From an uncultured bacterium (GTDB lineage Bacteria > Omnitrophota > Omnitrophia > JAHJGZ01), in NCBI GenBank assembly GCA_964558015.1, contig CAZLCT010000003.1, positions 1 to 55,850 of the forward strand: a stretch of 55,850 nucleotides of DNA, in the 5' to 3' direction. The translations under genes were made by a program, and so were the position numbers. The notes beneath the pieces were generated by a model. The model saw nothing but the letters and a program-made list of their open reading frames with translations. It had not been told where the DNA came from and searched no databases. Positions 1-55,850 of this stretch are shown one piece after another; position 1 is the stretch's first letter; each line of letters begins with the position of its first letter.

Positions 1-169
1 ATACCTCAAAAAACAGTATTATTCTAACTCCTGCTCAATCGGCTAAATAATTACAGAACATTTGCTCCTTTTTAATTAATAGGGGATAAGGCATGTTAAT
101 AACTTGTTGATAAATTAGATATGAAATACTATTTAATGGAAAGAATAAGCATATTTTTTGAAATTTATG

Positions 170-198
170 TTGACAACATATTCAGTTTAAGGTAAATT
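170..198 (+). promoter_or_regulatory. candidate sigma70-type promoter TTGACA-17nt-TAAATT upstream of the first TPR/coiled-coil gene
   Basis: TTGACA at 170-175, a 17-nt spacer, TAAATT at 193-198. It lies about 105 nt upstream of ATG 303 in an AT-rich intergenic region. Confidence 0.4.
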
Positions 199-202
199 AT
201 GT

Positions 203-230
203 TTTACAAATTGTAAATTACAATATGTAA
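203..230. promoter_or_regulatory. two adjacent TTACAA/TTGTAA palindromes (possible operator) just downstream of the candidate -10
   Basis: tttacaa-a-ttgtaaa (203-217, 7-1-7 palindrome), then ttaca-ata-tgtaa (218-230), plus a further gttacaa at 231-237. Confidence 0.25.
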
Positions 231-302
231 GTTACAAAATATAAATTATATCTTTGAATATTTCGTTCTCTTTATTTAGATGCATAATTTAGCTATTTTT
301 AT

Positions 303-3182
303 ATGAAAAACCTACCACTTAAAGTTTTAGTACTATATGCAGTAATTATTATTTTTGTGTTGTATTTTTCACCTTCCTTTTTATATTCCCAAGGCATGGA
401 TTTTTATGAACAAGATGGTTTTTCAACACACGATAAAACAAAACTTGCTAATTTTTATTGGCAGTTGAGCCAGGAACTTTTTAAGCAGAAACAATTTGAT
501 GAAGCTATTTTTCAAGTCCAAAGAGTTTATGAATTTAGCCCTAATGACGATAGGGTGGCATCTTTTATTGAAAGTGTAAAATCGGCAAGAGATAGCAATA
601 AATCTTCAAAACAGAGGATGTATAGAGCATTCATCGATAGAGAACAAGAAGATTATACAGGAGGGAGTGTTGATACGTACCTTCCTATGCCTGCAGAAGT
701 AAGCCCTGCTTATGGACCACAAATAAGACTTCCCCAGCACGTCGAGAAATCTATAGAAAAAATGATTAAAAGAGCCCGCGTTAGTTATCAGAATAAAAAC
801 TATAATGATGCACTATATTATTTAAATGAAGTCCTTGTTATGGATTCATCAAACAGGGAGGCATTGAATTTAAAGAATAGAATTGTTAAAGAGAAAAGCT
901 TTGTAAGAACAAAAGAACTGCCTTCGGCTCCCAAGAGGCCCGATGAGAGAGTGGCACAGGCTATGGTAAATGCTCAAAAGGAATATAAAAGGCGGAATTA
1001 TGATGCAGCCTTATTTTATCTTAATGCCGTACTTATTTGGCACCCTCAAAATGAAGAGGCATTATCATTGAAAAATATTATTTTAAATGAAAGACGATCT
1101 AAATATGAAAGTGTATATGAGCGTGAGCGTAAACAAAAAGCAGAGGCATTTAGAGATAGAGAGGAAACAGGAGATATATCACCCCCTCAAGAGAGTATGG
1201 CTGATATTAAGGAATATGAGCGAATGCGACTAAAAATACAAGAAGAAAGATATAAAGAAGAGGAAAAAAGAAATAGATTAGCTGAAGCAAGAATCCGTGA
1301 GGATGTCCGTAGGCGTATTGAATTACAGGAGAAAGAAGACCTGGAGTTATTAATTCAAGAAGTTGAAGAGAGTAAATTTTATGAAAAGTTTCAAAGCTAT
1401 GAAGAAGAAAAAGAACAGAAAAAAAGAATGCAGAAAAGACAAATTCATTCTTTCCTCCTGCGAGCTGAAGGCTTAATGGAGATGGGAAAGTATGAAGAAG
1501 CCGCTGTTTATTTAAATAATGTTTTTATGGTTGAGCCTTATAATGAACGTGCTCAAAAGATGCGCGTAAAGCTTGAGCAGGAATTGGTTGATAAAAAAAT
1601 ACGTGAAAGAAGAGAGTACGATAAACTTTTTGAGGAAGAGAAAAAAGAATATAAGAAAATCCGTGAAAATGTACGTAAAGAAAAGATCCGAACATTATTA
1701 AATGAAGCAGATCGTTTATATGATGAGGATGATTTGCTAACAGCACGGCAGGAATACCAAAAGGTGATTATTGTTGATCCATCAAACAGACATGCGAAAA
1801 GGTTTTTAAAGAAGATAGATAAAAAACTTCTTACATTGCAAGAGGAGATGCGTGCACAGGAAGAATTGCGAGAGGAGAGAAGAGCACAAGCCATGGAAGA
1901 ATCATTTCAAGAGGCGGCACGAGCTCTTGAGATAGAATTAATAAAAGAAAAGAAAGAGGACCTCAGTATTCAGGAGCGTATAAGAGTATTTTTAGCACAA
2001 GCTGATCATAAGGCAGAAATCGAACATGATTATGATGGCGCTTTAGTTGACCTTAACAGAGCATATGCAATTGATCCTGGTAATAAGAAAGTAATGGATA
2101 AAATTAAAAAGGTGAGGGCACTTAAGGCAAGAAGAATAGATCATCCAGAGAAAGAAATCCATGAAATTCTTACGAGAGAGTCAGATAAATCAGAAAAGTC
2201 TATTTCTATCGCTGTAGATAGAGAAGAAGAGAAAAAAGCAAAAGAACAGAAATGGGAAGAATTAAAGCGTGGTAAACAAATATTAGGAGCTGCAGCTCGT
2301 CGAAGCTATCAGGGTAAAGTCGAAGAATATGTCAGCAATGCCCAGAGGTATTTAGAGCAGAAGCAATTTGATAAAGCTCGGTCGGAGGTTGAGCGCATTT
2401 TCTTGTTTGATAAGAATAATCCAACCGCAAAAGATTTGCTCGCCAGAATAACAGAATATGAAATTTCGTATGAAAAAAAGATGGAAGAAAAATCCCTAGA
2501 TCAAGAATTTGAAACAGGATTGGAACTGGAGAAGCTAAAGGTTGAGATGCAGAGGAGAGCTGAGGGTAAGGTCATACGCGAACCACAGGAAGCTAAAATA
2601 GAAGATAAAAAGATTCAGGAAAAAACAATAAAGAAATTAATCAAAGAAGGAAAGTCACTTTACAAAAAGGAAAGATATTATGAGGCCTTAAATAAGTTTG
2701 AGGCAATTTTTGCAATTGATGCTCAGAATGAAGAAGCTTCTCGTTATGTTGATAAAATCAAGGAAACTATGCTTAAAGAACGCGAAGAAGAAAGAAAGAG
2801 GATTAGAGAAAAACAGCGGGAAGAAATAAATGAAAAACTAAACGAATATAGTAGTCAAATACAATCTTTACATAAACAGGGTCGCTATACTGAAGCTGCG
2901 ATTCTAATTGAAAAGGGTTTGCTTTTAGATCCAACGAGTAAGTATCTCAAAGAACTTAAAAAGCTTAATCAAAGAGGTTCGGATGAGAAGATGCGACTTA
3001 ATTTATCCGATGAAGAAAAGGTTAAAGATTTAATCAATATTGCAATAAAAGAATTTATACAGGGTAATTATCTTGAATCAAGAAAGTATTTTGAGAAGGT
3101 TTTAGAAATTAGTCCTGATGATGAAAAGGCAAAAAATTCAATCGCTAAGATTGATAAAAAAGTTAAAGAGTTAGGTTTGTAA
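303..3182 (+). CDS. secreted or membrane-anchored coiled-coil / TPR-like repeat protein (959 aa), function unknown
   Basis: Hydrophobic N-terminus (LKVLVLYAVIIIFVLYFSPSFLYS). Ten copies of a module of the type Y/F-x-x-A-x-x-x-L-N-x-V-x-x-x-D-P-x-N-x-x-A (e.g. YNDALYYLNEVLVMDSSNREALNLKNRI, YDAALFYLNAVLIWHPQNEEALSLKNII), separated by long E/K/R-rich stretches. Confidence 0.85.
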   Translation: MKNLPLKVLVLYAVIIIFVLYFSPSFLYSQGMDFYEQDGFSTHDKTKLANFYWQLSQELFKQKQFDEAIFQVQRVYEFSPNDDRVASFIESVKSARDSNKSSKQRMYRAFIDREQEDYTGGSVDTYLPMPAEVSPAYGPQIRLPQHVEKSIEKMIKRARVSYQNKNYNDALYYLNEVLVMDSSNREALNLKNRIVKEKSFVRTKELPSAPKRPDERVAQAMVNAQKEYKRRNYDAALFYLNAVLIWHPQNEEALSLKNIILNERRSKYESVYERERKQKAEAFRDREETGDISPPQESMADIKEYERMRLKIQEERYKEEEKRNRLAEARIREDVRRRIELQEKEDLELLIQEVEESKFYEKFQSYEEEKEQKKRMQKRQIHSFLLRAEGLMEMGKYEEAAVYLNNVFMVEPYNERAQKMRVKLEQELVDKKIRERREYDKLFEEEKKEYKKIRENVRKEKIRTLLNEADRLYDEDDLLTARQEYQKVIIVDPSNRHAKRFLKKIDKKLLTLQEEMRAQEELREERRAQAMEESFQEAARALEIELIKEKKEDLSIQERIRVFLAQADHKAEIEHDYDGALVDLNRAYAIDPGNKKVMDKIKKVRALKARRIDHPEKEIHEILTRESDKSEKSISIAVDREEEKKAKEQKWEELKRGKQILGAAARRSYQGKVEEYVSNAQRYLEQKQFDKARSEVERIFLFDKNNPTAKDLLARITEYEISYEKKMEEKSLDQEFETGLELEKLKVEMQRRAEGKVIREPQEAKIEDKKIQEKTIKKLIKEGKSLYKKERYYEALNKFEAIFAIDAQNEEASRYVDKIKETMLKEREEERKRIREKQREEINEKLNEYSSQIQSLHKQGRYTEAAILIEKGLLLDPTSKYLKELKKLNQRGSDEKMRLNLSDEEKVKDLINIAIKEFIQGNYLESRKYFEKVLEISPDDEKAKNSIAKIDKKVKELGL

Positions 3183-3207
3183 AAATAAAATAAGGAGTAT
3201 TAGTAAT

Positions 3208-5853
3208 ATGTGTAATATTACTTTAAAAGCAAAAGTAAAGGAGTATGTTAAAAAACAGTCAGTTTGTTTTTCCCTTATGGTTATAGCCATCAATCCGGTT
3301 TCTGAAGGGCATGAAGATGGTGGGAGACAACAATCGTTACCTCAAGCCACTGCTGTTTATGAACAAAACCAGCGGGTTGATAAAGAAAGAATTTCTTCGT
3401 CCGGTCATAATGATATTATTGACCAGAAAATTTTAGATTATTACAAACTTGGAAAGCTTTATTTATTACAAGGACAAATGGGGAATTCCTATAATGCATT
3501 TTTGATGGGTGAAAATTTAGAAGATATGGGAGCACTAAGTCATGGTAATTTATTAGGCACTCAGGGTGCTATGATTGCATCTAGTTTGCCTCAGCAAGGG
3601 AGTTCTATAGGAGACGATTCTTTGAGTGATTATTTAAAGAATTTGGTTTCTTTGTATTTAAAGCGGGTTGAAATTTTATCAAAGAATCCCATTTATTTAG
3701 ACGAGGCACGCAGAGAAATTGAGAAAATATTTATTATTGATCCTCAGAATAAAAGAGCTAAAGAATTGGCAGATGAAATTAAAGATAAACAGAAATCACT
3801 TCAAGCCCCTTCAGAACTTAAGCCACTCGAGAAAGAAGTTAAAAAGAATGTGCCATTGCCAGAAATTATTCTACCGAAAGAAAAGCTAGATTCTCCTTTT
3901 ATTGACGAAAAAGAGAGGGCATTAGCTACCGCGGAAGAGAAAATGAAAACTTCGATATTACAAAGATCTGATATGAATAAAATGGAATCAGCCCTCATGA
4001 AGCATTATGATTCGGGGAAAATAAATTTAAAGAATAAAGATTATTTTAATGCTATTAAGGAATTTAAAATGGTCTTAGCAATTGATCCTGAGCATCTTTA
4101 TTCAAATTATGCACGTAAATTTATTGCAGCAGCAAAGAAGAAAATTCAGGAAAGAGAAGAGCATGACCTTAAATTAGTACAGCAGGAGAAAATTGTTAAA
4201 AAAGAATCGCAAGGAGAGGATTTTATTTCGAAGACGCCTTTTGATGAGGCAGTAGATACCCCTCAGGCTACATTAATAAAATCGACTCAAAATATTTCTT
4301 CCATTGATCATTTAAAGATTAAGAGAGAAGAAATATTACGTGCGCAATTTAAAAATGTTTTAACATCGGTTAGAAAATTTATACATGAGGGACGTTATTT
4401 GGCTGCGCTAGAAAATTTAGATGCCCTATTATCTATTGACCCAATAAATAAAGAAGCTCAGATACTTAAATTGCGTGCACAACAACTCCTAGCAGATAAA
4501 AGACAAAGAGAACGGGAAGAGATAGTCAGTGACATAATCAGAACTAAAGATGAAGAAGAAGCAAAGGATTCATATTTTTTAAAACAAAAACGGAAACAAG
4601 AGGTCCGTAAAGAAGTAAAAGAAAAATATAAAATGGCACAGGAGAATATTAAAGCTCTTTTAATGATTGACCCGTCAAATCAAGAAGCGCGTAATCTTGA
4701 GCTTCAGCTTAAAGATGTATTGTCTGAAAAGAAAGAGAAAGAAAGAATTGAAAGCAATATTCTTCGTATTAAAGCTGAGGAAGAATGGCGTAAAAAATAT
4801 TTTGCAAGACAAAGAAAACGTCTAGAAGCGAGAAGAAATATAGAAAAAAAATATAAAGAATGGGAAGATATTAACCAGAAGACCATGAAACGTGAGGTGC
4901 AGAATAAAATAGAAGCCAAACTAAATGATGCACGCTATTGGCTTTCAGTTAATGATTATTTTAAGACAAATAAGGAACTTGAAACTTTATCAATTATTAG
5001 CCCTGTTAACAAAGAGGCGGATAAAATAAAGCAGGATTTACAGAATAATATCAGACAATTGGCATCATTGCTTGAAGATAATAAAAAGGAAAAGATTAAT
5101 AATATTAATATGAGAAAAAGCACCGTAAAGAAAAGAGAAAAAAAATTCATGCCGACACATGGTAGTCAAATAAATGAAGGCAAAAGAAATAAAAAAGATG
5201 TCAAGACAGTTAAAAAGGTTGATCCTCAAGGTGCGGAAGATAACGGAAAGACTGTTTTTAATAAAATAAGTAATTTTCGACCCGTTACTTTATTTGATCC
5301 GCAGATTTCTTCTTCTCAGGTTAAGACTCCTAATGTGAAAGAATCGCACGAAAGAGTTGTTAAAGCTAATGAGCAGAAGGAGGAAAATATAGAGATAACT
5401 AAGCCGGAAGTTATAAATCAATCTAACGATATAAAGGTAGAAGATAAAAATCGAGTAAAAAAAGAACTTCAAGCCAAACCTCTTATCCAAGAGGAACCTT
5501 CAGTGAAAAGAAGTGTCGTTAGAGTAAAAAAAGCTATTCAGGAAAAACAGCCTAAAACAGTGAACAAAATAGTACAAAAAGAAACTAACAATATAAATAA
5601 TAATCATGTAAAAAGAAATGAGAGTTATGATTTCGAATTAGAGAAAGAAATTTTAAGTCCTACCTCTAATGAAAAACAAAAATTAATGAAGTATTTAATA
5701 CGTGGTAAGCAGCATTTCAGGCAGGGGAATTATCCCTTAGCATTAGTTTCATTCAACAAGGTAAAAAGCTTGGATAAAGAGCAGTTGTTTTTAAGTGAGG
5801 TTGAAGAACTTATTAGTGCAACAAAAAGACGTTTAGATAGCACTCAAGGTTAA
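3208..5853 (+). CDS. paralogous coiled-coil / TPR-like repeat protein (881 aa), function unknown
   Basis: RBS taaggag upstream. At least six modules of the same type as in the preceding gene (LDEARREIEKIFIIDPQNKRAKEL, YLAALENLDALLSIDPINKEAQIL, ENIKALLMIDPSNQEARNL). E/K-rich linkers. Confidence 0.85.
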   Translation: MCNITLKAKVKEYVKKQSVCFSLMVIAINPVSEGHEDGGRQQSLPQATAVYEQNQRVDKERISSSGHNDIIDQKILDYYKLGKLYLLQGQMGNSYNAFLMGENLEDMGALSHGNLLGTQGAMIASSLPQQGSSIGDDSLSDYLKNLVSLYLKRVEILSKNPIYLDEARREIEKIFIIDPQNKRAKELADEIKDKQKSLQAPSELKPLEKEVKKNVPLPEIILPKEKLDSPFIDEKERALATAEEKMKTSILQRSDMNKMESALMKHYDSGKINLKNKDYFNAIKEFKMVLAIDPEHLYSNYARKFIAAAKKKIQEREEHDLKLVQQEKIVKKESQGEDFISKTPFDEAVDTPQATLIKSTQNISSIDHLKIKREEILRAQFKNVLTSVRKFIHEGRYLAALENLDALLSIDPINKEAQILKLRAQQLLADKRQREREEIVSDIIRTKDEEEAKDSYFLKQKRKQEVRKEVKEKYKMAQENIKALLMIDPSNQEARNLELQLKDVLSEKKEKERIESNILRIKAEEEWRKKYFARQRKRLEARRNIEKKYKEWEDINQKTMKREVQNKIEAKLNDARYWLSVNDYFKTNKELETLSIISPVNKEADKIKQDLQNNIRQLASLLEDNKKEKINNINMRKSTVKKREKKFMPTHGSQINEGKRNKKDVKTVKKVDPQGAEDNGKTVFNKISNFRPVTLFDPQISSSQVKTPNVKESHERVVKANEQKEENIEITKPEVINQSNDIKVEDKNRVKKELQAKPLIQEEPSVKRSVVRVKKAIQEKQPKTVNKIVQKETNNINNNHVKRNESYDFELEKEILSPTSNEKQKLMKYLIRGKQHFRQGNYPLALVSFNKVKSLDKEQLFLSEVEELISATKRRLDSTQG

Positions 5854-5945
5854 AATTTTTTTTTTAGGTGTAGTTATTTTAAAAAGAGGAAGTACTGTTT
5901 GCCTTAATGTAAATGATGATATGATTTTTAAAGTGGTTAGCCTAT

Positions 5946-6212
5946 ATGATTAAAAGAGAAAAGTTATATAAGATAGGTGAGGTTATGCACTATTCTGGTT
6001 TTTCTCGTCAAACATTGCATAATTATACCTTGGCTGGGTTGATAATTGAAGCCCGTCGAACTGAGTCTGGACATAGATTATACGATGAGTCTGTTTTTGA
6101 TAGATTGGAGAAAATTAGACGATTGCAGGAACAAAACTATACCTTAATGCAAATAAAGAAAATTTTGGAAAACGAAGAAAACCAAGCAGGTAGTCAAGAG
6201 AGCTCATTATGA
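5946..6212 (+). CDS. MerR-family HTH transcriptional regulator (88 aa)
   Basis: N-terminal MerR-type HTH pattern YKIGEVMHYSGFSRQTLHNYTLAGLI...GHRLYDESVFDRLEKIRRL. The stop overlaps the next start (ATGA, 6209-6212). Confidence 0.8.
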   Translation: MIKREKLYKIGEVMHYSGFSRQTLHNYTLAGLIIEARRTESGHRLYDESVFDRLEKIRRLQEQNYTLMQIKKILENEENQAGSQESSL

Positions 6213-8953
6213 ATTTAAAAAAAATGGCAGAATTTTTAGGGATATCTGACGAAGAGTTAGTCCTTAAAGCACAAGAGATGAATATTGATCTCTCTGCCAT
6301 TGGAGATGAATTGGATGAGGATTTAATTGATGAGCTAAAAAAACGCCTTAATTTATCTTCGGGTAGGAAAGAGGAAATTCATAAGCCTTCAGATAAGCCT
6401 TCTATAAAAAGTCAAAAAGAATCAACTCCTGAAAGTTCAGAACAAGCTGGGGATTTAGGAGAAGAAGAACTTACTTCAAGAGAGGTTTCTGATATTGCCT
6501 CAAAGGTAAGCAAAGAAGAGAAAAAAGGTCTTAAGGAAGTGGTAGAGCCGATTGTTAAAGATTCAGAAACTGAAGAGGAGGAAAAGGAAAAGACGCAAGA
6601 GGAAGAACCCCCTGAGGAAATCCAGCCTAAGAAAGGGCTACTTCAATCGGTTTTTGGTTTTTTCGAAGATTTCTTTTTTCCTATTTTCAAAACTCCTGTT
6701 CATAGAAATATACTTATAATTGGTGCTGTTTTTTCTGCTTTCATTGCTTTAATATTAGCATCTTTATTTCAGGTAAAAACTGCTAAAGAAGTTGAAATTG
6801 AAAAAAAACCGTTGGAAACCCAGATTAATATTCGGGGTGGATTTCGTGGGGAGAAAGATCTTTTTCAGCTTATTTGGGAAATGCATCATCAAGGTTATTA
6901 TTCTCTGGCATATGAATATGCACAGAGGTTCCTTGATGAATATCATGATAGTGATTTAATAGGAGATGTTTATTTTAAAATCGCTGATATTTTTTATTCT
7001 TGGGATAGAGGTTCAGATACACAGAGATATAAAGATGCTCGAGAGGCATATGAAAAAGCAATTCAGTTTTCACCTGATGATACCAAAGTACCATGGGCAA
7101 AATTGCAGATTGCAAATACATATTTTAAACTAAATGTATTTGACAGTGCAGCTCATTCATATAGAGATTTGATTGAACAATATCCTACTTACAAATTACT
7201 AGATATTGCGCAAAGCCGATTAGCATTATGCTATTTAAAATTACATCAATATGATCGTGCCAGATTGGAGTATAAAAAGTTAATTGAAGTGTTTCCAAAT
7301 AGTTCTTTAAAAAGGAACGCATATTTTAAATTAGCAGAGATCCATTATCGTAAAAGAGAATTACGAGAAAGTATTCAAGCTTATAAAAATTATCTTGATT
7401 TATTTCCTGACTCCCCTAAGCAAATCGAAGTGTATTTTAGAATTGCGAAATTATATAAATATCTTAAAGAGTATGATCGTGCGATTGAATATTTCAAAAA
7501 AAGTATAGGTAAGTATCCTAATGATACTTACAATGAAATGTCTTTATACCAGATTGGCGAATGTTACTTATTAATAAAGCAATATGAAAAAGCTCGTGAA
7601 AATTATAAAAAGTTGATTGAAACATATCCTAAGAGTGATCTAACTCAAATTGCTTATCATAGGCTTGGTGATACATATTTAAAAGAAGGGAATGATGATG
7701 AAGCAATTACATTATATGAACAAGCATTAAGCAGTTTTCCTAATATTACCGCTTCCCGCCTTTCGGAAATAAAACTTGCGGAACTTTATTTTCGCAAAGG
7801 TAATTACGAAAAGGCTATATCAATTTTTTCTGATATTTTGGTAAATGATCCGAATTATTTTGCAAATGATAGAATTGTTTTGAGGATTGCACAGATACAT
7901 TATAAAAAAGGAAATTATCTAGAATCAGCTGATTGGTATCTTCGCTTAATTAAGGAGTTCCCGGCTAGCCCACTCGTTAAAAAGGCATATTTTAGTAAGG
8001 CTAAAGCTGAGGTTGCAAGTAAGTTTCATGAGCGGGCAATTGAGAGCTATATAGAATTTATTCAAAAATTTCCTGACCATCAAAGAGTAGATCTGGTTAT
8101 GTATTTAATTGGTGATATGTATGCTAAACTCGGTAAATATATGGATGCAATAAGCTATTGGGAAGATCTTCGATCTAAGTTTCCTTTAAGTGATTACCGC
8201 TATATGGCACTTCAAAAAATAGGAGAAGCATATAAAGAAATGTCACAATCTGATGAATATATAGATATATTGCAGAAAGATTATCAGGTAAAGGGGAGTC
8301 CGGAAGAAATAAAAAATAGCTTAGAATTGAAATGTAAAGAAACTTTTATGCAAATTCTTGATAACAAGGCATTGGAAAGAACTGAAGAATATTTTAATAC
8401 AGGAAAAGAGTTAGCATATTTTTATTACGAAAAGAATGAACTTGACAGCGCGGTTGAAGTTATACATAAGCTTTTAGGAATGTATACGGGACATCCTGAT
8501 TTGTATTTGCTGCTGCAGTTAAAGGCAAAAATTTATTATGATTTGAATTTGACTGATGAAACTATTTCAGCATATGAAGATTTGATTTCTTTATTGACGT
8601 ATAGGTTGTCACAAGGTGAAGAAAAGAAAAAAGAAGTATATTTAATGATGATCGCGGATTCATATTTTTCACTAGGAGATCTTTTTTATAGCCAGGATAA
8701 AATTTCAGAAAGTTTATATCTTTATCTGGAGGGATTAAAGAAATTACCTGAGAATAAAGTGAGTGGTTGGCCTCTTTATCAAATAGCAAATTGTTATAGT
8801 AACCTAGGTAATTATAATAAAGCAAATTATTATTATGAAAAACTTAAGAAAGAGTTTCCTGATAATTTTTGGACTGAATATGTAGGCTGGAATCAGGAAC
8901 GTATAAAGTGGAAAGATAGCATTAAAAAGAGAGGTGTGGAGTCAGGATTATGA
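6209..8953 (+). CDS. single-pass membrane TPR protein (914 aa) with a cytoplasmic IF2_N-like N-terminal segment and acidic linker
   Basis: N-terminus MAEFLGISDEELVLKAQEMNIDLS resembles the IF-2 N-terminal helical motif. An E-rich linker follows, then a TM segment NILIIGAVFSAFIALILASLF, then about 700 aa of YbgF/BamD-style TPR repeats (YFKLAEIHYRK..., YFRIAKLYKYLKEYDRAIEYFKK...). Confidence 0.85.
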   Translation: MNLKKMAEFLGISDEELVLKAQEMNIDLSAIGDELDEDLIDELKKRLNLSSGRKEEIHKPSDKPSIKSQKESTPESSEQAGDLGEEELTSREVSDIASKVSKEEKKGLKEVVEPIVKDSETEEEEKEKTQEEEPPEEIQPKKGLLQSVFGFFEDFFFPIFKTPVHRNILIIGAVFSAFIALILASLFQVKTAKEVEIEKKPLETQINIRGGFRGEKDLFQLIWEMHHQGYYSLAYEYAQRFLDEYHDSDLIGDVYFKIADIFYSWDRGSDTQRYKDAREAYEKAIQFSPDDTKVPWAKLQIANTYFKLNVFDSAAHSYRDLIEQYPTYKLLDIAQSRLALCYLKLHQYDRARLEYKKLIEVFPNSSLKRNAYFKLAEIHYRKRELRESIQAYKNYLDLFPDSPKQIEVYFRIAKLYKYLKEYDRAIEYFKKSIGKYPNDTYNEMSLYQIGECYLLIKQYEKARENYKKLIETYPKSDLTQIAYHRLGDTYLKEGNDDEAITLYEQALSSFPNITASRLSEIKLAELYFRKGNYEKAISIFSDILVNDPNYFANDRIVLRIAQIHYKKGNYLESADWYLRLIKEFPASPLVKKAYFSKAKAEVASKFHERAIESYIEFIQKFPDHQRVDLVMYLIGDMYAKLGKYMDAISYWEDLRSKFPLSDYRYMALQKIGEAYKEMSQSDEYIDILQKDYQVKGSPEEIKNSLELKCKETFMQILDNKALERTEEYFNTGKELAYFYYEKNELDSAVEVIHKLLGMYTGHPDLYLLLQLKAKIYYDLNLTDETISAYEDLISLLTYRLSQGEEKKKEVYLMMIADSYFSLGDLFYSQDKISESLYLYLEGLKKLPENKVSGWPLYQIANCYSNLGNYNKANYYYEKLKKEFPDNFWTEYVGWNQERIKWKDSIKKRGVESGL

Positions 8954-9426
8954 ATACCGCCCAATTAAATCAAACAGAGTGCAAATTGCAAGATTTCTAT
9001 GCTTTGTTGAAAAGAGAATATGAAACGTATATGAAAATATTTTACCTTTGCGAGGAAGATCGAAAGCTTATTGAATGCGGCGAAATACAACAGTTGCGTA
9101 AATCAATAGGTGAAAAACAGTCTTTATTAAATGAAATTTTGAATATTGAGAAGGAAATTTATGTTTTGAAAGAAGAGTGGAATAAGATTAAGGATGATTT
9201 GCCGGAATCTTCAAAAGGCGACATCGTCTTATTAATTAATAATTTTAAAGATCTCATGGAGAAGATCGTATCATCTCAGAAAGAGAATGAGAAGCTTTTA
9301 TCAGAACGTAATTCCCATCATATTAATGAATTAAGTACTATTAGAAGGGGTAAGAATCTAAGCAAGGCTTATTCTGTTTATGGTAATAGTATTCCCCATT
9401 CAAGATTTATGGATAAGAGCAAATAA
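8950..9426 (+). CDS. FlgN-like flagellar chaperone candidate (158 aa)
   Basis: 4-nt overlap with the upstream gene. All-helical, and its length and heptad pattern are FlgN-like (LQDFYALLKREYETYMKIFYLCEEDRKLIECGEIQQL...). Assigned by pattern only. Confidence 0.45.
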   Translation: MNTAQLNQTECKLQDFYALLKREYETYMKIFYLCEEDRKLIECGEIQQLRKSIGEKQSLLNEILNIEKEIYVLKEEWNKIKDDLPESSKGDIVLLINNFKDLMEKIVSSQKENEKLLSERNSHHINELSTIRRGKNLSKAYSVYGNSIPHSRFMDKSK

Positions 9427-9440
9427 GAAGGATAGTGGAT

Positions 9441-10703
9441 ATGCAAAAAGAAGTTAAAAATAAAGAGCAAATGAATTTCAACATGCTTAATCAAGCATTT
9501 CAGGCTTTTAGTGCAACAACGACAAAATTTCAGGAAGCATATAATAAGCTTCAGGAACAAATTGCATATTTATCAAAAGAACTTGCAGAAAAAAATGCCG
9601 AACTTAATCGTAATGTTATCGAACTTGATCAAACTCAAAAATATATAAATAATATATTAGAGAATATCTCGGATGGTGTGATAGCTTTGGACCTAAAGGG
9701 GAAAATTACAACATTCAATAAAGCGGTACAAACAATGACTAATTATACAGCCGCTGAGATACTTAATAAACGGTACGATGAAATATTTTTAACTCAAGAA
9801 AAAGGTTCAGATTTAATAAATGATGTTATACAGGGAAGAGTTTTACCTGATGGACATGAGACTACTATTAAAAGTAAATCAGGGGAAGATATTCCGGTCA
9901 TTGCTTATACTGCTCCTATTACAGATGAACATTCTCAAATTATCGGAATTGTTGTGACGTTTAATGATTTATCAAAGATAAAACAACTTGAAGAGGAGAT
10001 TGAGAGGGCAAAGAGGTTGGCAGCATTAGGTGAAATGGCTGCCGGCGTTGCGCATGAGATTAGAAATCCATTAGGAGGAATAGAAATGTTTGCCTCTATA
10101 TTGGAACGGGAATATATACATAATGAAAGGGAAAGGAAGATTATACAAAGCATACTCAAAGGAGTAAGAAGTTTGGATAAAATAATATCCGAATTATTAT
10201 CATTTACTAGATCTTTTGGTAAATCAGATTTTCAGAATGTTGATTTAATTGATTGTATTGAGTCATCGATTGAATTTGCATCTCAGGAATTTGATAAAAA
10301 GATGATAAAAGTATGTAAGAAATATTCTACAGGGCAATCTATTATTGTATTTGGTAATGGGGATCAGTTAAAGCAGGTGATGTTAAATTTTTTACTTAAC
10401 GCTGCGCAAGCGATATCACATGAGACAGGCATTGTAGAGATTTCATGCTCTCCTTATTACCGTGAAGGATACGTTGTTCTTGTAATAAGTGATAATGGTG
10501 AAGGTGTTAAGAAAGAACATTTAGAAAAAATTTTCGACCCTTTTTTTACAACCAAGTCAAAAGGAACAGGACTGGGTTTAGCAATATCGTATCGAATTAT
10601 TGAGGAACATGGCGGAAAAATAACGGTGGAAAGTAAAGAAGATACTGGAACGCGTTTTTTAGTCCGTTTACCTTTAAAACAGAAATTTATGAATAAGGTG
10701 TGA
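9441..10703 (+). CDS. cytoplasmic PAS-domain sensor histidine kinase (NtrB / FlgS / FleS-like)
   Basis: No TM segment. Coiled coil plus PAS region, H-box AAGVAHEIRNPLGG, and ATPase G-boxes DNGEGV and GTGLGLAIS. I prefer ATG 9441 (RBS aagaagga 8 nt upstream) over the track GTG at 9435. Confidence 0.9.
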   Translation: MQKEVKNKEQMNFNMLNQAFQAFSATTTKFQEAYNKLQEQIAYLSKELAEKNAELNRNVIELDQTQKYINNILENISDGVIALDLKGKITTFNKAVQTMTNYTAAEILNKRYDEIFLTQEKGSDLINDVIQGRVLPDGHETTIKSKSGEDIPVIAYTAPITDEHSQIIGIVVTFNDLSKIKQLEEEIERAKRLAALGEMAAGVAHEIRNPLGGIEMFASILEREYIHNERERKIIQSILKGVRSLDKIISELLSFTRSFGKSDFQNVDLIDCIESSIEFASQEFDKKMIKVCKKYSTGQSIIVFGNGDQLKQVMLNFLLNAAQAISHETGIVEISCSPYYREGYVVLVISDNGEGVKKEHLEKIFDPFFTTKSKGTGLGLAISYRIIEEHGGKITVESKEDTGTRFLVRLPLKQKFMNKV

Positions 10704-10707
10704 TTGC

Positions 10708-12096
10708 ATGGCGAAAAGAAAAGTCTTAATTGTAGATGATGAACAGATAATGCGGGATTCAATTAAAGAAGCACTTATATCAACTGATCATATGGTTACG
10801 GTTGCTGAAGATGGAAATAGAGCAAGGGAGATTTTACAGCGTTCTGACTTTCATGTAGTTATTAGTGATATTAAAATGCCTGGATTAAGTGGTCTTGAAT
10901 TGCTCAAATACGTTAAAGAAGTTGCGCCTGATACGTTGGTTATATTAATGACTGCGTTTGGGACTATTGAGTCAGCTATTGAAGCAATGAGAGAAGGGGC
11001 TTTTGATTATATTACAAAGCCTTTTTCCATTGATGTAATTGAAGTTGTATTAGAGAAAGCTTTTAACCACATTGATATTGTTTTAGAAAATAGATATTTA
11101 AGAAATACTTTAGAGGATAAATTCAATCCCTGTAACTTTATAGGTGAACATAAATCCATGAAAGCAACTTTCGATATTATTCGTAAGGTTGCTCCTTCTC
11201 GGGCAACAGTTCTTGTAACCGGAGAGAGTGGTACTGGCAAAGAGCTTGTAGCAAGGTCACTTCATTATTTAAGTCCCCGTAAAGGGCGCCCTTTCATAAA
11301 GGTGAATTGTGCTGCTCTATCATCCAGCTTGTTAGAGAGTGAACTTTTTGGACATGAGAAAGGGGCTTTTACAGGTGCTTATACGAAAAAGATTGGAAGA
11401 TTTGAATTAGCAGATGGTGGAACTGTTCTTCTTGATGAAATTAGTGAAATTGGTATTGGTCTTCAAGCCAAATTGCTTCGTGCTTTGCAGGAAAAAGAAT
11501 TTGAACGGGTCGGAGGTGTTAATTCCATTGATGTTGACGTTCGCATAATTGTTACTACAAATAGAGATTTAGAGAAGGCTGTGCGTGAGGGCACATTCAG
11601 AGAGGATTTGTATTATCGTCTTAATGTTGTTCCTATAAGATTGACTCCACTTCGTGAGAGAAAAAGTGATATACCTCTTTTAATGGATTTTTTTCTTAAA
11701 AGATATGCTAAGGAAAACAATAAAAAGATTGTTGGTTTTGAGCCCGAGGTATATGAGAAACTCAAAATTTATGATTGGCCTGGGAATGTTCGTGAACTCG
11801 AAAATATCGTTGAACGTGCTGTCGTTTTATCGAACGGAGAATTATTGGTGAAAGAATATTTTGATGTTGGTTATGCACATGAGCGGACTTTGATTAATAA
11901 TTATATTGCGGCTGAACAATCATTGTTTGCGGAAAATGTTATGCCTTTGTTTGAGATAGAAAAGAAGTATATCCTTCATGCACTTTCAAAGTTTAATGGG
12001 AATAAAACACGGGCCGCTAAAGCTCTTGATATAAGTGTACGGACATTACGTAATAAGCTTGATGAATATAAGCAGACTGATCTTATTAAAGTATAG
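10708..12096 (+). CDS. sigma54-dependent response regulator (REC-AAA+-Fis HTH; FlgR/FleR/FlrC-type)
   Basis: REC domain (VLIVDDE, VISDIKMPGLSG), Walker A GESGTGKE, the sigma54-contact loop GAFTGA, and a C-terminal HTH TRAAKALDISVRTLRNKL. Confidence 0.92.
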   Translation: MAKRKVLIVDDEQIMRDSIKEALISTDHMVTVAEDGNRAREILQRSDFHVVISDIKMPGLSGLELLKYVKEVAPDTLVILMTAFGTIESAIEAMREGAFDYITKPFSIDVIEVVLEKAFNHIDIVLENRYLRNTLEDKFNPCNFIGEHKSMKATFDIIRKVAPSRATVLVTGESGTGKELVARSLHYLSPRKGRPFIKVNCAALSSSLLESELFGHEKGAFTGAYTKKIGRFELADGGTVLLDEISEIGIGLQAKLLRALQEKEFERVGGVNSIDVDVRIIVTTNRDLEKAVREGTFREDLYYRLNVVPIRLTPLRERKSDIPLLMDFFLKRYAKENNKKIVGFEPEVYEKLKIYDWPGNVRELENIVERAVVLSNGELLVKEYFDVGYAHERTLINNYIAAEQSLFAENVMPLFEIEKKYILHALSKFNGNKTRAAKALDISVRTLRNKLDEYKQTDLIKV

Positions 12097-12136
12097 TAAT
12101 TTTTTCCTACTAAGCCAATATAGGGAATAAAGAAAT

Positions 12137-12151
12137 AGGAAAATTTTTCCT
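12137..12151. promoter_or_regulatory. palindrome AGGAAAA-T-TTTTCCT, candidate enhancer (UAS) for the sigma54 activator
   Basis: 7-1-7 palindrome about 97 nt upstream of the -24 element. A further TTTTCCT half-site occurs at 12103-12109. Confidence 0.25.
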
Positions 12152-12239
12152 TTCTTTAACTAAATGGTATTATGGAAAATTTGAGCAGTATTAAGTTATT
12201 AGCTACCAACGACTTACATTTTAGGACAAGAGACGTCTG

Positions 12240-12255
12240 TGGCACACAATTTGCT
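12240..12255 (+). promoter_or_regulatory. sigma54 (-24/-12) promoter TGGCAC-N5-TTGCT driving flgB and downstream genes
   Basis: tggcac acaat ttgct matches the TGGCAC-N5-TTGCW consensus exactly. GG at 12241-42 and GC at 12253-54. It lies 22 nt upstream of the ATG at 12277, and a sigma54 activator is encoded immediately upstream. Confidence 0.75.
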
Positions 12256-12276
12256 ACTAATAAAACGGTGAAAAAT

Positions 12277-12681
12277 ATGTCCATATTTGACCGTACTCCC
12301 ATAACGTGTGCAAAAAATGTGTTGGATTATGTAACAACCCGGCAAAAGGTTGTTACTTCTAATGTTGCAAATGTAAATACACCTGGTTATAAGACGAAGG
12401 ATGTTTCATTTAATAGTGTTTTGCAAGCTAAGAATGATAAATTGCGTCTAGGTCTTCGGTGTACACATGAGAAACATTTTAAAAAGCCTCTTGAAGATAC
12501 TGAAGGGGTGGAAACGTTTTATGCCTATTCCCCCGTAAACACAAAAGATGGGGTAAACGATGTTGATATCGATAAAGAAATGCTTAAATTAGGTGAGGTT
12601 CAGACTTCATTTAATATATTTACCGAGTTATTATCCAGAAAATACCGCTCTATTCAAGGTATAATAAATGGAAACCTGTAA
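12277..12681 (+). CDS. flgB: flagellar proximal rod protein FlgB (134 aa)
   Basis: VTSNVANVNTPGYKTKDVSF rod N-terminal motif. The start is moved from the track position (12172) to the in-frame ATG 12277, because the sigma54 promoter lies inside the 35-codon extension and that extension has no FlgB-like sequence. Confidence 0.88.
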   Translation: MSIFDRTPITCAKNVLDYVTTRQKVVTSNVANVNTPGYKTKDVSFNSVLQAKNDKLRLGLRCTHEKHFKKPLEDTEGVETFYAYSPVNTKDGVNDVDIDKEMLKLGEVQTSFNIFTELLSRKYRSIQGIINGNL

Positions 12682-12700
12682 AAATTAAAGAAGGTTTATT

Positions 12701-13114
12701 ATGAGCGATAAATTTATAACCCATTTTGATGTAAGTGCATCCGGATTAACTGCTGAACGAACTCGCATGAGAATCATTGCAAGTAATATTGCAAATGTTA
12801 ATTCTACTAATTCGGTGGAAGGGGGACCATATAAAAGACAAGCTGCAGTTTTAGAATCTTTTAAAGTGCCTAATTCGGGACTTGAGCAAGGTGTACATAT
12901 TAAGGAAATTGTCACTGATACCTCGGCACCTCGCTTAGTATATGATCCTGAACATCCTGATGCGAACGCTCAGGGTTATGTAGCATATCCTAATGTAAAT
13001 CTTGTTAAGGAAGTAACTGACATGAAAACAGCAACAATGGCATATCAAGCAAACATAACTGCAATTAATGCAACAAAACAAGTTATTTCCCGCTCCCTTG
13101 ATATTGGGAGATAA
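12701..13114 (+). CDS. flgC: flagellar rod protein FlgC
   Basis: SASGLTAERTRMRIIASNIANVNST at the N-terminus. C-terminal GYVAYPNVNLVKEVTDMKTATMAYQANI. Confidence 0.93.
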   Translation: MSDKFITHFDVSASGLTAERTRMRIIASNIANVNSTNSVEGGPYKRQAAVLESFKVPNSGLEQGVHIKEIVTDTSAPRLVYDPEHPDANAQGYVAYPNVNLVKEVTDMKTATMAYQANITAINATKQVISRSLDIGR

Positions 13115-13147
13115 TATTTTTAAATAGGAATACAAAGGAGAAGTTTT

Positions 13148-13459
13148 ATGGATGGGGTTCATGGTAATGAGTTACATATAAAACCGGTAATGCCTAATTC
13201 TATTCTTCCCGGTGCTGCAAAGAAAGTTTCCGGTAATGCTGATAAATCGTTTTTTAACATGTTGAAAGATTCTATTCATGAAATTAATGAACTCCAGGTT
13301 GATGCAAACGAACAAGTTGCAAAACTTTCTCGGGGAGAGATAAAAGATGTACATCAGGTTATGATAGCTGCCCAAGAGGCGAACTTGACCTTTTCTATGA
13401 TGATGCAGATCCGCAATAAAATTATTGATGCATACCAAGAAATCATAAAAATGTCATAA
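13148..13459 (+). CDS. fliE: flagellar hook-basal body protein FliE
   Basis: 103 aa. C-terminal VHQVMIAAQEANLTFSMMMQIRNKIIDAYQEIIKM is typical of FliE. Confidence 0.9.
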   Translation: MDGVHGNELHIKPVMPNSILPGAAKKVSGNADKSFFNMLKDSIHEINELQVDANEQVAKLSRGEIKDVHQVMIAAQEANLTFSMMMQIRNKIIDAYQEIIKMS

Positions 13460-13501
13460 TTAATTATTTAGTATAATTTTTATAGAAGGGAGTATTTACT
13501 G

Positions 13502-15031
13502 ATGGATTTTTTGAATCAATTATTTTCACAAATAAAGTCAATTTATGTGAAGATGACCACTTCTCAGAAAATAAGCTTTATATTGGTTATAGCATCCATC
13601 GGTATATGTCTTGTAGTTGTTTTCCTATGGTCGGCGAAACCGGATTATGTTGTATTGTTTTCAAACCTCTCCACAGATGATGCTGCAAAAATTCATACGA
13701 AACTCGGCGAACTACAAGTTCCATATAAAATTGTTGGTACCACTATTGAAGTTCCTTCCAAGCATGTATATGAAACACGGTTATTATTGGCAAATGAGGG
13801 ATTGCCAAAAGGATCTTACGTTGGCTATGAAATGTTTGATAAAGTAAGCCTTGGACAAACAGATTATCTGCAGCGTCTTAATTTTCAACGTGCCCTTGAA
13901 GGAGAACTCTCACGTACTATCAGTTCGCTTGAGACTGTTGAATTTGCACGTGTTCATCTTGTAATTCCTAAACCGACGATTTTTAGCGAAAAAGAAGAAA
14001 AAGTTTCTGCTTCGGTTATTATTACAACAATGGGTGGATCTACTTTAGCGAAAAAGAATGTTTTGGCTATTACGCACCTTGTCTCATCAAGTGTAGAAGG
14101 ATTGGAACCTAGCGAAGTAACAATTATTGATTCAAGTGGAAATTTACTTTCTAGTGAGGTTGAAGATAATATAGCTGTTAGACTAACCAGTTCTCAATTG
14201 GAAGCTCAGCAGAATATCGAAAGATATTTAGAAAATAAAGTTTCGACCCTTTTAACAGGCGTTTTAGGTCCAGGTAAAGCTATTGTTCGTGTTTCTGCCA
14301 ATATTGATTATAGTCAGGTGGAGAAGACCAAAGAAAGTTTTAACCCTGAAAGTCAAGTAGCGCGCTCTGAAAATAGGATAGAAGAGACCACAAACAGTGA
14401 AGAAGGTAACGGTGGATCGGTCGAAAAGACAATTACTAATTTTGAAATAGATAAGGTTGTTGAGCATATTATTGGAGCAACAGGTAGCATAAAAAGACTA
14501 TCGCTGGCAGTGGTTATAGACGGGACATATAGGTTTGAAGGGGAAGGGAAAAAAAGAGAGCGTATATATGTCCCGCGCAATGAGGAAGAAAAAGCATCGA
14601 TACGAAAACTTGTTATATCTTCCATTGGAATTAATGAACAAAGAGGTGACACTCTTGAAGTAGTAAATATTCCGTTTGATACCTCCTATCTTGAAGAGCA
14701 ACGAAAGCAACTTGATGAGATGCGGCGTTACGATAATATAAAAATATTTTTGCAACAGTGGCCGTGGCTTATTGTAATAATTATTTTTATTGCATTGTTT
14801 ATTTCATTGCAGAGAATTATTTCTCAGGCATCACTTACACGTGTTTCGATTTCCGGTCCGCGTGGACGAAGGGGCGAAAATTTATATGATCAGATGCGTG
14901 AGGAAGAAGGATCAGAACTTCGCCCAGAGAATATAGTGCGAGACAGGGTTGAAAAGGAAGTCGTTAGATTAGCGTCACAAAGCCCTGATGCGGTGGCAAA
15001 AATTATTAAAGGATGGTTAGCAGAGGGTTAA
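13502..15031 (+). CDS. fliF: flagellar MS-ring protein FliF
   Basis: N-terminal TM (ISFILVIASIGICLVVVFLW), the YVVLFSNLSTDDAAKI...L motif, a second TM near the C-terminus, and position after fliE. Confidence 0.93.
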   Translation: MDFLNQLFSQIKSIYVKMTTSQKISFILVIASIGICLVVVFLWSAKPDYVVLFSNLSTDDAAKIHTKLGELQVPYKIVGTTIEVPSKHVYETRLLLANEGLPKGSYVGYEMFDKVSLGQTDYLQRLNFQRALEGELSRTISSLETVEFARVHLVIPKPTIFSEKEEKVSASVIITTMGGSTLAKKNVLAITHLVSSSVEGLEPSEVTIIDSSGNLLSSEVEDNIAVRLTSSQLEAQQNIERYLENKVSTLLTGVLGPGKAIVRVSANIDYSQVEKTKESFNPESQVARSENRIEETTNSEEGNGGSVEKTITNFEIDKVVEHIIGATGSIKRLSLAVVIDGTYRFEGEGKKRERIYVPRNEEEKASIRKLVISSIGINEQRGDTLEVVNIPFDTSYLEEQRKQLDEMRRYDNIKIFLQQWPWLIVIIIFIALFISLQRIISQASLTRVSISGPRGRRGENLYDQMREEEGSELRPENIVRDRVEKEVVRLASQSPDAVAKIIKGWLAEG

Positions 15032-15034
15032 TTA

Positions 15035-16078
15035 ATGGCTGATAAAGGTAAAGATATTAGTTCAGAAATTTCAAAACATATGACAGGGAAACGAAAAGCC
15101 GCACTGCTTTTAGTCTCATTAGGCCCTGAAATATCTACCAGCGTACTAAGAAAATTAGATGATAATCAAATCGAAGACGTTACTAAAGAAATTGCCGATA
15201 TAGGGTTTGTTGATGAAGGTGATAAAGTAAAAATTTTTAATGAGTTTAAGGAAGCTATCAAAGAGCATGGAATACTTTCAGAGGGAGGGATGGCTTATCT
15301 TAAACAAATTTTGGAAAAGGCAATGGGGCCTCATAAAGCACGGGATATTTTGGAGAAAATTTATGCTGGCAAAGAAAGTTATCCGTTTGATGTGCTGCGT
15401 GAAGTCGATCCGGGCCAGATTCTAAACTTTATACAAAACGAGCACCCACAGACTATAGCACTGATTATGGCATATTTGCGGCCTGAGCAAGCTGCTGAAA
15501 TTTTATCTAAGCTTCCCCATGAAAAAAAGGTTGAAGTTATAAAGCGCATTGCATTGATGGATCAGACAGCGCCGGATGTTATTAAAGAAATTGAAGGAAT
15601 GTTGCATAAGAAAATAGCGTCTGTTACAAGTGAGGAATTTTCAGTTGCCGGTGGAGTAAAGTCTGTTGCTGAAGTTTTGAATCGTGCTGACCGGGCTACA
15701 GAAAAGAGTATTTTGGAAGCACTTGAGGAAGATAATCCGGAAATTGCAGATGAGGTTAAAAAATTAATGTTTGTATTTGAGGATATTATATTAGTTGATG
15801 ACAGAGGCATTCAATCTGTTCTGAAAGAGATTGATAATAAAGAACTTGCCCTTGCATTAAAAACTTCGTCTGAAGAACTGAAGGAGCATATATTCCGTAA
15901 TATGTCAAAAAGAGCCGTTGAAGGAATTCAGGAAGAGATGGAATACATGGGGCCAGTTCGTCTTAAAAATGTAGAAGAAGCACAACAAAATATTGTTGCT
16001 GTTGTCCGCAGGTTAGAAGAAGCGGGTGAAATCGTTATTTCTGGCCGTGGCGGTGGGGAGGATGAAATCATTGTCTAA
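15035..16078 (+). CDS. fliG: flagellar motor switch protein FliG
   Basis: KAALLLVSLGPE, EVKKLMFVFEDI and a C-terminal charged torque helix region. Position after fliF. Confidence 0.95.
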   Translation: MADKGKDISSEISKHMTGKRKAALLLVSLGPEISTSVLRKLDDNQIEDVTKEIADIGFVDEGDKVKIFNEFKEAIKEHGILSEGGMAYLKQILEKAMGPHKARDILEKIYAGKESYPFDVLREVDPGQILNFIQNEHPQTIALIMAYLRPEQAAEILSKLPHEKKVEVIKRIALMDQTAPDVIKEIEGMLHKKIASVTSEEFSVAGGVKSVAEVLNRADRATEKSILEALEEDNPEIADEVKKLMFVFEDIILVDDRGIQSVLKEIDNKELALALKTSSEELKEHIFRNMSKRAVEGIQEEMEYMGPVRLKNVEEAQQNIVAVVRRLEEAGEIVISGRGGGEDEIIV

Positions 16079-16766
16079 ATCTAAAATCATTAAAAGCGAG
16101 CATGCATCGTCAAAAGAAAGTCAATTTGATATATTTTTTTCCGAGGAACGATTGATAGGTGATAGTCACATACAAAAAAAACATCAAACTTCCCTGCGGC
16201 AAATTAAGCAACGTGCAGAGGAAGAGGCGCAAAAAATTATTAATGAAGCAAAAAAACAATCAATTGTTGAACAACAAAGCGGATTCGAAGAGGGATTGCG
16301 TAAGGGTTTAGAAAAAATAAAAAATTTAGAGCAGATATTGACGAAGCTTATTGAGGAGATCAAGGATTTTAAAAAAAACCATTTGTTGCAAATAGAACCC
16401 GAGGTTGTTAATTTAAGCATGAATATATGCAGCAAGATTATTAAAGATAAGCTCGAGAGTGATAGAGAAATTGTTATTCGTAATATTCGAGCTGCCTTTA
16501 AAGAATTAACTGATAAAGAATATATAAAAATTCGTATAAATGCCGACGATCTAGCTTTGGTGCGTGAATTTAAGCCAGGCCTTTTAGAAATGTTTCATGA
16601 AATAAAAAAGCTTGAAGTTGTTTCTGATGATTGTGTAGATAAAGGGGGATGCATTATTGAAACGAATGAAGGAAGTGTAGATGCAACAATAAAAACACAG
16701 ATGAAGAAATTATATGAGTTAATAACAAGCGAAATCTCTACTTCACATGTTCATTTAGTGTCATGA
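16062..16766 (+). CDS. fliH: flagellar export ATPase regulator FliH
   Basis: C-terminal GGCIIETNEGSVDATIKTQMKKL, with a coiled-coil centre. The start is uncertain: the track uses GTG 16026, but ATG 16062 gives an MKSLSKSKIIK N-terminus typical of FliH and a shorter overlap with fliG. Confidence 0.85.
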   Translation: MKSLSKSKIIKSEHASSKESQFDIFFSEERLIGDSHIQKKHQTSLRQIKQRAEEEAQKIINEAKKQSIVEQQSGFEEGLRKGLEKIKNLEQILTKLIEEIKDFKKNHLLQIEPEVVNLSMNICSKIIKDKLESDREIVIRNIRAAFKELTDKEYIKIRINADDLALVREFKPGLLEMFHEIKKLEVVSDDCVDKGGCIIETNEGSVDATIKTQMKKLYELITSEISTSHVHLVS

Positions 16767-18103
16767 TTGAAAAGATTAATTTTAAAAAGTATGTTGATAA
16801 AATTGATGAATCAACATTATATACTTTTGAAGGTACGGTTAAACAAGTAGTTGGATTATGCATAGAAGCGAATGGCCCGTCAGTTTCTGTAGGTGACCTT
16901 TGTTATATTAATACAAACGGTGATAATTATTTAAAAGCTGAAGTTGTTGGCTTTACTGATAATAGAGTATTATTAATGCCGCTGGGCGATATGCATGGCA
17001 TCAGACCTGGGGCACGTATAATTTCGTACCGGAAGCCGTTAACAGTAGGCCTAAGCAATAAACTTTTAGGAAGGGTGGTAAATGGCCTGGGTGAGATAAT
17101 TGATGGCGGGGAAAAGTTATTCTTTAATGATGAATATACTATCAATAATCGTCCCCCAGATCCTCTCTCACGAAAAAAGATTGATAAACCATTGGAGACA
17201 GGCATTAGTTGTATCGATGCTCTTTTAACTGTTGGCCGTGGTCAGAGGATGGGAATTTTTTCTGGTTCGGGGGTTGGAAAAAGTTCTTTGCTTGGAATGA
17301 TTGCTAGATATACTGAAGCTGATGTTGCTGTAATTACATTGGTCGGTGAACGTGGAAGAGAGGTTAAGGAATTTCTTGAAAATGATCTTGGTGAAGAAGG
17401 CTTAAAAAAATCCGTTGTTATTGTTTCAACAAGTGATCAACCGGCTTTGATTAGATTAAAAGCATCGTTGGTTGCGACTACAATAGCAGAATACTTCCGT
17501 GATCAGGGTAAAGATGTAGTGTTGATGATGGATTCGATAACACGGGTTGCTATGGCGCAACGGGAAATCGGACTTGCTATCAATGAGCCACCAACTACAA
17601 AGGGATATACTCCTTCAGTTTTTTCATTTTTGCCGAAGTTATTAGAGCGGTCCGGTACATCTGAAAGGGGGAGTATTACAGGATTTTATAATATTCTAGT
17701 TGAAGCTGATGATATGAATGATCCTATTGCTGATACTGCGAGGTCTATTTTAGATGGTCATATTGTTTTATCACGGCAATTAGCTCATGCGAATCATTAT
17801 CCTGCGATTGATGTGTTAGGAAGTATCAGTCGTGTGATGATTAACATTGTTGGTAATGAGCATATTGATGCGGCAAGGAAGATTAGGGAGGTTGTTGCAA
17901 ATTACAAGGAAGCTGAAGATCTTATAAATATAGGGGCATATGTAAAAGGTACTAATGCAAATATAGATTTAGCAATTCAGAATATAGAAAATATCAAAAC
18001 ATTTTTAAAACAGAAGATAGAGGAGTCAAGGCGTTATCAAGATACAGTTAAAAGACTAATTGAAATTTCACATTATGAGACGACCCCTGAAAATAAACAT
18101 TGA
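16763..18103 (+). CDS. fliI: flagellum-specific ATP synthase FliI
   Basis: Walker A GSGVGKSSLLGMI and Walker B VVLMMDSITR. F1/T3SS ATPase architecture. Confidence 0.96.
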   Translation: MIEKINFKKYVDKIDESTLYTFEGTVKQVVGLCIEANGPSVSVGDLCYINTNGDNYLKAEVVGFTDNRVLLMPLGDMHGIRPGARIISYRKPLTVGLSNKLLGRVVNGLGEIIDGGEKLFFNDEYTINNRPPDPLSRKKIDKPLETGISCIDALLTVGRGQRMGIFSGSGVGKSSLLGMIARYTEADVAVITLVGERGREVKEFLENDLGEEGLKKSVVIVSTSDQPALIRLKASLVATTIAEYFRDQGKDVVLMMDSITRVAMAQREIGLAINEPPTTKGYTPSVFSFLPKLLERSGTSERGSITGFYNILVEADDMNDPIADTARSILDGHIVLSRQLAHANHYPAIDVLGSISRVMINIVGNEHIDAARKIREVVANYKEAEDLINIGAYVKGTNANIDLAIQNIENIKTFLKQKIEESRRYQDTVKRLIEISHYETTPENKH

Positions 18104-18839
18104 GATATTTTGCATAGTTGTCATTGTCTTAGTCTGTTCTTTGATAGAAATAGGGTGCATTGGAAAAAAAAACATAAGAAGGTATTTAATTGAAGCGGCA
18201 CGCTATGAAGAAAGCAGTAAATACAAGAAGGCTATTGGAGTATACAGAAATGCTATTGACGAGTATCCGCGCCATGCAGTTTTATATCATCGATTAGGAT
18301 ATGTGTATCAATTATTAAATGATTTTTCTCATGCAGAAGAGTCCTACTTAAAAGCGATCGATAATGATAACTTTTTAATAGATTCATATGTTAATCTGAG
18401 TGCTCTTTATTTTAATGAAGGACTCATAAGGCGGGGTAGGAATATTCTTGAAGAAGCATTAAGAGTTAATCCAAGCGCCTATTATGTTCACTTAAATTTA
18501 GCACAGATTTTATATGTGAAAGGAGAGGTTAAAAAAGCTATTGAGCATTATCACATAGCACTCCAGCTTCGTAAAGATGATCCTGTGCCATGCTATAACC
18601 TTGGTGTTATATATTTTCAAGATAAAAGTTTTGGAAAAGCTATACAGTTTTTAGAGATGGCAATTGAACGTGATTCTTCATTTTGTAGCGCTTATGAACT
18701 TTTAGGCCTTATTTATGAGGAAAAAAATGATATTGAGAAGGCAGGTTGGTATTGGAAAAAGCGTGCTGATTACGGTAAAAAAAGCGATCCAATGACTCGT
18801 CTTGCAGCTCAGCATTATCGAATATTAATTCGGCAGTAA
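18075..18839 (+). CDS. small TPR protein with N-terminal hydrophobic / lipobox-like segment, inserted between fliI and fliJ
   Basis: IFCIVVIVLVCSLIEIGC N-terminus, then TPR repeats (AVLYHRLGYVYQLLNDFSHAEESYLKAI..., PCYNLGVIYFQDKSFGKAIQFLEMAI...). It overlaps the fliI 3' end. The start is ATG 18075 or TTG 18060. Confidence 0.75.
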   Translation: MRRPLKINIEIFCIVVIVLVCSLIEIGCIGKKNIRRYLIEAARYEESSKYKKAIGVYRNAIDEYPRHAVLYHRLGYVYQLLNDFSHAEESYLKAIDNDNFLIDSYVNLSALYFNEGLIRRGRNILEEALRVNPSAYYVHLNLAQILYVKGEVKKAIEHYHIALQLRKDDPVPCYNLGVIYFQDKSFGKAIQFLEMAIERDSSFCSAYELLGLIYEEKNDIEKAGWYWKKRADYGKKSDPMTRLAAQHYRILIRQ

Positions 18840-18858
18840 AGAATATTTTTTATATAAA

Positions 18859-19308
18859 ATGAAAAAATTTAAATTTCGATTAAAGAAGGTATTAGAACAT
18901 AAGGAAAGATTATACGATTTAGCACGTACCAGACATGCTGAGGCGGTTCAAGAACTCAGAAAAGAGGAGATGATACTTGAATCATTGCGCCGTGAATATA
19001 AAACATGCCTTTTTGAGCTTGCTGAGAAGACAAAAAAGATTTTCCGGGTTCGTGATCTGGGGCCTTACTATAGATATATGAGTTTTATTAAAAAAGAAAT
19101 TGTTCGACAGTCTAAGGTTGTTTCTCAAGCGCTGAGGAAAGAAGAGGCTCTCAGAAAAGAATTAATGCAAGCTTCAAAAGAGAAAGAAATATTAAATAAA
19201 TTAAAAGAGAAAAAATACAACGAATATCTGTACGCATTAAGGAAGGAAGAACAAAATTTCCTTGATGATATAACAGCATCTAAATATGCTCGGGGATTAA
19301 AAAATTAG
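18859..19308 (+). CDS. fliJ: flagellar export chaperone FliJ
   Basis: 149 aa, two-helix coiled coil, FKFRLKKVLEHKE start. Position after fliI. Confidence 0.85.
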   Translation: MKKFKFRLKKVLEHKERLYDLARTRHAEAVQELRKEEMILESLRREYKTCLFELAEKTKKIFRVRDLGPYYRYMSFIKKEIVRQSKVVSQALRKEEALRKELMQASKEKEILNKLKEKKYNEYLYALRKEEQNFLDDITASKYARGLKN

Positions 19309-19317
19309 GTAAGATAA

Positions 19318-19917
19318 ATGAAATTAAGCAATAAGCGAGGAGGTATATTAACTGTTATTATCATCCTACTTTGGCTTATGTTATTTTTTGTTATTATGGT
19401 TGCCTTTTTTTCATATAAAGCCGGGTATTTAAGATTTGAAATTGGTTTGCAGGAGGGGGAAGAAAAAATAGTTGATTCAAATACAGTAGCTCGGTTAGAG
19501 AAGAAAGAAGAACTATTAAATGGGCGTGAGGAGAAATTAAAAGAAAGAGAGAAACAATTTCAGAATATAATAACTCAAATAAATATTGAAAAACAAAAAA
19601 TTGAAAAGGAACAAAAAGAAGTCAGCGCTGATTTACAGAAAATATCATCATATTTTGAACAATTTTCCGAAGATAAGGAAAAAAGTTATAAGGATCTTGC
19701 AAGAGTGTATGAAGCAATGAAGCCAACTCAGGTAGCTGTTATTTTTAGTGAACTGGAAATACAAACGGTAGGTGAACTACTGAGAAGAATGAAAAAAAGG
19801 GCATCGGCTAAAATATTGGGTGAAATAGGTTCTCAAAATGCTAATAGAGCTGCTGAAATAAGTCGGTATATTCAAGGGGAAGATAAGAAAGAAGCTTTTA
19901 TGAAAGCAGTACAATAG
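19318..19917 (+). CDS. YlxF / FlbB / MotE-like membrane protein with MgtE_N-like C-terminal domain
   Basis: N-terminal TM (ILTVIIILLWLMLFFVIMVAFF), a coiled coil, and C-terminal YEAMKPTQVAVIFSELEIQTVGELLRRMKKRASAKILGEI. It occupies the same slot as ylxF (Bacillus) and flbB (Borrelia). Confidence 0.7.
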   Translation: MKLSNKRGGILTVIIILLWLMLFFVIMVAFFSYKAGYLRFEIGLQEGEEKIVDSNTVARLEKKEELLNGREEKLKEREKQFQNIITQINIEKQKIEKEQKEVSADLQKISSYFEQFSEDKEKSYKDLARVYEAMKPTQVAVIFSELEIQTVGELLRRMKKRASAKILGEIGSQNANRAAEISRYIQGEDKKEAFMKAVQ

Positions 19918-19975
19918 TATTTAAATTTTTGTATTTATTCTAACAAGTACGAATAGTATTAATAATTACATAAAA

Positions 19976-20542
19976 ATGTTTAGAAAGTTATATATTATTT
20001 TTTTTATAGGTTTTTTATGTATCGGAATTATTATTAATAAGGTTTTTTCTGCTGATAGTAAAGAAAGTGACAGGGGAGGATATATTATTACATATCCTTC
20101 TATTGATTCAGAGGAATTTGTTGCTGAGGATAAAAAAAACGAAAACATGTATGATTCTTTTGATGCGACTAAGGGCACGGAATTGTTATTTAAGGATGAG
20201 GCTTTAAAAGATGAAAATTCTTTAGCTGTTAAAGACCAGATGATTGCCTCTTTGAAAAAGCGTTTAGAGATAAAGAGTAAGAAGATAAATATTTTAGAGA
20301 AGAGGTTAATACGGGTTACACAAAATTTAAAGGAAAGGGAAACTGAACTTTTTATGATGCAGCCACATAAGAAATCAGTGGTGTATGAAGTAAAACGAGG
20401 TGATAGTTTGTGGAAGATAGCTGCACGTAAGAGTACATATAGTAATCCATATATGTGGATTAAAATATATAATTCAAATATGACAAAAATACAGGACCCC
20501 AATTTAATATATCCGGGTCAGCTCTTTGACATACCAAAATAA
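19976..20542 (+). CDS. secreted coiled-coil protein with C-terminal LysM peptidoglycan-binding domain
   Basis: Signal-like N-terminus. C-terminal YEVKRGDSLWKIAARKSTYSNPYMWIKIYNSNMTKIQDPNLIYPGQLFDIP is a LysM motif. The 178-aa antisense ORF is a shadow. Confidence 0.8.
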   Translation: MFRKLYIIFFIGFLCIGIIINKVFSADSKESDRGGYIITYPSIDSEEFVAEDKKNENMYDSFDATKGTELLFKDEALKDENSLAVKDQMIASLKKRLEIKSKKINILEKRLIRVTQNLKERETELFMMQPHKKSVVYEVKRGDSLWKIAARKSTYSNPYMWIKIYNSNMTKIQDPNLIYPGQLFDIPK

Positions 20543-20774
20543 GGATACAAATAACCGCTATAGAAAATGTGATGAGAATTTAGCGGTAATTTGGGTTGAA
20601 ATAAATCATCTAGGGATAATAAAGGATTATGATGGGTTATAACGGATTATAGACCAGTCCCTTATAATCCTCATTTCCTCCTGTTATTTCTATTTAATAT
20701 ATAGATTTGCTCAGAACTTTTAAATTAAAAATTCTGAGGTTTCAAAAATATTTAAAAGAAAGGAGGTGAGGATA

Positions 20775-22394
20775 ATGGATGAGACATTTCAAACACTCAT
20801 GCCACTTGAGAATAGTGCATCTGTTTATTCGATTGTGTATCCTGGAGGGGTAACTTCAATCGAAGGGCAAGGAAGCTCTCAGGGTGAGGTTGATTTTCTT
20901 CAATTTTTACTTGCCCAGATGACTACAACATTAGATACAAATGACCAATCTGTATTTCAGGGGTTAATTCCCTTTCAACTTCCAGTTAATGCAGACCAAG
21001 AAGGCGGTAAAGGGGATTCACAAAATACAGGTGAAACAAACGCTGGTTCCTTTAACGGAACGATGCCAATCTTAAATTTTTTAGGTGAGCAGGGATATAT
21101 TTTCCCCGGTTCCGAACTTTTGCAACAACAAGTACATAATGGGGAAAGTGAGGCGGCAGTAAATCTGTTTGAAGATAACTTGTTTGTTGGTCAGGGTAAT
21201 AATTTGAGTTCTGAGAATAACCAGGTTGAGGATGTTACTTTTACCGCAAATGTATCTAATGCTTCCGTAGTAGAAAATACGGATGGTGAAGGAGCTCAGG
21301 ATAATTTCTTTTCTAACGTATCTTCGAAGTTATCGTTTTCAGATGTTGCAACAATGGAGAATGAATCTGAAAAGATTGTTGATGGGAAGACGGTTGTACA
21401 AAATGAATCTTCATCTGATATAGGCATTTTGGTTGAAAACAAAATCAGAGGAAGTGGGGAATCTATAATTGAGTCAGTCCTGAATCATGCTGAAAATGAA
21501 ATGATGGAAAGTGATAATCTGTCATTGAAACAAAGAGTAGATTTAAAGAATCTGGATTTTGTTCAGTTGATGAGGGAAGATTATTTTAGACAACCTGATG
21601 AAAATATTGTTCTTAACGGGTCCCATCAGGAGAGCGCTCAAATATTAGATTATATTCAGAATACAGAAGAAAATTTTAAAATGAATATAAATCTAATGGA
21701 TTCCTATAGTACTTCATCTGATTTATTAAATGATGCAGCATTGCAACAAGGTGATAACTTAGAATCAAATTTTTCTTTCAATTATGAGCAATCTTCTTTT
21801 CACGATGCTAAAGATATGATTAATTCAAACGACTTAGGTGACTTAGAAGGGAGTGACAAGTCTCAACAGGTGCAGATGAGCGAAGACGATATTAAGTTTC
21901 AGTCTGCTCTTGAAGGGCGAATTCATCAGGCACAGGAAGCACAGTCAATTGCACAGCAAATTATTAAATTTGCTAGTTTGCGTTCAGGAGATAATTTTAG
22001 TGAAGTGAAAATAAGTCTTGAACCGGAATATTTAGGTAATCTGCGGTTGAATATAATGGTTGAAGATGATGCAGTTTTCGCTAAATTTATTGCTGATAAC
22101 CAATATACGCGTGATCTTTTGTCTAATAATTTAGCTGTGCTGAAAGATTCCTTAGAGAGTAGTGGAATTAAGCTAGATGATATCGAAGTCTCTATGGAGG
22201 AAAGAAACGAAGGATTTGATTCTTTCCAATATAATAGTGATGCAACAGGTGATAATACATCAGAATCAGATGAGAAGTTTCAAAAACACTATAATAGTAT
22301 TTATGAGTATGAGGAGATTCTTGAAAATAGCCAGATGAATATGCCATCAGTATCTAGTGTGACTGACGGGTACCATGTGAATTATTTGGCTTAG
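20775..22394 (+). CDS. fliK: flagellar hook-length control protein FliK
   Basis: Acidic, low-complexity N-terminal two-thirds. C-terminal Flg_hook-like EVKISLEPEYLGNLRLNIMVEDDAVFAKFIADN. ATG 20775 with AAGGAGG 8 nt upstream is preferred over the track GTG 20766. Confidence 0.85.
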   Translation: MDETFQTLMPLENSASVYSIVYPGGVTSIEGQGSSQGEVDFLQFLLAQMTTTLDTNDQSVFQGLIPFQLPVNADQEGGKGDSQNTGETNAGSFNGTMPILNFLGEQGYIFPGSELLQQQVHNGESEAAVNLFEDNLFVGQGNNLSSENNQVEDVTFTANVSNASVVENTDGEGAQDNFFSNVSSKLSFSDVATMENESEKIVDGKTVVQNESSSDIGILVENKIRGSGESIIESVLNHAENEMMESDNLSLKQRVDLKNLDFVQLMREDYFRQPDENIVLNGSHQESAQILDYIQNTEENFKMNINLMDSYSTSSDLLNDAALQQGDNLESNFSFNYEQSSFHDAKDMINSNDLGDLEGSDKSQQVQMSEDDIKFQSALEGRIHQAQEAQSIAQQIIKFASLRSGDNFSEVKISLEPEYLGNLRLNIMVEDDAVFAKFIADNQYTRDLLSNNLAVLKDSLESSGIKLDDIEVSMEERNEGFDSFQYNSDATGDNTSESDEKFQKHYNSIYEYEEILENSQMNMPSVSSVTDGYHVNYLA

Positions 22395-22436
22395 TGGTAT
22401 ATGTAGCAGAAATATGCTAAGAAAGGAGGTGAATAT

Positions 22437-23135
22437 ATGAGCATAACTCAAATTGATTCATCAGCTGCTAGTTTACCCGAAGTAGTCCAAGACGGTGCCA
22501 ACAGTGAGATGGATAAGATGGCATTTCTTGAACTCTTAACTGTTCAGTTGGCTAATCAGGACCCATTGGATCCAATGGATAGTGATACTATGGTACAGCA
22601 ACAAGTAATGTATGCAGAGCTTGAACAGTTAATGAATTTGAATGATACTATGAGCGAATTTGTCACTGCTCAGGAGGATACACTGCTCGGTATTGCAAGT
22701 GTTTTTAATACACTTGAGAGTGCAAGCTTCTTGGGAAAAGAGGTATCATTTTTTACCGATGAAGTTATTGTTAATGAGCAGGGTGAATATACGCCATTAT
22801 TTTACGACCTGACACAAGATGCACTTGTTGGTTATACCGTAGAAGATGAAAACGGAAATACTATTAAGGTGGTTGGATCACAAGAGGTTGAAGCTGGCGA
22901 TGGTATTTCTGTTGGCTGGGACGGTACTGATGCCAGTGGTAATCAGGTTCAGGCGGGTAACTACACTGTTACATTAAATGTATTGAACGGAAGTACTAAT
23001 GAAGCTATGTCAGGAAAGACATATGGTAATGTGCGAGTTAGTGCTATAGATTTCCGTGAAGGAACACCTGTTCTAACGCTGATTGATGGACGTAAGATAA
23101 GTGTTTCAGAAATATTAGCATTAGTAGAACCATAG
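22437..23135 (+). CDS. flgD: flagellar hook capping/assembly protein FlgD
   Basis: FLELLTVQLANQDPLDPMD motif and a C-terminal Ig-like FlgD domain (GNQVQAGNYTVTL). Confidence 0.93.
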   Translation: MSITQIDSSAASLPEVVQDGANSEMDKMAFLELLTVQLANQDPLDPMDSDTMVQQQVMYAELEQLMNLNDTMSEFVTAQEDTLLGIASVFNTLESASFLGKEVSFFTDEVIVNEQGEYTPLFYDLTQDALVGYTVEDENGNTIKVVGSQEVEAGDGISVGWDGTDASGNQVQAGNYTVTLNVLNGSTNEAMSGKTYGNVRVSAIDFREGTPVLTLIDGRKISVSEILALVEP

Positions 23136-23148
23136 GAGAATGAATAAA

Positions 23149-23556
23149 ATGGGAGAAAAAATTGCTTTTATTCCACAACAGCCCATACTTCCTATTTCTG
23201 AGCATGGAAAAATTAATAAACGAAAAAATATATCATCGGATGGTGGGAATAAAGATTATGTAGAATTTTCTGATGTTCTTAAAGAAAAGATAGATGAAGA
23301 AAACAAGATTACATTTTCCCATCATGCACAACAGCGTCTTAGAATGAGGAATATTCAATTGAGTTCGCAGCAGATGGAAAGAATTACCAATGCAATTGAT
23401 AGGGCTGCTAATAAGGGTGCCCGAGATTCACTTCTTTTGGTAGATAATATTGCAACTGTGGTAAGTGTTGAAAATCGTACCGTTATAACAGTAGTTGAAG
23501 GAGATTCTTTAAAAGATAATGTTTTTACAAACATTGATAGTGCAGTTATAGCATAA
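23149..23556 (+). CDS. flagellar operon protein of the TIGR02530-like family (found between flgD and flgE in Firmicutes/Thermotogae-type loci)
   Basis: ITFSHHAQQRLRMRNIQLSSQQMERITNAIDRAANKGARDSLLLVDNIATVVSVENRTVITVV matches my memory of that family. ATG 23149 has better spacing from AGGAG (23134-38) than ATG 23140. Confidence 0.65.
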   Translation: MGEKIAFIPQQPILPISEHGKINKRKNISSDGGNKDYVEFSDVLKEKIDEENKITFSHHAQQRLRMRNIQLSSQQMERITNAIDRAANKGARDSLLLVDNIATVVSVENRTVITVVEGDSLKDNVFTNIDSAVIA

Positions 23557-23661
23557 CGGTACAAGAGGCTGGACCTCTTAGGAGGAAGCCTCCTTTAGAC
23601 TGCTGAATGATTGATGCAGTCTTATTTCAAGGATGAAAACAAATAACAAGGAGGTTTAAAT

Positions 23662-25377
23662 ATGAGTAGAGCGTTATATGCAGGTGTAACAGGGCTTCAG
23701 GCAAATGCCTTTAAGCTCGATGTGATCGGTAATAACGTTGCTAATCTTAATACAACCGGGTTTAAGGCAGATCGTGCTCTTTTTGGAGATTTATTATCTC
23801 AAACTATATCAGGTGGTACTGCAGCTATATCTGGTGGCACAGCAGGTATCAATCCAATGCAAATTGGTACTGGTGTAAAAATATTGGGTATTGATACTGA
23901 TTTTACTCAAGGTGCATTTTTAACGACCGGAAGTGTGACAGATATAGCAATATCAGGTAGTGGTTTTTTTATTCTCAACAATGGAACTACAACTCAGTAT
24001 ACACGAGATGGTGCGTTTGCAATAGATAATGACGGCTCTTTGGTAAGTCCTTTTACAGGATTCCGTATTCAGGGATGGCAAGGTGTTGACGGAGTGATTA
24101 CGACAACCGGTACTATTGGTGACATACAGATTCCTTTAGGTAGTTCAACAGTTGCCAATGCAACTTCATCTGTGACGTTAGTTGGTAATTTAGATTCATC
24201 AAGTACAACAGATGGTGTCGGTACTACCGCGTTTTCGGGAACTATGTATGCCGCTGGTGCAGTAGCTGATTCGAGTACACTCCTAACAGCTTTGGAAGAT
24301 GACCTACTCGGAACAAATAGTTTGAATCTGGAGAACGGGGATTATTTAACGATTAGTGCATCAAAAGGATCCGGAGCAGTTACAACGCGCACCTTTACTG
24401 TTGGCACGACCGGAACTACGTTAGGTGATTTAGCAACATTTATGCAGCATGCTTATGGAATTATGACTGATAGTAACACTGCTGCAACTGAGGGTGTGAC
24501 AATATCCGGAGGGCAGATAGCAATACAGGGAAATATTGGAACGGCAAATGCCATTACTGCTATTACCATCTCTGGGACTGATGCTGGTGGTGCACTAGTA
24601 TTGGATAATTCGGTATTTAATCAATTTTTTGGAACAGACCCGATTAATGGTTTTTCTGAAACGGGTGCTGCAGCAGGGGAGTCATCATTTACACAAATAC
24701 TTGCTTATGATTCACTAGGTGTTAGTCATGCAATTGATGTTATTTATGCCCGTGCTGATGCTGATCAGAATATATGGAGTTTTTTTGCGGTAGGTGATGA
24801 TAATTTCCTAGCTGGCACACGCGGCACGGCAGTATTATCGACTGCAGGACAAATGCAGTTTACTTCAGAAGGTGCCGTACAGTCATTTACAGGAAACCAG
24901 ATTTCTATGAACCTTCAGACTGGTGCAACAACGCCGCTTCAGATTACTGTTACAGGGGATGATATTACTCAGTTTGGAACATCGTCTGATATTAATTTGC
25001 AGACACAGGATGGTTTTCCTCCGGGTGTTCTTGAATCTTTTACTATAGCAGCAACTGGAGTTGTTACTGGAATTTTTTCAAACGGGTTGACCCAGGATGT
25101 TGCACAAATTGCTTTAGCAAAATTTACTAATGACGATGGATTGCTGAAAGTTGGAGATAATCTCTTCACACCCGGTACAAATTCGGGTACACCATCTGTA
25201 GGAACTCCTGGAACCGGTGGTCGTGGTGATCTCAGCAGTGGATTTTTGGAACAATCAAACGTTGATTTGGCTAAGCAGTTTAGTGATTTAATCATCACCC
25301 AGAGGGCGTATCAAGCGAGTGCAAGAACTATAACGGCAGCAGATGCCTTGTTGGCAGAAGCTGTTAATCTTGTATAA
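23662..25377 (+). CDS. flgE: flagellar hook protein FlgE (571 aa, with T/G/S/A-rich central insertion)
   Basis: N-terminal ALYAGVTGLQANAFKLDVIGNNVANLNTTGFK. C-terminal FLEQSNVDLAKQFSDLIITQRAYQASARTITAADALL. Strong RBS aaggagg. Confidence 0.95.
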   Translation: MSRALYAGVTGLQANAFKLDVIGNNVANLNTTGFKADRALFGDLLSQTISGGTAAISGGTAGINPMQIGTGVKILGIDTDFTQGAFLTTGSVTDIAISGSGFFILNNGTTTQYTRDGAFAIDNDGSLVSPFTGFRIQGWQGVDGVITTTGTIGDIQIPLGSSTVANATSSVTLVGNLDSSSTTDGVGTTAFSGTMYAAGAVADSSTLLTALEDDLLGTNSLNLENGDYLTISASKGSGAVTTRTFTVGTTGTTLGDLATFMQHAYGIMTDSNTAATEGVTISGGQIAIQGNIGTANAITAITISGTDAGGALVLDNSVFNQFFGTDPINGFSETGAAAGESSFTQILAYDSLGVSHAIDVIYARADADQNIWSFFAVGDDNFLAGTRGTAVLSTAGQMQFTSEGAVQSFTGNQISMNLQTGATTPLQITVTGDDITQFGTSSDINLQTQDGFPPGVLESFTIAATGVVTGIFSNGLTQDVAQIALAKFTNDDGLLKVGDNLFTPGTNSGTPSVGTPGTGGRGDLSSGFLEQSNVDLAKQFSDLIITQRAYQASARTITAADALLAEAVNLV

Positions 25378-25411
25378 TTAATTTTTTTAAATAGTTTTTG
25401 CATGTTCTTTT

Positions 25412-25465
25412 AAAGCGGGGCATGGTGAGAAGAAATTAACCGCACCATACCCCGCTTTATATTAA
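25412..25465 (+). terminator. intrinsic terminator-like hairpin downstream of flgE
   Basis: aaagcggggcatggtg (25412-27) pairs with caccataccccgcttt (25443-58): a 16-bp stem with one mismatch and a 15-nt loop, followed by tttatatt. Confidence 0.6.
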
Positions 25466-25482
25466 ATGGAAAGGTTATAACG

Positions 25483-28170
25483 ATGACTAGTTTTGATGTG
25501 AAGAAAAACTTTTATAAAGAGACATATGTTTTCTATTGTAATAGTATTTGTATGGATGGTGATTCATATAAGTATCATGGATTAGGCGGGTCAGAAAGTT
25601 CATTAATTTACATGGCACAAGAAATAGCACAGTGCGGGAAAAATGTAATTGTTTTTTGCAAAACCGAAAAGCCGGGATTTTATGATGGGGTTAGGTATGA
25701 ACGATTGGAAAAATTTACATCTTATATTCAATTTAATATTATTGATGTGTTTATTTCCGTCAGGTCCGTGGATGTTTTCTTGAATTCAATCAAGGCTAGA
25801 TTAAAGGTGCTTTGGTTACATGATGCAGCTGACCAGCCTCATTTAAGGTTTTTATGCGAGAGGAAAGTACAGGATAGTATAGATTATTATATAACAATTA
25901 GTGAGTGGCAGGCTCAAGGTCTTATAAAAAAGTTTGGAATTCCACGCGAGAGAATATTTTCTTCTAGGAATGGAATTAAGAAAAGCTATTATAAAATTTT
26001 AAGAGGTAGTCGCAGGAAACGGATTGTATATACATCAACCCCTTTTCGTGGACTAAAACTTTTATTAGAATTATTTCCCCATATACGTAAATGTGTTCCC
26101 GATGTTGAATTGTATGTATACTCCAGCATGGAGGTTTATGGCGTTTCTAGGGAAGAAGACCAAGATCGTTTTGGAGAGTTGTATAAGAGTTGTAATCAGC
26201 CGGGAATTAAGCTTGTGGGAACACTTCCTCAGAAACAGCTTGCCAGTGAACTTATGAAAGCAAAGGTTTTTGTTTATCCGAATATTTTTCCTGAGACATC
26301 ATGCATTGCAGCATTAGAAGCACAGGCTGCAGGGCTTCCTGCTGTTGCATCTAAACTTGGTGCACTTAAAGAAACTGTAATCAACAAAAAAACAGGATAT
26401 TTAATTGATGGTGAGGTAGACTCTGAAACGTTTAGGAAACAATTCGTTGATAATGTTGTAAAGTTATTGGAAGATGAAGAGCATTGGAGAATTTTAAGTG
26501 TTGCCTCGCGGGCAAGGGTTTTAAATGATTATTGCTGGAATTTTATTGCGCGTGAATGGATTTCATTTTTTGACTCCACTCAGCCAACCATTAGTTTATG
26601 TATGATTGCCAAAGATGAAGAAAAGTGGATAAAAAATTGTATAGAAAGTGTTAAGCCGATTGTTAATGAGATTATTGTAGTTGATACGGGGTCTACAGAT
26701 GATACCAAAAAGGTTGCCGAATCTCTAGGAGCAAGAGTTTATGATTTTAAATGGTGCGATGATTTTTCTCAGGCACGAAATTTTTCTATTAGTAAAGCAA
26801 AATCTGATTGGATTTTGATACTTGATGCTGATGAGGTTATAGGAAACCGTGATTTAGAGAAAGTGCGGCAATTGATTAATGTTTCCGATATATATGCTTA
26901 TCTTTTTTTCCAGAGGAGCTATTTGGATGATACGACGGTCGTAGGCTGGAAAGCTAACACTGGAGACTATCCGGAAGGAGAAGGATATAGCGGCTATTTT
27001 GATTCACCTCTTACCAGATTATTTAGAAACAATAATGGTTTTCGTTTTGAGGGGAAGGTTCATGAGTTGGTAGAATTTTCAATTTTAGGCCAAAAACGAA
27101 ATATTATTAAAACTAATATACCTATACATCATTATGGGAAAGTTAAGTCCCAGGATCATCTAGCGGATAAAGGAGCCTTGTATTTAGAAATCGGTAAAAT
27201 TAGAATTGAAGAAAACCCAACGGATCCTCGGGCTTATTATGATTTAGGGGCTCAATATTTTGAACTTAATCGTTTTTCTGAAGCAAAAGAATATTATAAA
27301 AAGGCAGTAAATTTAGATAAAAATTATTATCGTGCCTTATGCGATCTTGGCATGATATACGCAAAAGAAGGGAACTACGAAGAGGCTTTGCCTCTTCTTG
27401 AGAAAGTCAGGCTTATAAATCCCAATTATATTTCTAATTATGTTAGTTTGGGGATTGTATATAAATGTCTTGATAGAATAGATGATGCAATTGGAGTTCT
27501 TATGGAAGGACTTAAAGTAGATCCCCACAATGTGAATGCCTATAAAAATTTAGGGCTTATTTATTTTTCTCAAAATAGTAGTAAAGAAGCATTACAATGT
27601 TTTCGGAAAATGAAAAAACTGGATCCATCTATTAGTGTCAGTGGCGAGCATGCGGCAGCAAGTTATAAAGTAGGATTATCTTTGTTTGAAAATAAGGAGT
27701 TTATGAAGGCTAAAAAATATTTTGAAGAGGCTATAAAAGTATTACCGTCATATTCTTCTGCATATAATAACTTAGGAATTATTTATGTGAATAGCGGTGA
27801 TTATTCAAAAGCAGAGGAGATTTTTAAGAAAGTTATCGAACTAACAGAAATGGATTCAAAATCTCATAAAGAATGTGCATCAGCATATGTTAATCTGGGA
27901 TTCTTGTGTAATAATAAAGGGGAATTTAAGGAGGCATTAGATTATTTGGAGAAAGGATTAGAACTTGATACAACAAATCCAGAAATCTATAACCATATTG
28001 GTATTGCAAAATGCGGACTAGGATTATTATCTGATGGTATTAAATTTTTTGAGATGGCAATACGACTTCAGCCTGAACATAATGCAGCAAAAATTAATTT
28101 CAAACGTGTTAATGAGGTACTAATTCAGGAGAGAAATTATCAAGCTACGGCAAAAGCTAAAGAAAAATAG
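25483..28170 (+). CDS. three-module glycosyltransferase: GT4-like N-terminal domain, GT2 (GT-A) central domain, C-terminal TPR array (895 aa)
   Basis: GT4-like: GGSESSLIYMAQEIAQCGKNV... and PETSCIAALEAQAAGLPAVASKLGALKETV. GT2: ISLCMIAKDEEKWIKNCIESV...VVDTGSTDDT...ILILDADEV. At least six TPRs from about residue 590. Confidence 0.85.
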   Translation: MTSFDVKKNFYKETYVFYCNSICMDGDSYKYHGLGGSESSLIYMAQEIAQCGKNVIVFCKTEKPGFYDGVRYERLEKFTSYIQFNIIDVFISVRSVDVFLNSIKARLKVLWLHDAADQPHLRFLCERKVQDSIDYYITISEWQAQGLIKKFGIPRERIFSSRNGIKKSYYKILRGSRRKRIVYTSTPFRGLKLLLELFPHIRKCVPDVELYVYSSMEVYGVSREEDQDRFGELYKSCNQPGIKLVGTLPQKQLASELMKAKVFVYPNIFPETSCIAALEAQAAGLPAVASKLGALKETVINKKTGYLIDGEVDSETFRKQFVDNVVKLLEDEEHWRILSVASRARVLNDYCWNFIAREWISFFDSTQPTISLCMIAKDEEKWIKNCIESVKPIVNEIIVVDTGSTDDTKKVAESLGARVYDFKWCDDFSQARNFSISKAKSDWILILDADEVIGNRDLEKVRQLINVSDIYAYLFFQRSYLDDTTVVGWKANTGDYPEGEGYSGYFDSPLTRLFRNNNGFRFEGKVHELVEFSILGQKRNIIKTNIPIHHYGKVKSQDHLADKGALYLEIGKIRIEENPTDPRAYYDLGAQYFELNRFSEAKEYYKKAVNLDKNYYRALCDLGMIYAKEGNYEEALPLLEKVRLINPNYISNYVSLGIVYKCLDRIDDAIGVLMEGLKVDPHNVNAYKNLGLIYFSQNSSKEALQCFRKMKKLDPSISVSGEHAAASYKVGLSLFENKEFMKAKKYFEEAIKVLPSYSSAYNNLGIIYVNSGDYSKAEEIFKKVIELTEMDSKSHKECASAYVNLGFLCNNKGEFKEALDYLEKGLELDTTNPEIYNHIGIAKCGLGLLSDGIKFFEMAIRLQPEHNAAKINFKRVNEVLIQERNYQATAKAKEK

Positions 28171-28320
28171 ATTTTAAAAAAAATAAGTAAAATATGACAA
28201 TTAAGCAGTTTACCATATTGGTTACTATTACGGCAGAGATTTTAATGAATGTAAATAAATACTTTAAACCATAATACGAAAGAGGCTTCGGAACTATAAT
28301 CCTAACTCAAGGGGAAGGAT

Positions 28321-29094
28321 ATGGATTTAGCAACTATTAGCGGTGTTATTTTTGGTATTTCGGCTATTATTATTTCGATTTATCTTGGGGGAACATTATA
28401 TGCTTTTATTGACATTCCTTCTATGTTTATAGTTTTTGGAGGAACTATAGCTTCTACATTAATTAATTTTCCGTTATCTGATGTTATAAGCGTTCTTGGA
28501 GTAGTTAAAAATGCGTTTCTTTATAAAGCTTTGCTTCCGACAGAGGAAATTAATAAGATAGTTAAATTTGCAGAAACAGCCCGACGTGAAGGTATATTAG
28601 CTTTAGAGACAGAATCAGAACGTCAGACAGATGAATTTTTGAAAAAAGGACTACAGCTTGCTGTAGACGGAACGGCGCCTGATTTAATTCGTAATATTCT
28701 AGAGACAGAATTATCATATTTAGAAGATCGTCATAAATTGGGACAGGGAATTTTTGAATCAATGGGATATTATTCACCTGCTTTTGGTATGATTGGGACA
28801 TTAATAGGATTAATTAATATGCTAAAAAGTCTTGATGATCCAAGCAGTATCGGTGCAGGTATGTCTGTTGCATTAGTTACAACATTTTATGGAGCAGTAT
28901 TGGCAAATTTAATATTATTACCAATTGCAGGAAAATTAAAAAACAGAACTGAAAGCGAATCATTGCTAAAAGAAATTATAACAGAAGGAATCATGAGTAT
29001 TCAGTCAGGTGACAATCCCCGTGTCGTTGAGGAAAAATTAAAAGCATTTCTTTCTCCGAAGTTGCGCGTAGGTGTACGACGCAGGCATGGATAA
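28321..29094 (+). CDS. motA: flagellar stator protein MotA
   Basis: Four-TM MotA/TolQ/ExbB topology. C-terminal TM pair GAGMSVALVTTFYGAVLANLILLPIAGKL. Confidence 0.92.
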   Translation: MDLATISGVIFGISAIIISIYLGGTLYAFIDIPSMFIVFGGTIASTLINFPLSDVISVLGVVKNAFLYKALLPTEEINKIVKFAETARREGILALETESERQTDEFLKKGLQLAVDGTAPDLIRNILETELSYLEDRHKLGQGIFESMGYYSPAFGMIGTLIGLINMLKSLDDPSSIGAGMSVALVTTFYGAVLANLILLPIAGKLKNRTESESLLKEIITEGIMSIQSGDNPRVVEEKLKAFLSPKLRVGVRRRHG

Positions 29095-29172
29095 AAATTT
29101 GTTTTTATCGAAATTTGTATTGGAAAAATAACTAAAAATAGATATAATTAAATCAAGACGCCGAAATAATTT

Positions 29173-29880
29173 ATGGCGAAAAAAGAGAAGAAAGAATCAT
29201 CGGCCAGAAGTACGCCTGCATGGATGGTAACTTTTGGTGATATGATGATGTTGCTTTTAACGTTTTTTGTGTTTATAGTTTCTTTCTCATCTATAAAAGA
29301 GGAAGAATTTAAAGAAGCTATAGGCTCTTTAAGAGGGGCGTTGGGAATAGTCGGACGACATGAATATCTTATTAGTTTAGGTAAGATTGTTATACCTGAG
29401 ACTAAATTTGCTTTTATGTCAAGAAGGTTAAGGCAGACTACTGGTGAAATTACAAAAAAACTTAATTTTGTATCAGAGTATGAAAATGTTGAAATAAGAT
29501 TTGATAATAGAGGAATTAATATTATTCTTCCTGCAAATATACTGTTTGACAAAGGAGATGATTTACTAAAGATCCAAGCCTTTCCTTTATTGCGAAAAGT
29601 TGGAGCTTTTTTATACGAGCTTAAAAAAGGGACATTCTTGATTGAGGGGCATACTGATAATTTACCTATTAGTACTGTCCGTTTTCCTTCAAACTGGCAT
29701 CTTTCTTCAGCGCGTTCTATAAGCGTTGCGAATTATTTACACGAAAAATGCGGCATAGATAATCATAGATTATCTGTTTGTGGACGTGGGGAATATAACC
29801 CTATAGCGCCGAATGATACAGAAGAAAGTAGAGAGAAAAATAGGCGTGTTGTTATTATTGTTCAACCTGAGTCAGTATAA
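29173..29880 (+). CDS. motB: flagellar stator protein MotB (OmpA-like C-terminal domain)
   Basis: WMVTFGDMMMLLLTFFV with the conserved Asp. OmpA-like EGHTDNLPI...NRRVVIIV. Confidence 0.92.
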   Translation: MAKKEKKESSARSTPAWMVTFGDMMMLLLTFFVFIVSFSSIKEEEFKEAIGSLRGALGIVGRHEYLISLGKIVIPETKFAFMSRRLRQTTGEITKKLNFVSEYENVEIRFDNRGINIILPANILFDKGDDLLKIQAFPLLRKVGAFLYELKKGTFLIEGHTDNLPISTVRFPSNWHLSSARSISVANYLHEKCGIDNHRLSVCGRGEYNPIAPNDTEESREKNRRVVIIVQPESV

Positions 29881-29927
29881 ATGTCTTTAAGAAAGAAATT
29901 TTAATATTCTAAGAAAGGAGTTTAGTA

Positions 29928-30434
29928 ATGGCAGATGGTGATAGAAGAAGAGATGATGAACCCCAGGATGAGGGCAATATAAAAGGGAAAGGTTTTAATT
30001 TGTGGCTATTTGTTTCTATTATGGGAGGTATGCTTATTGCTGCAATAATTGCATTTGTTATTGTATTTAAAATTTTAGTGGCTCCGTCATCATCTGATAA
30101 AGAGAAGGAAGTTGGCGAGGAAGTATATTTCGGAAAATTATTTTCTTTTGATGAAGCGATTATTGTAAATTTAGCTGAGACACAAGGACAAAGGTATTTA
30201 AAAGTCAGTGTTCAATATGAAGTCAGCGATCAAAAAGTTATTGAAGAATTAAAAGCACGGACTCCGCTTATGTTAGATTTATTAATTAACATTTTATCAA
30301 GTAAAACTATTGATGACGTTGCAAATACTGTTGGCCGCAATAGACTTCGACGGGAGATTATAGATAAGAGTAACGCAGAGCTTATATCGGGCAAAATAAT
30401 CAATGTTTATTTTACCGAATTCGTGATTCAGTAA
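29928..30434 (+). CDS. fliL: flagellar basal-body-associated protein FliL
   Basis: Single TM, then LFSFDEAIIVNLAETQGQRYLKVSVQYEV...INVYFTEFVIQ. Confidence 0.9.
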   Translation: MADGDRRRDDEPQDEGNIKGKGFNLWLFVSIMGGMLIAAIIAFVIVFKILVAPSSSDKEKEVGEEVYFGKLFSFDEAIIVNLAETQGQRYLKVSVQYEVSDQKVIEELKARTPLMLDLLINILSSKTIDDVANTVGRNRLRREIIDKSNAELISGKIINVYFTEFVIQ

Positions 30435-30450
30435 GGGAGGAGGTTTTAAC

Positions 30451-30894
30451 GTGGACGAAGAAAAACAAGAAAGACAAGAGAAAACTCCAACACAGAAAGA
30501 GTCACAGAAGAGTGAGGATGTAACCCAAGAGAAGCCATCCAGTGAGGGGAAAAAAGAAGGTGAGGTAAAAAAAGCACATTTTTCAACACTTACCTCAGAA
30601 CAGAAAGATAGTAAACCTATTAATATTAATTTCCTCATGGATATCTCTTTGGATCTTTCTATTGAGCTTGGAAGAGCTATATTGGATGTAAAGGATATTT
30701 TATCACTTCGTAAGGGATCTGTAGTTGAATTAAATAAACTAGCAGGTGACCCCGTTGACATTTATGTCAACAATAAATTCATTGCACGTGGTGAAGTTGT
30801 TGTTATTGATGACAACTTCGGTGTGAGAGTAACTGACATCCTTAGTCCTGCCGAGTTACTCAATAATCTTAAAAGTGACAGCGAAAAGCGATAG
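30451..30894 (+). CDS. fliN: flagellar switch protein FliN (SpoA domain) with ~60-aa charged N-terminal extension
   Basis: GTG start with GGGAGGAGG RBS. C-terminal DISLDLSIELGRAILDVKDILSLRKGSVVELNKLAGDPVDIYVNNKFIARGEVVVIDDNFGVRVTDI. Confidence 0.9.
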   Translation: MDEEKQERQEKTPTQKESQKSEDVTQEKPSSEGKKEGEVKKAHFSTLTSEQKDSKPININFLMDISLDLSIELGRAILDVKDILSLRKGSVVELNKLAGDPVDIYVNNKFIARGEVVVIDDNFGVRVTDILSPAELLNNLKSDSEKR

Positions 30895-30920
30895 ATTTTT
30901 TTTATTTTAACAATTCTCTT

Positions 30921-31577
30921 ATGAATAATATGAAAAAAATACTTTTTTGTTTCTTTATTACTTTTTGTTTTTTTGTTTTTATATTATCTGAATTTGCATA
31001 CACTGAAGATTCTGTAGGTAGTAATGGCCAGAGTGATTATCTTAAGTCAGCTCTTCAAGTTGAAAGAAGTGGTGATGGAACACTTACTGATTTAAAATTA
31101 CCGAATGTTTTTGGAGTTATTATCAGGTTTCTTTTCTCTCTTTTAATTATTATAGGATTTATTTTTGGTGCGGCATTAGTTTACAAGAAATTTTTCGGGG
31201 GACAATATTTCATTGGTACGGATACCGGAGTGATAAAAGTATTAGCACAAAGGTATTTAGATCCTAAAAAGTCTCTTTATCTTGTTGAGGTCGGGCAAAA
31301 AATTTTAGTTATTGGTGCAAGTACTGATAATTTACAACTAATAAGTGAAATAACAGCTCCTGAGGAAATACGACATATTTATAAAATGGTAGAGACGAAA
31401 TCCGATTTGTTTAAAAGCCGTGACTTCAAGAAAGTTCTCACAGGTTTTACAAAATTGGGTGAGCGGAATTCAGAAAAAAACAGCCTTAAAGAACAAAGCA
31501 TGAATAGTTCTCTGGAAAACGACAATTCAGTTCAATCAAAGATTCAGAAGATTAAGCGATTAATTAATGAGAAATAA
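30921..31577 (+). CDS. fliO: flagellar biosynthesis protein FliO/FliZ-type
   Basis: TM segment, then VIKVLAQRYLDPKKSLYLVEVGQKILVIGASTDNLQLISEI. Position before fliP, with an 11-nt overlap. Confidence 0.8.
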   Translation: MNNMKKILFCFFITFCFFVFILSEFAYTEDSVGSNGQSDYLKSALQVERSGDGTLTDLKLPNVFGVIIRFLFSLLIIIGFIFGAALVYKKFFGGQYFIGTDTGVIKVLAQRYLDPKKSLYLVEVGQKILVIGASTDNLQLISEITAPEEIRHIYKMVETKSDLFKSRDFKKVLTGFTKLGERNSEKNSLKEQSMNSSLENDNSVQSKIQKIKRLINEK

Positions 31578-32322
31578 ATTTTTATTATTAACAGTATTTT
31601 TTATAATAGGATTTATTATCTATCCACTGTGTGATTGTTATGCTCAAGATTTTGCCATACCTAAATTTAATTTTATTAGTCGGGCGGAGAATCCTGAGGA
31701 AGCTACTTTAACACTCCAATTGTTTTTTCTTTTTACTGTATTATCCTTTGCCCCGGCTATCTTTTTGTTAACAACATCATTTGCTCGGGTAATCATTGTT
31801 CTTTCTTTCTTAAAAAGGGCGGCAGGATTACAGGAACTCCCTGGACAGTTAATAGCCGGTCTGGCACTTTTTGTAACGGCAATGGTTATGATGCCTGTAT
31901 GGAGTGAAATTAATCAGACAGCTTTACAACCTTATCTTGATAAGAATATTACACAAGCTGAAGCATTAAAGCGTGCAGGCAAACCTATTCGAACTTTTAT
32001 GTTGAAGCAGACTCGTGAAAAAGATATTGCATTATTTGTTCATTTCTCGAAAATGAGTAAGCCTGAATCTCCGGATAAGGTACCATTTTATATATTGGCG
32101 CCGTCTTTTCTAATTAGCGAGATGAAGACGGCGTTTATATACGGTTTTTTAATATATATACCTTTTTTGATAGTTGATCTAACCGTTGCATCTGTTTTAC
32201 TTGCTATGGGCATGATGGTGTTGCCACCTATTATCATTTCTGTGCCTTTTAAAATTATTTTGTTCATATTAGTAGATGGGTGGTATTTAGTCTTGCGTTC
32301 GTTAGTGGGAAGCTTTAATTGA
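31567..32322 (+). CDS. fliP: flagellar export gate protein FliP
   Basis: Signal peptide plus LTLQLFFLFTVLSFAPAIFLLTTSFARVIIVLSFLKRA and the conserved FliP C-terminal TMs. Confidence 0.96.
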   Translation: MRNKFLLLTVFFIIGFIIYPLCDCYAQDFAIPKFNFISRAENPEEATLTLQLFFLFTVLSFAPAIFLLTTSFARVIIVLSFLKRAAGLQELPGQLIAGLALFVTAMVMMPVWSEINQTALQPYLDKNITQAEALKRAGKPIRTFMLKQTREKDIALFVHFSKMSKPESPDKVPFYILAPSFLISEMKTAFIYGFLIYIPFLIVDLTVASVLLAMGMMVLPPIIISVPFKIILFILVDGWYLVLRSLVGSFN

Positions 32323-32378
32323 ATTTTTCTTCAGATACGTCCAAATAAATACATTAGGAAAGAAGAGGTGGTATTTTT

Positions 32379-32651
32379 ATGACGGTCCAATTAGTCATTG
32401 ATATTGGACAACTTGCATTGATAACGTTTCTGAAAATAGCGGGGCCTATATTAATTGCTAGTATGATTATGGGTATTGTAGTCAGCTTGTTTCAGTCGAT
32501 GACACAAATTAATGAAATGTCTTTGACTTTTGTTCCTAAAATAATTACCGTTTTAGTTACTACGGTTATTTTTTTACCATGGATTGTTACAATCCTTACT
32601 AAATTTACTCGGGAGATGTTGTTCATAATACCGGGATCTATTCGGATGTAA
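32379..32651 (+). CDS. fliQ: flagellar export gate protein FliQ
   Basis: 90 aa, two TMs, LKIAGPILIASMIMGIVVSLFQSMTQINEMSLTFVPK. Confidence 0.95.
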   Translation: MTVQLVIDIGQLALITFLKIAGPILIASMIMGIVVSLFQSMTQINEMSLTFVPKIITVLVTTVIFLPWIVTILTKFTREMLFIIPGSIRM

Positions 32652-32653
32652 TT

Positions 32654-33433
32654 ATGGCAGATTTTTTAACTTTTAGTTTAGCAAGTATTTTCATATTTAG
32701 TTTAGTTTTAATTAGGATTATGGGATTGTCAATTGTTTCTCCAGTTTTCGGCGGCGAGCAGGTTCCAATACAAATACGTGTTTTGCTTGCATTGAGTATT
32801 GCTTTTGTGTTTTTCCCTTCCTTAGCCCTAAAGACGGCAAGTTTGCCGCGGAGTCCTATCGAGTATTTTATAATTGTGGTAAAAGAGCTTTGTATAGGGC
32901 TTTTAATAGGTTTTTTAGTAACAGCCGTTTTTTATGGTTTCCAGTTAGGAGGGCGTTATATATCAATTCATATGGGGCTGGCTCTTTCAAGAATACTCGA
33001 TCCTTTCAGTAATGTTCAAACTACCGTTATTGGTCAGATGTTAGGGTTAATTACATTGACTGTTTTTTTAATTATTAACGGCCACCATTTGATTTTAAGG
33101 GCTTTGTACGCCAGTTTTGTTAAGATACCGCCCCTAAGTGCTGTATTTCATCCCAATATTTTTGAGCATTCAATCAAAGTATTTAATATTGTTATTACAA
33201 CATCTCTTAAAATTGCTGTGCCTACAATGGCAGCTTTGTTTGCTATTAATTTAATTTTTGGTTTTATTGCACGTCTCGTTCCCAGAATGAATGTTTTTAT
33301 ACTTTCATTACCTGCAAAGATTGGGGTTGGGGTTATTATTTTTTTAGTAACAATACCGGCTATACTTTTACTTTTTTCTGATGTGGTGGAAGACGTATTT
33401 AGAAATGTATATATAATAATAAATGCCTTTTAA
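32654..33433 (+). CDS. fliR: flagellar export gate protein FliR
   Basis: 259 aa polytopic membrane protein in the position after fliQ, with typical FliR hydrophobic repeats. Confidence 0.93.
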   Translation: MADFLTFSLASIFIFSLVLIRIMGLSIVSPVFGGEQVPIQIRVLLALSIAFVFFPSLALKTASLPRSPIEYFIIVVKELCIGLLIGFLVTAVFYGFQLGGRYISIHMGLALSRILDPFSNVQTTVIGQMLGLITLTVFLIINGHHLILRALYASFVKIPPLSAVFHPNIFEHSIKVFNIVITTSLKIAVPTMAALFAINLIFGFIARLVPRMNVFILSLPAKIGVGVIIFLVTIPAILLLFSDVVEDVFRNVYIIINAF

Positions 33434-33455
33434 GAAATATTTAGGAAGGAAATAG

Positions 33456-34553
33456 ATGCCTGAAGAGAATGAGTTAGGGCAAGAAAAGACAGAAAAGGCA
33501 ACTCCGCGTAGGCGTCAGAAAACGCGCCAGAAAGGTTCAGTTGCCCGTTCAAAAGAAATAAACTCCGCAGTAATGCTTTTTTTTGGGCTCTGCGTACTTG
33601 CTTTATATGGTCCGTATCTTATACACCAAATTGTAGGATTGTTGAGGGACCATTTTATCCGTTTTCCTGAAATTGAAATTACAACCTCAACGTTGCCTGC
33701 TTTTGCGGTTCAAAAACTTTTGTTTGTTTTTAAACTGCTTGTTCCTGTATTTTTTGTATTTGTTGTTGTGGGCGTTGTATCGAATCTTGCTCAGTTCGGA
33801 TGGCTTTTTACGACCCAGACAATTTTTCGGGGGTTAAAAAATTTCAGTCTGAATCCGGTTAAAATGGTAAAAAAAATATTTAGTCTTAATAGCTTGGTTC
33901 AGACCGCTATTAATATTGCAAAGCTCATTATTTTAGTTGTTGTTGCCTACCAGACTTTAAAAGGTGAAATAGTTAAATTTCCGTCTTTAGTCAGCATTCC
34001 GCTTAATGAGTCTTTGTTTTATATGTCAATTATGCTTTTTAAGCTTGCTCTGAAAATTATTGTATTATTGCTGATATTAGGGATTATTGATTTCGTTTGG
34101 CAAAAGTACAAGCATGAAAAAAGTATGAAAATGACAAAGCAAGAGGTTAAGGAAGAACTCAAGATGATTGAGGGGGATCCTAAAATCAGAAAACAAATTA
34201 AAAGTGTACAGATGAGAATGATGGTTTCAACTATGATAAGGAATGTTCCTGAAGCCGATGTTGTGATTACAAACCCTTTTCATATAGCAGTTGCCGTTAA
34301 ATATGAACCTAAAATCATGGCTGCACCCACTGTTGTTGCAAAAGGTGCCCGTTTGATAGCAGAGAGGATTAAAGAAGCTGCTCGTTGGGCATCTATTCCT
34401 ATTATTGAAAATAAACCATTAGCTCAGACATTGTATAAAACAATAGATGTTGGGGAGGAAATTCCGCCGAAACTATATCAAGCCATTGCAGAAATACTTG
34501 CTTATGTTTATAAGTTAAATAAGGATAGAGGGCGGCGCTTTGCAACCGTATAA
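33456..34553 (+). CDS. flhB: flagellar export switch protein FlhB (autocleavage motif reads NPFH rather than NPTH)
   Basis: EKTEKATPRRRQKTRQKGSVARSKE N-terminus, four TMs, and the C-terminal domain VVITNPFHIAVAVKY. Confidence 0.95.
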   Translation: MPEENELGQEKTEKATPRRRQKTRQKGSVARSKEINSAVMLFFGLCVLALYGPYLIHQIVGLLRDHFIRFPEIEITTSTLPAFAVQKLLFVFKLLVPVFFVFVVVGVVSNLAQFGWLFTTQTIFRGLKNFSLNPVKMVKKIFSLNSLVQTAINIAKLIILVVVAYQTLKGEIVKFPSLVSIPLNESLFYMSIMLFKLALKIIVLLLILGIIDFVWQKYKHEKSMKMTKQEVKEELKMIEGDPKIRKQIKSVQMRMMVSTMIRNVPEADVVITNPFHIAVAVKYEPKIMAAPTVVAKGARLIAERIKEAARWASIPIIENKPLAQTLYKTIDVGEEIPPKLYQAIAEILAYVYKLNKDRGRRFATV

Positions 34554-34633
34554 ATATTTTTAAAGTGATTTATTTTTTATTAAATTAATTTTATAAATAA
34601 GGTTCTTTTCAAAAAGAGGAAATAAAAGGAATT

Positions 34634-36727
34634 ATGGCTCAGGCAAGAACACTTGGAGCTGAAAATAGGGGAGATTTACTACAGGTAATTGCACGTCGCA
34701 GTGAAATTATTATTTCTATTGCGGTAGCAGCAATTATTGTTGTTATGATAGTCCCTATTCCTTTTATATTGCTTGATCTTTTAATGACTTTTTCTATTTC
34801 TCTGTCATTAGTAATCCTCATGGCAACGATTTATTTGCAAAATCCTCTAGAGCTTTCGGTTTTTCCGGCACTACTTTTGGTATCTACCCTGTTTCGTCTT
34901 TCATTAAACGTAGCTTCGACACGATTAATATTGCTTCATGGAGATCAATTTGGAGGCAAACTCATTAAGGCTTTCGGAGAGTTTGTTCTTGGAGGAAATT
35001 ATGTAGTCGGAATCGTCATATTTATAATCATTTTTATTGTACAAATTAGAGTTATAACTGCAGGCTCTGGAAGAATAGCGGAAGTAGCTGCCAGATTTAC
35101 TTTAGATGCAATGCCAGGAAAACAGCTGGCTATAGATGCTGATCTTAATAACGGACTTATTGATGAACGTGAAGCCACTAGAAAACGCGAAGAGCTTGCT
35201 AGACAGGCCGATTTTTTTGGGGCTATGGACGGTGCTTCGAAATTTGTCCGGGGAGATGTAACCGCGGGTATTTTCATTACCTTTATTAATATCATTGGAG
35301 GCCTTTTTATAGGCATTGTTCAATTAGGAATTCCTTGGCAGAAAGCGGCAAATATTTATACAATTCTTACGGTTGGTGACGGGTTGATTGCCCAAATACC
35401 GTCAATTATTATTTCTATCTCTGCTGGTTTGATTGTAACCCGTGCGGCAGCGGAAGAGAATCTTGGGTATGATCTTACGAAGCAGTTATTTTATCGTCCC
35501 AAAGGACTGCTTATTGCTGCTATTGTCCTTTTCGCTTTAGCATTTTTAGGCCTTCCAACTCTTCCATTTTTGATTTTAGCAAGCTTAATTTTTGTCGCTT
35601 ATTTCTTCCTTAACCGGGATATGAAACAAGAGTCTGAAAAGGAGGTTGAGGAAGAAGCTCCCAGTGAAGAGAAACTGCCTACGCCTGAGAATGTTGAGGA
35701 ATATTTGCAGGAAGATCCGATGGAGCTGGAGATTGGTTACGGACTTATTTCTCTGGTTGATACTGCTCAGGGAGGTAATTTGCTTGACCGTGTAACTCTT
35801 ATACGTAAACAATGTGCGCTTGATATTGGTTTGGTTGTCCCTCCGATACGTATTCGTGATAATATGAAATTAAAACCCAGTGAGTATTCGATTAAGATAA
35901 AAGGAGTAGAAGTCGTTAGAGGGGAGTTGATGGTAGATCATCTTTTGGCAATGAATGCTGGTTTAGCAGAGGGTAATATACCAGGCATTCCAACAAAAGA
36001 ACCTGCTTTCGGTATGCCGGCTGTTTGGATTAAAGAAGCAGTGAAAGCTCGGGCAGAAAATCTAGGTTATACGGTTGTTGACCCTATATCGGTCTTAGCG
36101 ACTCATTTAACGGAAGTAATAAAGAAGTATTCTTATGAAATTCTTTCTCGACAGGAGGTAAAAAATATTTTAGACAGTGTTAGGAAACGCACACCCGCTG
36201 TGGTTGAAGATGTTGTACCTAATATTGTTAATATAGGAGAAATACAAAAGGTGCTTAAAAATCTTCTTAAAGAGCGCGTTCCTATAAAAAATATGACTTC
36301 AATTTTAGAAACTTTGGCCGAGTATGCGCCTTATACAAAAGAGGCTGATATATTAACTGAATATGTACGACATTCTCTTTCACGTATAATTTCACGCCAG
36401 TATTTAACAGGAGAGGGGAAAATAAAAGTTTTGACACTTGATCCAAGGCTGGAGGAATTTTTAGCTGCATCTATTAAGAAGACTGAATATACTTCATATC
36501 TAGCAATTGAACCTAAAAAAGCTCAGACGATTTATACAACTGTACTGAAAGAGGTAGAAAAAGTTGTTACCATGGGAGAACAGCCGATTATACTGTGTTC
36601 ACCACAAGTTAGGGGACATCTTAAGAAATTTACTGAACGTCAAATCCCTAATTTAGTTGTTTTATCATATAATGAAATTGCGCCCGAAATCGAACTTGAA
36701 TCACAAGGAGTAATAGCCACGGTATGA
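34634..36727 (+). CDS. flhA: flagellar export gate protein FlhA
   Basis: FHIPEP-family motifs (GDGLIAQIPSIIISISAGLIVTR) and a large cytoplasmic C-terminal domain. Confidence 0.97.
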   Translation: MAQARTLGAENRGDLLQVIARRSEIIISIAVAAIIVVMIVPIPFILLDLLMTFSISLSLVILMATIYLQNPLELSVFPALLLVSTLFRLSLNVASTRLILLHGDQFGGKLIKAFGEFVLGGNYVVGIVIFIIIFIVQIRVITAGSGRIAEVAARFTLDAMPGKQLAIDADLNNGLIDEREATRKREELARQADFFGAMDGASKFVRGDVTAGIFITFINIIGGLFIGIVQLGIPWQKAANIYTILTVGDGLIAQIPSIIISISAGLIVTRAAAEENLGYDLTKQLFYRPKGLLIAAIVLFALAFLGLPTLPFLILASLIFVAYFFLNRDMKQESEKEVEEEAPSEEKLPTPENVEEYLQEDPMELEIGYGLISLVDTAQGGNLLDRVTLIRKQCALDIGLVVPPIRIRDNMKLKPSEYSIKIKGVEVVRGELMVDHLLAMNAGLAEGNIPGIPTKEPAFGMPAVWIKEAVKARAENLGYTVVDPISVLATHLTEVIKKYSYEILSRQEVKNILDSVRKRTPAVVEDVVPNIVNIGEIQKVLKNLLKERVPIKNMTSILETLAEYAPYTKEADILTEYVRHSLSRIISRQYLTGEGKIKVLTLDPRLEEFLAASIKKTEYTSYLAIEPKKAQTIYTTVLKEVEKVVTMGEQPIILCSPQVRGHLKKFTERQIPNLVVLSYNEIAPEIELESQGVIATV

Positions 36728-37875
36728 AAGTTAAAAAGTATGAAGCACCTACAATGAAGGAAGCCCTAGAGGCAGTAAAGAAAGAGTTGGGTCAGGATGC
36801 GGTTATTTTGCATACGAAAACCATCAAAAAAAATGATTTTTTTGGACTATGGGGAAAAGAAATGGTAGAAGTTACTGCTTCCCGTGATATTAATATTATG
36901 GAAAAGCCTTTTTCTAATACCGGTAATTTAATACGTTATTATAAAAAAGCATTAGAAGAAGAAAGTAAGGAAGCAGACGGGCATACAAAATTAGATTTAA
37001 AGCTTTTACACAGTGATTTAAATGAAGTCAAGTCGCTTGTTCTTTCATTGTTAAAACGTTCGAAAAATACAGAACTTTCAGAGCTTAGTGATGAACTCCT
37101 TGAAGCCTACCTAATGCTTATTGAGCAGGAAGTGTCAGAGGAACTTTCAAAAGAAATAATACACAAAATACATAATGAATTAAAGGGTGAAGAGGCTAAT
37201 GATAAGGAGTATATCAGAAAGTGTCTTATGAACTCTATCAGAGGGATGATTTATACTGTTGAGCCTATCACATTTTCTAAAGAGGAATTGAAAAAAGTTG
37301 CATTGGTTGGTCCAACGGGGGTCGGAAAGACTACGACAATTGCAAAATTAGCAGCTGATTTTGCGCTCCGTCAGGGTAAGAGCGTTGCTTTGATTACTAT
37401 CGATACCTATCGTATTGCTGCAGTAGAACAGTTACGAACCTATGCTGATATTATTAATGTGCCTTTAGAAGTTGTGCTTACTCCTAATGAAATTAAGTGT
37501 GCGATTGAGAAGCATAAAGATCGTGATTTGATTTTAATTGATACAGCGGGCCGAAGCCAAAAGAATGCTATGCAAATGTTGGAATTGAGAAGTTTTATTG
37601 AAGAAATAAAACCTGATGAGACCCATTTGGTTTTATCTACAACCTCAAATTATAAAAATATGACAGATATCATTGAACGGTTTAAGATGCTTTCGATTAA
37701 TAAAGTCATTTTTACAAAGTTAGACGAAGCGGTAACTTTTGGGCTTATTTTAAATGTTATGAATAAACTTAATAAGTCACTGTCATATGTTACGATGGGT
37801 CAGAATGTTCCTGATGATATCGCAGTAACTGATCCGGGCATGCTTGCAAAATTAATTGTTGAAGGTGATAAGTAG
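36724..37875 (+). CDS. flhF: flagellar SRP-type GTPase FlhF
   Basis: GPTGVGKTTTIAKLA, LIDTAGRSQ and FTKLDE motifs. 4-nt overlap with flhA. Confidence 0.95.
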   Translation: MKVKKYEAPTMKEALEAVKKELGQDAVILHTKTIKKNDFFGLWGKEMVEVTASRDINIMEKPFSNTGNLIRYYKKALEEESKEADGHTKLDLKLLHSDLNEVKSLVLSLLKRSKNTELSELSDELLEAYLMLIEQEVSEELSKEIIHKIHNELKGEEANDKEYIRKCLMNSIRGMIYTVEPITFSKEELKKVALVGPTGVGKTTTIAKLAADFALRQGKSVALITIDTYRIAAVEQLRTYADIINVPLEVVLTPNEIKCAIEKHKDRDLILIDTAGRSQKNAMQMLELRSFIEEIKPDETHLVLSTTSNYKNMTDIIERFKMLSINKVIFTKLDEAVTFGLILNVMNKLNKSLSYVTMGQNVPDDIAVTDPGMLAKLIVEGDK

Positions 37876-37918
37876 TAGTTTTAAGTAAATGAATTTTAAA
37901 AGAAATAGGAGTTAATTA

Positions 37919-38809
37919 ATGCATATAGATCAAGCTACTCGATTGAGGGAAATGGCGCTTAAAGCTAAGAAAACTACATTGAGTCCGGTTTATTCCCGTG
38001 CTGATTCTCATGCCAAGATTTATGCGGTTGCCAGTGGTAAAGGCGGAGTAGGAAAAACAAATCTTTCTGTTAATCTTGCTATAGCATTAGCTAAAAAGGG
38101 AAAAAAAGTTACTTTAGTAGATTTGGATCTGGGACTCGCAAATGTTGATATATTACTTGATTTGACTTCTCCTTATACACTTGAGCATCTTATTTTTGGT
38201 TATAAGACGGTTGAGGAAATAATTGTTGAAGGACCCGAGGGGATTAAAATAGTACCTGGAGGTTCAGGTCTACCCAATTTAACAGATTTAAGTGAAACAC
38301 AACGTCAGCTTTTTTTAGAAAGTTTTTATATGCTAGCCAGGAGTAATGATTATCTTATTTTTGATACAGCCGCAGGCATTTCTAATAATGTTATTAAATT
38401 TGTTTTGGCAGCGGATGAGGTTATCGTTATTACTACAGAGGAACCAACGTCAATAACAGATGCATATGCTTTAATGAAAGTTATCAGCATACACAACAAA
38501 GAATGTAAAATTAATTTTGTCCTCAATATGGTTAAAGGCCGGCTTGAGGCGAGGCAGACTTTTAATAGGATAAGAACAGTAGTCAAACAATTTCTAGGTA
38601 TAGAGATTTACGATTGTGGGTATATTGTTTCTGATTCATGCGTCAGTGATGCCATTATGCGGCGTAAGCCGTTTATAACTTTATACCCTTTTTCATCTGC
38701 TTCTAAGTCATTAAAAGATGTTGCAAAGGCATTACTTGAGAAGGGTGAGAAGCATCAAGGCGTAAAACGTAGTTTTATTCAGAAAATGTCACAGTTGTTC
38801 GGGCATTAG
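37919..38809 (+). CDS. flhG: MinD/ParA-type ATPase FlhG (YlxH/FleN)
   Basis: Deviant Walker A SGKGGVGKTNLSVNLA and a C-terminal amphipathic tail SFIQKMSQLFGH. Confidence 0.92.
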   Translation: MHIDQATRLREMALKAKKTTLSPVYSRADSHAKIYAVASGKGGVGKTNLSVNLAIALAKKGKKVTLVDLDLGLANVDILLDLTSPYTLEHLIFGYKTVEEIIVEGPEGIKIVPGGSGLPNLTDLSETQRQLFLESFYMLARSNDYLIFDTAAGISNNVIKFVLAADEVIVITTEEPTSITDAYALMKVISIHNKECKINFVLNMVKGRLEARQTFNRIRTVVKQFLGIEIYDCGYIVSDSCVSDAIMRRKPFITLYPFSSASKSLKDVAKALLEKGEKHQGVKRSFIQKMSQLFGH

Positions 38810-38851
38810 TGTTGAGAGTAGTTTTATATAATCAACGGAGATATAGTTAGT

Positions 38852-39145
38852 ATGTTTTTTTTAAACGAGCGTTTAATTGCTGCTTTTTTATCAATAGTAG
38901 CTTTTTGTGTTTCTTTCTTCGCAAGTTTATACTTTAAAATTTCTTTACAGGCAGCCCTTATGAGAAGTCTAATATGTGCTTTCATATTTCTTTTCATAGG
39001 AATATATTTTGGCAAGGTTATAAAGAATTTGATTATTGAGGCATTTGTTACTCAAAAAAAGTTAAAAGAAGGAGAAAATCAAGAGGGTCAATCCTCTGGT
39101 AAGAATACTGAAGGACAAGGGGATAAGGGAACATCAAAGATTTAA
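38852..39145 (+). CDS. small polytopic membrane protein (97 aa), unknown
   Basis: Three hydrophobic segments (LIAAFLSIVAFCVSFFASLYF, LMRSLICAFIFLFIGIYFG) and a G/E/Q-rich tail. It fills the flhG-fliA gap, and the antisense 63-aa ORF is less plausible. Confidence 0.5.
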   Translation: MFFLNERLIAAFLSIVAFCVSFFASLYFKISLQAALMRSLICAFIFLFIGIYFGKVIKNLIIEAFVTQKKLKEGENQEGQSSGKNTEGQGDKGTSKI

Positions 39146-39235
39146 TTAAACGTCGATGAATATTTATAGAAATAAAGACTTTTTAATAGTGAGATAATAC
39201 TGCGGCGACAATTATAAAAAAGGAGAAAAAATCTC

Positions 39236-40012
39236 ATGAGAGAAGATGTTAAGTTATGGCGCAAGCATAAGAAGTATAAAACGCAGGCTTTACGTGAAGA
39301 AATTATCAAGAAGTATCTTTATTTGGTTAAATATGTTGCGGGACGTGTTGCTATTGGACTTCCACCTAATATTGAAATGGGAGATTTAGTCAGTTACGGT
39401 ATACTCGGCCTGTTTGATGCTATTGGAAAATTTGACGTTGAACAAGGAAACAAATTTGAAACTTATGCAGTGACAAGAATACGCGGCGCAATTATGGATG
39501 AACTCAGAAAACTTGATTGGGCTCCAAGACTTTTGCGCAAAAGAGCAAAGGAATTAGAGCGTAAATGCAGGGAACTAGAGGAAAAACTTGGGCGTGTTGC
39601 TACTGATGAAGAATTAGCCCAGGCTTTGAACGTTAGTGTGGATGATTTAAATAGTATTTATAGTGAGTTGAATTCGACAACTTTTTTATCATTAGATGAA
39701 ATGTGGCAAAATGATGATGGTAATAAGCCTATTAGTCGCCTGCAAACAATAGAAGATTCGCTTATTTCAAATCAACTTAAATATCTTCAGAGAAATGAAG
39801 CAAGAGAGATCATAGTACAAACTTTAAATGAATTTCCTGAGAAAGAAAAATTAGTTATGATTCTTTATTATTATGAAAATTTGACTCTTAAGGAAATTGG
39901 GCAGGTGCTTAATGTATCAGAGTCACGTATTTGCCAGATTCACACAAAAGTAATTTTACGGCTGCGGAGTATGTTAAAGAAAAAATTAGGAGATATTGTT
40001 CTAGAGGCATAA
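39236..40012 (+). CDS. fliA: flagellar sigma factor FliA (sigma28)
   Basis: Region 2 (YLYLVKYVAGRV...DLVSYGILGLFDAIGKFD) and the region 4.2 HTH LTLKEIGQVLNVSESRICQIHTKVILRLR. RBS aaggag. Confidence 0.95.
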   Translation: MREDVKLWRKHKKYKTQALREEIIKKYLYLVKYVAGRVAIGLPPNIEMGDLVSYGILGLFDAIGKFDVEQGNKFETYAVTRIRGAIMDELRKLDWAPRLLRKRAKELERKCRELEEKLGRVATDEELAQALNVSVDDLNSIYSELNSTTFLSLDEMWQNDDGNKPISRLQTIEDSLISNQLKYLQRNEAREIIVQTLNEFPEKEKLVMILYYYENLTLKEIGQVLNVSESRICQIHTKVILRLRSMLKKKLGDIVLEA

Positions 40013-40035
40013 GACGCGAATTTTCGCGCAAGAAG

Positions 40036-40090
40036 GCGCAGATGGTCGCATATGTTCATTTGCTGGGATATGCGTTAGATTTGCGTTAAT
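40036..40090. repeat. imperfect inverted repeat built from CGCA(G/T)AT units
   Basis: ggcgcagatggtcgcatatg (40036-55) faces atatgcgttagatttgcgttaat (40068-90). The same unit type occurs upstream of and inside the giant ORF (49226-49256, 49563-49660). Confidence 0.45.
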
Positions 40091-40113
40091 TTGAGTCAGA
40101 AAAATTAAATAAA

Positions 40114-40440
40114 ATGGATGCGATTCGTGTTGTTGATGTATGGCAGGTAATTTTACAAGAACCTCGTGTTGCGGCAAAAGAAGCAAATCTTTTGCTTCAG
40201 GCTCAGTTGGAGCAAGACATGGTGCGTGAGCAGCTAGAGCAAGGAAATAGACTTATTCAACAAAGCGTAGAGCGATTACAAAATACAGAGCGACAACGCC
40301 GAATCATTGGGAAGAAAGAAGGCAGAGCTTCTACTGGTGCAAAACGTTTAATACCCAAGAAAAGGAAGAAAAAAGAAAAAAGGGAAGTTGGCAGGGAGAA
40401 AAATATAATCGGTAATGGCCATATTGATATACGAATATAA
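40114..40440 (+). CDS. hypothetical helical protein with K/R-rich C-terminal half (108 aa)
   Basis: The ORF fills the gap after fliA and has a Q/E/L-rich helical N-terminal half. I recognise no family, and no clear RBS is present. Confidence 0.5.
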   Translation: MDAIRVVDVWQVILQEPRVAAKEANLLLQAQLEQDMVREQLEQGNRLIQQSVERLQNTERQRRIIGKKEGRASTGAKRLIPKKRKKKEKREVGREKNIIGNGHIDIRI

Positions 40441-40453
40441 ATAGCGAGGTATT

Positions 40454-40975
40454 ATGAATATTTATTTTTTTCTTATTATGATCGGAATTAATTTTTTCTT
40501 TTTACTTATTGTTTCAATGATTATACTTTATTTTCTTAAGAAGACTGAAACCACTTCGCGTAATGATGTCCTCAGTTTATTAAAAAATGAGCAAGAAAAG
40601 CTACACGACGTACTGAATGAATTATCCAACGTTGCTACTGTAGTCTATAGTGATATTGAAAATAAGGAAGAAAATCTTAGGAAACTATTAGATGAGGCAA
40701 ATGAGAAGATTGAAGCATTAAATAATAATGTTTCAAAAGGTCCTTCAGGTGGTAAAAATTCCCGCATTCGGAAGCGAAGAAAGACAGGAGAGGAAAATGT
40801 AAAAAATGATGCCTCTTACAAGATAAACAGTATTGAAAACAAAAAAATCTTCGAATTGGCGGATAAGGGATTTAATATTCTTGATATTTCCAAGATAGTT
40901 AATAAACAAAAAGGTGAAGTTGAGTTGATATTAAATTTGAGAAAAGTTCGAGAGGGACAATATGTCGAGAGATAA
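40454..40975 (+). CDS. membrane-anchored coiled-coil protein with C-terminal HTH-like motif (DUF2802/DUF6115-like flagellar-locus protein, from memory)
   Basis: N-terminal TM (FFLIMIGINFFFLLIVSMIILYFL), a coiled coil, and C-terminal IFELADKGFNILDISKIVNKQKGEVELILNLRK. Confidence 0.65.
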   Translation: MNIYFFLIMIGINFFFLLIVSMIILYFLKKTETTSRNDVLSLLKNEQEKLHDVLNELSNVATVVYSDIENKEENLRKLLDEANEKIEALNNNVSKGPSGGKNSRIRKRRKTGEENVKNDASYKINSIENKKIFELADKGFNILDISKIVNKQKGEVELILNLRKVREGQYVER

Positions 40976-42026
40976 TAAAAAGGTTAAGATATTATTATCC
41001 AGCCAAAGGATGCAAGAATTATTTAAGTATTTTAGAGTTGGCGATCGTACTATTGTAACTGTCGAGAAAAGACTTGGTAGAGGTAAATATATAATAGAAT
41101 TAAGAGGTGTCAAACTTATTGCAATTTTTGATGGTGTCCTTGAGAGGAATAAAAAACTTTATGCAGTTTTTCATTCATTATCACCCCAGGTTGTTCTTAA
41201 GTTGACATCACCCGCTGATTTCATATCGACAAAATGTAAACTTTTGAAAGATCGAGTATCCTCAGTTAGTGATTTTGTTTCAATTCAGCCTTTCATAGCT
41301 GATGTAATGCAGAATATATTTATACTTATTGACAGATATAAGGCATTTTTACCATCGTCAAAAAAGAAAGAATCTTTAAATCTTATTCACGAGCAGATGG
41401 AAAAACAGGTAATAAATTTAAATCATACATTAAGCGAAGATATCAATATTCAGGATATTTTAAAGAATATTATATCCCCTGAAGAATCATTAAATCAGTG
41501 TCTTCAGGTTTTACGAGATCGTTCTAATGAAACATCATCATCCGTTTTCGCACAGAGGCTTGATGCATTTTTTGAATTGAAGCAGGAATTTGAGGATTTA
41601 ATGTTGCATTTTTTATTAGTTCAGGAAATTAATAAAATGGATATAAAGAAAAAAGGATACAGGTATTATCAAATTCCTGTATATTTTGAAAATCGATACG
41701 GAACGGTTGAAGTATTTATTAAACGCAGCAAAGCTATTAATGTTTATGATGCCGATGTATGGTTTCATCATATTGGTGTGGATTATCTTAAAATTAGCAT
41801 AAATAAAAATAAAAAAATAATAGGCATTAAGAAGATACACGATGTAAGAAATAAAGGCCGAATCAGGAAATTTGTATTTTTTTTACGTGGCAGACTAAAA
41901 GAGTTGGAATGGTTTATAAACGAAGATGAACATGTTTTTAACCGAGCAAACGGGCATTCACCGCTTCTTTATAAACCTGTTGTTTTTGATATTAAAATGC
42001 CGCAGCATTTTACCATGGTTGCATAA
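40962..42026 (+). CDS. hypothetical protein (354 aa), unknown function, flagellar-locus associated
   Basis: 14-nt overlap with the upstream gene. I recognise no motif. Confidence 0.7.
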   Translation: MSRDNKKVKILLSSQRMQELFKYFRVGDRTIVTVEKRLGRGKYIIELRGVKLIAIFDGVLERNKKLYAVFHSLSPQVVLKLTSPADFISTKCKLLKDRVSSVSDFVSIQPFIADVMQNIFILIDRYKAFLPSSKKKESLNLIHEQMEKQVINLNHTLSEDINIQDILKNIISPEESLNQCLQVLRDRSNETSSSVFAQRLDAFFELKQEFEDLMLHFLLVQEINKMDIKKKGYRYYQIPVYFENRYGTVEVFIKRSKAINVYDADVWFHHIGVDYLKISINKNKKIIGIKKIHDVRNKGRIRKFVFFLRGRLKELEWFINEDEHVFNRANGHSPLLYKPVVFDIKMPQHFTMVA

Positions 42027-42185
42027 ACAGCACAAAGTGTTGTGCATTTTCAGTTTTTATTTATCGTTGATTTTTTTAATATATTATGATATAGTTTACA
42101 TATACTTGGATGTACTAGAATATATATACGTAACTAATTGCAAATATAGAAGATAAAGAAAATTTTATTATTTGATTCTGAACAC

Positions 42186-42212
42186 TAAAGTTTGCATATC
42201 TTTAGTCGATAA
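42186..42212 (+). promoter_or_regulatory. sigma28 (FliA)-type promoter TAAAGTTT-N11-GTCGATAA upstream of flgM
   Basis: taaagttt (42186-93), an 11-nt spacer, gtcgataa (42205-12). This is 15 of 16 matches to TAAAGTTT-N11-GCCGATAA, 40 nt upstream of ATG 42252. Confidence 0.75.
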
Positions 42213-42251
42213 TCCTTGTGCAAGGAAACATAAAAAAAGAGAGGTGAAGAG

Positions 42252-42566
42252 ATGTCAATAAGTCAGATTCAACCAGATGGAGGTGTAAACCCTCTCAAAG
42301 ATCAACAAGTCAATGAGGCATCAAAGGGAATTAAATCGGGAAGCCAAGTAGAAAAGGCGAAAGAGGGAACTGATACGGTGGAGCTCTCCGAAGAAGCAAA
42401 ATTATTGCAGCAGGTAAGTAAATTTAAAAAAGAATTAGAAAATATTCCCGAGCCTAATGAAGGAAGAATTAACGAACTTAAGGAAGCTATTGCAAACCGA
42501 ACGCTATTAAATGAAGAAGTAATCAATGAAACTGCCGAGCGTTTGGCGGATCAATTACTTGCTTAA
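42252..42566 (+). CDS. flgM: anti-sigma28 factor FlgM
   Basis: 104 aa. DTVELSEEAKLL and C-terminal INELKEAIANRTLLNEEVINETAERLADQLL are typical of FlgM. RBS gagaggtga. Confidence 0.85.
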   Translation: MSISQIQPDGGVNPLKDQQVNEASKGIKSGSQVEKAKEGTDTVELSEEAKLLQQVSKFKKELENIPEPNEGRINELKEAIANRTLLNEEVINETAERLADQLLA

Positions 42567-42621
42567 ACGACCTCATGGGTTGAGATAAGTAACGTTATTA
42601 ACCAAAAACAAAAGTGGGGAT

Positions 42622-42655
42622 AAGAAGGGCGGAAGTTAAAACTTCCGCCCTTCTT
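42622..42655. terminator. bidirectional intrinsic terminator between convergent flgM and the - strand gene
   Basis: aagaagggcggaag (42622-35) and cttccgcccttctt (42642-55) form a perfect 14-bp GC-rich stem with a 6-nt loop. T-rich flanks are present on both strands. Confidence 0.8.
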
Positions 42656-42735
42656 GCTTTTATATCCCTAAAGAGGGAAATCCCGCTTCTGATACTTTCT
42701 CATATCAAGTGGGAGTAACTTAAAGGTGTGGGGGA

Positions 42736-43992
42736 TCAACTGTTTTTCTTATTCAACCCGCAAAGGTCTATCCAACGCTTAATGGGGGTAAGTTTCATGA
42801 AATACTTCCATATGAGTTCACTTCGGTAGTTTTCAATCATAAGAATAGTAATGCCCTGATCTATGGCAAGATATTTACGAGCGAACCACCTTCGGTCAAG
42901 ATTGAAGGCATCTTTAAATCCGTATTGTCCGTAAAGTTTTTCTTTTTGTGTATTGTATAAATGATTAAGTGCTGAAATAGATTTCTCAGGTGTAAAAACA
43001 ATTGAACTAATTGAACCATAAGGGGCGATTGTCCCGTCATTGTATGCTCTGCCTGGTTTTGCCCCGTATGCCTTATATCCCGATGGACCGAGGCAGGCAG
43101 TTAGGCCCCAATAGTTATTTTCGTATGTGATATATTTTGAAGATAAATTTTTACAGAAGTTTTTATTAGCTAAGGTGGCATAAGTCGAATTTTCGAAATA
43201 ATTAATATCCATGTCATATAGTTTTCTAAAGTCGATAAAAGCATGCGAGAATTGATATGTAAACAGTGAACCTGTGAAAGAATAAACTATTCTTTTATCA
43301 TTATTATATTCTTCAAAACGGTTCCATTCATTCCATAAATGAGGTGGAATGGGATGGGTAGGAGACCCAATGGCCAAAGCCTGAAGTATGAGATGTTCAC
43401 TATATGTATCCCAGTAATAGGGAAGGAACCCACTCTCGGGCTTATAGCCGTGAGATATGAGGCTAGAGTTATTCAGCATCCAATCCCATTGAACATTTTC
43501 ATATAGCTTTTTTGCTGTGGTTTCGATAGGTGTTCCTTTAAAATAATCTCCTACAAGAAGAACACCTGCCATAAGCAGGGCTGTATCGATTGAAGAGACT
43601 TCCGAACCCCATACTCTTTTTCCTGTTTTTGGATCGATAAAATGATAGAAAAAACCATTTTTCCCATGAGCTTTATTTTTTAAGGAATTTAAGACGGTTT
43701 TTGCTCTTTCATATGCATTTTGTTTTGTAATCCAGTTGTTTTCGGTTGCGATGGTAAGTGATGCAAGGTAGAATCCTACGGCTGCAATCGAGCATGGAGA
43801 TCCTATTGCTGAGGAGTCGCAGGTCAGACCTGTTTCCTCCGGTGTAAAGTCGAGAAAGTATTTAAAAGAATCTTTTTGAATTTTTGCAAGCAGGACTTCG
43901 TCAGTCTCGATCTCGGAAAAAATTATCTCCGTGGAAAAGAGAAAAAGGATAAGGAGAATACCTAAGGTGATTTTAAACAATTTTGTATGCAT
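42736..43992 (-). CDS. secreted glucoamylase-like / GH144 (beta-1,2-glucanase-like, PF10091-type) protein
   Basis: Signal peptide MHTKLFKITLGILLILFLFS. Motifs FYHFIDPKTGKRVWGSEVSSIDTALLMAG and YWDTYSEHLILQALAIGSP match my memory of this family (unverified). I prefer the start at 43992 over the track start at 44076. Confidence 0.65.
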   Translation of the reverse strand: MHTKLFKITLGILLILFLFSTEIIFSEIETDEVLLAKIQKDSFKYFLDFTPEETGLTCDSSAIGSPCSIAAVGFYLASLTIATENNWITKQNAYERAKTVLNSLKNKAHGKNGFFYHFIDPKTGKRVWGSEVSSIDTALLMAGVLLVGDYFKGTPIETTAKKLYENVQWDWMLNNSSLISHGYKPESGFLPYYWDTYSEHLILQALAIGSPTHPIPPHLWNEWNRFEEYNNDKRIVYSFTGSLFTYQFSHAFIDFRKLYDMDINYFENSTYATLANKNFCKNLSSKYITYENNYWGLTACLGPSGYKAYGAKPGRAYNDGTIAPYGSISSIVFTPEKSISALNHLYNTQKEKLYGQYGFKDAFNLDRRWFARKYLAIDQGITILMIENYRSELIWKYFMKLTPIKRWIDLCGLNKKNS

Positions 43993-44668
43993 CTGTCGTC
44001 GTATAACGTTCAAGTTCAAGTTCAATATCGTTTTTATAACGAGTAAGATCCTCTGTTGAGACATTGTGTTTTGCAAGATCCTTGTATATATTTTTAATTA
44101 GCACCTTAATCTTTGAGATTGAATAATCAAGGCTCCCAATCATTGAGTTAAGATAAGGCAGAATTTCTTGAGCTTCATCTGTTCGTCTGAGATGAACCCG
44201 TAAAGCAAGGTTTCCGTTTTTGATTTCTTTGAATGTTTCCTGAAAGCGAAAAAGTGGTCCTGCAATTTTATGCGTAAGAAATATTGTTCCTAGTGCAATA
44301 AATAAGAATAAAAGTATTGCTTTTATGGCGAGTTCCTTATTATTTTTTTTAAGGATTTCTTGCAGTATCTCTTTTTCTCTTATGCTCAAAAGATCAATTT
44401 CTCGAAATTTTGAAAGACGGGATACGGCTTTGTTTTCATTACCAATACGGGCTTGTTCATAGTCGTGTAATTGTGAAGCCATTTGGAGTCTGTTTTTTAA
44501 ACTTTGCCTGGAAAATTCGTTAACCGCAAGGTTCCAAATACCCAATGTAAGGCATAATGAAGAAGTGAAACTCACAATTGTAAGGGTGATAAAGATATAA
44601 ATGGAATAACGAAGCTGTATTTTATTATTTATGAGATATCTCTTTCTTCTATGAGGGGTTGCGCACAT
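43973..44668 (-). CDS. two-TM membrane protein with HAMP-like domain (231 aa)
   Basis: TM1 IYIFITLTIVSFTSSLCLTLGIW, TM2 AILLFLFIALGTIFL, followed by THKIAGPLFRFQETFKEIKNGNLALRVHLR (HAMP pattern). AGGAGG lies 7 nt upstream of the ATG. Confidence 0.8.
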   Translation of the reverse strand: MCATPHRRKRYLINNKIQLRYSIYIFITLTIVSFTSSLCLTLGIWNLAVNEFSRQSLKNRLQMASQLHDYEQARIGNENKAVSRLSKFREIDLLSIREKEILQEILKKNNKELAIKAILLFLFIALGTIFLTHKIAGPLFRFQETFKEIKNGNLALRVHLRRTDEAQEILPYLNSMIGSLDYSISKIKVLIKNIYKDLAKHNVSTEDLTRYKNDIELELERYTTTDAYKIV

Positions 44669-44712
44669 ATTATAACCTCCTGATTTTTGTAGTTAAAAAT
44701 ATAATAAGAAAC

Positions 44713-44740
44713 TTGTATGTTAATTAATTTTAATTATAAT
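44713..44740 (+). promoter_or_regulatory. candidate sigma70 promoter TTGTAT-16nt-TATAAT for the PP-loop/mnmG operon
   Basis: ttgtat at 44713-18 and tataat at 44735-40, about 70 nt upstream of ATG 44811. Confidence 0.45.
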
Positions 44741-44762
44741 CTACTAATTGCCAGAGTGTCAA
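44733..44762 (-). promoter_or_regulatory. candidate sigma70 promoter TTGACA-18nt-TATAAT for the - strand HAMP/GH144-like operon
   Basis: On the - strand, TTGACA is the complement of 44757-62 and TATAAT is the complement of 44733-38. Its -10 overlaps the -10 of the + strand promoter. Confidence 0.45.
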
Positions 44763-44810
44763 TTATATTAAAAATATACGGGCTTGACGCCGGGAGTACA
44801 ATAACTTGAT

Positions 44811-45815
44811 ATGAATAAAAAAGGATTAGTTCTGATATCGGGCGGGTTAGACAGTGCCGTTGCATTGGGAGTAACAATGCGGCAGAAAATTGAGCTTGAG
44901 GCAGTAAGTTATTTTTCTGCATTTTCAGATGGGATTAAAGAAGGGACTATGGGCTACTGGGCACGAAAGACAGCTGAGCACTTTAATGTTAAATCCCATT
45001 TTATGTTTCTAAGGGAAGAATTTATCGATATGATAAGGAGTCCTATTTATGGATATGGAATTGGATTAAATCCTTGTATTGATTGTAAAATTTTAATGCT
45101 AAAAAAATCCAAAGAATTAATGAAAAAGGTTGGAGCGTCGTTCCTGATAACCGGTGAAGTGTTGGGTGAGAGACCTATGAGCCAGAACAGAAGATCAATA
45201 GAGCTTATTGAGAAAAAGGCTGATCTTCAAGGTCTAATTGTACGCCCGCTTTCCGGAAAATATTTTCCTCCGACCAAACCTGAGAAGAGTGGTATTATAG
45301 ATAGGGAGAAATTACTTGATATACAGGGAAGAGGCCGCCAGCGGCAAATTGAACTTGCCTCAAGATTTGGCATTGCCTCATATCCACAGCCTGCAGGCGG
45401 ATGTATTTTAACCGATAAAAATTTTACAAAGAGAGTTAATGATTTATTTAAGTACGGTTATTCTTCTTTGAGACAGATTATATCATTGAGATACGGGCGC
45501 CACTTTAGGTTATCTGGTGGTGCCAAGGTCGTTATTGGAAGGGATGAAGAGGAAAATAATATGATTCTTAGATTGTCTGATGATAAAGACACTATTTTTA
45601 CCCTGACACATGTGCCGGGGCCTTTGCTTATCTTAAGCGGTGAAGATACTGATGAAAACATATTAAAGGCGGCCTCTCTTGTTAAGTATTTTTCAAAAGA
45701 GCGGAATAAAAATAAGACAGAAGTAACCTATTATAAAAGGGTTAAAGGAGAAGGAAGAAAGATTATGGCCGGTAAAATTTCCCCCGAGCATGTTTCTAGT
45801 CTGCAGATAGTGTGA
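44811..45815 (+). CDS. PP-loop ATP pyrophosphatase, ThiI-type tRNA sulfurtransferase-like (no THUMP domain)
   Basis: LVLISGGLDSAVA PP-loop, NPCIDCKILMLKK, and FLITGEVLGERPMSQNRRSIE...VRPLS resembling the ThiI catalytic domain. Confidence 0.7.
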   Translation: MNKKGLVLISGGLDSAVALGVTMRQKIELEAVSYFSAFSDGIKEGTMGYWARKTAEHFNVKSHFMFLREEFIDMIRSPIYGYGIGLNPCIDCKILMLKKSKELMKKVGASFLITGEVLGERPMSQNRRSIELIEKKADLQGLIVRPLSGKYFPPTKPEKSGIIDREKLLDIQGRGRQRQIELASRFGIASYPQPAGGCILTDKNFTKRVNDLFKYGYSSLRQIISLRYGRHFRLSGGAKVVIGRDEEENNMILRLSDDKDTIFTLTHVPGPLLILSGEDTDENILKAASLVKYFSKERNKNKTEVTYYKRVKGEGRKIMAGKISPEHVSSLQIV

Positions 45816-45835
45816 AGTAAATTGAAATAATTATT

Positions 45836-47740
45836 ATGAATAATAAAAAGGATAATTTTGATGTAATTGTAGTAGGTGCCGGTCATGCGGGCGTTGAAGC
45901 GGCGTTAGCTTCCGCGCGTATGGGATGCTCAACCGCACTTGTTACTCTCCGTAAAGATACTATTGGTTTTCTTTCATGTAATCCTGCGGTCGGCGGAATC
46001 GGAAAGGGTCAGCTTGTTAAAGAAATTGACGCCTTAGGTGGTGAGATGGCAAGGATAACTGATTATGCCGGCATTCAGTTTCGGATACTTAATGCATCAA
46101 AAGGTCCAGCTGTCCGCTCATCACGTGCGCAAGTAGACAGAGACCTTTATATTGAATATACTCAAAAAGTCATTAATAATGAAAAAAACCTTACGGTAAT
46201 AGAAGGGGCTGTCATAAAGCTGCTTTGTAAAAATAATGTAATTTATGGAGTAGGACTTGCATCCGGCAAGGATATATTTGGTAAAACAGTTATTATCTCA
46301 CCGGGTACGTTTCTTAACGGGCGTATTTATGTGGGATTAAATAATTTTCCTGGCGGGCGTATTGGCGAGAAAGCTGTCTCGGAATTATCAACATCATTAA
46401 AAGAACTTGGATTATCTATACTACGTTTTAAAACAGGAACCTGTGCCAGACTAGATAAGCGTTCGATTGACTTTTCACAATTAAGGCCCCAATTCGGCGA
46501 TGAAAATCCTATCCCATTTTCTTTTACTACAAAAAATATTAGCCGCGAGCAGGTCCCTTGTTATGTTACATATACTAATCCAACTACTCATAATATTATC
46601 CGTTCAGGTCTTGATAGATCACCGTTATATACGGGTGTCATAACAGGAACAGGCGTTAGGTATTGTCCTTCGATTGAAGATAAGATAGTGCGTTTTGCCG
46701 ACAGGGAACGTCACCAAATATTCCTTGAGCCTGAAGGATTAAACAGAATAGAAATTTACCCAAACGGCATATCGACCAGTCTTCCCGAGGATGTTCAAAT
46801 TGCAATGATTCATTCAATTAAAGGACTTGAGGGGGCAAAACCCGTTTGTTTAGGATACGGAATAGAACATGATGTAGTTGAACCTACCCAGCTTTATCCA
46901 ACTCTTGAGACAAAGCAAGTGAAGAATTTTTATTGTGCAGGTCAGATTAACGGCACAACCGGGTATGAAGAGGCAGGTGCACAGGGTTTAATAGCCGGGA
47001 TAAATGCGGCCCTAAGAGTAAAGGGTAAAGATGAGCTTATCCTTAATCGCTCCATAAGTTATATTGGTGTTCTTATTGATGATTTGGTTACTAAAGGAAC
47101 AGCAGAGCCCTATCGGATGTTTACCTCAAGAGTCGAGTACCGTCTCCTTTTACGCGAAGATAATGCTGACCTAAGATTAAGTGAGATTGGTTATTCTGTT
47201 GGTTTGTTAGGCGAGGAGCGGTATCTTGAGGTAGTGGGAAAAAGAGAAAAAATAGATGAGACCATTAAACTATTTAGAAAAAAGCGTATTAAAGCGTCTG
47301 ATGAGATAAATGAAAAACTTGCGGAGAAAAATATTTCACCACTCAAAACATCTATTACTGTAGAAGAGTTATTACGCAGACCAGGTGTTACCCTCGATTT
47401 CATAAGGACTTTAACAGACATTAGTATGGATGAAGAGCCTGAGGTCTTATCCCAGGTACAAATACAAACTAAGTATGCCGGTTATATTGAACGACAGTCA
47501 AAAGATGTGAAAAGATTTCAGGATTTGGAACGAATTCTAATTCCTAATGATATTGAATACCAATTTTTATCCGGTCTTTCGCGTGAGATTCAGGAAAAAT
47601 TAACTAAAATAAGGCCCGTATCCCTTGGACAGGCAAGTCGTATTTCCGGAGTGACCCCGGCAGCAATAATGCTGTTGATGGTTCATTTGAAGAAACTTCA
47701 GGGGGCGAAAAGACCACAGACCGGAGACCGAAGACAATAG
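45836..47740 (+). CDS. mnmG: tRNA uridine 5-carboxymethylaminomethyl modification enzyme MnmG (GidA)
   Basis: FDVIVVGAGHAGVEAALASARMG FAD motif, GQINGTTGYEEAGAQGLIAGINA, and full-length architecture. The last ~10 codons are encoded by a heptamer repeat array. Confidence 0.96.
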   Translation: MNNKKDNFDVIVVGAGHAGVEAALASARMGCSTALVTLRKDTIGFLSCNPAVGGIGKGQLVKEIDALGGEMARITDYAGIQFRILNASKGPAVRSSRAQVDRDLYIEYTQKVINNEKNLTVIEGAVIKLLCKNNVIYGVGLASGKDIFGKTVIISPGTFLNGRIYVGLNNFPGGRIGEKAVSELSTSLKELGLSILRFKTGTCARLDKRSIDFSQLRPQFGDENPIPFSFTTKNISREQVPCYVTYTNPTTHNIIRSGLDRSPLYTGVITGTGVRYCPSIEDKIVRFADRERHQIFLEPEGLNRIEIYPNGISTSLPEDVQIAMIHSIKGLEGAKPVCLGYGIEHDVVEPTQLYPTLETKQVKNFYCAGQINGTTGYEEAGAQGLIAGINAALRVKGKDELILNRSISYIGVLIDDLVTKGTAEPYRMFTSRVEYRLLLREDNADLRLSEIGYSVGLLGEERYLEVVGKREKIDETIKLFRKKRIKASDEINEKLAEKNISPLKTSITVEELLRRPGVTLDFIRTLTDISMDEEPEVLSQVQIQTKYAGYIERQSKDVKRFQDLERILIPNDIEYQFLSGLSREIQEKLTKIRPVSLGQASRISGVTPAAIMLLMVHLKKLQGAKRPQTGDRRQ

Positions 47741-47858
47741 ACCATTAAAGCGGACTATTGATAACAATTAGGAAATTTTTGATATTGTTTGCATATATGA
47801 TTTATAGTCTGTTGTGTTGTCTTTTGTCTGTGGTCTGTAGTCTTTGGTCTTTAGTCTT
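47710..47858. repeat. two 35-nt arrays of five degenerate heptamers in inverted orientation: (NAGACMR)5 and (TDGTCTK)5
   Basis: 47710-47744 reads aagacca cagaccg gagaccg aagacaa tagacca. 47824-47858 reads ttgtctg tggtctg tagtctt tggtctt tagtctt. There is a perfect 11-nt complement (agaccacagac 47711-21 with gtctgtggtct 47826-36) and a 79-nt spacer. Confidence 0.7.
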
Positions 47859-47888
47859 TAATTTATTTACAAATTGTGAGTTACGAAA

Positions 47889-48812
47889 ATGCAAGATCGA
47901 TACTATCGTTTTTCTAAATATTTAAGAGAACGATTTAGTTGCCGCGTTAAGAAAATAAGTATTGATGCAGGATTTTCATGTCCGAACCGTGACGGTAAGC
48001 TGAGTACCGGCGGGTGCATATATTGTGACAATCGAGGCTTTAGTATGAATAGCCGGGTCGAGCCTAGACCTCTTCAGGTACAGATTTCCGATGGAATTAA
48101 AGGATCAAAAAGAAGTGGAAAAGCTGAAAAATTTATAATTTATTTTCAGGCCTATACAAATACCTATGCGCCTACGCAAATTCTAAGACAAAAATATGAT
48201 ACCATAAAGCAGTTTGATGATGTGGTAGCCATTGCAATTGGCACACGGCCCGATTGTGTTAATAAAGAGATACTTGAGTTAATTAACTCTTACAGTGATG
48301 AATATGAAGTATGGATAGAATACGGCCTTCAATCTATTCACGATAAAACTTTGAAGATAATTAACCGCGGCCATTCATTTAAAGATTTTCTTAATGCTGT
48401 TAGTCTAACACGTTTATATCCAAAAATAAAAATATGTGTTCATGTAATCATAGGTCTTCCGGGTGAGACGAAAGAAGATATGATTATGACTGCTAGAATT
48501 ATAGCAGATTTAAATATGGAGGGGGTTAAAATTCATCCTTTACATGTAATTAAGGGAACAAAACTTGAAGAAATGTTCAATAACGGTTCTTTTAAGCCCC
48601 TTGAAATCAATGAATATATCAACCTTGTAGCCTCTTTTATAGAAAATCTTGCGCCAAGTACTGTTATTCAGCGTATTAGCGCAGATTGCCCGCCTGATTT
48701 ACTCATTGCCCCGAAATGGCTGCATGAGAAGGTAAAGGTGTTAAAATCAATTGATGATTACCTTGAAAAAAGTGGGATTTTTCAAGGGAAACAGTACCAT
48801 CCACAATCATAA
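47889..48812 (+). CDS. TIGR01212-family radical SAM protein (YhcC-like)
   Basis: CPNRDGKLSTGGCIYCD cluster motif and a TIM-barrel-like remainder (EYGLQSIHDKTLKIINRGH). Confidence 0.85.
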   Translation: MQDRYYRFSKYLRERFSCRVKKISIDAGFSCPNRDGKLSTGGCIYCDNRGFSMNSRVEPRPLQVQISDGIKGSKRSGKAEKFIIYFQAYTNTYAPTQILRQKYDTIKQFDDVVAIAIGTRPDCVNKEILELINSYSDEYEVWIEYGLQSIHDKTLKIINRGHSFKDFLNAVSLTRLYPKIKICVHVIIGLPGETKEDMIMTARIIADLNMEGVKIHPLHVIKGTKLEEMFNNGSFKPLEINEYINLVASFIENLAPSTVIQRISADCPPDLLIAPKWLHEKVKVLKSIDDYLEKSGIFQGKQYHPQS

Positions 48813-48988
48813 TCATATACTACGGATTGAGTTAAAATTTTAAGTTATATAAAATTAAAATTTATTAGCTTTATAATTAATTATATAACTTTAACTAATT
48901 AATATATTAATTAAAAGATGATTTTGAATAAATTAAAATAAAGTTGTAAGTCATTTTAGTATAAAGTCTTATAAATATTTGTCATGCC

Positions 48989-49017
48989 TTGAAAATATAT
49001 GTTGAACGTGTTATATT
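48989..49017 (+). promoter_or_regulatory. candidate sigma70 promoter TTGAAA-17nt-TATATT
   Basis: ttgaaa at 48989-94, a 17-nt spacer, tatatt at 49012-17. It sits in the 465-nt AT-rich gap before the giant ORF. Confidence 0.5.
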
Positions 49018-49023
49018 TTATTG

Positions 49024-49105
49024 TAAGCAAATAACTTACATGAAAATTGATAGCCGGGTTATTTATACTTCCTGAGGTGCAGGTTGTATAGATAACCCGT
49101 TTTTT
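49024..49105 (+). ncRNA. candidate ~80-nt small RNA or terminated leader (promoter to intrinsic terminator)
   Basis: The predicted transcription start near 49024 runs into the terminator at 49055-49105. It contains a 5' hairpin gtaag-caaataa-cttac (49023-39). No ORF is present. Confidence 0.3.
49055..49105 (+). terminator. intrinsic terminator / attenuator hairpin upstream of the giant ORF
   Basis: cgggttatttatac (49055-68) pairs with gtatagataacccg (49086-99): a 14-bp stem with one mismatch and a 17-nt loop, followed by tttttt (49100-05). Confidence 0.65.
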
Positions 49106-49277
49106 ATTTGAGCACATAACTTATGGAGCACGAAGTGCGACATAAGTTATAAGGGCGAAAATAATCCGCCAAAGCCTGCTACGTCGAGATGCAAAATATA
49201 GGCGACGGCGGATACGGAACGCTGATTAATGCGGATCTAAACGCAGATATACGCTAAATTAAAGACAAGATAAAATT

Positions 49278-52200
49278 ATGTATAACACACACACACAATA
49301 CGGCAGAGGGTTAAAAGTTATAGCAACGGTCACTGTGTGTGTTTTCACATGGACTACTGCTGCGCTGGCTGATCCAAGCAGTGTTTACAAAATCAACGTG
49401 CCAGAAGCACACGGGAAAGTTAAACAGCGTTATAAAGGAACTTCAAATAAGACAATCATTCATGTACAAGATGCACATTTAAGTTCAGAAGCACAGTTTA
49501 ATCTGGCAAGGATTATTTGTGCGCTTATCCCGGAGCTTCGCACGCAGAGTAATACTGCTCTAGACGCAGATAAACGCAGATTGAATTCCGAAGAGCATCC
49601 GCGTAATTCCGCTTCTAAGGATCCAGGGATGGATAATAAAAATCTGCGAGAATCTGCGTCAAAAGGTAGGACGCCTTTTGTAGGGATAGAAGGCGCAATC
49701 GGCGAATACGACCTTAAGGAACTACGTGACTATCCAGTTCAAGAGGCTAAGGAGATAGTCGGCCGTGATTTTGTTAAGGACGGTAAATTTATTGGTGCTG
49801 AACTCGCTTCGATTATAGCTAAAGATGATTTTATTATTTATGGCCTTGAAGATCGCGAGCTTTTTACTAAAGACTTTAAGGCATTTTATAAAGCACATGC
49901 AAAATTATCAGAACTAGAAGAGCAGATTGAAATCCTAGAAGGGCAGCTGAACCTTCTCAAAGAAGCAAACTACAACCAATCTCTAAAAGAATTTGATGTT
50001 GAAGCATCTTGTTATGAAACTAATGAAAGTTATTTTGTCGATTATTTGAGTATTCTCTATGAAAAGATCATCGAATTAAATATTGATCTTTATGACTATG
50101 TTTCATTGCTTCAATTTAAAGAAGTATTCCTGATCGAGAGTATGATTTCTTGGGAAGGGATTGATAAAGAAATAGAAGAGTTTGTAGAAAGCATGAAGCA
50201 AGCCCCTTCACAAAAAGTTTCTGATTGTTACTCAAATTATAAATCTGGCAAGATTAATCAAAAAGAGATCATTTGCGTTTTAAATAACATTGCTGCAGAA
50301 CGTGGAATCCGATTCGAACCTCATTCAAACATAGCGAAGGCTCTGGAGTTCTGGCATAAGAATGAAGCTATTGATATGAATGAAATACTGCGAGATATTC
50401 TAGCTGTCAATCATGAAATTCGGCTACGTCTTGCAGTAAGTGCGGATGAAAGATCGGTTATAGAGCTCTGGCGTACACTTACTAAATTAAAAACTCTCCT
50501 AGCACTAAAAGCACTCAAGGATGATGTGGAAGAGTTTAGGACTAATCGGAAAGAATATTCGATGGAGAAAATACAGGGAAAGATCAATGATCTGTTGCGA
50601 GTTGCGAGTTACGAGTTACGAGTTGATGAATCTAAAACCCGTAATCCTTCGACAAGCTCAGGATCCCGAGCAAAGTCGAGGGGCCTGCAACCCCCAACCC
50701 CCAACATGGACGAAGTATTAGCACTTGTCGATCAATTCTACTCCCTTGCTGATCAGCGTGATATAGTTATGCTTGATAATTTGATTGCAAAAATGGATAT
50801 GGAAGGACAAGACCTTGGTGTTCTCGTTGCGGGAGGATATCATTCTAACGGTCTCATTCGTATGATGAAAGAACGTGACATTTCATTCGTGACTATCACC
50901 CCGAAGATTGACAGTACGATAGAGGACGTTGCATTTATGGACCGCATGATGGGTAAAGTCGTTTCCTTTGATCCGATGTTTACCAGTCATTTTCAATTCA
51001 GCAGGATTCAAGGTTCGGTTCTTGGATTGAAAGGACTTGGCATTTTTAATGATACGGAAATTGATAATATAATACGCGATGCGAACACTCAATTAAACGG
51101 TGCGGCAATCTTATTAGAAGACATTAACAAAAAAGCTGATGAGCTGAAGAAGAAAGAAGAATATGTGCCGTTGGCAGAAGCACTGGAACAGATTGCAAAA
51201 GAGCTTAATGAAAATAAATTTGTTGAAACGTTTATGCAAAAAAGAGGTATCACCAATTTCACCAACGAAAATGCCCGGGAATTCATGAATGAACTACGGC
51301 GAATCGTGGGGGAGAAAGTTGCTGTAGAAGGTCTTGTTGCAGATTATCTTAAAAACATGCAAGACCGATTTCTTGAACAATTAGGGCTGATAAAAACTGG
51401 GACTCTAATTAGTGACATAAAAGAAGAGGAAGCTGGATACAATGAAGATATCAAGGGGGCATATGATGCTAAGAATATTGGGAAAGTTAGGGATGTATAC
51501 GATCGAATAGAGGAGAGAATACTGAGATGGGCAGGTGCCTTTACGACCGTTTCACTTGAGGGGCTTACTAGTATTGATAATGATGTTCAGCTTATTCATG
51601 ATGATACTATAGATGACTTTGCCAAGGCCGTTGAAGTTGACGGAGAATGGGTTATCAAAGTTAATACAAAAAGATTAGAGCAGTTTTTACAAAATATACA
51701 GGATCCAGCGCACAAAAACTATGCTTTACAGATGATTCTCGGGCATGAGCTCGCGGAAGTACGTGCGCAGCAAGATGCGCGTAGCCGGGGAGAGGAGAAA
51801 ATGAATCCAGCAGATTCTCACGCCGTAGGCTTATTTATTGAAGATGAGATACATGAACGATCATCTGTGGCAGATAAGCAATCTATTTATACAAAAATAC
51901 TGATTGCACAGGCGGAGATACTGTATCAAGCCGGCTATCTTATTGAAGCTGAACAGACAGTGCTCGGATTATTTGGCGAAGATGCAAGCGGATATTATCA
52001 AGACCGAAAGGAAATGAGATTAGACGATGGCCGAATACTGCGTCTGGAATTTGAAGATTTATTATTACTTGCCCAATGTACTATTGATAGCTATTTATTC
52101 TATGTACTTTGTACGAGGCCGTTTTTAATCTTGCCTTTCAGGGATTACCCTCAGCAAATGGCACGGATGGGTGAATTTATAACGGACTATTTTTATATTG

Positions 52201-55200
52201 CTGAAAGACAGTCGGAAGAAAGAGGAGCATACAGCTATGAAATCAATTCAGCAGCTTTTCTTTCATCTGAAATGGTCGATGAAAAGGTGGTTACTCTTTT
52301 TGCTCGTATTGCAGCTTTGTATGATGGAGTACGTAAAAGATCCGGTGAAAGAAGCTTTAATTCAATTATCATGTATCTTGCAACCATAGTTAACGGGAAT
52401 AAAGAATCGCATATTCTAGATGATGCTCAGGCTTTAGCGTTTATATTAGAACATGAGGATGAACTAGTTGCACTTGGCCCGGAGATTATGAGACTCTATA
52501 TAAATTATAGTTATCGTTATCATTCTAAAGTGAGTACAAAGTATGAAAGGCCTGAAGATTATAGCAATTATTTTTTTACCCGTGAAGTTCTTGAACGTCT
52601 GCAAGGTTTCAATGGTGATGTAGCCTCAACTGAAAATTATCTTCGCTTTATGAGCATGAGTAAAAGTAGCGAGCAAATTTTTCAAGAAGAAGGGTTATTC
52701 GACCAATTTAGGCATCACATGAGTCTCGAGAACCAAACTGCTTTTACAAAATACCTCTTAGCCCAAATTAACCAGTTATCTGGTACCAGGATTGCTGGTG
52801 TCAGTGCAGATATCATGAGAACATTTTTAAATGAGAAAGTTATGCAATTATATGAATTGCATGGTTCTCTCTTAAATCCGGTGCTCAAACTGATCCTTCA
52901 TTTTCCCCATGAGTGGAATACTTATTGTGGAGATGTTTTTATGACAAAGTATCAGCGTATTGCAGCATTGGGTATTGGTTCGGAATACGTTGATGCTTTG
53001 ATCGCTCTGCAGAGCAATAAAGCAGAATTGATGAGTGATGATGTCGTGAATGCTATTGCTGCTGTGGGTACGAGCGATGTACAGGCGGCTAAAGACTTTC
53101 TGTTATTAGCAGGAAAGTCTCGTAAATACCGTATCGAAAAAAAGGAAGGAAGGGATACATATATTCCGACGAGTGAGACATTTATTCCCGAACTGATAAG
53201 TTCTCCTTTTCTAACTGCTTTTACTCGTCTTGCGCCTGAGGTTAGACAAAAGTATGTGTATCATGCTGTAGTTGTGAATCAGGATAACCGTGATTTGTTT
53301 TTTTCTTTCGAAACCGCAGAAGTTGCGGCTGTTTTTCATAATGCAAATCTCATTAGCCTTCTCGCAAAAAGATGTGAAGATAAAAGTTTTATTACAATAC
53401 TTTTAGAATCTCCTTTAAGAAATAGGCTTATTAAAGCTTTTTCAGAATCTGGCAGTGACCAGCATACGATCCTCGAGTATGCTGAACCTAATATGTTGTC
53501 TTCTGATACTAGCTTTTCACTGGTAAACAAAATTAACCGCAAAATCAGCAACAAAGAATTGCGTGAAGATCTTATCGAAGCGATTTTAAAAAATTCTGAT
53601 TTTGCGGCGTATTTAGACGATGAACAAAATTTTAACCTTTTAATGTCATGCATCGGCTTCTCTGTGAATTTTGCTCAAGGCTATATACAGTTATTCAGTA
53701 GTATGAGTCTGAATGAGTTAATGGTTTTTGGTGCCTTTTATAATAATGTGTTGCGTAGCGAGCAGGAAGCATTTGCGCTTGAAGTTATGAACTTAGTAAG
53801 AGATGACCTTGATTTGATTGACACACTAGATATGACACGATTAGGGTTGCTTTATAAATTATCACCTTATGTGGCACAGAAGTATATGATGGCAGTAGGC
53901 CGCAATCCTAGACTCTTACAATCTAATGAAATTTACGAAAAAGTAGTTGCGCTCATTTCGGGAGACTTAATTAATGGCATTACTCTGTCTCAATATGGTG
54001 ATTTACCACGTAATTATAGCCGTGCATATAGGCATAGGTTAGCGTATGTTCAACAGGACGAAAATGAACGGCCGTATGGATATCAATTAGCTAAGTTTTT
54101 AATTGATATATCACTCGATTCCAATAGTAATTATGTCCATTTTGTACAGGCGGAAGATTCCTTGCGTAAAATACACCCACAGATTCTTGATAATCTTGCT
54201 GGTTCGTTTCAGAAGTACAATAAGGATGAAGGACGCTCAGAATTTGAGTCGTGGGATGAGAATACAGCTGTTCATGAATCAGTATTGCGCGTTCTGGGAA
54301 CTCTCACGTCAGTTAATTTGAGCAAATTTATTCTTTCTGCTATAAATAGTTACAGTTCGCAAGAAGATACTACTTCAGTTAAAGAGCTCATGGATATGTT
54401 CTCGAATGAGAATGAGTTGTCCACTCTACAGTCACTCTCTGATGGGCTTATTAAGGCAATAACAACATGGAAGCGTACTGGAAAGAAAGAAAAAGGTGGC
54501 TGGCGTACGGTTTATTCTCTATACCAGCTTATTTCAGGCGCAGAGATAAGAAGGCTATTTAATAGTTCGCTGCACGAAGAGTGTCTTCAGAGCTTGTTTA
54601 GTATTAATACTGCCCACACAAAAAAACGCGATGCTGAACGGTCAAATCAAGAGGACGCATTAATCGACAAATTATTTAGTGAGACATTTATCACACAGCT
54701 TGAAAAGGTACAGTCCCAATTTGGAGGTGCAATCGTAAATATGATTCTAGATATGATTTCAAATAATCCCAACTCTATAGATACATATTTAAACGAACAA
54801 TATGTTTCTAATCTTATAGCAAATGTTGACCTTATTTTTGGCTCAGAAAATCAATCTGAGTTTGTTACTAATAAGTCCCAAGCATTAATGGCTGTATTAA
54901 ATAATGATCCGCATACGTTGCGTACTTATATGGACATGTTTACAGAGATACTTGGGTCGGATTCATTAGCGAGTTTTTTAAAGAAAGGTAATTATAGTGC
55001 CATAAGAAGATGGATTTCATTATTTAATGTCCACAATACAACGCCCGAAGCATTTGAGGAATTTCAGTCTTTACTAAAAAGACAGATGGGAGAGATAGCC
55101 CCTGAGAAACGAGGGGAATACTTAACTATGTTAAGTAATGTTGCGCGTAGTAAATTTTTTCTTTCGACATTAAAACTTACTGGTAAAGAAATTAAGACAT

Positions 55201-55850
55201 GGTTGTCTAATTTAAGGACTCTTTCAGAGATTTTTGGTTTATTTCAAACACTGACAAATTACGGCATAGACTCTCAAGCTGCTGAGCGTTTTTGCGTTGA
55301 AATCTTAAGATCAGGAAGAAGAAATTATGTGTATGCGTTACGCAGTTTTTCTGAATTTATCAACTCGAGAACGCAATCACTTATTAAAAACGATCTCAAG
55401 CAACGTCTCAAAGCCATACAAAAAATTACGGATTATAATAATAAAAAAGTTGCTGAGCAAGAACTTAATACATTAGGCGAAGCGTTTACCATGATTACGA
55501 AACATATCAGCAACATAATTACTATAGCTGATTTTACGACACAAACAAAAGAGGGTAAGAAGGTACTAAAAGCAATAGTCGAAACATTCGGATCGCTTGG
55601 TACTGTTGGGTCAAAATTAAGTAACAGTTCACTATCTCCGCAAGTGAAAGAAGTCTTAGAATCATTAATCATCAAAATCAACGGGATTTTACAGCTTGAA
55701 TTTGATTATGTTACTACACCTCAGCAGATGGCTGATGTTGAGACCGAGTTTATGCGCCGGATGCTCAATCAAATTACAGAAGCTGAGACAGATATTCTTC
55801 CTGATGAGATTCTTAAAAATAAAGAATGGACAGAAAAGTTGACCCAGATG
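49278..55850 (+). CDS. 5' part of a giant ORF (at least 2,191 codons, 3' end beyond the window): secreted protein of unknown function
   Basis: ATG 49278 is preceded by an in-frame TAA at 49260-62. There is no stop codon in this frame through base 55850 (checked line by line). Signal-peptide-like N-terminus MYNTHTQYGRGLKVIATVTVCVFTWTTAALA/DPSS. It is absent from the supplied track, presumably because it has no stop in the window. Confidence 0.88.
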   Translation, partial: MYNTHTQYGRGLKVIATVTVCVFTWTTAALADPSSVYKINVPEAHGKVKQRYKGTSNKTIIHVQDAHLSSEAQFNLARIICALIPELRTQSNTALDADKRRLNSEEHPRNSASKDPGMDNKNLRESASKGRTPFVGIEGAIGEYDLKELRDYPVQEAKEIVGRDFVKDGKFIGAELASIIAKDDFIIYGLEDRELFTKDFKAFYKAHAKLSELEEQIEILEGQLNLLKEANYNQSLKEFDVEASCYETNESYFVDYLSILYEKIIELNIDLYDYVSLLQFKEVFLIESMISWEGIDKEIEEFVESMKQAPSQKVSDCYSNYKSGKINQKEIICVLNNIAAERGIRFEPHSNIAKALEFWHKNEAIDMNEILRDILAVNHEIRLRLAVSADERSVIELWRTLTKLKTLLALKALKDDVEEFRTNRKEYSMEKIQGKINDLLRVASYELRVDESKTRNPSTSSGSRAKSRGLQPPTPNMDEVLALVDQFYSLADQRDIVMLDNLIAKMDMEGQDLGVLVAGGYHSNGLIRMMKERDISFVTITPKIDSTIEDVAFMDRMMGKVVSFDPMFTSHFQFSRIQGSVLGLKGLGIFNDTEIDNIIRDANTQLNGAAILLEDINKKADELKKKEEYVPLAEALEQIAKELNENKFVETFMQKRGITNFTNENAREFMNELRRIVGEKVAVEGLVADYLKNMQDRFLEQLGLIKTGTLISDIKEEEAGYNEDIKGAYDAKNIGKVRDVYDRIEERILRWAGAFTTVSLEGLTSIDNDVQLIHDDTIDDFAKAVEVDGEWVIKVNTKRLEQFLQNIQDPAHKNYALQMILGHELAEVRAQQDARSRGEEKMNPADSHAVGLFIEDEIHERSSVADKQSIYTKILIAQAEILYQAGYLIEAEQTVLGLFGEDASGYYQDRKEMRLDDGRILRLEFEDLLLLAQCTIDSYLFYVLCTRPFLILPFRDYPQQMARMGEFITDYFYIAERQSEERGAYSYEINSAAFLSSEMVDEKVVTLFARIAALYDGVRKRSGERSFNSIIMYLATIVNGNKESHILDDAQALAFILEHEDELVALGPEIMRLYINYSYRYHSKVSTKYERPEDYSNYFFTREVLERLQGFNGDVASTENYLRFMSMSKSSEQIFQEEGLFDQFRHHMSLENQTAFTKYLLAQINQLSGTRIAGVSADIMRTFLNEKVMQLYELHGSLLNPVLKLILHFPHEWNTYCGDVFMTKYQRIAALGIGSEYVDALIALQSNKAELMSDDVVNAIAAVGTSDVQAAKDFLLLAGKSRKYRIEKKEGRDTYIPTSETFIPELISSPFLTAFTRLAPEVRQKYVYHAVVVNQDNRDLFFSFETAEVAAVFHNANLISLLAKRCEDKSFITILLESPLRNRLIKAFSESGSDQHTILEYAEPNMLSSDTSFSLVNKINRKISNKELREDLIEAILKNSDFAAYLDDEQNFNLLMSCIGFSVNFAQGYIQLFSSMSLNELMVFGAFYNNVLRSEQEAFALEVMNLVRDDLDLIDTLDMTRLGLLYKLSPYVAQKYMMAVGRNPRLLQSNEIYEKVVALISGDLINGITLSQYGDLPRNYSRAYRHRLAYVQQDENERPYGYQLAKFLIDISLDSNSNYVHFVQAEDSLRKIHPQILDNLAGSFQKYNKDEGRSEFESWDENTAVHESVLRVLGTLTSVNLSKFILSAINSYSSQEDTTSVKELMDMFSNENELSTLQSLSDGLIKAITTWKRTGKKEKGGWRTVYSLYQLISGAEIRRLFNSSLHEECLQSLFSINTAHTKKRDAERSNQEDALIDKLFSETFITQLEKVQSQFGGAIVNMILDMISNNPNSIDTYLNEQYVSNLIANVDLIFGSENQSEFVTNKSQALMAVLNNDPHTLRTYMDMFTEILGSDSLASFLKKGNYSAIRRWISLFNVHNTTPEAFEEFQSLLKRQMGEIAPEKRGEYLTMLSNVARSKFFLSTLKLTGKEIKTWLSNLRTLSEIFGLFQTLTNYGIDSQAAERFCVEILRSGRRNYVYALRSFSEFINSRTQSLIKNDLKQRLKAIQKITDYNNKKVAEQELNTLGEAFTMITKHISNIITIADFTTQTKEGKKVLKAIVETFGSLGTVGSKLSNSSLSPQVKEVLESLIIKINGILQLEFDYVTTPQQMADVETEFMRRMLNQITEAETDILPDEILKNKEWTEKLTQM
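49563..49660. repeat. MITE-like module inside the giant ORF: 20-bp inverted repeats made of ACGCAGAT units flanking 58 nt
   Basis: gacgcagataaacgcagatt (49563-82) faces aatctgcgagaatctgcgtc (49641-60), 17 of 20 complementary. It is read in frame as LDADKRRLNSEEHPRNSASKDPGMDNKNLRESAS. Confidence 0.6.
50597..50705. repeat. composite simple-repeat/palindrome module inside the giant ORF
   Basis: (RCGAGTT)x4 at 50597-50624; a 37-nt imperfect palindrome ccttcgacaagctcagga/tcccgagcaaagtcgaggg (50646-82) centred on GGATCC; (AACCCCC)x2 at 50689-50702. Confidence 0.6.

Follow-up and report, generated by a model that had tools for sequence, protein, structure and literature searches.

Locus and Coding Status

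The analyzed window (55,850 nucleotides) ends in a long open reading frame (ORF) that is preceded by a leader and, further upstream, by a flagellar cluster, then MnmG and a radical-SAM gene.

48813..49277, + strand: 465-nt leader with a promoter-like site and structured RNA
49278..55850, + strand: 5' part of a long protein-coding gene, 2,191 codons, identified by its open frame and gene-like codon usage

The leader has a promoter-like site (48989-49017) and a strongly structured RNA (49025-49285, z = -6.0) in which a 13-bp hairpin (49056-49098) precedes a U-run. The RNA had no match in Rfam and no sequence conservation was found upstream of the paralogues.

Translation of 49257-55850 displayed a TAA at 49260-62 followed by ATG 49278 as the first start codon, from which the frame is stop-free to base 55850, giving 2,191 codons with an open 3' end. 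This confirmed the open-ended coding sequence proposed in the initial annotation, and the stop codon lies outside the window, 3' of 55850. The ORF list contains just seven ORFs of 63-105 aa inside 49278-55850, and the track appears empty because the list leaves out ORFs that run off the source sequence, as had been supposed from the lack of an in-window stop. The probability of 2,191 codons without a stop is ~1e-71 (stop probability 0.072 per codon under a mononucleotide model) and the remaining five frames carry 92-252 stops each. A codon log-likelihood score trained on 26 other + strand window genes, including the flagellar genes, gave +0.213 bits per codon overall in the ORF frame (training genes, 0.17-0.41) and was negative in all five other frames. 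The coding-potential check that the initial annotation had called for was positive, as it was in every 300-codon tile (+0.16 to +0.28). GC content by codon position was 0.49/0.33/0.33 compared to 0.48/0.33/0.27 in the training genes. The open frame is a real coding gene.

It is highly improbable that the gene is non-functional, whether as an open frame arisen by chance, a chimera of the assembly, or a pseudogene in decay. Such an origin would agree with a body without homologue in any search made, a GC3 (0.325) somewhat above that of the neighboring genes (0.267), and the absence of a Shine-Dalgarno motif. However, orphan bodies are the rule among family members, the motif is also absent in ~10 of the 27 window genes, and the N-terminal 590 residues are strongly conserved, in addition to the length of the frame and its uniformly positive coding score.

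A Conserved N-Terminal Head

The initial annotation held that no domain could be assigned with confidence, which proved wrong as residues ~10-590 form a strongly conserved module, termed here the head.

49305..51047, + strand: conserved N-terminal module (head), residues ~10-590 (BLASTP, hmmsearch, family matches)
49311..49367, + strand: N-terminal hydrophobic helix LKVIATVTVCVFTWTTAAL, residues 12-30 (hydropathy, AF2, family conservation)
49452..49478, + strand: TIIHVQDAH, residues 59-67, strand beta1 followed by invariant D65 and H67 (alignment, AF2)
49539..49667, + strand: variable, low-complexity disordered loop, residues 88-130 (length-variable alignment, pLDDT ~45)
49677..49703, + strand: FVGIEGAIG, residues 134-142, strand beta2 with invariant E138, G139, and G142 (alignment, AF2)
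49794..49850, + strand: GAELASII...IIYGLE, residues 173-191, third core strand (alignment, AF2)
49854..50603, + strand: ~250-aa all-helical insertion splitting the alpha/beta core, residues 193-442 (AF2)
50619..50696, + strand: second variable disordered loop, residues 448-473 (pLDDT ~40, length-variable in alignment A1)
50736..50903, + strand: FY..A..R494(28 aa)GGYH522...P542, residues 487-542 (alignment, ChaN and TraB/GumN matches)
51048..51422, + strand: helical extension common to the closest subfamily alone, residues 591-715 (BLASTP, A2 consensus)

BLASTP comparisons with 15 (P0001-P0015) and then 21 homologues revealed only residues ~10-590 in common with the ORF, while alignments to the closest subfamily (P0001-P0003) extend to residues 692-714. 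The family profile A1 matched the ORF at E=1.9e-208 by hmmsearch and no other ORF of the window. The head has no model in Pfam or NCBIfam; its profile retrieved 10,194 cluster representatives at E<=1e-3 and 7,088 at E<=1e-30, and in all 150 matches listed the match begins within the first ~140 residues. Proteins bearing the head are ~1,000-7,000 aa long (up to 6,928 aa among the matches listed) and the named members are mostly from Omnitrophota. The best relatives of the ORF are Omnitrophica/Omnitrophota proteins of 2,000-3,800 aa, bearing out the link to this phylum made in the initial annotation, and one Omnitrophota MAG encodes at least eight head paralogues (complete ones 1,966-2,792 aa). 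Heads were alike in 100% of 12,432 family pairs compared to only 7.2% for the middles. The family is very large and unannotated, its members follow a single plan, and their heads are homologous.

Invariant head residues in alignment A1 are G46, D65, H67, Q73, E138, E175, R494, G519, G520, and H522, and the His/acid/Arg set is strictly invariant among members just 20-25% identical. D65 and H67 are proposed as the first acid/His pair, following a strand that AF2 placed at residues 59-63. In the third strand G189 is invariant, as is E175, and E191 is near-invariant, while residues 487-542 follow the order helix, strand, helix, strand with F487, R494, G519, G520, H522, and P542 invariant. The AF2 model had a pLDDT of 73.9 (core blocks 85-95) and in its strand-helix order every motif falls at a strand end. 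The insertion (H193-H442) was modeled with pLDDT mostly 84-95 and is partly deleted in homologue P0006. The head is predicted to combine a positionally conserved hydrophobic helix, an alpha/beta core, and the ~250-aa helical insert.

N-Terminal Helix and Membrane Topology

Residues 12-30 are the sole TM-like segment of the ORF (Kyte-Doolittle 1.65) and AF2 predicted a helix at residues 7-29. A basic n-region precedes the hydrophobic segment, and residues 29-31 read A-L-A. The segment may be a signal peptide or, alternatively, a signal-anchor. Its positions are conserved family-wide, including K/R13 (132/141), S/A16, F23 (146/151), and an aromatic residue (F/W) at 30, suggesting a retained anchor or specifically recognized helix rather than a generic signal peptide. 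The Sec signal peptide of the initial annotation is kept for its n-region, hydrophobic segment, and A-L-A, and not as one of the generic type.

An unlikely alternative is a giant adhesin of generic type, secreted or surface-located: a non-enzymatic structural protein with a cleaved Sec signal peptide and a structural or ligand-binding head. The n/h/c-like N-terminal segment with A-L-A would speak for it. According to one preprint, most long Omnitrophota proteins are predicted to have a signal peptide, TM helices, or both (bioRxiv 10.64898/2026.06.07.730766). Against it stands the positional conservation of the helix, which is unlike ordinary cleaved signal peptides.

A cytoplasmic scaffold tethered to the inner membrane, with the helix as anchor and the head and whole body on the cytoplasmic face, appears less likely still. 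The enzyme-rich bodies of the relatives would then act in the cell's own cytoplasm, and several of their domains need cytoplasmic cofactors (radical SAM, helicase/AAA, PEP-utilizing, methyltransferase, and glycosyltransferase). The same preprint argues that in a TM-only class (46% of 916 long proteins) most of the polypeptide stays on the cytoplasmic side (10.64898/2026.06.07.730766). Charges flanking the helix (~+2 before and ~+3 net within 25 residues after) leave its orientation undecided. Against the scaffold, N-in/C-out is favored by the 2-3 positive charges on the family's short N-terminal tails, and the membrane-bound TIKI proteins PrgY and Tiki as well as ChaN are extracytoplasmic.

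Possible Relationship of the Head to the TIKI Superfamily

A link to TIKI proteins was set down as a hypothesis ahead of any test. The TIKI site is defined as 2His/2Glu+Arg and in RRSP R4001 and H4030 are 29 residues apart (PMC6254334), compared to 28 for R494-H522 in the ORF; D65-x-H67 was mapped onto E3900-x-H3902 of RRSP (PMC6254334). In searches with insertion-deleted cores, eight of 17 divergent members matched PF04187 (“ChaN, Tiki superfamily”) at E 0.014-0.12, with every match falling on profile positions ~126-212 and ending at 204 or 212 of 213. PF01963 (TraB_PrgY_gumN) was matched in two of the 17, and other families recurred at most twice. Residues 487-542 yielded these sub-threshold ChaN and TraB/GumN matches. 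Alignment of the 158-sequence core with a 9-sequence TraB/GumN alignment by hhalign (P=0.0016) paired R494 with the family Arg, GGYH with GALH, and IEGA with ELEG. Curated thresholds were reached for no TIKI family (top score 15.9 bits, cut-off 27.7 bits), E. coli YbaP taken alone gave a negative hhalign result, and three profile searches of PDB sequences returned no TIKI members. The 720-aa model had no significant PDB match in Foldseek, where EreC (6xcs_A) came only at rank 37 (E=6.8).

A distant kinship of the head with the TIKI superfamily (ChaN, TraB/PrgY/GumN, erythromycin esterases, and RRSP) has moderate support. In that case the His/acid/Arg constellation would be the site of a hydrolase, a protease or an esterase, and the invariant residues are a possible active site. 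In the adhesin alternative the head might instead bind haem or a cofactor as in ChaN, a binding protein that is the best Pfam resemblance of the head; however, strict invariance of a His/acid/Arg set at 20-25% identity would be expected of a catalytic site more than of a scaffold.

Against the TIKI link, the beta-alpha-beta unit that was matched could resemble many Rossmann-like folds, and the first acidic position is D in place of E.

Body, C-Terminal Tail, and Expected Length

The sequence following the head and its extension was as follows.

51423..55850, + strand: orphan body, residues 716-2191, helical, non-repetitive, and acidic (no detectable relative)

No homologue of the body was found in the protein homologue search, the 168 family members, NCBIfam, Pfam, PDB, or metagenome contigs. 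A single-sequence AF2 model was all-helical but had a pLDDT of 35, and self-BLAST identified no internal repeats in the ORF, in agreement with the non-repetitive, helix-rich remainder described in the initial annotation. Bodies are variable across the family, and those of relatives carry helicase, radical-SAM, HAD, HD, glycosyltransferase, methyltransferase, or PEP-utilizing domains. A helical body without enzyme domains would suit the adhesin alternative, whereas no discoidin, dockerin, Ig-like, or RTX domains were found in the ORF.

The C-terminus is [AS][ALVIM] in 108 of 157 family members (AA in 41 and SL in 39), and the tail also occurs in all complete paralogues of the Omnitrophota MAG and in one IMG/VR member. 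For the present gene, a conserved [AS][ALV]-COOH tail is predicted from complete relatives and would fall outside the window. The median length of complete relatives is 2,656 aa (3,054 aa for those >2,191 aa), which suggests a full protein of ~3,000 aa and a window holding the 5' two-thirds or so of the gene. Just ~1% of complete relatives have a coding sequence >20 kb; these values do not establish the “giant” protein of the initial annotation and the protein is better described as long.

Proposed Organization

The favored explanation, considered fairly probable, is a long (~3,000 aa) single-pass membrane-anchored or exported protein with a possibly TIKI-like, hydrolase-like head, a hypervariable body, and a conserved tail, encoded in a genome that, judged by the homologues, is probably from Omnitrophota. 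The ~590-aa head comprises a short basic N-terminus, the hydrophobic helix, and an alpha/beta domain split by the ~250-aa insert; the hypervariable body, here >1,470 residues, is orphan and predicted to be all-helical; and the protein would end in the short C-terminal module ([A/S][A/L/V]-COOH) conserved in complete relatives. The helix may direct export by the Sec pathway and tether the head at the membrane, as for PrgY and Tiki, where the head could process its own protein or a partner. The conserved head and tail might serve export and maturation, with the body as a lineage-specific payload or surface module.

Comparison With Known Systems

The head shares with the TIKI superfamily the motif order (strand and acid-x-His, strand and Glu, helix with Arg, strand and G-x-His), an Arg ~28 residues ahead of the last strand and G-x-His, the parallel beta-sheet with flanking helices predicted for its core, and the membrane tethering of PrgY and Tiki. 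In contrast to this superfamily, the core is interrupted by two disordered loops and a helical insertion of ~250 aa, the first Glu is replaced by Asp, and the domain opens a multi-thousand-residue protein.

MARTX and polymorphic toxins, as an analogy only, are also very long and modular with constant ends and swappable internal cargo that in MARTX is freed by autoprocessing and includes a TIKI protease (RRSP). However, the TIKI-like domain is the constant head here instead of cargo, and the ORF lacks RTX repeats, a cysteine protease domain, and a toxin domain, with no type I secretion genes seen. Type-I-secreted giant adhesins such as LapA and MpIBP have an N-terminal retention module on which a protease acts, a conserved C-terminal signal, and a long variable region between them, with RTX repeats, beta-rich Ig-like repeats, and no N-terminal hydrophobic signal. 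The conserved ends around a long variable region are similar, whereas the ORF is helical and non-repetitive with an N-terminal hydrophobic segment.

Long and giant Omnitrophota proteins have been described (PMC10066038, Seymour et al., 2023; bioRxiv 10.1101/2023.11.21.568195, West-Roberts et al., 2023; 10.64898/2026.06.07.730766), and by term searches these three sources portray the N-terminal regions as without identifiable domains and give no description of the conserved head or C-terminal tail. With at least 2,191 aa and ~3,000 aa expected, the ORF is far under the >20-kb, >=10,000-aa, and >30,000-aa classes given there. Type II/IV secretion context, reported beside true giant genes (bioRxiv 10.1101/2023.11.21.568195), was absent at the locus within the window, where the flagellar cluster, MnmG, and radical-SAM gene lie upstream instead. 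The ORF resembles these proteins in its great length, N-terminal signal/TM segment, few annotated domains, and poorly conserved body, and the bodies of its relatives share the radical SAM, PPDK, HAD, glycosyltransferase, and AAA domain types named for long Omnitrophota proteins.

Coding Status of the Long Open Frame

Translation of 49257-55850 displayed a TAA stop at 49260-62 followed by the first start codon, ATG 49278, and the frame was then stop-free to the last base of the window, giving an open frame of 2,191 codons on the plus strand (49278-55850, hereafter the long gene). The probability of such a stop-free run at the local base composition was ~1e-71 and the other five frames of the interval contained 92-252 stops. 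The seven short ORFs listed in this interval were all out of frame with the long gene, and the interval appears "empty" in the ORF track because the ORF listing leaves out any ORF without an end inside the source. With a codon log-likelihood model based on 26 other plus strand genes of the window, including the flagellar genes, the ORF frame scored +0.213 bits per codon in total, with each 300-codon tile between +0.16 and +0.28, compared to 0.17-0.41 for the training genes and negative values for all non-ORF frames of the interval. The coding-potential check proposed in the initial annotation, run here with this window-trained model, was thus positive for the ORF frame and negative for the other frames. 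The CDS call of that annotation is therefore upheld from end to end of the visible frame, also where homologues are lacking, and an artefactual open frame is very unlikely. No Shine-Dalgarno motif was detected at ATG 49278, as was also the case for ~10/27 of the window genes checked, and the N-termini of the homologues begin a similar 8-12 residues ahead of the hydrophobic helix.

The third-position GC content of the long gene was higher than in the 26 other window genes (0.325 vs. 0.267) and its codon score fell near the bottom of the range for those genes. Possible reasons are poorer adaptation of its codons, or a body that arose or was acquired more recently.

Conserved Head and Orphan Body

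A homology search identified 15 proteins of 1,387-3,825 aa, the named ones mostly from Candidatus Omnitrophica/Omnitrophota. Judging from these homologues, the window probably derives from an Omnitrophota genome. BLASTP similarity was limited to query residues ~10-590 (the head), with 38-47% identity over this range to the six family members P0001-P0006, and extended to residue ~715 in the closest subfamily. The window protein matched a ~560-position head profile at its N-terminus (profile positions 6-559 on residues 16-633; E=1.9e-208). An exhaustive HMMER search with the head-family alignment A1, composed of 15 members just 21-45% identical with the window protein as first row, retrieved 10,194 cluster representatives (E<=1e-3), of which 7,088 remained at E<=1e-30, with lengths among the matched proteins of up to 6,928 aa and the match beginning within the first ~140 residues in all 150 of the matches listed. 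Searches of Pfam, NCBIfam, and PDB sequences with the whole protein gave no match. The initial view that no domain could be assigned is thus superseded for the head, a conserved domain that is absent from the Pfam and NCBIfam collections.

In a scan of species-representative genomes, the Omnitrophota MAG JAHJGZ01 had at least eight paralogues of the family, and head-family copies were also present in a second MAG of Omnitrophota and in two of Elusimicrobia. The JAHJGZ01 MAG derives from a marine glass biofilm and carries its paralogues (loci L001-L008) on seven contigs with differing bodies, two of them (L001 and L008) sharing one 39-kb contig. Its complete paralogues were 1,966-2,792 aa and others leave their contigs at >1,671, >3,265, and >3,838 aa. 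An IMG/VR contig classed as viral also encodes a head-family member of 2,116 aa with an -SL tail (L021; IMGVR_UViG_3300045144_000334, 1537-7887), and is thus either cellular DNA assigned to the wrong class or a copy carried by a mobile element.

The remainder of the protein gave no matches for residues 701-2191 in a word-seeded search of 5.8 billion proteins, for residues 601-2191 among 168 family members (phmmer), or for the last 791 residues in metagenome contigs. Since similarity stops at residue ~590 or ~715 and the rest is without matches, the gene couples a conserved head to an orphan body. The body (residues 716-2191) is acidic, L/E/S/I-rich and, as stated in the initial annotation, non-repetitive, with no repeats by self-BLAST. 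Single-sequence AlphaFold2 (AF2) modeling of residues 601-1800 predicted a nearly all-helical structure with a pLDDT of 35, so that no fold was assigned to the body and no fold search was run. An HExxH metalloprotease was considered for the body and dropped, as the motif at residue ~845 reads HELAE. The bodies of relatives carried helicase/AAA, radical-SAM, HAD, HD plus glycogen-enzyme, PEP-utilizing, methyltransferase plus glycosyltransferase, and cNMP-binding domains. Across 112 members, every pair (100%) had similar heads, and only 7.2% of pairs had similar middles.

Architecture of the Head and N-Terminal Helix

An AF2 model of the head built with A1 had a pLDDT of 73.9, rising to 85-95 in the core blocks, and predicted the following order of elements.

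Predicted elements of the head (AF2; residue numbers of the window protein, plus strand)
7-29: helix, followed by a beta-hairpin at 46-52
59-63: strand, followed by D-A-H
About 105-130: disordered variable loop, preceded by a long helix
134-137: strand, followed by E-G
186-190: strand, preceded by helices and followed by E-D
193-442: helical insertion of ~250 residues
448-473: second disordered loop
Helix with F487, Y488, and R494
513-517: strand, followed by G-G-Y-H
536-542: strand, preceded by a helix

Invariant positions in A1 were G46, D65, H67, A72, Q73, E138, G139, G142, E175, G189, F487, R494, G519, G520, H522, and P542, and the window protein itself carries G46, D65, H67, Q73, E138, E175, R494, GG-x-H522, and P542. 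The long gene is a real and very long gene with a conserved head bearing an invariant polar constellation in front of an orphan body. The two loops (residues 88-130 and 448-473; window positions 49539-49667 and 50619-50696) are low-complexity and charged segments within the conserved head that vary in length and have unrelated sequences even between close homologues; they may be variation hot spots or linker/processing sites.

The N-terminal helix is the sole TM-like segment in the 2,191 residues and has the elements of a possible SPase I-type signal, including R10 and K13, an h-region at 14-28, and A29-L-A31 followed by D32, while several relatives have a Pro directly after the small-x-small motif. 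The helix was conserved by position across the family (K/R13 in 132/141, S/A16, F23 in 146/151, S/T/N at 26-27, and F/W at 30), and the window protein has K13, A16, and F23 with the minority state L at position 30 (12/143). Conservation by position to this degree appears atypical of generic signal peptides that are cleaved. The basic N-terminus and helix might drive Sec insertion with the head placed outside, by analogy with PrgY, Tiki, and ChaN; a rival explanation takes the same single helix as the anchor of a tethered scaffold facing the cytoplasm. A class III prepilin signal was also considered and dropped, as no G-F-T-L-I-E-type motif was present.

Candidate Relationship of the Head to the TIKI Superfamily

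A ChaN/TraB/Tiki/Ere-like hypothesis for the head was drawn from its motifs and set down ahead of testing. The TIKI superfamily is defined by a parallel beta-sheet core, a 2His/2Glu site (E3900, H3902, E3930, and H4030 in RRSP), and a conserved Arg, R4001 (PMC6254334). The head residues D65-x-H67, E138, R494, and H522 follow the order of the RRSP site in a mapping made by motif order only (PMC6254334), with Asp (D65) at the first acidic position compared to Glu (E3900) in RRSP. The invariant basic residue R494 sits upstream of the second His, H522, in agreement with the conserved Arg of the superfamily, and the Arg-His spacing is 28 residues in the head (R494-H522) and 29 in RRSP (R4001-H4030; PMC6254334). 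The predicted order of secondary structure is compatible with the TIKI fold of a parallel beta-sheet core with flanking helices.

A permissive-threshold Pfam scan (library of 24,736 models) with insertion-deleted cores of 17 divergent members matched PF04187 ("Haem-binding uptake, Tiki superfamily, ChaN") in 8/17 cores, all sub-threshold (E 0.014-0.12) and always covering positions ~126-212 of the 213-position profile, with the last matched position at 204 or 212. PF01963 (TraB_PrgY_gumN) was matched sub-threshold in 2/17 cores and unrelated families recurred at most twice. For families named beforehand, these E-values correspond to a per-model P of about 1e-6 in the 24,736-model library. A core alignment of 158 sequences was compared by hhalign with an alignment of nine TraB/GumN sequences (E. 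coli YbaP and eight plasmid homologues), giving P=0.0016, with IEGA matched to ELEG, R494 to the Arg in the "QRN" motif of TraB/GumN, and GGYH to GALH.

Other tests argued against the assignment. The insertion-deleted cores stayed below the curated cut-offs (best scores of 15.9 vs. 27.7 bits for PF04187 and 13.9 vs. 26.8 for PF01963), hhalign gave a negative result when the core was compared with the single sequence of E. coli YbaP, with P=0.0016 reached only once both sides were deepened, and three profile searches of PDB sequences (full head, core, and C-lobe) retrieved chance matches and no TIKI members. A Foldseek search of the 720-aa head model against the PDB gave nothing significant (EreC at rank 37, E=6.8), probably because the core is split and the helical insert is long. 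The reading of the head as TIKI-like, with a hydrolytic His/acid/Arg site, has moderate support. A rival explanation would give a secreted adhesin a head that has a structural or binding role and no catalytic activity. The head is therefore retained as a candidate remote relative, probably with the mode of action of a TIKI hydrolase, rather than as an established member of the superfamily.

C-Terminal Tail of the Family and Expected Length

A total of 108/157 family members ended in [A/S][A/L/V/I/M], including AA (41), SL (39), AL (11), and SV (7), and many of the remaining members are likely fragments. This dipeptide is preceded by a recognizable amphipathic motif of ~25 residues such as "ILPRIxPVDxxEAxEAYKAAQxALRSL", "PxKPxDxxxELxxRRxVLWSV", and "...QSIExAA". 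All complete JAHJGZ01 paralogues ended in -xAA and the IMG/VR member in ...AVATSL, and tail class was that of the nearest head neighbor in 95/112 members compared to a chance expectation of 51%. By analogy, the tail may be compared with tags that are recognized through a nonpolar C-terminus (ssrA-like or ligands of tail-specific proteases). An exosortase-type or T9SS C-terminal sorting signal was considered and dropped, as the family tail has neither a TM helix nor a beta-sandwich.

The window ends inside the gene and no tail-like module was found within the visible 2,191 residues, such that a tail for this gene is a prediction from the sequences of its relatives. No metagenome contig contained the exact 3' end, the neighboring proteins were without record, and a genome scan for it retrieved only relatives <=50% identical. 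Complete relatives had a median length of 2,656 aa (3,054 aa for those above 2,191 aa) and 1/113 (~1%) exceeded 6,667 aa; these lengths make ~2,500-4,000 aa the most likely size of the complete protein.

Genomic Neighborhood and Leader

The genes upstream of the long gene encode FliA, FlgM, a glucoamylase-like protein, a HAMP protein, an NFACT-R/ThiI-like protein, MnmG, and a radical-SAM protein, with the flagellar cluster further up, and no type II/IV secretion-like locus was found upstream within the window.

Features upstream of the long gene
303-42566: mostly a flagellar/regulatory cluster (FliF, FliK, FlgE, FlhA, FliA, FlgM, PAS histidine kinase, sigma-54 activator), interspersed with four TPR proteins of 880-960 aa
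25483-28170: one of these TPR proteins, with GT1 and GT2 glycosyltransferase domains fused to TPR repeats
42736-44076, minus: glucoamylase-like ORF, TTG start
43973-44668, minus: HAMP-domain ORF
48813-49277: 465-nt leader of the long gene
48989-49017: good sigma-70-like match
49025-49285: segment downstream of the sigma-70-like site, with much stronger predicted folding than shuffled sequences (z = -6.0)
49056-49098: 13-bp hairpin followed by the U-run UUUUUUAUUU, missed by the terminator scan
49116-49151: second hairpin

The HAMP-domain ORF and the downstream glucoamylase-like ORF overlap by ~100 nt as listed, and the true start of the latter is probably further downstream. The leader hairpin and U-run either terminate the radical-SAM gene that lies upstream or serve as an attenuator within the leader. 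The leader RNA matched no Rfam family and no sequence conservation was found upstream of the paralogues.

Proposed Model and Comparison With Known Long Proteins

In the proposed model, the exported head would then process its own protein or a partner, with head and tail acting as constant export/maturation parts and the body as a variable payload. An extended and rather unlikely version would have head and tail form an export-and-processing cassette deploying thousands of different bodies that are swapped rapidly, a new MARTX-like effector/surface class of Omnitrophota and some Elusimicrobia in which a tethered TIKI-type protease head matures or releases cargo, possibly recognizing [A/S][A/L/V]-COOH, and cofactor-dependent cargo enzymes act in a host or prey cell. 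The window protein gave no Pfam match at E<=1 to MARTX/RTX toxin domains (RTX glycine-rich repeats, cysteine protease), and self-BLAST detected no repeats in it.

Very long and poorly conserved proteins are an Omnitrophota hallmark, and the invariant His/acid/Arg set of the head makes the hydrolase hypothesis open to direct mutagenesis. If confirmed, head and tail would provide a rule to recognize, classify, and complete such genes in fragmented assemblies and a first mechanistic entry into the processing, export, and anchoring of these proteins. The orphan body of 1,500 residues illustrates rapid turnover of the putative payload.

Giant or long Omnitrophota proteins have already been described (PMC10066038; bioRxiv 10.1101/2023.11.21.568195; bioRxiv 10.64898/2026.06.07.730766), and according to West-Roberts et al. 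their N-terminal regions "generally lack identifiable domains" (bioRxiv 10.1101/2023.11.21.568195). A term search of the Omnitrophota long-protein papers, and of Omnitrophota literature on Tiki/TraB/PrgY/GumN, found no description of the head or tail. Giants are defined by ORFs >20 kb (Seymour, PMC10066038) or tens of thousands of residues (West-Roberts, bioRxiv 10.1101/2023.11.21.568195), whereas the long gene, with 6.6 kb visible, is probably smaller than these published classes and lacks the upstream type II/IV secretion context reported for the Omnitrophota giants. The ORF is an ordinary member of the known class of long Omnitrophota proteins, and the family-level description of its head and tail appears to be new.
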